Below, one piece after another: positions 1 to 64,000 of a stretch of DNA of 64,000 nucleotides; within the stretch, counting starts at the first letter, position 1; each line of letters begins with the position of its first letter. The notes below the pieces were generated by a model. The model saw only the letters and a list, made by a program, of their open reading frames with translations. It was not told the DNA's origin and searched no databases. The translations under genes were made by a program, and so were the position numbers. The DNA comes from a virus. The DNA is taken from IMG/VR virus record IMGVR_UViG_3300001866_000011, one strand, 5' to 3'.

Positions 1-349
1 TATTACCTTGTTTTAATTAGATTCTAAAATATTCTCACTAGTCTCTCTTATTTTTTCATATCTTTGATTAGCATTTCTTGAGTATACGTGTCTCTGTTTA
101 GATTACGCGCATATATAATTCGCATTAGTTTCTGTTTCATATCATAATCTATATTTTTTGATTTATATAGTTTATAATATTTAAACTCTGTTTTACAATA
201 AATGTAATTATCTTCATCATATATACATATAATATCTTTAATCTTTACAAATTTATCTTCAGTTTCCAATGTTTCAATAACCATGCACATATGATCTCAT
301 ATTAATTAGTTTAACAGTTAAAATACTATTCGAATTTTAATAATTTTAT

Positions 350-1060
350 TTATTCTTTTTCTATTCTTGGAGTAACTATAGATTCAAATTCAATTCCTTC
401 TTTTTTAAATTTAAATTGCATTGGAAAGTCTGTTCCCATACCAACAGCAATAGTATCGAATTCATTATAATAATATAATACATTATCTATTAAATCTACA
501 CTAAATGCACTCATTACATTATCTGAATCTATTTCCATTGGAAATTCATATTCATGATAATCATTTAAATCTTTATTATATACTTTTAATTTTTTATTTT
601 CTATTTCAAATATAATATAATTACTTGCATCTTTTGTTTTTTTCACAAGTTCTAAAACTTCTGAATATAATGCTTTAATATAATCTTTTTCAATTACAAA
701 ATTTGCAGGAAACTCTAATGCTTTGTTTAGTGTTGTCGTTTTAACTTGTGGATCTGCTAGCGTATTTAGTTTATGTTTTCCATTTTTAGTTTTATATACT
801 AATAGATTTCCATCTATAAAGAATGTAAAATCATTTTCATATGTTTTAATTAATTTTACAGTATCTACTTTAACTACACCTTTATTTACAGGAGTTACAT
901 GCAATTTACATTTTAAAAATTCTGTATTTCCTGTATCTATAAGTGAATACCATACACAATCATCTACGATGTTTAATTCAAGACCCTTTGTTGTAAATTG
1001 CATAGGCCAATCAAAAAACATCTTAATGTGCTCTTTTGGAATAGTAAATAATTCAATCAT
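350..1060 (-). CDS. pcn: Divergent PCNA-like sliding clamp (copy 1)
   Basis: 236 aa, PCNA-sized. C-terminal half SAFSVDLI...VGMGTDFPMQFKF...IVTPRIE matches the PCNA S.FS.d.l / lG.d.P / laPRIE pattern. Confidence 0.7.
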   Translation of the reverse strand: MIELFTIPKEHIKMFFDWPMQFTTKGLELNIVDDCVWYSLIDTGNTEFLKCKLHVTPVNKGVVKVDTVKLIKTYENDFTFFIDGNLLVYKTKNGKHKLNTLADPQVKTTTLNKALEFPANFVIEKDYIKALYSEVLELVKKTKDASNYIIFEIENKKLKVYNKDLNDYHEYEFPMEIDSDNVMSAFSVDLIDNVLYYYNEFDTIAVGMGTDFPMQFKFKKEGIEFESIVTPRIEKE

Positions 1061-1270
1061 AATCTATAGTTTATTGTTGTTTCATCCATTTTATTTTCTC
1101 TTCTAGGTAATCAAGTAAATCATTATAAAATTCATATAAAATATATAATGATTCAATCTTTTCATTATTTGTTAGATATTCATCATTTAATGTTTTTTCT
1201 ACTTCAGTTTCAAATAAGCGTTTATAACTTTCTTGAACTTCAGCAATATCTCTATGTTGATTCATATGTA

Positions 1271-1570
1271 TTAGGGAGATTTAGAAGATGGTGTTAGAGT
1301 GAGAACCCAACGAAGTGCCATATCATATCCCATAGCGTAATCACTTCCATTATCTCCAACTCGGTCTTCAATATTCTCCCGTAACCATTCCGGGAACACG
1401 CGGGAATTCCACGCAGCGACGGCTTCTTCTTTTATATCAAAAACATGATCAAACCCCAACCCACATGTATTGCAATACACCTCATACCCGATTGCAATTT
1501 CAGCCGTATAAATAACATTTATATCATTTGAATTGCACATGGGGCATTCTAAAAGTTCATCTTCATTCAT
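1271..1570 (-). CDS. Lar family (restriction alleviation-like) zinc-ribbon protein
   Basis: LLECPMC...YEVYCNTCG...KEEAVAAWNSR matches the CPxC / CxxC / A..aWN.R signature. Confidence 0.6.
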   Translation of the reverse strand: MNEDELLECPMCNSNDINVIYTAEIAIGYEVYCNTCGLGFDHVFDIKEEAVAAWNSRVFPEWLRENIEDRVGDNGSDYAMGYDMALRWVLTLTPSSKSP

Positions 1571-2204
1571 TTATTTTCTCCTATACAGACTTCGAATTGC
1601 CTTTCTAGTTTCTTTTTCTTGTGTTGATATCGATGTTTCTTCTACTATCTTTATAGATTTCAGAGAATTCACTATACCATTAAAAAGATGTTCGGGTGTA
1701 ACGCCATGCAGCATTAGTGCAGTTATTATATTTTCATAATCAGAATCTGATATTATTCCGTAAAATTCATTCATTTAGTTTCACCTTTTTGTTTTCTTTC
1801 TTCCATTCTTTATACAGTTGTTTATAATAATTAATATCAAATCTAATTGAATCGAATCTTGGATGTTTAATTTCTTCTTTAATAAATAATGAGTCAACTA
1901 TATTTTGATTGAATATTGTCTTTGTGAATATTTTGCGTTTTTCTTCATTAGATAGTGTTTCAGTTACATTTTCAAATTCACCACATGCGCGTAGTAAACA
2001 CTCTTCCTGATCAACCCAATGTTCACATTTACAATATTCAAGTGAGTGATAAAGTGCTCCGGTTATAATTTCACCACACGATTTACATTTATAAAATTGG
2101 ATAGGTTCACCCGATTTATATTTGAATAATAGTTCTTCGCTTTCATCTTTCATACTATTATGTTAGTTTTGAAAGATAATAATAGTTTCTCTAATGAATA
2201 TTAA

Positions 2205-2315
2205 AAATAAAAAGGAGTGATGAGATTGGTGGAGAGATGTCAAGTCAGAGATTTGGAGAGACAAACTAACTAACAATTTATATTTACACAGTGGGAGAGA
2301 TATACACTGTGCATT
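2205..2315 (-). ncRNA. Candidate small RNA with three UCUCUCC motifs
   Basis: TATA (CTTATATAT, + strand 2334-2342) about 27 nt upstream; 5' hairpin CACAGTG/CACTGTG; GGAGAGA on + strand at 2231, 2255, 2294; ends in a U-tract; no sizeable ORF. Confidence 0.35.
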
Positions 2316-3415
2316 ATAGTATTACACTTAAAAATATATAAAGTTTTTGGCAATAGAAAGGAGAGTTTATGATTTTAAGATCTTTTCATAACAATAATTT
2401 AAACGATCAATGTCCATGAACATATTACACATTGGGTATGATTCTCCATAAGGAAGAAGACGATTACCATTATAATGTAATGGATTCATACACTTATATG
2501 ATGCTCCATTATTACAATTAATGAAATTGTGTGATCTTTCTTCATATACGAATATGCATCCTTTACATGGAATTTTATTTTCATCAATCATGATAATAAA
2601 GTAGTAGGTATAAAATTAACAAATTTCTTTATTAAATACATAATCAGTTTCTGGGTTGTATTCACATGGACAATTCTTAATAGTAATACAAAATGGATTA
2701 TTTTTTGTAATCATACACTTTGCATTCTCTTTATATGGGCAATTTGCTATCATATTATTCAAAAATCTTTTCTTCTTCCATAGTTAAATTATATCTTTTA
2801 ACTATTACTTTATCTTCATCGATATTAAAGATAAATAGTTTAGAATTATCTTCAGTTATATATTTATAAATTTCTTTCATAATTAAATCTCAACCAAATA
2901 AATAGAGTTCTTTGTCATTTGATGCTGGGGTTATAATTAGAGTGTTCCCTTCTTGTTTAGAAGTTAGAATTGTATTTGGATAATAATCTTCTAGAAAACA
3001 TTTAATACAACAATAATGTAACGATTCTATATCTTTATCTTCAAAGTTAAATGTTATCCAATGATCTTCAGGAAATCCATCAGAATCTAAATAACCAATT
3101 TTTTCACAGTTATCACAAATTAATACAGTTTTTTTCATGTAAATACCTTAATAATTACTCTTCATAAAATGGACATTTATAGCCAACATCACCATGTTCA
3201 TTACCATATAGAACAGTAGAACCTACGTCTTCTAATGTAATGTCACAAAAATATCTTTCATCTGTAACATCGCTTTCACATTCTATACAATATTCACAGC
3301 CATAACAAGATAATTCATTATATAAATTATATTCATTGTTAGGAAATGTAAATATTAATCCATTTGGACTTCTATAAGTTTCTTGTATAATCATAATTTA
3401 ATTAATAATCTTCTT

Positions 3416-3883
3416 TCATTCTTTATCTTCTAGCCATTTGATGAATATGTTAATGCTTGTTTCATTATCATGTGTTTTATGCCAATCTTCATGACACTCT
3501 TTACATAATACAATTCCATTGTTTGGATTATAAGTAAAATTACTTTGAAACTTTTTTGGAATTATATGATGACATGTTGGTTCATGCATAGAACCGCATT
3601 TTTGACACTTGAATTTATCACGAATTAAAACTTCATCGCGCCATTCTGTTTCATCAAGAATTGTTATAGCGCGTTTGATAACAAGAAGATCTGCTTCATG
3701 TTTAGAGTTAAATCGTTCAATGGCATTAATATATCCATCAATTTCATTGTTCATTGCACGCTTATACTTTTCAATATCAATGTTACACTGTTTTCTTAAC
3801 CTAGTTAATGTATCTAGGAGTCGTTCTCCTTCTTCAATTTTAATCTTAAACGATTCACAAGTTTCTTTTAGATCTTCAGTCAT
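3416..3883 (-). CDS. HNH endonuclease with N-terminal coiled coil
   Basis: WRDEVLIRDKFKCQKCG...HHIIP...NGIVLCKECHEDWH. Confidence 0.85.
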   Translation of the reverse strand: MTEDLKETCESFKIKIEEGERLLDTLTRLRKQCNIDIEKYKRAMNNEIDGYINAIERFNSKHEADLLVIKRAITILDETEWRDEVLIRDKFKCQKCGSMHEPTCHHIIPKKFQSNFTYNPNNGIVLCKECHEDWHKTHDNETSINIFIKWLEDKE

Positions 3884-4604
3884 GAGATCTTATATTAAAG
3901 TTATATGTTTAAAGTTATAAATGTTGTGTAGAAACTCACATCACTATTGACGATTTTAATATTCTTCATATAACTTTTTATTTCTTCTTTTATATAAATT
4001 ATCATAGAAACATTGACCGCTTTTAACATTTCCACAATTAAGACAGACATATGTATTAGTATCTGGAAAATAAGGCATTAAACATTTACATTTTTTACAT
4101 TGTAACTTAACCACAATATTTATATATTTAAATTATAAGTATAAAAATATTATGCAAAAGTATATAAGTAAAAGAAGAAAATTAAAAAAAATAATAAATG
4201 ATAATATTACTTTTCTATATCATCTCCTAAATATCCTTTATCAAATCTAACTCTGTTTTTAATTTTCTTATTTCATCGATTAGTTCCCAAATATCATCAA
4301 CACTATCTATATCACTAATATCAAAACTATCTTCATCAAAATTGCATTCATAAAGTCTTTCAACTATATTTGTCAATCTTCTCCTCCTGAATATTTTAAT
4401 ACTTTTTCACAACATTCACTGCACATTGTAAGAACTAATGAACCACAGTTTTTGTTAGTGAAATCAACAAATGATCCATTAATTACACCACCATATTCTT
4501 GTTTTGTAATCCAATATCCACAAATACAGCACCGTATAGTTCTAGTTTTATTGGGTTTATCCCCTGGAATTATTTCATTCATGCATAAAAGATTATATTA
4601 AAGT

Positions 4605-5327
4605 TTATAGCCATTTACTTAATTCATTTTTATCCCGATTAATGTATGCATGTGGAATTGTAACTGTATAAAACAGTTTTCCACAATGAATACCAATTCG
4701 TTTTGCTACTTCAAATTGCAGTTTATAAAATCCTCGTATATTTTGAGGCATTCCCAAAAGTATGTCATTAGATCGCATAAATACATAAATATTTAATTTT
4801 CCTTCACTAATCCAAAATTGAATTTCTTGAAGGCATGGAATATCTTTTTTAACTTCATCAATATACGGAGAAATTGTAATTGCAATGGCGCGTCTTGATG
4901 TGGGTTCATAAACTAATTTGTCTACAACATAATTTATTTGGTCTATATACTCATCTAAAATTAAACCATAAACATCACTTGGTATAAATTCATTAATAAG
5001 ATCATCATAATAATGTTTCCTATAATGAAACAGTCTATCGTGATATGTATAAACAAATTTATTTGATGTTCCATTTACAATATCATCTGCATATTTTTTA
5101 TAGAATTCTCTTCCATATGGGGAGAATTTATGAATAAAATTAGTTCTCCAAGGTTGTGTAATACAGATCGTAAATGGATTAGATTGCCACGTAACTTCAC
5201 CATCTTCAGTAACAACCTCTTCATGTTGATTTATAACATTCCTAACAGCAACTTCATATGCTTCAGATAACGATTTCACTTCAGCATATGGAAGAAATGT
5301 ATCTTGTTTTCTAAATATTCCTAACAT
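4605..5327 (-). CDS. thyA: Thymidylate synthase (archaeal/methanogen-type ThyA)
   Basis: Catalytic IPCLQEIQF, MRSNDILLGMPQN (dUMP-type Asn), HAY; YTYHDRL and SRRAIAI motifs typical of archaeal ThyA. Confidence 0.92.
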   Translation of the reverse strand: MLGIFRKQDTFLPYAEVKSLSEAYEVAVRNVINQHEEVVTEDGEVTWQSNPFTICITQPWRTNFIHKFSPYGREFYKKYADDIVNGTSNKFVYTYHDRLFHYRKHYYDDLINEFIPSDVYGLILDEYIDQINYVVDKLVYEPTSRRAIAITISPYIDEVKKDIPCLQEIQFWISEGKLNIYVFMRSNDILLGMPQNIRGFYKLQFEVAKRIGIHCGKLFYTVTIPHAYINRDKNELSKWL

Positions 5328-6654
5328 GAATAATAGATTAGCGTGAAAAATAGATAAATGTTTGTATAGGGAGAGAAGATGGGAATGTTAATAGATTTAT
5401 AAATTCAAAGATTGTGTTTTAACAATTATATCATTATCATTGATATTATCTAACTTAAGTAATTCAGCGATAACATAAGTATTATTATAAAGCATTTTAA
5501 GATTTATAGTATTGTCTTTATAGTTATAATATATTGAAAAATTACTTACATCTTCATAACTATTAGTTTCACTTAAATCTCCATCGTTTTGATTTCCAAA
5601 ACATAAAATATTACAATTTTTAAACTTAATGATAGGTTTTACGCGATCAAGTTCACTTAACATTATATATAATTGAATATTATAATATATAAATATTTCT
5701 AAAGAAAAAGAGGAAGTGGTTACAGATATACTATATTAATTCTAAATTTTTAGTTCCATACAATTCAATATATTCAGATAAATCATTCATTCTAGACATG
5801 AATCTTTTTTCTGCTTCTGTACATAATTCCTTTCCAACATCATCACATTTATTATAACCTAATAGATTTCCATCTCTTATAAAATTATATTTTGCATATT
5901 CTATTCGATTATAAATACTATTTAGTTCTTCATGATATAGTCTAAAGGCAGTTTTTGGATTAAATAATCGTTTATGTAATCTTACAGTTATATTGTCAAA
6001 ATTAATAGTATCAAATTCTTCAATCATTTTCTAGATTTCTTTTTCTTTGGGCTGCATTCAACTTTATTTTTAATAACACCACACACTTTTTCAGCGTTCT
6101 TTCCATACTTTCTACGATTCTTTTTAAGACAATCGTCAAAATTATTAAATCCAGCAAATGGCATATGTATTAATTAAGTTATTACTGTATAAAAATATTA
6201 ATAGTTATTTTTACATTTGCCATGTAGTAAGTGAGGGTGCAATAAGTTTAACTAAATCAGAACTGCTATAACTAGATCGTAGTATTCCAATTCTATCATC
6301 TTCTAATTTATATATAAACATACTGAAACGTGTTGTTATAGTTTTAGAATCACAATGGACTGTGTTATTGCGTTTAAATTTAACAAAATCTAACCAATTT
6401 TTAGATTTCTTGTTTTCAAGAATTACATCATATGAAAAATGAATATTGGTATCATTTACTTTACACAATATATTTTCAATTTTATTATATTTTATACTAG
6501 AATAATTTAAATTTACTATCTGATCTAAATCTATAACCAATGCACATAGTGAGTAATCCATATAATTAAAATAAATTATCATAGATGGATTATCATTTTT
6601 AGAATCTGGAACCTCATTACTATGATATGTTACATTACTAAACATCCTATCCTC

Positions 6655-7221
6655 TCATCTCTTCTGAACTATCCAACTTGAATCTACTCTATGGACTGGA
6701 GATTCATTCCAATCATCAGGAACAAATTCATTGAAATGTTTTTTCTCAAAAATTTCACATGCTTCTTTTACTCCAGGTTCGTGAATGTTTCCATTAGTTC
6801 CAAATTTATCATGAACCATCATAACTCCACCAGAAATAAGTTTGTTCCAATATATTTCAAGATCTTTTAAACAACCTTCTATAGAATGATCACCATCAAT
6901 AAATACAAATTCAACGGGTTCTTTTATTTGATTATATATTACAGGATCATACGAAGAACCTTGTAATAGAGTAGTATTATGTTTTATAGATTCTATATCA
7001 TTAAGTATATCTTTTATTCTTATATCAATTCCATAAACTTGTTTTTTAGAAGATTGAACAAATCTAGACTTTACTCCGGTTGTAATATATGTAAGACTCT
7101 TTCCTCTAAAACATCCAATATTAACTATTGCATTTTCAGGACTACATTTTCTACTTAATGTTTCCAATGCAATTCCTTCAATCGGACTTAAGCAACCAAC
7201 AACGCCATTATCTAATTTCAT
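6655..7221 (-). CDS. Class I SAM-dependent methyltransferase (Methyltransf_24-like)
   Basis: VNIGCFRGKSL motif I; FVFIDGDHSIEGCLKDL...LISGGVMMVHD. Start moved to the ATG at 7221 (GAGGA RBS, avoids overlap with the radical SAM gene). Confidence 0.85.
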   Translation of the reverse strand: MKLDNGVVGCLSPIEGIALETLSRKCSPENAIVNIGCFRGKSLTYITTGVKSRFVQSSKKQVYGIDIRIKDILNDIESIKHNTTLLQGSSYDPVIYNQIKEPVEFVFIDGDHSIEGCLKDLEIYWNKLISGGVMMVHDKFGTNGNIHEPGVKEACEIFEKKHFNEFVPDDWNESPVHRVDSSWIVQKR

Positions 7222-7240
7222 AATATCACTATTTTCCTCT

Positions 7241-7966
7241 TCATACGGGACAGTTTTTACAGCATGAATTGAAGTCAAATTTCTCATCATCTGTAATAAT
7301 ATATTCATCGGTCATTCTGATACAACATGGATGTAATCTTCCAAGATAATCATAATAGAGTGAATTTATATACCATTCACATGTATCAATTCTATTCTTT
7401 ATTTTTATGTTGAATCTATTATATACATTCTTTGCTTGATTATGCAATTCATCATAATTTTTATATTCACATCCATACCAAACTTCCATAGGAATTATAT
7501 CAATTGGTATAGAATATTTATCAGCAAATCCTGTAACTTTATTTATATCATCTTTTGTTTGATCTGATAATACACAATTAATTCTTACATTGTATCCATT
7601 CTTTTTTGTATCTAATATGTGATTAATTGTTCTTTGATCATGATAATCAGATTCATTTAATTTATTGATAGAAAACATAACATTATCAAATTCTCCAACA
7701 ATTGGAAATGAACCATTTGTAATGGTCATGATATTCTTAAATCCATAGGTTCTACCAATTTCAGATAATTTCACAATATCTGGATGCATAAATGGCTCAC
7801 CTAATCCTTGAATTTTAAGAATATCAAAATGATCACTTTTATGATAATCTAAAATTTTAAAAAATGTTTCAATAGAAATATCACCAGAGTAAGACGAATC
7901 TCTTGAGCACGTTTTACAGTTCTTATTACAGTTTCTAGTTGGTTCAATTTGCAGTATATCAGTCAT
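7241..7966 (-). CDS. Radical SAM protein with C-terminal Cys-rich (SPASM/twitch-like) tail
   Basis: EPTRNCNKNCKTC (CxxxCxxC), GLGEPFMHP, ITNG; C-terminal CEW...GRLHPCC...CCKNCP. Confidence 0.88.
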   Translation of the reverse strand: MTDILQIEPTRNCNKNCKTCSRDSSYSGDISIETFFKILDYHKSDHFDILKIQGLGEPFMHPDIVKLSEIGRTYGFKNIMTITNGSFPIVGEFDNVMFSINKLNESDYHDQRTINHILDTKKNGYNVRINCVLSDQTKDDINKVTGFADKYSIPIDIIPMEVWYGCEYKNYDELHNQAKNVYNRFNIKIKNRIDTCEWYINSLYYDYLGRLHPCCIRMTDEYIITDDEKFDFNSCCKNCPV

Positions 7967-7983
7967 AAATAAAAATCCTCTTT

Positions 7984-8970
7984 CTATAATCCTTCATAAA
8001 TTGAATAACCAAATATCCATTCATAAAATTTCCTAAAATACCATCCAGTATATGCTTGGTTTATTTCATTTTGAATAGTATCATTAATTGGTTTAACTCG
8101 ATCTTTCATATAGAATATCTGAATCAATCCGAGAATACTTATAAGAATTGCTTTAATTACAAGTTTGATATCTTTAAATCTCCATACCCAAATCATCATT
8201 GTAGCAAGTCTTAAGGGTATCAATACTAATCTGTTTTTAAATGATAAATATCTATTTATTATAGTATTACCATTTTTAATATAATAATACACACCTTTAT
8301 TTACATTACGTTGTTTTGGAGAATACAAGTGTATAGGTTGCACATTCTTCTCAAATAGAACATCATGCCCTCTTGAAAGAATATTTAATGCTGTATCTGA
8401 TTCATTCCAATAAATTCCAAATGATTCATCATAGCCACTAAAAATATCAGTATTATATAAAGCACATGCTCCAATATAATCATACACTCTAAATGGATTT
8501 CTTGGTAATGATTTCAAATTAATATGTGTATTTAATGCAAATTTGAAATCTGTTTGTGGGATTTTATTTTCAGGACCTCTTACATTACATGCGACCATTC
8601 CAACATCTTTTTTACTTTTAGCAACTTCGACAAGTTTAGAGATACTATTAGTTTCTTGTAATATACAATCGTCGTCCAACACGAGAATATATTTAGCATG
8701 ATGATCATATTTAGCAATCCAAAATCCACGATTAAGAGTTTGCATTGCAGTAAATTTCGAATGTGGCATTATCTCATAGAAGAAATCCCATTTACACTGA
8801 TTTTCATATTTATCTTTTAAATATTCTTGTGTTCCATCATTACTACAATTATCAATAACAATAATCTCTTTGTTTTGATAATCTTGTTTATAAATTGCAT
8901 CAATATTCTGTCTTAATATATCAAGGCGATTCCAAGACGATATAACACAACATACCAGATCTTCTTCCAT
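7984..8970 (-). CDS. Glycosyltransferase family 2
   Basis: VISSWNR...EIIVIDNCSNDGT, ILVLDDD (DxD), FGIYWNESD. Confidence 0.9.
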   Translation of the reverse strand: MEEDLVCCVISSWNRLDILRQNIDAIYKQDYQNKEIIVIDNCSNDGTQEYLKDKYENQCKWDFFYEIMPHSKFTAMQTLNRGFWIAKYDHHAKYILVLDDDCILQETNSISKLVEVAKSKKDVGMVACNVRGPENKIPQTDFKFALNTHINLKSLPRNPFRVYDYIGACALYNTDIFSGYDESFGIYWNESDTALNILSRGHDVLFEKNVQPIHLYSPKQRNVNKGVYYYIKNGNTIINRYLSFKNRLVLIPLRLATMMIWVWRFKDIKLVIKAILISILGLIQIFYMKDRVKPINDTIQNEINQAYTGWYFRKFYEWIFGYSIYEGL

Positions 8971-10076
8971 TATAGCACGTCCTTTCTAGCAACTTTTCTC
9001 CATACTTCTTCTATTTTTGGAATAACTACATCATATGTATAATTTTCATTAGCAATTCGCAATGCATTTTTAGATGTTGCATTTCTATAAGAATCAATTA
9101 ACATATCTTCCATCACCTGAAAATATTCATGTCCTGAATTTACAACAAACCCACCACTTCCTATAACACTATTCATTGCATTATAATACGGCGTAGTGTG
9201 ACTTATGCAAGGTAAACCATGTAACATTGCTTCTGCTAATACCATACCATAAGTTTCACCATCTTTTCTACCATGTGCATAAACATCTAATGTATTGAGA
9301 AATGGAGAAACCTCATCTTGATACGGAATAAATTTAATGTTTTTTATATTTAGATTTTCTGCTTGTTTTTTGTATAAATCACACCCATTTAATACAAACA
9401 TCATTACATCATCACATTCTTTCTCTAGTTTAGAAAACGCATCTAATTGAACAGGAGAAAACAATCCATTATCATTTCTTTGATGGAAACCAAATACAAT
9501 GGTATCTTCTGAAATTCCAAGTTCTTTTCTTAAGTTTTTATCTGATGTCTTCTTTACTGGAACTGGTATTACTGTAGTTTTGCTACGCCTTCCACTATGT
9601 CCTTCGGCAAATCTAAACAACCATTGATCCCTTAACCATTCAGAATTTAAAATGTGATGTTTTACTCCTGGAAATTTAACATATGGTGGAAATACTGTAA
9701 ATTCACATACTTTATAATCATCTTTAAAACTTTGAAATGGCTCTTCTTTCCATCCAAAATTAGTAATTTGAATTACATCATATGGAGTTTTATTATTAAC
9801 TTTATTAAATTTATGCCAAAAATCAGACCAATTATTATTAAGTAGATTTAAAATTCTAAAAGGTATCCTCTCATATCTAGGCTTTACTTTGAATTTAATT
9901 ATATTAACATTATTATCCAATAGATATTTTTTTCTATCTGGAGATCTCATTTTATCTGTCGTATAATAATCAATTTGAAATTCATCTTTGTTTGTTTCAG
10001 CGGCCATAATCTGAAGAAACTTTTCAGTTCCACCATAAAATAAACCATTTTCTCTGATGATTGCAACTCTAATCAT
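8970..10076 (-). CDS. Glycosyltransferase family 4 (GT-B)
   Basis: GGTEKF N-terminal loop; DVYAHGRKDGETYGMVLAEAMLHGLPCI (Ex7E motif). Confidence 0.9.
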   Translation of the reverse strand: MIRVAIIRENGLFYGGTEKFLQIMAAETNKDEFQIDYYTTDKMRSPDRKKYLLDNNVNIIKFKVKPRYERIPFRILNLLNNNWSDFWHKFNKVNNKTPYDVIQITNFGWKEEPFQSFKDDYKVCEFTVFPPYVKFPGVKHHILNSEWLRDQWLFRFAEGHSGRRSKTTVIPVPVKKTSDKNLRKELGISEDTIVFGFHQRNDNGLFSPVQLDAFSKLEKECDDVMMFVLNGCDLYKKQAENLNIKNIKFIPYQDEVSPFLNTLDVYAHGRKDGETYGMVLAEAMLHGLPCISHTTPYYNAMNSVIGSGGFVVNSGHEYFQVMEDMLIDSYRNATSKNALRIANENYTYDVVIPKIEEVWRKVARKDVL

Positions 10077-11086
10077 GAATTACTCCAAAATTTACTAATT
10101 CTGTATCTAGCATGAGATTTTAAATAGTTATATATTTCTAACATTCCTTTTAAAATGTTCATATAATTACCTTTTTCAAGATTGTATTTAAACCCTTGAT
10201 ACATAATTTTAAAATATTTTATTTTATGACTTTCATTTTGTCTAATGTAAATTAAATTTTCTTTAAACAATACACATTCTTTCTTGCAATAATTTATCAA
10301 TTCATCTGACCATATATCAAGATCATAATATCTCATATAATTTTTCTTAACTAATTCAAACAATTTGTTCTTCATTGATTTATCAATATTAAGAATATCT
10401 TCATTAATATTATCTGGATAGTGATATTTTTGTATTTCTGTATAAATTACATTAGAATAGTTATTAAGATAGTCTAAATTTATTCTATAAGTTGGATAGC
10501 CTTCTTTTATTGATAAACATTTATAATAAGATTCTTTAATATTTATGTAATCTGTATTACACATCCCAAAATGAAATAATGGATAATTTACTATTACATA
10601 GTTTTCTTCTCTTCCAATTGGAATTTTATCTTCATGAACATATTCATTACCATGATAATTAATTCCCTTATCTATAAATGCAATTCCTTGTGTATCTTTT
10701 AGCCTATCTTTATTTACTAAATTTAATTTATTACCAACATGCCACCATTTACAATAAATAGCATCATTCCAATCATTGTTGTTTAGATAATTGATTAATT
10801 CTTCACTTAAAATTTCATCAGCATCAATAACAATAAAATGAGATGCTTTTGGTCTTCCCCTATCTAAAAGAAACTGTCTACGATCTTTATATGTTTTTAT
10901 TTCGGGACAAAACTCTTCATAGAATACAATTACATTATCTAAACTTTCTAAATATTCACGCGTTCCTTCTCCTTTATTAGATCCATCTAATACTAAAACA
11001 TAATCTACACATCTCAATAAATTAGGAAGTGAGTATTTAATAAAGTGAGATTCATTATAAGTAATCATCAAACCTATTTTATACAT
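10073..11086 (-). CDS. Glycosyltransferase family 2-like (GT-A)
   Basis: MITYNESHFIKYSL...VLVLDGS...GT, FIVIDADE, VHE, LFHFG. Confidence 0.8.
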   Translation of the reverse strand: MYKIGLMITYNESHFIKYSLPNLLRCVDYVLVLDGSNKGEGTREYLESLDNVIVFYEEFCPEIKTYKDRRQFLLDRGRPKASHFIVIDADEILSEELINYLNNNDWNDAIYCKWWHVGNKLNLVNKDRLKDTQGIAFIDKGINYHGNEYVHEDKIPIGREENYVIVNYPLFHFGMCNTDYINIKESYYKCLSIKEGYPTYRINLDYLNNYSNVIYTEIQKYHYPDNINEDILNIDKSMKNKLFELVKKNYMRYYDLDIWSDELINYCKKECVLFKENLIYIRQNESHKIKYFKIMYQGFKYNLEKGNYMNILKGMLEIYNYLKSHARYRISKFWSNS

Positions 11087-11229
11087 AAAATTAATTATAA
11101 TGTTTAATCTCTAAAGTATATAATTATATGTATTTATTAAAGTCAATATTTATAATATACAACCAGTTAGTTAAACATTTAAGCATTTATTCTTCTTTAT
11201 ATACTGGAAAACTATTATTTCTTAATTGT

Positions 11230-11511
11230 ATGACTGATAACGATCCTGTAGCAATTATTGGGATTATTACAACCGTTCTTGGTGTTGCAGTAACCTATTT
11301 TGCTACAAACGCGCGCGCACTTCGATATCTCAAGATCGCACAGAAAGTTGTTGAAGTAGGCGATGCTTATTTCAAAGGACAGGCTGATAAAACCTGGACC
11401 GATCTTGAATATCAGGAACTTGGTAAAGACATGGTAAGTGTTATCAAGGAAGTTCAGAATGATGAAAATATTCCAGTAGAAATGACATCACTAGAAGGAA
11501 AAACCGTATAA
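11230..11511 (+). CDS. Small membrane protein with N-terminal TM helix (holin-like)
   Basis: From the ATG at 11230: MTDNDPVAIIGIITTVLGVAVTYFA followed by a soluble helical tail; TATA-like AT stretch upstream. Holin function is a guess. Confidence 0.4.
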   Translation: MTDNDPVAIIGIITTVLGVAVTYFATNARALRYLKIAQKVVEVGDAYFKGQADKTWTDLEYQELGKDMVSVIKEVQNDENIPVEMTSLEGKTV

Positions 11512-11542
11512 AAGAGAAATCGTAACTTTGGAGGTAATTAAA

Positions 11543-11746
11543 ATGAGAAAAATGAATGAAGAAGGAAGGACCTTTATTGTAGCGGGTGAAACTGAAGAAG
11601 ATGCAAAGTTTATTCTTTCAGAAGTAGACCGGAATGAAGCAGAAGGAAATAACACATATACCATTATTCTAGATAAAGGACTTGGAGACAGAAATCCATT
11701 CTATACTGTAGACAATGGTCAGATCATTGGATCTAGACACTATTAA
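11543..11746 (+). CDS. Hypothetical acidic protein
   Basis: GGAGGTAATTAAAATG ribosome-binding site and start; 67 aa ORF. Confidence 0.55.
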   Translation: MRKMNEEGRTFIVAGETEEDAKFILSEVDRNEAEGNNTYTIILDKGLGDRNPFYTVDNGQIIGSRHY

Positions 11747-11771
11747 TCCCACTTCTTTTTGAGACATTACA

Positions 11772-11855
11772 TTTATATACAGATAGATCATATAAGTTAG
11801 TGCCGTAAAAATAGCAGAGAATTAGATCCTTTTTTCTTTTTCTTTGTTATGATGA
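11772..11855 (+). ncRNA. TATA-hairpin cassette A
   Basis: TTTATATAC at 11772, AGTGCCG at +27, stem ATAGCAGAGAA / TTCTTTGTTAT, TTTGTTATG at +71. Confidence 0.5.
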
Positions 11856-12122
11856 TTCGTTCGCCAAGGCTCACTTGTTTAACACTTTTACTTTAAAACA
11901 CAGAAATTTAATTATATTATTTAACTTATAGATATTTTCTTTAACTTATGTTTAATTTGTGCATTAGTTTCCACTTACATCTATAATAAATAATCAATAA
12001 CATTAGTGTTACTTTACTTAATATTCGTAATACTTGCTGTGACATAGTAAACAGAATTTAGTTTATCTATATATTAATTAGGATATTGTAAAGTATATAA
12101 ATAAAAAATAGAGATGTTTGTT

Positions 12123-12884
12123 TTATTCTGTAAGATTTACTTCTGTTGTTTTATTTAAAGAAGATGTAGTGTTATTTACAACTTCAAATGGGTTGCTAGA
12201 ATCTTTCCAGATATAATCAATACCAAGTTCATATCCAGTGCCATTCTTATCAAACTGACCATCATAGGTGCGCTCTGTCTTACGGAAGTCAATGTCGTTA
12301 CTTCCTGGAGTGAAACCCGCTTCTGTTGTTGCATATGTCTTGTAGGTAATTCCACCAGCATTTCCTTCAGCACTTATAGACGATGTCAGGTTCGCTTCAT
12401 TCATTACACCTGCTGATTTATATGCTCCTCCACCGCTTCCCATCTGTAGTGCTTCTGTTTCTACATACTGATAACTTGGAGTTGCATTTTCATTCAATGC
12501 TGCATACCATGACGCGCTACCATCAACATTTTTATTGTCTTCAAGAACATAACGATCTGATACAAGTGCAGCATCTCTAAATTCTCCTTCAACGGATGAA
12601 TCAAGTGTATTCTTATACTGTTGGTTACTGACTTCTTTTGCTTTAATAGATGCCATTCCAACAGTCAGAACTTTACGAGATGCTGATTGAATCTGATATG
12701 TCCCGTGACTTCCAATACCATCTGCAGTTACTTCAGACGTTCTAGTGCTTGTATGAATTCCAATACCACCTGCTCCCTGAACTTCAATAGATGAAGTTGC
12801 CATAGGTGTTGACATTACAGATGCAATTAGCATCATAACAAACATTAGAATAAAAAGATGTTTAATTTTAATCATATGTATCAA
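12123..12884 (-). CDS. Secreted/surface protein with signal peptide, Ser/Thr/Gly-rich, many N-X-S/T sequons
   Basis: KIKHLFILMFVMMLIASVMS signal peptide; sequons include NAT, NLT, NGT, NNT, NTT, NKT. Confidence 0.65.
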   Translation of the reverse strand: MIHMIKIKHLFILMFVMMLIASVMSTPMATSSIEVQGAGGIGIHTSTRTSEVTADGIGSHGTYQIQSASRKVLTVGMASIKAKEVSNQQYKNTLDSSVEGEFRDAALVSDRYVLEDNKNVDGSASWYAALNENATPSYQYVETEALQMGSGGGAYKSAGVMNEANLTSSISAEGNAGGITYKTYATTEAGFTPGSNDIDFRKTERTYDGQFDKNGTGYELGIDYIWKDSSNPFEVVNNTTSSLNKTTEVNLTE

Positions 12885-12898
12885 AAAACTCTCAAAAT

Positions 12899-13108
12899 TT
12901 ATTCGTTTTCTGTAAGTTTACAATCTCCATCTGGGTTGCTAGACGATGAAGATGAAGACTCGCCCTTACACATCATTTTACATTTGATAGCAACATTACG
13001 TGCTGCTTCTCGCACTCTACCGTAGAAACTCATACTAGGATTTGCAAGATCTTGTTTTAGTTCTTCACTTGCATCATCTGTAGCCATTTTTCTGTCCATG
13101 ATTGACAT
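12899..13108 (-). CDS. Hypothetical protein with poly-Ser tract
   Basis: Leaderless start about 25 nt below a TTTATATA box; 69 aa. Confidence 0.55.
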   Translation of the reverse strand: MSIMDRKMATDDASEELKQDLANPSMSFYGRVREAARNVAIKCKMMCKGESSSSSSSNPDGDCKLTENE

Positions 13109-13231
13109 GATGTAGTAATATACGCTTTAATTGTATATAAATGTAATAGGAGAGAAGAAGGATGGTAATGGTTATAGATCTATTATACCAATCACTATCT
13201 TTTTAAACATGTAAAACATATAGAATATAGC

Positions 13232-13255
13232 ATGAAAGGAAGAGAAGGTAATTAA
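13232..13255 (+). CDS. Micro-ORF 1 of peptide array: MKGREGN
   Basis: ATG AAA GGA AGA GAA GGT AAT TAA; TTTTTAAA box about 25-30 nt upstream. Confidence 0.45.
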   Translation: MKGREGN

Positions 13256-13256
13256 C

Positions 13257-13304
13257 ATGGGTGAAGAGAATAATACAATTGGATTTGATGAGGAGACTAA
13301 TTAA
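13257..13304 (+). CDS. Micro-ORF 2 of peptide array: MGEENNTIGFDEETN
   Basis: Open from ATG to AAT TAA; starts 1 nt after the previous stop. Confidence 0.6.
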   Translation: MGEENNTIGFDEETN

Positions 13305-13305
13305 A

Positions 13306-13353
13306 ATGAAAGAAACAACTAACATTTCAAACTATGATGAACTTGGTAATTAA
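13306..13353 (+). CDS. Micro-ORF 3 of peptide array: MKETTNISNYDELGN
   Basis: Same length as micro-ORF 2; GAGGAG lies just upstream inside the previous ORF. Confidence 0.6.
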   Translation: MKETTNISNYDELGN

Positions 13354-13355
13354 TC

Positions 13356-13421
13356 ATGGAAACTATTCAACTTGATCTATTGAAGTTTATTCCTGCATTG
13401 TTTGATGAAGAAACTAATTAA
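13356..13421 (+). CDS. Micro-ORF 4 of peptide array: METIQLDLLKFIPALFDEETN
   Basis: Ends FDEETN like ORF 2 but with synonymous codons (GAA GAA versus GAG GAG). Confidence 0.6.
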   Translation: METIQLDLLKFIPALFDEETN

Positions 13422-13438
13422 ATTCTTATTTTCGTGTT

Positions 13439-13633
13439 ATGTTTAAAATTTTAATCATTTGTTTAGTCATGTTATTATTCATTTCACCAGTTTCATGTAG
13501 TTATATTACTAATACAACATCGCTATACGATAGTAACAATACAGTGATTACAAACAATGTATCTATTACACTTGGAGAAGGAAGTTACTGTAGTGTTGTA
13601 AGAAATGGTGTTATAGAAGAAATTAAAGGATAG
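13439..13633 (+). CDS. Small secreted protein with signal peptide and three N-glycosylation sequons
   Basis: MFKILIICLVMLLFISPVSC; sequons NTT, NNT, NVS. Confidence 0.6.
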   Translation: MFKILIICLVMLLFISPVSCSYITNTTSLYDSNNTVITNNVSITLGEGSYCSVVRNGVIEEIKG

Positions 13634-14877
13634 TTTTAGAGAAGATTGTTTAATATTTTTCTACTTCATAATTATTTTTATCGATTTCATAAGTTCCAGA
13701 TGTAATAATATATTCGTCTGATGAATAATAACATATATCTTCGTCCCATTCAAATGAATATCCTCTTTTTGTAATCAGATTTTCTATTTTATAAGGTATA
13801 TTGTCTAAAAGTTTTATCATTTTATTATATATTTTAGAATAATGTTTAAAATCTATATCATGGTTACTTATATATTCAAATGGATCTCGTTTATTATCAA
13901 GAATATTAAATACAAATGAATATTTATTTTTATTTGGACCTATGAATGATATATCGCAATAATTATCAATTATTGAAAAATCTATAATATTGAATAAATT
14001 TTTAATCTTTAAAATTTCTTTATTATAATAATTAGAAATAGTATTCCAAGACTTACAAAAATATTCAACATCTCTTTTAATATTTTTTGGTATCATTACA
14101 TCGTTTACATTCATAGTAGATTATTTTTAATTTTAACGATTTCTAATTTCTTTCCAGTTTGATTTTCTATAAATTCATCTATTTCTTTTGTAGTTTTAAA
14201 ATCATCAATATTAACATTATAATGATCTTCAAAATAGATAGTTTTCTTTTGCTTCGTTGGAGAATTGATATTATAATTATCTATAAAGTCAGGATCAATC
14301 TTTGTTCTTTTCATTAAGGTATCTCTTCATTATATTTTACTAATGGGACAAACATACAAAATGCAATTACTAATATTATTGAAGAAAATATAGATTTTGG
14401 TATATATAAACATATTGTAATTATTATGAATAATATTACTTTTAAAATTCCTATGTTTATATCCATTATTCATCATCTGATAATTCTATTTCTTCAATGT
14501 CAATATGATCCCATTCAAATCCACCATTTACATTATCATTATATTCATCAAATAGATCTTGTGCTTCCGTTTCAGAATCTGCTTCAAATTCATTCACTTG
14601 TTCAGCATACGTTGTAAAAATATAAACTTTATTTGTCATTGTAAAATCCTCTATACAAATATTAACTGACACCATGCATAATGACATGCAACTATCAGTA
14701 TAGCAACAATCATGGTTATAATCCACGTTATAATTGCACTTGTCGATGGATCTCCAGGCCTTGATCTATAATCCATAGCAGTTAATATCATTACAATTAC
14801 GCTTGGTACACATGCTAATATGGCTATCCCTTCAAAGAATTGAAAACTGTAAATTGAGATCATGATTTATTCTCTTC

Positions 14878-15621
14878 TTAATCTCCTTCAATTCTGGGCG
14901 CCAATACATATGATCCAATGTTTATTCCATCTAATCCGAATGAAATTTTACATGGTTTGTCAGTTCCCATTAAAATTTCAACATCACCTTTAACATATTT
15001 GAAGCAATCGATTATATATTCAATTGAATATAGTGATGTTTTTGCATTGGAGTCTAATGATGATACAGCATCTCTGGTAACAAATTCATAAATGTATTCG
15101 GATTCATCATATGCATTGAAATAGAGATCTCCAGACACAATACTTATTTTTACTCTACTTGATTCTTTCTTGACTTCTTTGAGGAATTTTCTAACTGATG
15201 GTGAACTAACAATTGCAGATGTATCGAGAATTTCTTCATTAAAGTCATTGGGTTCTTTCTTAATTGTCGTGATATCTAATCCATTTTTGATTGTTAGATT
15301 ATATTTACCGGATTCAAATTTAATATCAAATGTATCATCTAGATCTTTGAAACCCTGGATAATATCTACATAACCATATGTCATGTTGGAGAATGTAGAT
15401 AGTTTAGCAAAATCAATGCCAATAACTTGTGGTTTAAGGCTGTAAGATTCAAATACTGATTTAGGAATATTAAGATTAACCATCATCACATTTGATATAT
15501 CTACGCATTTAAGCCAGATTCTATCTTCTTCAATATGCAATCGCGCTTCAATGTTACATGCCTTTACAATGTTTACAATATCCCTGAAATAGAGATACTT
15601 AATACGTGCTTGATTTTTCAT
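14878..15621 (-). CDS. pcn: PCNA sliding clamp (copy 2, more canonical)
   Basis: VDISNVMMVNLNIPKSVFESY, IGIDFAKL, SLYSIEYI, MGTDKPCKISF, YVLAPRIE; 247 aa. Confidence 0.93.
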   Translation of the reverse strand: MKNQARIKYLYFRDIVNIVKACNIEARLHIEEDRIWLKCVDISNVMMVNLNIPKSVFESYSLKPQVIGIDFAKLSTFSNMTYGYVDIIQGFKDLDDTFDIKFESGKYNLTIKNGLDITTIKKEPNDFNEEILDTSAIVSSPSVRKFLKEVKKESSRVKISIVSGDLYFNAYDESEYIYEFVTRDAVSSLDSNAKTSLYSIEYIIDCFKYVKGDVEILMGTDKPCKISFGLDGINIGSYVLAPRIEGD

Positions 15622-16171
15622 GATATACTAGTAATTAAAAAATTTATAATTTGCAATTTTTACACATATCATTATACTTACATTTGTTACCACAGATCTT
15701 TATTACTTTATATCTTCTAATTACATCGGTAAAATCATCTGCATTTTTATTATTTTTATAATGAGTAAGTATCTTCCCAACAGATATTTTATCAATATTT
15801 TTAGAATGCCGTTTTACCATTTTTCCAATATTAGATTCATCAATGTCATCTATGATCTCACATTTGTAAAATTGGTCTGGTTTATCATGGTAAACCCAAG
15901 TGAGATCTTCTGGATCGGGGTCATTAATAACTTCTTTAATAAATTTAATATCATTTTCTGTTTTTTCTAATGATTGTTTCATAATTATTTCACCATAAAT
16001 TTTATTCATATTTCCAGTTTGAAGGAACTCTTTTTCCAGTTTCTCTTTCAAACATTTCTTGTAAGTGAATTCTTACATCTCCATCAGATGGACCAAAATC
16101 TGCCATTTGATGAAACCATTTCAGGTATTCAAGTTCTGTTGATTCTTCCATAATAATCAATAATAATAGTT

Positions 16172-16330
16172 TTATTCTTCTACATTAGATGATTCGTCTA
16201 AAATGTTCATCGCTTCATCATACCCAGACCAATTATCAACACCTGCAGCATAAAGTGCCTCTAACATTGCTTCTGCTTCAATAAGTTCATCAAACCGTTT
16301 CTTTGAGATTATTCTACATTCTTCTTCCAT
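16172..16330 (-). CDS. Conserved small phage protein (LxAAGVDNWxGY motif)
   Basis: LEALYAAGVDNWSGYDEA motif, which I recall from diverse tailed phages; start moved to MEEECR. Confidence 0.55.
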   Translation of the reverse strand: MEEECRIISKKRFDELIEAEAMLEALYAAGVDNWSGYDEAMNILDESSNVEE

Positions 16331-16404
16331 ACATAGTATTAGTTCTAAAAGATGATAATAGTTTCGGAAGAAAGGAGAAGATAATAGATCTATTATTAGA
16401 TACA

Positions 16405-18720
16405 TTAACTGAAGAAATCGGTGAGACTTTTTTGGCCGTGAACAATTGCGTCCCAGTCCATACCCGCTGCTTCTACGTATGTTTTAAGTTTATCAGTAAC
16501 AGTTTTTTCAAGTGTAAGTTTCCAGTCAATGTAATTTTTCCATTCTCCAATATCTAAATCCTCATCAATACAAAGTTTATAAGGTTCTTTAGTTACATAT
16601 ATTAATCTCGGTTTTTCTCCCTCGGTTATATGGTGATTTAAATATTTTATAGTATTATCTTTACCTTCTTGCCAAGGACCACTTGCATTTGCTTTCCTAA
16701 CTTCCTTCGGTATAGAAATTTCAAATACATCTACATTTCCATTTTTAACTCTATCATATGATTCTTTAATATATTTTTTAGCATTTTCAGAATCATCCTT
16801 CATTAATAGTAGATCCATAAACGTTTCTAATATTTCTTTTGTTATTTTGGAATTATCAGATCTAGTTAATTCAGTACCTTTATCATACAATTCATTACAA
16901 TCTTTTCCTTCTTCCCAAATTAAATTACCAATATATTTCTTTTTTGCAGGTTCACCATCCTTTTTAAATTTAAACATAAGGGTTCTAAAGAATTTTTCAA
17001 ATTTAAGTTTAAATATAACTTTACTTTTTGTCTCAATTGAAAACTTTTCTAAAAAGTCATTAAATAATTTTTCATATTCTAGACCTTCATCTATTGTTTT
17101 AACTTCTGTAAGAAATAAGCTGTCCGTATCCCCCGCTATGACGTTTAAATTCAATTTCTCGGCATATTCTTTGAGCATTAGATTTATTTCTCTACCTTTA
17201 CGTGTAATAGTTCCCGCAATTTCTTCATTAAATAATCTAAAAGATTTCGATCCTATCGTACCAAAAAAGGCATTCGCCACAATTTTTATGGCTGTTTCTT
17301 CATAAAAAATGTTTATATCGCTTGGATTTAGTTTTTTTAATGCTCTTAATCTCTCTCGCTCATCCATAATTTCTCTCAATGTATTAGGAACCAACCCATC
17401 CACATCGGGAGATAAAGAGTAGCCATAGAGCACATTGGGGTATAATGCGGCAATATCTATCGTAATAACGTTATGATGAATTCCTGCCGGAGGTTTGTGA
17501 ACTATCGCACCTTCAAATTTAGATTTATCACTTTCTACGAATATAGATTTCCTTGGCATTGGTTTAATATTTTTATGTAGAAGAATCGATTCTATTGGAA
17601 GAGACGTATGCAACACATCGTCAAGAAAGCAACCTGTAAATTTCCGCAACCCTTCAAAGAAACTAAATAATCCTGCTTTTTCATCAATCAATTCAAGTGC
17701 AAGAACATCATTTAAACCATATTGAAGTAGCGTTTCCCAATCTTCATCTTCAAATAATTTATTGATGGTAGGTCCAAAATCTTTATATTCAAATCCATAC
17801 AATGCAGATATAGATTTAAGTGCATATGTTTCTCTTTGAGCATCAACAGCAGTTTTCTTCTTGAATGCTTCTTTCATATCAAGTGTAGATCTTCCGGGTG
17901 CTTTAGATCTCCACTCATTCTTTTTAATGTCAAAGTTTCTAAATGGTCGATTTATCCTACCAAATCCATTAAAATTTAAACCAAGATTATAAGCCCTTTT
18001 GATTAAATAAGGAAGGTCGTAGCCCGAACTCCACCAACCGCTGATTACATCGGGATTTATATCTTTTATATATTCCAAGAAAACTTTAAACAATTCGCTT
18101 TCATTTTTACAAGCAATATGACCTTCAAATTTAGTTTGTGGAACTCCTGATGTAAACAAGAAATGTTTTTTAGTATAACTATCTTTTACTTGGATCATAC
18201 AAACTGGATATTTTGCTTCTTCTGCACCAGGAAAACCACCATCTTTAGATAAGTTTTCAATATCATAATATACTATACGCGGTTCAAGAATTCCTTCTAC
18301 TTCTACGGGAGTTGGTCTATTATTAAATTCATCCCATGTATATGCATATTTTATTTTATAGTCTACAAGAAATCTCTTTTCAAATAAGAAATCACTCATA
18401 TCAGTAAATGAATAGTTATCTCGTATATCCCTAACTCTATTGGGTATATCAACAATTACCTTTCTAACTTCTCTTCCTAGCGCATCTATAACAATTTCAT
18501 CATCATATCTGCATTTAGGAGGAAGTTTATATCTATCAGGATCTTCTTTATCGGTTTCATTTGCAGGACAATAAAAATATGGTTCAAACCCATAAACTTT
18601 GTGAGTAATTGTTTTATACTTATCTTTATAGTTCCTGGAAAAAAGCATTATAATAGGCTTATTAGTTTTATAATCGACAATATACCCCGCATTCTCCATT
18701 ATCCATATTTCAGAATCCAT
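16405..18720 (-). CDS. polB: Family B DNA polymerase with 3'-5' exonuclease and C-terminal PIP box
   Basis: ExoI YYDIE, ExoII GYDLPYL, ExoIII YGLNDV; motif A DIAALYPN, B KIVANAFFG, C GDTDS; KKKY; terminal QKSLTDFF PIP box. Confidence 0.97.
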   Translation of the reverse strand: MDSEIWIMENAGYIVDYKTNKPIIMLFSRNYKDKYKTITHKVYGFEPYFYCPANETDKEDPDRYKLPPKCRYDDEIVIDALGREVRKVIVDIPNRVRDIRDNYSFTDMSDFLFEKRFLVDYKIKYAYTWDEFNNRPTPVEVEGILEPRIVYYDIENLSKDGGFPGAEEAKYPVCMIQVKDSYTKKHFLFTSGVPQTKFEGHIACKNESELFKVFLEYIKDINPDVISGWWSSGYDLPYLIKRAYNLGLNFNGFGRINRPFRNFDIKKNEWRSKAPGRSTLDMKEAFKKKTAVDAQRETYALKSISALYGFEYKDFGPTINKLFEDEDWETLLQYGLNDVLALELIDEKAGLFSFFEGLRKFTGCFLDDVLHTSLPIESILLHKNIKPMPRKSIFVESDKSKFEGAIVHKPPAGIHHNVITIDIAALYPNVLYGYSLSPDVDGLVPNTLREIMDERERLRALKKLNPSDINIFYEETAIKIVANAFFGTIGSKSFRLFNEEIAGTITRKGREINLMLKEYAEKLNLNVIAGDTDSLFLTEVKTIDEGLEYEKLFNDFLEKFSIETKSKVIFKLKFEKFFRTLMFKFKKDGEPAKKKYIGNLIWEEGKDCNELYDKGTELTRSDNSKITKEILETFMDLLLMKDDSENAKKYIKESYDRVKNGNVDVFEISIPKEVRKANASGPWQEGKDNTIKYLNHHITEGEKPRLIYVTKEPYKLCIDEDLDIGEWKNYIDWKLTLEKTVTDKLKTYVEAAGMDWDAIVHGQKSLTDFFS

Positions 18721-18827
18721 TTCTATAATATATGTAATTAAAAGAAGATAAACATACCGAAGAAAAGAATTAATGGAGTAAAAATATTGAAAAATAGAAA
18801 AACTAATTAAAATGGATATTTTTCGTT

Positions 18828-19061
18828 TTAATGCTTAAATTTCCTAGCATTTTTTGCAAATACGCCTTTACGCTTCATTTCTAATGAGATCTTCTTCGTT
18901 TCTCCTTGTTTTGTTTTTATTGTATCCCCAACATTAGAATTAGCCAATGCATTAATCTTGGATTCTGGAATTTTCTCATCAGGTTTATATCCCAATGCTT
19001 TATGTAATGTTCCCTTCTTAATATCGCTCAAAAAGTTTGGATCTTTTTTCTTTGGCGCCAT
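18828..19061 (-). CDS. Small basic, putative nucleic-acid-binding protein
   Basis: Lys-rich 77 aa with KKGTLHKALG..PDEKIP, a motif I recall from phage proteins. Confidence 0.45.
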   Translation of the reverse strand: MAPKKKDPNFLSDIKKGTLHKALGYKPDEKIPESKINALANSNVGDTIKTKQGETKKISLEMKRKGVFAKNARKFKH

Positions 19062-19120
19062 GTTTCAATATTACAATTCCTACTATATAAAACTATTCGT
19101 CAACTAATAAAACAACAAAC

Positions 19121-22100
19121 CTATTCTTCCTTCAAATATTTTATATTATTCCTGATAACAACAAACAACCTTTCTAATGATATATCAATGTATTTTTTAT
19201 CTATATTCACACCAATTCTAGTTTCTTCTTCTTTAACAATATAAATACAGTCATCTGTTTTATTATCAAAAATTTTTATAGCAATAGTTCCATCCATTTT
19301 AATCACATAATATAGAAGTTCCAAATTTCTTTTTAGAACAATATTCTCCAACTTTACAGTTCTCCTTGCTCATACAATTCCCGCTATATCCAAAGTCTCT
19401 ACATCCAGAGTCAAAATACTGGAACCAATGCAAGTAAAATCGAGTAACTCCCGGGTATATGAAGTTAATACATTCTCTATATTTACCGGAAGATTCAAAT
19501 CCTTCCTGTTTGTAAAATGATGTCCCCACATCAATACAAATCTCTTCGATCTCTATAATTCTGTATAATCGATCCCCCTTTAGTCTAAAAACATCTCCCA
19601 CTTCTCCTTTAGGTTCATCTCTCGTCGTGCAGCATTTTTTACCCTGTAATATCAACTCTTCCATTTCAGGAGAGAATTTTAGTTTAATTAATGCCATTCT
19701 TTTTATCTTCCTTATCCAATGGACATTCTATTAATCTCTTACTAAAATCTCTAATGATTGGATGTGCAAATTCAATCAACCCTATAGATTCTTCTAAATG
19801 TAATCCTCTTATAGCATTACAGTAATTTAAAAGTTCGCCATCAACAGTCACACCTCTAAAATTATAACACCCACAACACCCAAAACCATCAATACGGATT
19901 TTATTTGTCATTTGTAAACACCGTTTTATTCACTGCTCCCATATATTCTCCATTTTTCGCATTACTAGATCTAGTTCAATCTGACATACATTTCTATTTA
20001 CAAACTTTCCTAATGCTGCACAATATGGTCTATAATCCTCACTTGCAAGCGCTCTATAACATTTACAAGTCAAATTACAATCTGAAATTGTAGGATTGCC
20101 ATTTTTATTAGAATAATTATAATCAGACATGTTAAAGAATAAGAAATAAGAGATTTTTATTCATCTGGTGGTTCTGGATATCCATTTTGTTTCCACTGTT
20201 CGTCCACATAACTCAAAATGTCTTCTGGAATTTTATTTCCTTCCCACCCACTTGTTCTACAAATATACTTAAGTCTAAATAACGTCTTGCGTTCTCCAGT
20301 TTTAGAATTATAAACTGTAAATAATTCATCAACATCTTTTGGATGTTTCCACATTAACCTAGTATATTGTTTGTATCTATCATCAAATGATTCCGTGATT
20401 ACATACCAATATACGTATTTCCTATTTACATCAAAACTTCTTTCTTCTTTCATTTTAATCAATATAATCCATAATTCTAATACACGTTGGTTTAACTTCA
20501 CCATTATCAATACTCATTACAGATTCAGCATTTGTTACTGGATTAAACCATTCTTCTCCATCTTCATCACAATGATCAATATAAACAGGAAGATCTCCAT
20601 CCTCATCAATCTCTTCTTGCAACTGCTTAATTAATTCACTTGCTAACATAAAACTTACCATTTATTATTTTCTTTTAGATTTCCATTCACCATCATCATA
20701 CCAATAATGCGCATGACATTTATTACAATATCCAATATTTACAGGATATTCTTCTTCGAATGAATAATAAACTACATTTTTTGTATTACAATATTTACAC
20801 ATATCCATGATATAACTTCTTATATAGGTTCATCTGAATTGGAAAGACAGAAAAATTCATTATAAAAAACATGCATTTTAATGTCAGTTTCATTCACATC
20901 TCCATTTATTCTAATTTCATGATCACCATAATCATCAATAAACCATTGAATAAAATTAATTAATTCACTTGCTAGCATAATTATTTCTCACAAGTAAAAC
21001 CAACACCATACATATTATCAACTATTTCAATTCTTAAAGATATATAGTTAGGAATATAGTCAATTCTTTCAATAAATTTATTTACCACAGCATCTACTGA
21101 AATTTGGGATAGTTCATCACTAATGTATGTAATATCTTTTTCTGGATCATCAATTTCTATCTTAACATTTTCAAACGTTTCATTAATTTTATTTTTTATC
21201 AAAATTAAATATTCACTTGCCAACATTATAAACCTCAATAACAATTTTAAACATCATCCAGGAAATAGTCATATTCGTGTGGAGGAATGCTTGTAACTCT
21301 TTCAAATGTCCCAGACTGTTTTACTTCTCCCCAGAAGATATCATCATTCGAACAAGTCCACTCATTCCCATCGAGACTTTCTTCAATACATTTTTGAGCA
21401 CAATCAATTGCTTCCTGTTCAGTATCAAAGAAATCTTCAATACCGCCATCAGCAAATACAAAATACTTCTTCATTCTTCCATCTCTTATTTATAAATACC
21501 ACCAATTAATCCAATAATGTAAATTCCCATCAATGCAATAAATGGAAACCACAATTGTTCAATATTTAATGATAACTTAAACATCGCATTAAATATAAAC
21601 ATTAAACTTTGCATTACAACAATCACAATCACCATAATATTTCCAATATTCGACGGTTGATAATAAATAATAGGTTGCTGTGTATTAGGAGAATCGTTGT
21701 CATTCAATTATATCACCAACTGTAATATCTATATCCCATACACCATTTCTAATATTCTCAAGTGTAATTTGCTCTGCTTCAAATTCATCTTCTGCTTCTA
21801 CTTCATAATAATCAGACACATATACACCATAAGTTTTAATCATATTTTATTTATCTCTCCTTATTTCACTTCTAGGTTCAATGTTTCATTATGAATCCAT
21901 ACTCTATATTTATACTGTTTCCAAATTTCAGACACACACCAATTTCCACTTTGCTGTTTTATCATCTTCCTAATTTTATTACACATATGTTTATCTTCAA
22001 TAACTTTTCCACTTGTAGTATCAATCCAATCATTACTTGTATTAGAAAGATCTCTTCCATAAACTCTAACAGAATTCTTTTTCTTCACTACAATTCTATT

Positions 22101-32609: not shown

Positions 32610-35065
32610 GATTGTGTTAAAGGAGATAATTATAACTTATTAATAAACTTTCTATATATAAAACCATAATAAAATATATTAAAGCGCATAATACATGATT
32701 ACTTAAAATAAAGAATAATACTTTATGTTTCCATATTTCAGGAACAAAAAATAAACATATACAAATTATAAAAAATAATACACATGACAAATATTCATAT
32801 ATTATTCGATTAATCATCTATAATCAAAGTTCGTTTTCACTATCTCTCATTTTCATATATTCTTCTAGTGTTATATGATATTTACATGTGTTGTCATCTT
32901 GATGCATTTGGCTACGATACGATTCTAAATCTGCAGGATGGAAATCATCATATGTATATTGATTTAGTTTACACCTATCTTCTACACCTTCACAATCACT
33001 GCAATTTACATAGAAACAACATGTGAAATATTCTCTAGGATTTTTATTGTTTAATGTCATATGGAAATCTCTTTATTTTTATCATTTGTTATTTTTATAA
33101 ATTCTTTTGGAGTTACACGATATATTTGTATATTTTTAGGTTGAATTAATTTATAGTTGGGTATATCATTTTCATCTAAAAATTCACTATCCAATTTACC
33201 AAAATAGCACTCAAACCATCTTTTATGTTCTTCATTTACTGATGTCATAATATCTTAATACTATTTCCTTACTTTCTCTATCTATAATTGTTTAATATAT
33301 TTTTCTTTTTATTTTCACAGCATTCTTTTTGTCGTTTTTCTTTTAATTCGTATTGCAATCTTTCTTCTTTTTCTTTATTACGCTGATTTATAATAGATTC
33401 TTTTACATTTTTAGAATTGAATATAGATTTTATCTCATCGATCCAAGGTCCATCTAGAATAATTTCATTCTTCATAATTACTTGAGGATAACAAAAATTA
33501 TCTTTCCAACTGTAAATGTATTATCTACTAAATAAATATCCACATATGTTGATTCTAGAGTATGATATGAGCATCGGTAATTTACTAGAAATTTTTTATT
33601 TATCAAAAACCATCCAACAGGAGGTCTTCCCATATAAGCATCATAATAAATTGTTATTAAATCATCAAATATATCAGAATGCTTATATCTACAATCATAA
33701 AATACCCATTGTAGTTGATCTGAAAATTTTACACATTCTTCATTTTTAGACGATTTGAAAAAATTAAATATACTCATGTCTTTACTTTCCCATTAATTCT
33801 CTTATCCAACTTGGTAGAAATTCATATATAATGCTATAGTTGCCGCCTTTGTTTTCAAAGTTTGATTTCATTTTATAAACAGCGTAAATTGCATATAAAA
33901 AAAATAATTGCAATTACTATAACTGCTAATACATATGGTTCCATGATTAAATTAACCATTAGATGTTCCATATCCATGTTATTCCAGTTAGTGCTACAAG
34001 CATAAGCGATAATATTACTAATATATACCATACGGCAGATGAAACTAAAACTGAAGTATGCGAATTAACAAACTCTGTATTATCTTGATTTTTATTATTT
34101 GTAAAAAATACTCTAAATACAACATAGATAAAGAGTATAATTGCTACTACTACGCTTGAAAGTGTCGTTTTTAGTAAAATTTCAAATATCATAATAATAT
34201 AACCTTATTTTAAGTAATCAACTAAAATTTTTATTAGTGTTTTTAATTCATCGTTAGACAATATTACACGTGATATTTCATTTGTATCATTGTAATGAAT
34301 ATCTAAAATTGTTTCATAATCGTTAACATTGGTAATATCAATTCCTATAAGATCTCCATTACCAAGTGAATAGTATGTCATTTATAATATCTTTTATTCC
34401 TTTTATTCTTCCTTTCTAATAATCTTCAGTATCTCATTTAAACATTGATGGTAGGCGATTTCTTTTTCTGCTTCCATATATCTACCAGATTTCATACAAT
34501 ATTGAAGATTAGATGTAATTAGATCCAGGTCTTCAAGGATTTGAAGTTCAAGCATGTCTAATGTAACTTGTGGTGATTCTGTTTCTTCAATATTATTGTC
34601 TTTAATAAATCCCTTAATATATTTATAAACTTCTACATCGGATGAATCATATTTAATTGGTTCAAACAGTTGCATAATATCAAGGAATTTCTTATCTGGC
34701 ATTGCTTTATAAATAGAATACAAAAGTTCCAGTATATCTTCAGTATCCACTTTAACATTAATTGTTGATTGATATGTTTCCATGAATAGTATATGCTTTT
34801 AGAAGATATAAAGATTGGGGAAGATGGGAGAGAAAGGGTTGTAGATCTATTATGGGAGATAGAGAAAATGTTTTATTTTGATTTATTTCCATCTAAAGCA
34901 TCTTTGCATAACTTCGTCTATTCGATCATATGTAGAATTGTCAAAACTACATTTAGTTCCTCTATTTTTCATTAGTTCTGTAGATGAATCCCAATATGAA
35001 CACCAACCATCATGAATAAATGGACACACATTATGATCACAATAATAATCTAAAATCATTCTTTC

Positions 35066-35803
35066 TTACTCTTCTTTCCAATTGATTAGTTCTAGATTTT
35101 CTTCATAGTCTTTTAGGTTTTGTTTAACATCGAAGTAATAATAAAGATCTTTGTTAAACCTACATTCTTCTTTTATTTGATCCTGGGTAATAACAGGGTT
35201 GATTTCCCATGTATTGTAAATGTTGCTATAATATTTTGGATCATCTTTCCATTGATTGTGAATATAGAATTGATCACTATCTTTAGGTGATGGTGTTCCA
35301 AATATAATTAATTTTTTGTTTGATGTAATTGTTTGTAGTGTTGCCTGATCAAATAGACTACGGACACCTAACCTTGAATTAGATTTACGAAGTGTATCAT
35401 AATCTTCAAACATAATAATATCAGCATCTTTAGGAAGAATAGTAATGTTGCTATTTGGAAGATTGATATGGGTATTATGATTACTTACAATCTTATCAGG
35501 TGTAACTACTTTAGAATCATCTTCAAATTTATTCTTTAGAATGTTGATCATTTGTTCACTAATATATTTAGATGACTGAACCCATGTAACATTAGTAAAT
35601 TGATAATAATATTCAGCAAGAATACTTTGAATTGTAGTTTTACCTGACTTGGTTCCAAGCATAATGTTATACCTGGATTGATCACCATTTACAATATCAA
35701 TAATGATTTGCCGCTGAATAGGAAATAATTTAAAACTGTTTTTAGATTCGTAATTTGTTATAAATGTTTCAATATCGTTGTTATTTTTATAATTATCTAT
35801 CAT
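35066..35803 (-). CDS. Stand-alone terminase large subunit-like ATPase domain (no nuclease domain)
   Basis: FKLFPIQ (Q motif), GTKSGKT (Walker A), IIMFEDY (Walker B), IIFGTP (motif III), TWEINP; only 245 aa. Confidence 0.7.
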   Translation of the reverse strand: MIDNYKNNNDIETFITNYESKNSFKLFPIQRQIIIDIVNGDQSRYNIMLGTKSGKTTIQSILAEYYYQFTNVTWVQSSKYISEQMINILKNKFEDDSKVVTPDKIVSNHNTHINLPNSNITILPKDADIIMFEDYDTLRKSNSRLGVRSLFDQATLQTITSNKKLIIFGTPSPKDSDQFYIHNQWKDDPKYYSNIYNTWEINPVITQDQIKEECRFNKDLYYYFDVKQNLKDYEENLELINWKEE

Positions 35804-36526
35804 GTATATCTCATATATTAGTGTTTATAGTATATAGAGTTTTTGGTAAAGAAGGGAATAAAATTAGTTGCAATTACAACTATTATAGGGTGGAAAATTT
35901 AGCATTTCTTATCTTTCAATACACCTCTAATTTACAGTTGTTTGGGAAGTTAGTTTCTTTGTCAATGTCTTTTATAAACATATCTATTTGTTGATCACAG
36001 CAATAAAATGTTACATTATCTTCTGGATCATGATATGGGCATTCAAGACATGAAGTAATTTCTATATCAACAATTCTAATCATTTTCAATTTAGTCTCGT
36101 TTCGATTTCATTTCACTGCATTCTAAATTATAAATTGTTTCATACTGTTCTTTTAATTTCATACGAATGTCATAAATATATCTATTTACTTCTGGAAGTT
36201 CATTAATATCATAAATCATACAACTAATTATCATACCAAGATCGTCTAATCTTTCTAATTCAATATTAATCATTTAAAAATCAATCATTATTTTCAATAT
36301 TTTCATATTTAGTTTTGAACACGCACCAAAAAGGAAATCCATCTTTGTTTATATCTTCATCGATTATGATTCTTGGGGATTTATCTGTAATTGGATCGAT
36401 ATGTTGAAAACAACATTTATGTATTTCATCACATTTAAAACATTTATTTTCATAGTAATATCTACAATCAGGACACTTCATTATAAATCCAGGTATCTCT
36501 TTATATGCAACACATTTCATTTTATC

Positions 36527-36895
36527 TTACCTCATTTTTATTATCTTTTTAATATCTTTTAACTCTACAATGATTTCTTTTAATAGATCGTGGATTGTTT
36601 CAGTATTATTAAATTGTGATTTCGTAACACCAGATGATTTGAATCCGGTTGATGCTTGTGTAAGTTGAGGATTGACTGGATAATTTAACTTATTCTTATC
36701 TATTTTATTTACTTCATTGTAGTAATTTTTGTAATGAGATCTTTGACATTTTCTACACCAACCCTGTAACCCATCTGATTTATATTTATTTTTATTAAAT
36801 TCAGAAATTGGTTTTGTTTTATTGCAGTTTGAACAATGTTTAGTTTTAATTTGAATTTTATAGATTTGTTTTGTTTGCAGTTTCATTTTAATCAC
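36527..36895 (-). CDS. Zinc-finger protein of the type found N-terminal to phage HNH/EndoVII nucleases
   Basis: KHCSNCNKTKPISEFNKNKYKSDGLQGWCRKC; no nuclease motif follows. Confidence 0.6.
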   Translation of the reverse strand: MIKMKLQTKQIYKIQIKTKHCSNCNKTKPISEFNKNKYKSDGLQGWCRKCQRSHYKNYYNEVNKIDKNKLNYPVNPQLTQASTGFKSSGVTKSQFNNTETIHDLLKEIIVELKDIKKIIKMR

Positions 36896-37548
36896 TTATT
36901 TCTCCCTATATTTTTGGGTAGATAGTGCTTACATTTCATACCGTGTTTAAATTCATCTGGTTTAAATTGATTGAATGGACAATAATGATATTCAATTGAT
37001 ATTTCATAACCACACCTATTATTGTCATTCTCATCAAGAAATCTACACGTTTCTATTTTATCAGGAGTATCAAAATTACAAATAATTACATCTTTATTAT
37101 CACTTATAAAATATGGACATCCATCTCTACAACAATAGGTAGTAATAATACAATCATGTGGTTCAAATTCTAAACTAACCATTTCAGGGCATCTAACATA
37201 ATGAGATTGACTTAATATTTTCATTTTTAATCACATTCCATTACACGTTTCATAATTGCATCTCTAATATATGGACACCATGATGGTGTATTTGCAATAT
37301 CTAAAAATATAGGTTCCATATATTTTATCACATCTTTACTAATATCTGGAGAATTACATTTAAAAGTTTTGATGGATTTAATAGAATGTTCTAAATATTT
37401 ACAATCTCCACATGACCAACCTTCATAATGAGTAGGTCCAGTGTTATCATCAGACATACATATAATATATGCTACTATAGATTATAATAGTTTCTGCAAA
37501 GAGAATAATGAAAAGTTTGAAATTTGAAAACAGGAGATCTTAAAAACT

Positions 37549-38046
37549 TTAACTTAATAGTAGTCTTAACCAGTCGATTAGTTGAATGACACCGTTTATA
37601 CCGAGGAAACTTGCTACCCCTCCAATTATGCTGTATACTGTGATTTTATATTCAAGTCCATTTAAACGATTGTCCTGGGTAATGTCGCAAGTTGTTTTAT
37701 CTAGTTCAAGCGCGTGAATTGTATCTTTTATTTTTGATATGAGATCTTTTATAGATGAAATTTCGTCTGATACACACTTATAGTTATCACGGAGTTCTTT
37801 AAAGTTATCTTCATTTGTTACACAATGTTGGCGCATATCGGTTTCAATTCTTAATAGATCAGCAGCAATACGTTTTTCAAGCGTAGTTAAAGATTCTTGT
37901 AATATATCAATTTCACGTAAATACAAATATATAAGATCTTTAGTAGTTATTTTTGATGTATTATTTAATGACGATTCATTGAAGTTTATATTATTTTTAT
38001 CAACGATATTTTTTTCATTATCACTCATATTAACCTCGCTATACAT
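37549..38046 (-). CDS. Coiled-coil protein with C-terminal membrane anchor
   Basis: Heptad-rich middle region; C-terminal ITVYSIIGGVASFLGINGVIQLI hydrophobic segment. Confidence 0.55.
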   Translation of the reverse strand: MYSEVNMSDNEKNIVDKNNINFNESSLNNTSKITTKDLIYLYLREIDILQESLTTLEKRIAADLLRIETDMRQHCVTNEDNFKELRDNYKCVSDEISSIKDLISKIKDTIHALELDKTTCDITQDNRLNGLEYKITVYSIIGGVASFLGINGVIQLIDWLRLLLS

Positions 38047-38357
38047 GCCGATTTATTATTATCAAGGTTAATAGAAGAAAGTTTATAACGATTGTTGTTT
38101 ATTTTTAATGTTTTTGGATTACAAGAAAAGTTGCTAGGTAATGACGAAATGACAGATTTACCTGCTTTATTTGTCTCAATAATATTACCGTTATTATCAA
38201 TAATAAAAACAAGATCATTATAAGCATCCATCGTTTCAAACAAAAGAGATTTCCATGAAAAGTCTTGTGTTTTTGTAGAATCATTATCTAATTCACTATC
38301 ATTTTCAAGATCTCTAAAATACTGATCGGTAATTTCACGAAGATAAGATATAGACAT
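38025..38357 (-). CDS. Compact PAS-like domain protein
   Basis: LLFETMDAYNDLVFIIDNNGNIIETNKAG matches the PAS N-terminal consensus (l.e...d.v.v.D.dG.i...N.a). Confidence 0.5.
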   Translation of the reverse strand: MSISYLREITDQYFRDLENDSELDNDSTKTQDFSWKSLLFETMDAYNDLVFIIDNNGNIIETNKAGKSVISSLPSNFSCNPKTLKINNNRYKLSSINLDNNKSACIARLI

Positions 38358-41198
38358 TATGAAAGAAGTAAAAGTAAAATACAGTATATAAAGATAGAGG
38401 GAAAAGAGAAGAATAAGATGGAGAAAAACTTAAGTTAATTATATATTATATCAGTAATATTTTCACAAATGTATAATTGATCATCTTCATCTAGGTTATC
38501 AATAATACATTTTATTTTATTAATAGCGTCTTTTCTTTGATATTGTAGATCTATAGTATCTATTATTATGTTTTTAATATCAATGTATAGTTGTTTACAA
38601 TTAATATTACATGTAGTTGAATTCAATATATAATTATAAACATTTTGTGTTATTTCATCGTAATTTAATTTCATTGTTATTCACCTATATCAATATCAGT
38701 ATATGGAATTTCTAGTTCATGCAATTCCTTAACTTGTTGGTATTGACTATTATAAACTTGAACACATAATCCACTAATATGATAACAATCTGGATATGGA
38801 TCTAATAATTCTTTCATTTGTTTAATTGTTAATGTCATAAATAATATTATAGAAATCCTTTGATTTGATTTATTGTTTGAATCATTGCTGTATATTCTGG
38901 ATATTGTGATGGAAGTATAATCATCTGGAATAATGTAAACACAAAAAATCCCATTACTATTGCTGCAACAAAGCCTCCCATTAATCCAAAGATCAAAACC
39001 CATTCAATAGAATTGTATTTGTAACTATTTTTATATTTGATATATCCTATAGCCATAAAAATAGCAAAGGTTAGAATTGTTGTAATTAATATACATTCTG
39101 TTTGTAACACTATGAATTGTTGATAATACAAATTCATTTGATATACTTGTGAGACTGTCATTCCGAGTTTATCAGCAATTAAATTAATTTCATTTTCTAA
39201 CATATTTAATACCTCATAAATAACACAAAAAATCTTTTACATTACGATCATTAAGTAATGCTTGCATTTCATCTTGATAGAAATGATCTGGACATTTTTC
39301 TGGTCGTTCTAATTCATCTGAATATTTTGCGTTTCTTTCATAGTTATGTAATTTACACTCTCCTCCAAATTCAGATGAAACATAAAATACACAGTCATTG
39401 TTCATTAATATGTCATTATAACACGGCCTTACTTCACGGATTTTTCTACTTGGAATTTTATAAACATTCATTTTAACCCTCTCTTAATTTTTTCATAATT
39501 CTTCGCCATTCCGGATCGTTTTTAAGTTTTTCTTCATGTTCAGCATATTTAATTCCATCGCGTTTTACAATTTGTTGTTTATTTTCGATTACATAAATGG
39601 TATTTTCATCAGTCTTCGTAAAATTACATTCCATAGAAGTATATTCTTCACAGCATCCACTCCAACTTAATTCTCCAATAAACTTACAGTGATCACAATA
39701 ATGCAATGAATGATAATCATCAATAACGGGACATTTTACAAATATTCCTCCTGCAATATTATGACAAACATCAACATTCATTTAAATCACCTTTTGTATT
39801 AATCATATTCTGGACATATATCACAATAATGTTTTACCAAACACATAAAACAGAAATCCTTACATGGCACAAGATCAGTTACATGTTTATACATATTATT
39901 TATTTCATCTATATGTAGATCTTTCATCTTACTCATTTTATTCATCTCTTATCATCGGCATTTGTTGTCACGAGGATCATCCATTAATTAATTTTAAACC
40001 AATTCCAACCGTTCTAGCAGTTATTTGTTTGCGTTGAAAACTTATACCGGTTTTCATAAATCCAATTGAACACAAATTCCTTACTATAGGTTCATCAATA
40101 GGATCTAGATCTAATCCATCTTTATATTTTAATAAAACCTTAAGATCTCGTTCTTCGTTATATTCCATATTTATCACTTTTTTATCTTCATTTTCGGAAG
40201 TGTCAGCATATCCTCTAAAATAACCAATCAAAAATCCAATAATAAGCATAACACTTACTAAAATATCAATTTCAAAACCAGAAATAATCATCGTAATCTC
40301 CTTATTCTTCTCTTATTACTGGAAGTTTTTCGAAATTGGCCCAATTGGTAGGCTTGTAATGGTCTACGATTTCTCGGTTGTTTTCTTCAGTGTTTAGTGG
40401 GTAGTTTTTATGTGCTAGGTAATATCGAATTACTTCCATGATTGTCCAGGCTTTATCTGCTGGTTTATCATGACCTACACCCCAATTTGATGAATAACCA
40501 CCATTATTATTTAGATTAGGAAACCATAACTCTTTTAATATATTTACAATGTTATGCCATATGTAATTGTTTGGAGTAGTTCCTTTTACACCACCATTCT
40601 TTTCACAGTCCCAAACAAGTGTGTTCCATATTTGTTCAAAATCTCCAGTTCTAATACGTGCATATAACTCAAGAGAATCCCTTATAATATATGCCTGTTC
40701 ATCAGTAAGTTCAATAATCATAAAGATATATTCCTAATTTATTTAAATAACCACTATTAACTTACTCTTCTGTTCTGTAGCCACCAATACATTTCATAAC
40801 AAATTGCAAATACACAATCTGCTATAAATGCAACAATTAAAATCATTAAAAATTCCATCATAATTTAATCACCTTCATTGAATGGAACAAAGAATTCACC
40901 ACGTTGCTGTGCTTGATAAACTCTACGTGCATCACACTCTTTATGTTTATCAGCATCGTCTACCATTTTGTTAAATGTTTCATTGTTTATTTCTCTGCCT
41001 GGATGCATTAATTCTAGCAATGATTTATCTTCTTTAATTTGTTCTAGTGTCTTTTCATAACTGCATTTCATATACTTTGTTTCTTTACCATCACCTTCAT
41101 AATGATCACAATAATCAGCACAATCAGCAACCCATACATAATGTCCAGTTGCATGACACATTACACAAGGTTGTATCATTAATTCTGTGATTTTCATT

Positions 41199-41498
41199 TT
41201 ATTCTTCAATTAATTCTTTAATTGGGATTGAATTTACATTTCTTTCATTCATAAGTTTTAACATTTTATTGTACATTATTTCTTCAGGTAATCCATGTTC
41301 TAGATAATATTTACCTTCTTCTGTAAGTTTTAGATGACTTGATTTGCTAATTTCTAATTTTACTAATCCTTTTTCTTCTAGTGATTTAGCATACTGAATA
41401 ATAGAAGATTCAGGTTTGTTTAATTGTTTAGATAAATATTCTATTATATTCATTCTAATAAATTTTAATTCTTCTCTCTGTTCATTGTATCTCTCCAA
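41199..41498 (-). CDS. Stand-alone winged-helix protein resembling the N-terminal domains of archaeal PheRS alpha subunit
   Basis: AKSLEEKGLVKL...LKLTEEGKYYLEHGLPEE matches PheS N-terminal LeekGlv...LTeEG..yle.GlPE; no catalytic domain. Confidence 0.7.
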   Translation of the reverse strand: MERYNEQREELKFIRMNIIEYLSKQLNKPESSIIQYAKSLEEKGLVKLEISKSSHLKLTEEGKYYLEHGLPEEIMYNKMLKLMNERNVNSIPIKELIEE

Positions 41499-41752
41499 TT
41501 GTATGATTCTAGTTTAGCATAGTAATCATTGAGTATTGAATCATTTAAACATAATTTTGATTTTCCTATACTACAGTATATGTCATTCAAAGATATAATA
41601 CTTTTGCATGGAAATGGTTTATCATTATATATTCTACAAATTGCAATTTTACCATCATATACAAGATATTTACAAGTTCCGTCTGGATTTCTAAATGATC
41701 TAGGAATATTAGTTTTACAACATTCACCACATCGTAAGCATTTTGGAGTCAT
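41465..41752 (-). CDS. YkgJ/UPF0153 family CxxCxxCC cysteine-cluster protein
   Basis: KCLRCGECC...CKYL...CRIYNDKPFPC. Confidence 0.7.
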   Translation of the reverse strand: MTPKCLRCGECCKTNIPRSFRNPDGTCKYLVYDGKIAICRIYNDKPFPCKSIISLNDIYCSIGKSKLCLNDSILNDYYAKLESYNWRDTMNREKN

Positions 41753-44700
41753 GATTTAAATTTTCCTGGGTAATGTAAAGATTGGATAATATTATTCATA
41801 TTTAAATAATATTGCATGTTCATTTATTTCCACACCTATAACTTGTTTCCATTTTTCATTAGTATCTATAACACATATGTTATGTTCTTCTGGTAAAGTT
41901 TCTAAAATTTTAATAAGTTGTTTAATTTTAATAAAAGCCATTTTAAACACATCCTTTATTCTCTTTATTAATCACCATCTGTTCCAACATAGCCATAACT
42001 TTTTGAATCTTGCCAATCTTCATCATTAAATTGTCTACCACATCTATTACATACATAATAATCTACTTCTTTAACATGACCTTTAAGCCAAGGTAACCCA
42101 TCACATGTATCAACAAGTTTAAGATCATATGAATTACAATCAGGACAATAGGGAGTAGAAGAGGGGATGAGAGTTTGAGTTGACTGATCATTGTTATGAC
42201 ATAGATAATATACAATAAAGATAATGATGATTGAAATGATTATAGGTAATATATATGATATTAGAGACATGTATCATCCTTTTTCATATAATTTATCATA
42301 TTCACATCTATTATACTTGTACAATCTGTGAATATCTTCATCATGACTACTTACTATTCTAGGAGGATCTCCATTCCAATTAAAAACTGCATATGATCTC
42401 TTTCCACAAATAGGACAGGAACCAGTATATCTCCACACATCATCATTACTCATAAATCTTCCTCTATTCTTTTCTTCTTAATGTTCATGAATTTTACGAA
42501 TTGACAATTGCAATGATGACAATACATTTCCAAGTTCTTTTTACCATTTTCATAATCATCCCACACTTCTTTAACTTCACCTTCACATTTACATAATGGA
42601 CATGAAATTAGATCTTTGTATTTTTCAGCATCAGATTTAGGTTTCTTATAATTATTATACTTTGGTTTAAACTTAAAGTTAGAAGAAAGGGATTTGGCGT
42701 TTTTATTTGAATTAATTTGATTTTGATTCTGTTTCATTATTATCAATGTCCATGTTATGTAAATCATTACAAAAATCTATTGTTGCCTGTGCCATTTTCT
42801 TTAAATTTTCTTCTGTAATTGGTTCATAGGATTTTGCTGTATATTCCATATATTCATCATGCCATTTAGAAAGATAGATTAGAGGATATAATATAATATA
42901 AAGAATATAATAAATAAATTTAAATGTATAATATATTATATCAATAAAAATATCTATAATTTTATATAAACAATAAAATATTTTATCTGCTATTCTAAAT
43001 GATAATCTTACTTTATTTCCATCCATCTATTTTTACTCTTAATACGATCTACTACTCTATCCACTATATTCATGTCTACTTTAACGTCTTTTGGTTTGTT
43101 AACAATTACAAAGTTAGATCGCTTACTATTTACACGTTCTCTTACACGATTACACTTCATAATAGGACACGTTTCAATATTACAATCCATAGAATAGATA
43201 TTACATTTTTTGTTTTTGTATGCAGTAATGATTTCGTTATAAGATCTTTTTGTCATGATTTAGATTCCTTTTTAAGTTGTTCATAAAGAGATTTCATAAA
43301 ATTTGATTTAGATATTAGATTGCTATTATGATATATCTTACAGTTTAAAGTATAATTTATATTCGGTTTAAAGTGTTCAAGTGCATCTAGAAACGTTTCT
43401 TTATCTTTAATTGGCAGTTCATCAAAAATAACAACTGAAATTTTATTTGTCATGGTTTAACTCTCAATAATTTATACACTAATCCTTAAATTTCTTTCTC
43501 TCAACTCTTCTAAATATTTTCTATTATCTCCACATTCTATTATTAAACTATCTGGTATAGTATATTTTATATAGTAATAATAGAATATTGTCATCCAATC
43601 AGTTTTAGAATTAGATTGAACACAAAATACATCAGTCATAATTTAAAAACTTTTATCTAGATTCATTATATGCATCTTCTGAATATAGTTCTTCTGCAAG
43701 TTGTTTTTGATGTGGTATCTCATTAATGAACTTTACAAATTTATCTAGATCCTCTGGAATAATCCTAATGTAATCAGAAGATTCTATATTTCCATTATTC
43801 AATTCATTGACTTTAATTTCTATAATATCATCATAGATACTTGCTTCATAATTTACATATTCATTTATACAAATACTAAAATTACTCATCTAAATTCTCC
43901 ATTGCTAATTTCTTTTTATTTGGGATATCACTTACAAATTCTATAAACTCATCAATATAATCAGATTCTACTGCAATTTGTTCAAATCCATTTGGGTTAT
44001 AAATAGTTATGACAAAAAGATCATCATAAATATCAACTCCAAAAATTATATCTTTATTTACATTAACCATATAGTTTTCACTAATTTTACTCATCTTCTT
44101 CTCCTTCGACGTTGATTATTGAATCTAGTGTTTCGTAGTAGTAACTATTCCTTCTTATTTTTGTTTCTTTGTTTTTGATCATTTCTTTTTCTTCAGGTGT
44201 TATTAGATTTGAATATCGAAGCATCTTATAAATTCCATCATCATTAATTCTCCATACTCTAATAGGAATTTGTTTAGTTTCACACTTTGATCTTACATAC
44301 TTACCTGTTTCTTCTATACAATCTGATAATAGCATTGATGAAATCTGACCTGCAGTAAGGATACCATTAACATCATTTGCTGAAAATTCTCTACTATTAG
44401 TTGCCATATATGCCTGATAAATTGTGTCAGATACATGTTGCTTTTTTGATGATCTAGGTCTTGCCATGATAATTACAATGTCATATTAAAATTTAAATGT
44501 TTATGATCTATAATTTTATTATTCTTAAAAACTAATCTTCTTATTTCTAATTACATGTTCTTTGTATACTTTAACTTCTTTACCTTCAATTTTGTAATCT
44601 GCTAATTTGTAGATAAGTTCATCTTCATCTTCTATATCTTCATCAAGAACAATTATAACGCCGTCAATTTTAGTAGTTATAATGTAAGTTAGTCTCATAA

Positions 44701-45104
44701 GAATCTCTCCTAATATTATAGGTTGTAATAATAGTTAAAGATTGTTATTTGTTTTGAGGTTTATACTTTGACATATCATTTATAATCATTTTATCATGAA
44801 TATTTGGATTATAATCTAACGTGCCTATATAGTCATCAACTTTTTTACCTTTTATAGTCTCATCATATTCCCACGAAACAATATTATTTTCTATTATTGC
44901 TTTATAGAAACTTACTCCAGTTTTTGTTTGATATACTTTATACCAAGATGATTGTTTACCTTGATTATGCCAAATAAAATTTATAAGATACCAATACTTA
45001 CCATTAATTTTCATTTTAATTTTACTCCTTTGATCTAGATATTATAGGTTGTAATAATAGTTAAATCTTTCTTTAATAGATCTACAACTTTAATTCTCTC
45101 CTTC

Positions 45105-56394: not shown

Positions 56395-56700
56395 ATGTCA
56401 GAAATTAACATTGATGAATTGTGTAAAAGTGAATTGAATGAATTTATTCGCATTAATGGTAATAATATTATTAATGATGATAATTACAATTTGGATAGAT
56501 TGGCAAGTGAATTTGTAGAAAGTAGAACGTATATTAGCAGTTACGATCAGTTATCATCTATAATAGATAATGATAAGGTCATTGCATGTATTGAATTCAG
56601 AATGTCAGAATGTGATTATTTAGATTTGATTAATTTATCAGATGATTCTATGTCTGATTTAATCTGGGAGTATATTGTAGATAACTATCAAAATTTTTGA
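56395..56700 (+). CDS. Acidic early protein, possible DNA mimic
   Basis: Strongly D/E-rich 101 aa directly behind a CCTATA-class promoter. Confidence 0.35.
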   Translation: MSEINIDELCKSELNEFIRINGNNIINDDNYNLDRLASEFVESRTYISSYDQLSSIIDNDKVIACIEFRMSECDYLDLINLSDDSMSDLIWEYIVDNYQNF

Positions 56701-59466
56701 CATTTTTCTCACGCATCGAAATTATTATTAACTATTACATCCTATAGATATTCATGGCAAGAAAAGGAAGGCAGTTTAAAATGAACGGTGTGACAAATGA
56801 TAAGCGTGGTAACATTGGATGTCCATCACCTGATGAGATGCTACAATGGGGAGACGAAGATCCATTTTTTGAGAAAACATATTACGCTAACGAACCTGGA
56901 TACATGGACGATGATGATTGGTAGGTAAGAGAAGAAGAGATAAACGATTATAGATCCATTATAGGACATAAAAATTATGGGATCAATTGCGAGAAGAATG
57001 AAAATTTTGCATGTAGAATTATATGATCAATTTGAAAATGGTGATAGATTAGAACGGGTATCTTTGAGGAGTGAAACATGCATAAGGTATACTGTAAAGG
57101 CATTAGCACATTATAAGAGAGTGTTTTTAGGTGGGTTTTTATCTAAAGAAGACATTAAAAATGGCTGGGGAAGATTAGAACCATATAAATACTGCTCTAT
57201 TTGGTGGTGGAAAGATTAAATTTATAGATCCATTAAAGGAGAGATCTTTATGAATCAAGATATTGAACAGGTGACTACTTATTTACGTAAAATTACTGAA
57301 AAATCTTTAAAGGAAGGTAAAGGTAGTTTTACAGAAGAAGAACTAGAGTTAACAATTGAAACACTAAACTATCTCATCGATGTATTTGAAGATGCTAGAA
57401 ATTCATACATTAATGAGTTATTCATGAGAGGAGTAGAAAAAGATATATCATTTAAGAAAGAATTAGAGATATTATCATGACTATGAAGGATGTATATTAT
57501 ATAGTTAGAAAGGTTACTCATCATTATTATTTAAAGGATCAATTTAAATCAGATGCTGATATTTTAGAAGAATTTAATAAGAATATATCTAATATTGTAA
57601 ATTGTGTAGAACCCGATGATGTAATAAATGAGATTCAAATAATTAAATGTGTTGAAAATGATACTGATAAAGGTATAGTTACCAAATCTGATATTATTAT
57701 GTGTGAATTTATCTAAAGGTATTATTATGACTACAAAGAAAAAGAGTAGATTCTATACCAAAGCGGGCAATAATCTTAAAAACAGGAATATTAGGTTTAA
57801 AAGGTTTTTGGGTGACAGTGCAGATACAACATACATCAGGTGGCTTGTTATTGGTATGCCTGTAATTGACGGCGTAAGGAAAACAGGCAATGGTCTTGAA
57901 AGAGAAATATGTTTAAGTTACTGGTAATGGGAGAGAGGAAAGATAAATAGATTAATATGAAAACTAAAATAGCAATTTATAAGGATGTAATAGATTCGGC
58001 TATTGGGGAGCAATTTGATATATGTGACTTAAATGAATGCATTAAATTATTACCAAGGTGGGAATTTAATAGAGACTATTGTATATATGGAGAAATATAT
58101 TTAGATAAAAACAGAAGACCATTTAAATTATATAGTAATGTAAGTGATAATATTATAAGATATGGTGTATTGATTACTGTAAACAAAGCAATAGGTTTAA
58201 TTTTAGAACATTCAAAAACAGATGAAGAACTAGAAGAAAGATTAAGTTATCTAGGAACATGATGGGAAGTAAATTATAGATCTATCATGACCAGTTAATC
58301 TATAATCTATTTTATCACAATGAGGATCTATTTTAATAATTAAGTTATATCAATCTACATTATAATATATAACTGTCTATATAATAGTTATATGGTTGTC
58401 TGATAGAAAGTATTAAATATACATACAACCTATATTGGTATAGGTGAGTATAATGGCAGTGAGTTATACTAAAGAAATGTATAAATTTGAAAAAGTTAAT
58501 GAAACATTTAAGGAATGTATCAAAGACGCATCTTATTACTATGGTTATAATAATTCATTTGTAAAAGAATTATGTTATTTATCTAATTTATATGAAAATA
58601 TTTATGATGAATTGGTTAAGAAACAAAAGGAAGACTTTGATAATATATTGTTAGATACTAAAGAAGCAAATAAGGCAACAATAGATTTTATGTTATTGTA
58701 TGCTAATAAGATAAAGAATGGTGAAAAAAAGCAATAGAGTGTATCATGAAAGTAAGAGATTTGAAGAAGATACTAGAAGATGAATTAATTAATGATGATA
58801 TGGATCTTAAGATAGTGTATTTAGTTAATAATTCAGAAGAAAATAAAGATATAACATATTTTGATGAAGGTAATAGAGAAGAAACAATGAATGTATTTAG
58901 AATTGAAATTAACAAGTATAAAAATGTTTTTAGAATTTTAAATTAGGAGTGAGGAGTAGAAAGTATTAAATAGATATATGACCTATATCTAGTAGTGAAG
59001 TATTACAATTGAAAGGAGAGATTAAATTATGAAAACTAAAGTTATTAGCGAAAATGAAATTATTGAAAGTGCTAAAAGTATCGCTGAAGATATGATTAAC
59101 ACTTATGAAAAGAATAAAGATGATGAAGATTATTTAATTGAAGATTTTTGCAGTGGAGATTCTTATATCTGTATATACTACGGTAATATATTAGATATTC
59201 AACCATCTGGAAAACTATATACAATGTGGACAACTAACCAAAGTAATGAGGATGAAAGTAATGATTCTTTATTTTGGGAGACTGTAAATAAAATTCTGTC
59301 AGAGAAATTTTTATGGGTAGAATCTGGTCAGGGAGATGCTTGCGATATTATGATATGTGGAATGATTCCGGGAGAAGAGAAGCGGTAGGAAGTATTAAAT
59401 ATTTTAACGTCCTATATTGTATGGTAGTAAGACAACATACTGAACTAAAAACAGGAGAGATAAAAC

Positions 59467-59928
59467 ATGAACAAGATTGATTTGATTAAGGATATTGCTG
59501 ATGACTTGTATTTTGATGAGACTATCAGAGATGGTATATACAAGGCAAGAGAACAGGAGAAGTATCAAGACCTATACATGGTTGCACACGGTGGGGATTT
59601 CTTACTCAATGATATGAGATATAAGATGATCTATGATATCATCAATCAGTTGAATGAGTGGGATAAGGATGAGATTATTAACGATTGTGTTGATGATCTT
59701 GAGTTACTTGATGGGCTGATCCCTATCTATACATACGATCTTACAAAGTGGCTAAACTCGTCTAATTCAAGATATTCATATGTTGATGAGGCTGTCGCAG
59801 AATTAGGACATGGAGATAGTATACTGGATGATATTAAGCAGGGATATCTCCAGGAACTACTAGAGGTATATTACCTGATGAAAGAATGGATAGACGAAAA
59901 CAGTGAGGAAGAGAACGAGGAAGAATAA
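59467..59928 (+). CDS. Highly acidic protein, Ocr-like DNA mimic candidate
   Basis: About 40 D/E versus about 13 K/R by manual count; LDGLIPIYTYDLTKW resembles the Ocr-like D..vp.Y..dl pattern; acidic tail EEENEEE. Confidence 0.5.
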   Translation: MNKIDLIKDIADDLYFDETIRDGIYKAREQEKYQDLYMVAHGGDFLLNDMRYKMIYDIINQLNEWDKDEIINDCVDDLELLDGLIPIYTYDLTKWLNSSNSRYSYVDEAVAELGHGDSILDDIKQGYLQELLEVYYLMKEWIDENSEEENEEE

Positions 59929-62582
59929 AAGAGATAAACTATGCCGATTTTTATTTATGGTAAGGTCATGTTAATGGAGTTTAGCATTAATATGATCTTA
60001 CTGTATGGGATAATGCTATTTGGAATGTTTAAGAGTGTGGGAGTATAGGAGAATTTTTAATTATGGGATTGATATTTAAACGAGAAACTAAACTAGAAAA
60101 AGTATTATCCGAAAGTGATATTGTAAGAGGAGAGATACTGTATAATCTTAAAAATATAGAGATTATGATAAAGAGTATAAAAGATATAGAAAATCTGTGC
60201 GATGTAAAGAGAAGTGTTGATGTAATAGATAAAAAAGTAAGAAAAGCATATATGGGTAAGTAGATAGGGGAGAGGAGAATAAAGATAAGTTAATGGATCT
60301 ATTGATTGAGAGATTTTTATGATAGAAGAATTGTGGTATTATTTTAAATCTTGCGACGTCACGGTTGATGTAGATGGTATAAACGAAAAAGATAAAATTA
60401 AATTACAAAAAGCATTATATAGAAAGTTGAATAGAATTAATAAATTTTCTAGGTGATGCCGATATTATGGATTATAATGATAGGATTGAAAAACTGGAAT
60501 CTAAACTATTTAATGGTATTATTGATTATGATAATCTTGGTAGAGCGCGAAAGATGAGGAGTAAGATAAATAAAATTAAATGTAAGACTAGATTTTATAG
60601 TGAATGGTAGAGATAGGAAGAGAAGGGATTTATTTTATTTAGTCGTTTTATTATATTTATTTTATAAAAGTATATAATGATAGAAACATTTATCTATTTT
60701 GACAACCTATATCTATGTATGACAGAGATTAGGGAATTGTTTAGTGAGTATAGACTTAAAATTGTAAGGTCTAAAAAAGAATCAGAAGAAATTGGTTATA
60801 CTGGATGGTCATATGACGATGTTCAGTCTGTTGTATTTGTAAACAGAGAAACTGGTGAGTGTGATTATTCTGTATACAAGGATATCACAGTGATGTCAGA
60901 GAAGAAAGATGGTCTAATTAAATTCTATCAGGTGAGTGAAGGACTCCAGGATATTGTAGGAGTAGCATTGAATGAATTAATGGCTATTTATATTTGAGAA
61001 AGAGAAAGGATATTGGAGTATATTAAAAGGAGTAAGTATAAAATGATTGAATTGAATTATGATATGGATACATTTATCCAGTTAACAAAGAAAGATAAAT
61101 TCAACATTATAATTGATAATGAGGGCGTGAGAATTGCAAAATATGATGAAAAAGAAAAATGCTATCCATCAAAAGATTCATACCGAATTAATTGGGGTGA
61201 TTTACATGAAATATTATCATATTCACCTAAAGCAGAACAGTAGTTATTTATATTATTAATTATAGATTAAAAATTTTATAAAAGCATTAACATGGTTATT
61301 AAGTCAACTACAATTAGGACAGTGCTAGAACAGATGGAACTAGGCAATTATAAACAGGCTAAAGAGATATTAGAGTATGAATATAAAAGACATATAACAA
61401 GTGAAAAGAAAAAGAAAGGGTTGTTGTAGGAAGATGGTAATTTATTATGGGTGATATTGTTAGAAGAGATACCAACAAATTTAGAAAGATATCAAATGAG
61501 TTAAGTGATGTATTAAGAAATAATTACGATACTGAACCAATAGATACTTTGGACTTTTTAGAATTTATAGAGATTATACAAAAGTGGTGTGAATGTAATT
61601 TAAGAATTCTTAAAATGAGAGAGGATATACAAAATTCTATATGTCACGATTGCATTCATGATTATACAGATTCAACAGGTGCATGGTTATGTGAGTATGG
61701 AATGATTTGTTCTAATGGTTGTATTAAATTTGAAAGAAAAACAGAAGAATAAGAGAAATTTATAGATCTATTGTGTGAGATATTATCATGGTCATACTAT
61801 ATATTGAGAAGATTGATGGTAAGGATAGATTCACTATTGAAATGCAGGATATTTATGGAAAGTTGAAATGGGAGAGTTTTAATAGTGATGAGATATTAAA
61901 TTATCATATGAAACTACATGATATTAAGATCGATGAGGTGAGAGTAGTATAAGGGAAAGAGGGATAGATTTTATTTTTATATTTTTTATTTTATTGTAAC
62001 TTTTTTATTTTAATTGTTTTATTTTAGTTTATAAGGATAGATAGTTATTTATACTTATGTGACCTATAGTATAGTAGACAATTAAAGGAGTGAGATAATT
62101 ATGGTAGAGTGTAAGGATTGTGGGTGGTTAGTATATGATGAGGAGGATAAGAAGTATATCTGTGAGAGACACAACTGTGTGTTATCTGTATATAGGTATG
62201 ATGGAACACCTATCAGAATATCATGGTGTGGAATAGATGACTATGTAAAGAAAACATGGGAATAAGGAAGGAGTAGAAAGTATTAAATATTATTACGTCC
62301 TATAGTATGTATACAGTAATTGGGAGAGATGAAAATGGTTAGACGTAGAGAAGTATCTGAAAGTATGTATAGCAGATGGTGTATTAATTGTAATAAATTG
62401 ATTAGGGTGTGTAGTTATACTAATAATGATACCACGTGCTTACTTGATTGTGATGATAATTGCTTTCCGTATTGTATAAGACAAGGTGTTGATTTATTTG
62501 GAAAAGAAAATTATCCAAAAGATAGAAATTTTAAATGATTTAATTAATTTAATTGATTTATTATAGATTGGAGAGATGAGAG

Positions 62583-63128
62583 ATGAGTGACGAAAAGATA
62601 TCTAAACAGACAACTGATGATAACCTGACTATCTTTAATATTAAGACGCTTACGATGATAGGGGCGTTGATGATGGCAGTTGTTAGTTTTTGGTTGTCAT
62701 TCACTGCAGTATCAGGATTAGCAGGTAGATTGGGTATAGAGCCTTCGTGGTTATTTCCTGTTATGATAGATGGGTTTCTTGTGCTTACATTGATATGGAG
62801 ATTTAACGACAAAAATGAAATATGGCCTCAAATCACAATGCTATCATATGTTATCATTAGTGTGGCATTGAACTTTTATGCACATGATGGAAACGTAGCA
62901 AGTGGGGTATGTGCTGCTTTGGCTCCTATAACATTAATGGCAGCAAGTGAAGTATCAGCCAGGTTAGGTGTGGGAATAGGTAAAGAGGAGATTATGGTAA
63001 GGATAGAGGAGGAAGGGAAAGGAAGAGGTGGTGTTAATAGATCTATTAAAGACAGTGGTGTAATTAAAAGCAGACCTGTAATGATGAGAGATGCCAACGG
63101 GAGATTTTGCAAGAGGGTAGAGGAATAG
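62583..63128 (+). CDS. DUF2637-like multi-pass membrane protein
   Basis: SFWLSFTAVSGLA...WLFPVMIDG...SVALNFYAH...ALAPITLMAASE; C-terminal RDANGRFCK. Confidence 0.7.
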   Translation: MSDEKISKQTTDDNLTIFNIKTLTMIGALMMAVVSFWLSFTAVSGLAGRLGIEPSWLFPVMIDGFLVLTLIWRFNDKNEIWPQITMLSYVIISVALNFYAHDGNVASGVCAALAPITLMAASEVSARLGVGIGKEEIMVRIEEEGKGRGGVNRSIKDSGVIKSRPVMMRDANGRFCKRVEE

Positions 63129-64000
63129 AGAATATAAAGGAAGATTAATTTTATTTTTTGAGGTATAAACATGGTAAAATTTAGAATTAGAATATCATCA
63201 TATGTTGATATAGAAGCAAAAACTTCAGAACAGGCATTTAAGAGTATATTCACCGATCATATGAATCAAGTGGTAAATAATTCAAAATTGGTATCTATTG
63301 GATCTAATGAATTGTAGTGCGTTAAAGGAAGAGTAAGATATAATTTTATTTTTAATGTTAGACAGTAAATTATTTATAGTATTATTACCTATATAGTAGT
63401 GTAAGAAGCGATAGATTCGAGAAAACTATATCGATAAGAAAAAGGTGAATCAAATGTCTAATTATCTTATAACTAGAGGAATGACTGAAGATCCATATGA
63501 TGATATGTATCTTGAAGTTGAACTAATCCCTGGATTTCCAATTTTAGGAGTCTATGACGTGTTTATGAATAGGATTGAGTTTCCTGATAAAAATTTACTT
63601 GTCTTAACAGATCAGGAATTAGAACGTCTTAACGAAAAATTATATTGGAAAACATTTTCCGATACGATTAGAGAACTAGAAAGGAGAGATATGTTAAATA
63701 AAAACAGGTGAAGTAAAATGAAGTCTGAAGAATGGATAAGAGAAGAATTAGATGTATTGGAGAGTATTCCCTGTTTTAGGAGAACCGAATATGAGGATGA
63801 TAAGATATATGTATTGAAGGAGATACTAGAAATAGAAGACTGATAAGAATAGGAAATTTTATTTTTTGTATTATTGTATTAATTTTTGTATATGTTTTAA
63901 TCTAATTTATCCTAATTTTTATTGTTAATGTATATTATTGTACAATGGTATTAATTTATTATTTTTATTTACCTTATTGTATTAAAAATGTTGGAAGTGG

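What the first reader, a model, noticed from the sequence alone, without database searches (positions are those of the whole stretch)
13232..13633. Tandem array of four micropeptide genes sharing a C-terminal (F/Y)DE(E/L)(T/G)N-stop, followed by a secreted protein
Seen: a gap in the ORF track contains four back-to-back ORFs, each starting 1-2 nt after the previous stop: MKGREGN, MGEENNTIGFDEETN, MKETTNISNYDELGN and METIQLDLLKFIPALFDEETN. All four end AAT TAA. The TAATTAA junctions recur at 49, 49 and 68 nt. All four ATG-to-TAA lengths are multiples of 3. ORFs 2 and 4 keep FDEETN while using different synonymous codons (GAG GAG versus GAA GAA), which points to selection on the peptide. Both 15-mers carry an N-X-S/T sequon at position 5-6. 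A TATA-like box lies about 25-30 nt upstream of ORF 1, and a signal-peptide protein (13439-13633) closes the operon. Inference: this is a diversified peptide cassette with variable N-termini and a fixed acidic C-terminal docking motif. Possible roles are decoys or inhibitors of a host C-terminus-recognising protein, RiPP-like precursors for the radical SAM / methyltransferase / glycosyltransferase operon 2-6 kb away, or signalling peptides. I know of no described archaeal virus system like this.
Basis: partly seen in the sequence, partly recalled or inferred. Interest (0 to 1): 0.8.

Follow-up and report, generated by a model that had tools for sequence, protein, structure and literature searches.

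The report
Four coupled micro-genes in a virus
A groundwater virus carries, behind one of its own standard promoters, four back-to-back mini-genes (7, 15, 15 and 21 codons) that look translated; three of them end in the same acidic six-residue tail, but the array changes fast between strains and its function is unknown.

Summary
ORF1 is 13232-13255, ORF2 13257-13304, ORF3 13306-13353 and ORF4 13356-13421. The gaps are 1, 1 and 2 nt, and all four end AAT TAA. A 64-aa signal-peptide ORF follows at 13439-13633.

A chain of four micro-ORFs is not unusual by itself: 59 of 100 shuffled genomes contain one. Three other features are beyond chance:
- The 21-nt FDEETN-stop module occurs twice, against 0.01 expected.
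- TAATTAA occurs four times in 190 nt, against 0.08 expected.
- Codon usage in all four frames exceeds 98-100% of control micro-ORFs, including in the variable N-terminal halves.

A promoter of the virus's main class sits at 13200-13215 and places the ORF1 ATG at the canonical +16. SD-like sequences lie inside the last codons of ORF1 and ORF2.

My reading is a translationally coupled mini-cistron array heading a small accessory transcription unit. A 65%-identity relative lacks the unit. In a ~95% relative the array is the most diverged, indel-rich part of the locus. The proposed RiPP link to the radical SAM/GT operon has no support. Function is unknown, and an acidic C-terminal docking motif remains plausible but untested.

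The parts
13174..13183 (.). Palindrome ATAGATCTAT in the divergent control region between the 69-aa gene (minus strand) and ORF1. It is a genome-wide operator-like motif.
   Evidence: 13 exact copies in the window against 0.32 expected. It recurs upstream of class-A promoters.
13127..13141 (-). Class-A promoter (TTTATATACAATTAA) of the divergent 69-aa gene 12899-13108.
   Evidence: 3 mismatches to the consensus TTTATATACTGTAAA, with the ATG at +18. The same promoter is conserved upstream of the homologue in relative L014.
13200..13215 (+). Class-A-type promoter TTTTTAAACATGTAAA. The ORF1 ATG lies 16 nt after it, which implies a leaderless or very short-leader mRNA.
   Evidence: A two-block pattern occurs 11 times in the genome against 0.6 in shuffles. 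Six of them precede a called gene start and at least two more sit just upstream of genes. This is one of the 11.
13232..13255 (+). ORF1, 7 codons (MKGREGN). Its last codons GAA GGT AAT carry an SD-like AAGGTAA 7 nt before the ORF2 ATG.
   Evidence: Codon score is 1.06 bits/codon, and no control micro-ORF reaches it.
13257..13304 (+). ORF2, 15 codons (MGEENNTIGFDEETN). GAGGAGA in its last codons is an SD 9-10 nt before the ORF3 ATG.
   Evidence: Codon score is 0.83 bits/codon, and only 0.2% of controls score as high.
13306..13353 (+). ORF3, 15 codons (MKETTNISNYDELGN).
   Evidence: Codon score is 0.73 bits/codon, and only 0.4% of controls score as high. The GTG-initiated 30-aa upstream extension of this frame scores negative.
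13356..13421 (+). ORF4, 21 codons (METIQLDLLKFIPALFDEETN). It contains a PIP-box-like QLDLLKFI, which is an untested lead.
   Evidence: Codon score is 0.47 bits/codon, and only 1.7% of controls score as high.
13284..13304 (+). 21-nt shared 3' module, copy in ORF2 (FDEETN-stop).
13333..13353 (+). 21-nt shared 3' module, diverged copy in ORF3 (YDELGN-stop).
   Evidence: p=0.0075 against the ORF4 copy.
13401..13421 (+). 21-nt shared 3' module, copy in ORF4 (FDEETN-stop). It differs from the ORF2 copy by two synonymous G>A changes that also remove the SD-like GAGGAG.
13439..13633 (+). 64-aa ORF with a signal-peptide-like N-terminus, three N-x-S/T sequons and two Cys. It is the last cistron of the unit and has no SD and no promoter of its own.
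   Evidence: Codon score is 0.28 bits/codon. It has no homologue beyond itself and no family hit.

Best explanation
The window is part of a complete 127-kb virus genome with terminal repeats, 27% GC, from groundwater. The host is probably archaeal, given PCNA, a family-B polymerase and TATA-type promoters about 28 nt from the ATG.

A promoter of the virus's main class at 13200-13215 fires rightward, sharing a palindromic operator-like site with the divergent 69-aa gene. It makes a roughly 400-nt mRNA that starts at or a few nt before the ORF1 AUG. Ribosomes start on ORF1 (7 codons) and are handed on through ORF2, ORF3 and ORF4 by termination-reinitiation across gaps of 1-2 nt. SD-like sequences built into the last codons of the upstream cistron help this hand-on. 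The 64-aa secreted protein is the last cistron.

ORF2-4 are paralogues made by tandem duplication of a unit. Only its 3' 21 nt, encoding (F/Y)DE(E/L)(T/G)N-stop, is kept. The peptides are made, and the acidic C-terminal hexapeptide is their working part: a short linear motif that docks on a host or viral partner. The N-terminal halves are free to vary. The whole unit is an accessory, fast-evolving 'moron'-type insertion.

Shown: the anatomy, the promoter class, the coding-like frames, the repeat statistics and the strain variability. Inferred: the transcript ends, actual translation, coupling, and the docking function (the least certain step).
For: Promoter:
- The pattern TTT[AT][AT]A[AT]A-N1-2-TGTAAA occurs 11 times in the genome against 0.6 in shuffles.
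- Six copies precede a called gene start and at least two more sit just upstream of genes.
- The copy at 13200 puts the ORF1 ATG at +16, as for bona fide genes at +16 to +18.

Coding signal:
- The micro-ORFs score 1.06, 0.83, 0.73 and 0.47 bits/codon. Real genes score 0.37+-0.10 and control micro-ORFs score -0.18+-0.30.
- The fractions of sense-strand off-frame controls scoring as high are 0, 0.002, 0.004 and 0.017.
- The variable N-terminal parts alone score 0.49 bits/codon, P about 0.001 or less.
- ORF2-4 are the three best-scoring ORFs of 21 aa or fewer in all intergenic DNA of the genome.
- Minus-strand ORFs at the same place score negative.

Translation signals:
- AAGGT, AGGAG and GGAGA are 7-12-fold enriched upstream of this genome's genes. 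They occur 7-10 nt before the ORF2 and ORF3 ATGs.
- Gaps of 1-2 nt fit termination-reinitiation, which in Haloferax and E. coli needs overlaps or very short distances (PMC10666635, PMC6728339).

Shared C-terminus:
- The 21-nt module occurs twice against 0.01 expected.
- Its two differences are both synonymous, and they destroy the SD-like GAGGAG in the copy that has no closely following cistron. This argues for selection on the peptide.
- Only 6 of 249 genes end AATTAA.

Strain comparison:
- A ~95% relative keeps the unit.
- The listed indels in ORF1 (+3 nt) and ORF3 (+9 nt) are multiples of 3.
- The 22-nt insertion after ACT in ORF2 would give FDEETVN-stop.
Against: - There is no RNA, ribosome or peptide evidence. 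No RNA run clearly holds the stretch.
- The array is absent from the only moderately distant relative, L014 (p253 65% aa). Homology there stops at about 13140.
- No other locus with this architecture or motif was found in IMG/VR.
- In the ~95% relative (run X3) the array is the most diverged part of the locus: 25 substitutions plus 34 inserted nt in 215 nt. The flanks show 3-7% divergence. That fits weak constraint as well as diversification.
- The substitution list was truncated, so I could not confirm that the frames are intact in that strain.
- Peptides of 7-21 aa with no homologues, no partner and no known motif leave the function open.
- Part of the C-terminal similarity (E-G-N, E-E-T-N) coincides with SD-like sequence.
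Confidence: 0.45

Rival explanations
1. The ORFs are translated but act only in cis. In this reading the four mini-cistrons form a uORF-type leader that relays ribosomes or tunes how many reach the 64-aa gene. They may also stabilise the mRNA. The repeated 3' module is then an SD + double-frame stop (TAATTAA) + restart cassette, and the peptide sequences are incidental.
For: - p64 has no SD and no promoter of its own, so it depends on the ORF1 promoter.
- SD-like GAAGGT and GAGGAG lie inside the conserved C-terminal codons.
- TAATTAA gives stops in two frames and TGATGA gives two more.
- The region is highly variable between strains.
- A 16-bp A-U/G-U helix could pair the ORF1 AUG region with the p64 AUG region; the fold z-score is -2.2.
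Against: - The ORF4-p64 gap is 17 nt, and about 20 nt almost abolishes reinitiation in tested systems (PMC10666635).
- 40% of internal cistrons in this genome lack an SD anyway, so p64 needs no special relay.
- The last module keeps FDEETN while losing the SD-like sequence.
- The variable halves are also coding-like.
Confidence: 0.25
2. The region is not translated. It would be a fast-evolving 5' UTR or spacer carrying a repeated nucleic-acid motif, TGATGA-N6-TAATTAA. TAATTA is a 6-bp palindrome and could be a protein-binding site. The ORFs and their codon bias would be by-products.
For: - Chains of four micro-ORFs arise by chance in this AT-rich genome.
- Similarity between units is limited to 21 nt.
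- The array shows strong indel variation in a close strain and is absent in L014.
Against: - The frame-specific codon signal switches frame exactly at each junction, and control ORFs rarely reach it.
- The ORF1 ATG sits at the canonical distance from a class-A promoter.
- There is no Rfam match.
- There are no CUGA D boxes, and the 49/68-nt spacing is wrong for C/D-box sRNAs.
- The spacings of 49, 49 and 68 nt are not helically phased.
Confidence: 0.15
3. The peptides are RiPP-type precursors. They would be modified by the radical SAM, methyltransferase and glycosyltransferase genes at 6211-11086.
For: The only support is the presence of a radical SAM gene and glycosyltransferases within 2-7 kb, plus the N-x-S/T sequons in the two 15-mers.
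Against: - The radical SAM protein is 241 aa and matches only the generic core, with all NCBIfam hits far below cut-off and no SPASM domain.
- It sits between a rhamnosyl-O-methyltransferase-like gene and GT2/GT4 genes, which makes it a glycan operon.
- That operon is on the other strand, under other promoters, with unrelated genes in between.
- The peptides have no leader or recognition sequence.
- Relative L014 has a GT2 gene but no array.
Confidence: 0.05
4. The peptides are secreted signalling peptides, with the C-terminal 5-6 residues as the mature signal. This would resemble arbitrium AimP or Phr peptides.
For: The conserved part is the C-terminal hexapeptide, there are several variants in tandem, and a secreted protein follows in the same unit.
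Against: - None of the four has a signal peptide or hydrophobic segment.
- No receptor-like or transporter gene lies in the unit.
- No such system is known in archaea (my own knowledge).
Confidence: 0.05

Closest known systems
Insect mille-pattes / tarsal-less / polished rice (polycistronic smORF mRNA; PMC4612599)
   Same: One RNA carries several tandem ORFs of 11-32 codons. Most of them share one short conserved peptide motif (LDPTGLY there, (F/Y)DE(E/L)(T/G)N here), and the peptides are redundant paralogues.
   Different: That system is eukaryotic and has no sequence relation to this one. Its motif is not at the extreme C-terminus. Its function (switching Shavenbaby processing) is proven, while here nothing is tested. 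This array is not conserved beyond close strains.
Translationally coupled operons using termination-reinitiation (Haloferax volcanii, E. coli; PMC6728339, PMC10666635)
   Same: Co-oriented cistrons are separated by 0-2 nt or overlap, the SD for the downstream cistron lies inside the end of the upstream one, and the first cistron is leaderless.
   Different: Known pairs encode normal-sized proteins, often subunits of one complex. Here there are four consecutive cistrons of 7-21 codons.
Regulatory leader peptides and uORFs (e.g. TnaC, SecM, attenuator leaders; from my own knowledge)
   Same: They are short ORFs of about 14-25 codons upstream of a structural gene, and the conserved residues lie next to the stop codon.
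   Different: Those are usually a single ORF with a defined downstream RNA switch or arrest motif. Here there are three paralogous copies in series, no recognisable arrest motif and no terminator or antiterminator.
Multi-peptide leaderless bacteriocin operons (e.g. aureocin A70 aurABCD; from my own knowledge)
   Same: Several related small peptides without leaders are encoded in tandem, and a small membrane or secreted protein lies nearby.
   Different: Bacteriocins are cationic, hydrophobic and about 30-50 aa long. These peptides are strongly acidic (net charge -2 to -4), hydrophilic and 15-21 aa long.
Phage 'morons' (independent promoter-gene-terminator insertions between conserved genes; from my own knowledge)
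   Same: The unit is a small, oppositely oriented transcription unit with its own promoter, inserted between conserved genes. It is present in some strains and absent in relative L014, and it ends with a small secreted protein.
   Different: A classical moron carries one ordinary gene, not a micro-ORF array.

Membership tests
RiPP precursor peptides | Precursor gene adjacent to or co-transcribed with a dedicated maturase (e.g. radical SAM/SPASM, YcaO, LanM) | tested here: not met
   The nearest radical SAM gene (7241-7966) is more than 5 kb away on the other strand, inside a sugar-modifying operon. It shows the generic core only, with no SPASM domain.
RiPP precursor peptides | Conserved leader or follower recognition sequence plus a variable core | tested here: inconclusive
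   A conserved 6-residue C-terminal tail and variable N-terminus exist. However, 15-21 aa with no leader is atypical, and no recognition element is known.
Archaeal C/D-box sRNA | C box RUGAUGA and D box CUGA with C'/D' copies, about 12-nt guides and about 50-60 nt total length | tested here: not met
   UGAUGA is present three times, but there is no CUGA anywhere in 13232-13440 and the spacing is 49/68 nt. There is no Rfam hit.
Termination-reinitiation coupled cistrons | Co-oriented ORFs with overlap or a very short gap | tested here: met
   Gaps of 1, 1 and 2 nt. The criterion comes from PMC10666635.
Termination-reinitiation coupled cistrons | Downstream translation depends on upstream translation | not testable with these tools
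   This needs reporter constructs.
Leaderless first cistron of a class-A viral promoter | TATA-like box + TGTAAA, then the ATG 16-18 nt downstream, with no SD | tested here: met
   TTTTTAAACATGTAAA lies at 13200-13215 with the ATG at +16. The pattern occurs 11 times against 0.6 expected, mostly at gene starts.
Arbitrium/Phr-type signalling peptides | Precursor with an N-terminal signal peptide, plus a cognate receptor gene | tested here: not met
   The four ORFs have no hydrophobic N-terminus, and no receptor-like gene is nearby.
PCNA-interacting peptides (PIP box) | Q-x-x-[LIM]-x-x-[FY]-[FYWLI] | tested here: inconclusive
   ORF4 has QLDLLKFI, and the virus encodes PCNA. ORF2 and ORF3 lack the motif. 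My rough estimate is that the match has about a 1% chance per motif tried, and binding was not testable.
Polycistronic smORF peptide genes (mlpt/tal/pri type) | Several tandem smORFs on one transcript sharing a conserved peptide motif | tested here: met
   This is architecture only; there is no homology.
Polycistronic smORF peptide genes (mlpt/tal/pri type) | Conservation of the motif across species and demonstrated translation | tested here: not met
   The array is absent from L014. No other locus was found. There are no RNA or peptide data.

The most novel reading that the evidence does not exclude
An archaeal virus encodes a rapidly diversifying family of directly translated 15-21-aa peptides. 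They are made from one leaderless, translationally coupled mRNA. Each uses the same acidic C-terminal hexapeptide, (F/Y)DE(E/L)(T/G)N-COOH, as a short linear motif to dock on and block or redirect a host or viral hub protein. ORF4 would add a PIP-like clamp-binding box. This would be a prokaryotic-virus counterpart of the insect pri/tal peptides.
Probability: 0.2. Interest if true: 0.75.

Novelty: new variant of a known kind. Interest (0 to 1): 0.45.

Why it matters
Gene callers skip micro-ORFs under 30 codons, and they are almost unstudied in archaeal viruses. In this case sequence statistics alone give a fairly strong argument that such ORFs are real cistrons: a defined promoter, frame-switching codon bias and embedded SD-like sequences. 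If the peptides are made, they would be the first example I know of a tandem, motif-sharing micropeptide family in a virus of prokaryotes, and a compact natural model for serial termination-reinitiation. If they act only in cis, the locus is still a clear example of a multi-uORF leader in an archaeal-type system. Either way it argues for looking inside the 'gaps' of viral ORF maps.

Tried and rejected
Comparative searches:
- Neighbours p154, p253, PCNA and p64 gave no relatives in IMG/VR. p64 and a p253 alignment gave none in JGI metagenomes. The p253 alignment gave none in GTDB genomes.
- Protein searches found only two relatives of p253 and two remote relatives of p154. p69 and p64 matched only themselves.
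- The one usable relative, L014, lacks the array. The loci of the remote p154 relatives (L015-L017) have only same-strand genes after the homologue. I did not scan them for the array.
- The FDEETN-stop DNA pattern in IMG/VR gave 9 unrelated chance hits.
- A two-unit architecture pattern gave only a repeat in a giant-virus contig.
- I searched for the 22-nt insertion seen in strain X3. It has one exact hit, inside a baseplate-like gene of an unrelated phage contig (L019) with no other similarity. I treat this as an unexplained coincidence.

Alternative readings rejected:
- A GTG-started 30-aa ORF (13261-13353) shares IQLDL with ORF4, but its extension has a negative codon score.
- C/D-box sRNA: there is no D box.
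- Tandem DNA repeat: TRF finds none.
- Known RNA family: none matches.
- Minus-strand ORFs 13203-13325 and 13172-13258 have negative codon scores.
- Bacterial-type intrinsic terminator: none found.

Function of p64 and neighbours: Pfam, PHROGs and the ESM Atlas gave nothing.

Expression: no RNA run clearly holds the stretch.

Full report
**Context.** The window is the minus strand of positions 41860-105859 of a 127,255-bp IMG/VR virus record with direct terminal repeats, rated complete. GC content is 27%. The same DNA is held by a groundwater metagenome, and near relatives occur in bioreactor and freshwater runs. The genome encodes a family-B polymerase, PCNA, a RuvB-like ATPase, thymidylate synthase and a glycosyltransferase/methyltransferase/radical-SAM operon. 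SD-like words (AAGGA, AGGAG, AGGTG, GGAGA) are 7-12-fold enriched upstream of genes, so the host is a prokaryote. PCNA and the promoter geometry suggest an archaeon.

**Observation.** Reading the sequence confirms four ATG-to-TAA ORFs:
- ORF1, 13232-13255, MKGREGN
- ORF2, 13257-13304, MGEENNTIGFDEETN
- ORF3, 13306-13353, MKETTNISNYDELGN
- ORF4, 13356-13421, METIQLDLLKFIPALFDEETN

The gaps are 1, 1 and 2 nt, and all four end AAT TAA. TAATTAA recurs at 49, 49 and 68 nt. A 64-aa ORF with a signal-peptide-like N-terminus follows at 13439-13633. The unit is a plus-strand island between minus-strand genes: a 69-aa gene at 12899-13108 and a 154-aa gene at 13650-14114.

**Is it more than chance?**
- The tiling alone is not. 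59 of 100 Markov-2 shuffles of the genome contain a chain of at least 4 micro-ORFs with gaps of 3 nt or less, and the real genome has another such chain.
- The shared 3' end is beyond chance. The degenerate FDEETN-stop pattern occurs twice against 0.01 expected.
- TAATTAA occurs 4 times in 190 nt against a genome rate of 0.44 per kb per strand. Only 6 of 249 genes end AATTAA.
- No other peptide in any frame of the genome ends [FY]DE..N-stop.
- Alignment against shuffles shows that similarity between units is confined to the last 21 nt: U2-U4 p<0.0005, U3-U4 p=0.0075, U2-U3 p=0.03. The 5' parts are unrelated. TRF sees no tandem DNA repeat.

**Promoter.** Upstream regions of genes with large gaps show two promoter classes.
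- Class A is a pyrimidine-rich tract, then TTTATATACTGTAAA, then 16-20 nt, then an ATG with no SD. It is often preceded by the palindrome ATAGATCTAT.
- A relaxed two-block pattern (a TATA-like octamer, 1-2 nt, then TGTAAA) occurs 11 times in the genome against 0.6 in shuffles. Six copies precede a called gene start and at least two more sit just upstream of genes.
- One of the 11 is TTTTTAAACATGTAAA at 13200-13215, with the ORF1 ATG at +16. Bona fide genes sit at +16 to +18.
- The TATA centre is about 28 nt from the ATG, so these mRNAs should be leaderless or nearly so. That is a common archaeal arrangement, and distal cistrons then use an SD (PMC7531240).
- The palindrome at 13174-13183 has 13 copies in the window against 0.32 expected. 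It lies between this promoter and the divergent class-A promoter of the 69-aa gene at 13127-13141.

**Coding signal.** I trained a codon log-odds score on 106 genes of this genome.
- The micro-ORFs score 1.06, 0.83, 0.73 and 0.47 bits per codon. Real genes score 0.37+-0.10 and all micro-ORFs score -0.12+-0.34.
- Against the stricter control of off-frame micro-ORFs on the sense strand of genes, the fractions scoring as high are 0, 0.002, 0.004 and 0.017.
- The variable N-terminal parts alone score 0.49 bits per codon, P about 0.001 or less.
- Base composition by codon position mirrors that of real genes.
- Among 348 intergenic micro-ORFs, ORF2-4 are the top three of 21 aa or fewer.
That extension intriguingly shares IQLDL with ORF4.
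- Minus-strand ORFs at the same place also score negative.

**Translation signals.**
- AAGGTAA lies 7 nt before the ORF2 ATG, inside the last codons of ORF1.
- GAGGAGA lies 9-10 nt before the ORF3 ATG, inside the last codons of ORF2.
- Only a weak TGGTAA precedes ORF4.
- Gaps of 1-2 nt are in the range where termination-reinitiation works. About 20 nt nearly abolishes it in Haloferax and E. coli (PMC10666635, PMC6728339).
- p64 is 17 nt downstream and has neither an SD nor its own TATA. However, 40% of internal cistrons in this genome lack an SD-like word, so this is ordinary.

**Peptide or nucleotide constraint?** Part of the conserved tail coincides with SD-like sequence (GAA GGT; GAG GAG). 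The two FDEETN copies differ only by two synonymous G>A changes. Those changes remove the SD-like sequence precisely in the copy that has no closely following cistron. This favours selection on the peptide, but it rests on only two substitutions.

**Comparative evidence is thin.**
- The flanking 69-aa and 253-aa genes have a relative at 65-69% aa identity on a 30-kb Logan contig (L014). There, homology stops at about window 13140 and the plus-strand island is absent.
- Contigs of run X3 carry a ~95% relative. The 253-aa gene is 97% identical, the 69-aa gene about 97%, the intergenic promoter region about 94% and p64 92.5%. The micro-ORF stretch 13257-13471 has 25 substitutions and 34 inserted letters in 215 nt.
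- The listed indels are +3 nt in ORF1, +9 nt spread over ORF3, a 16-nt duplication at the ORF2 start, and a 22-nt insertion after the ACT codon of ORF2. That insertion would give FDEETVN-TGA and bring a new AGGAG.
- These indels are compatible with kept frames and changed unit number. The substitution list was truncated, so this is suggestive only.
- X3 diverges completely to the right of p64. X4 covers ORF4 and the start of p64 at about 96% identity.
- The island therefore behaves as a fast-evolving accessory unit.
- No other relatives or analogous arrays were found.

**Other readings tested.**
- No Rfam family matches.
- UGAUGA is present three times, but there is no CUGA D box and the spacing is wrong for C/D sRNAs.
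- The RNA fold has a z-score of -2.2, with a long A-U/G-U helix pairing the ORF1 and p64 AUG regions. This is weak.
It sits in a glycan-type operon on the other strand, so the RiPP idea has no support.
- p64 and all neighbours are ORFans.
- No RNA run clearly holds the stretch.

**Conclusion.**
- The best-supported reading is a real, promoter-driven, translationally coupled array of four mini-cistrons plus a small secreted protein. ORF2-4 are paralogues that keep only an acidic C-terminal hexapeptide.
- I put about 0.7 on the ORFs being translated.
- I put about 0.45 on the peptides themselves being the functional products, acting through the tail, and 0.25 on a purely cis-acting leader.
- I put about 0.15 on a non-translated repeat.
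- The closest architectural analogue is the insect mlpt/tal/pri polycistronic smORF gene (PMC4612599). The closest mechanistic frame is termination-reinitiation coupling.
- Membership in any known peptide family is not established.

Noticed in passing
window 13174-13183, 16384-16393, 26757-26766, 29188-29197, 48187-48196, 48597-48606, 55164-55862 (4 copies), 58276-58285, 61762-61771, 63037-63046: The palindrome ATAGATCTAT occurs 13 times in the window against 0.32 expected. It often lies about 30 nt upstream of class-A promoters. Four copies cluster in the 55.1-55.9 kb intergenic region, where gene orientation and GC skew flip. It could be an operator or origin-binding site for a viral DNA-binding protein.
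   Followed up: partly
genome-wide; e.g. window minus strand 26706-26720 and 38378-38392, window plus strand 11196-11210: Class-A promoter TTTATATACTGTAAA, with a pyrimidine-rich tract upstream and an ATG 16-20 nt downstream without an SD. This suggests a large set of leaderless first cistrons.
   Followed up: yes
window about 58.4-63.5 kb plus strand (upstream of ORFs such as 59029-59388 and 59467-59928): A second promoter class: GAAAGTATTAAATA, then about 9-10 nt, then ACCTATA, followed by an SD-led ATG. It is used by the plus-strand gene block at the right end of the window.
   Followed up: partly
window 30194-30255 (+) and four other places in the genome outside the window, including both terminal repeats: A repeated element of about 60 nt begins TTTATATACTTTAAGATCATATAA... 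and is followed by a conserved stretch ending in a T-run. It has five copies in the genome, so it may be a repeated promoter plus small RNA, or a packaging- or replication-related repeat.
   Followed up: no
window 13368-13391 (ORF4 residues 5-12): QLDLLKFI fits the PIP-box pattern Qxx[LIM]xx[FY][FYLI] and resembles the bacterial clamp-binding QL[SD]LF. The virus encodes two PCNA-like proteins. IQLDL also appears in the off-frame reading of ORF2 DNA (13270-13284).
   Followed up: no
L019:1381-1402 (IMGVR_UViG_3300030333_008815): The 22-nt insertion seen in the X3 strain variant (GTTAATTGATCAGGAGCATAGG) has one exact match, inside a baseplate-like gene of an unrelated 31%-GC phage contig. There is no flanking similarity, so this is either a coincidence or a captured fragment.
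   Followed up: partly
window 2755-2880 (-), 55909-56040 (+), 63718-63843 (+), 40757-40861 (-): Further uncalled small ORFs of 33-43 aa in intergenic gaps have gene-like codon scores (0.26-0.57 bits/codon), some with an SD. They are probably real small genes.
   Followed up: no
L014:5116-5352: A 78-aa ORF in the relative shares a short SP(V/L)xCxYxT stretch with p64 (43% identity over 23 aa, pairwise E=1e-5). It lies in a different place and orientation, so it may be a distant paralogue family of small secreted proteins.
   Followed up: partly
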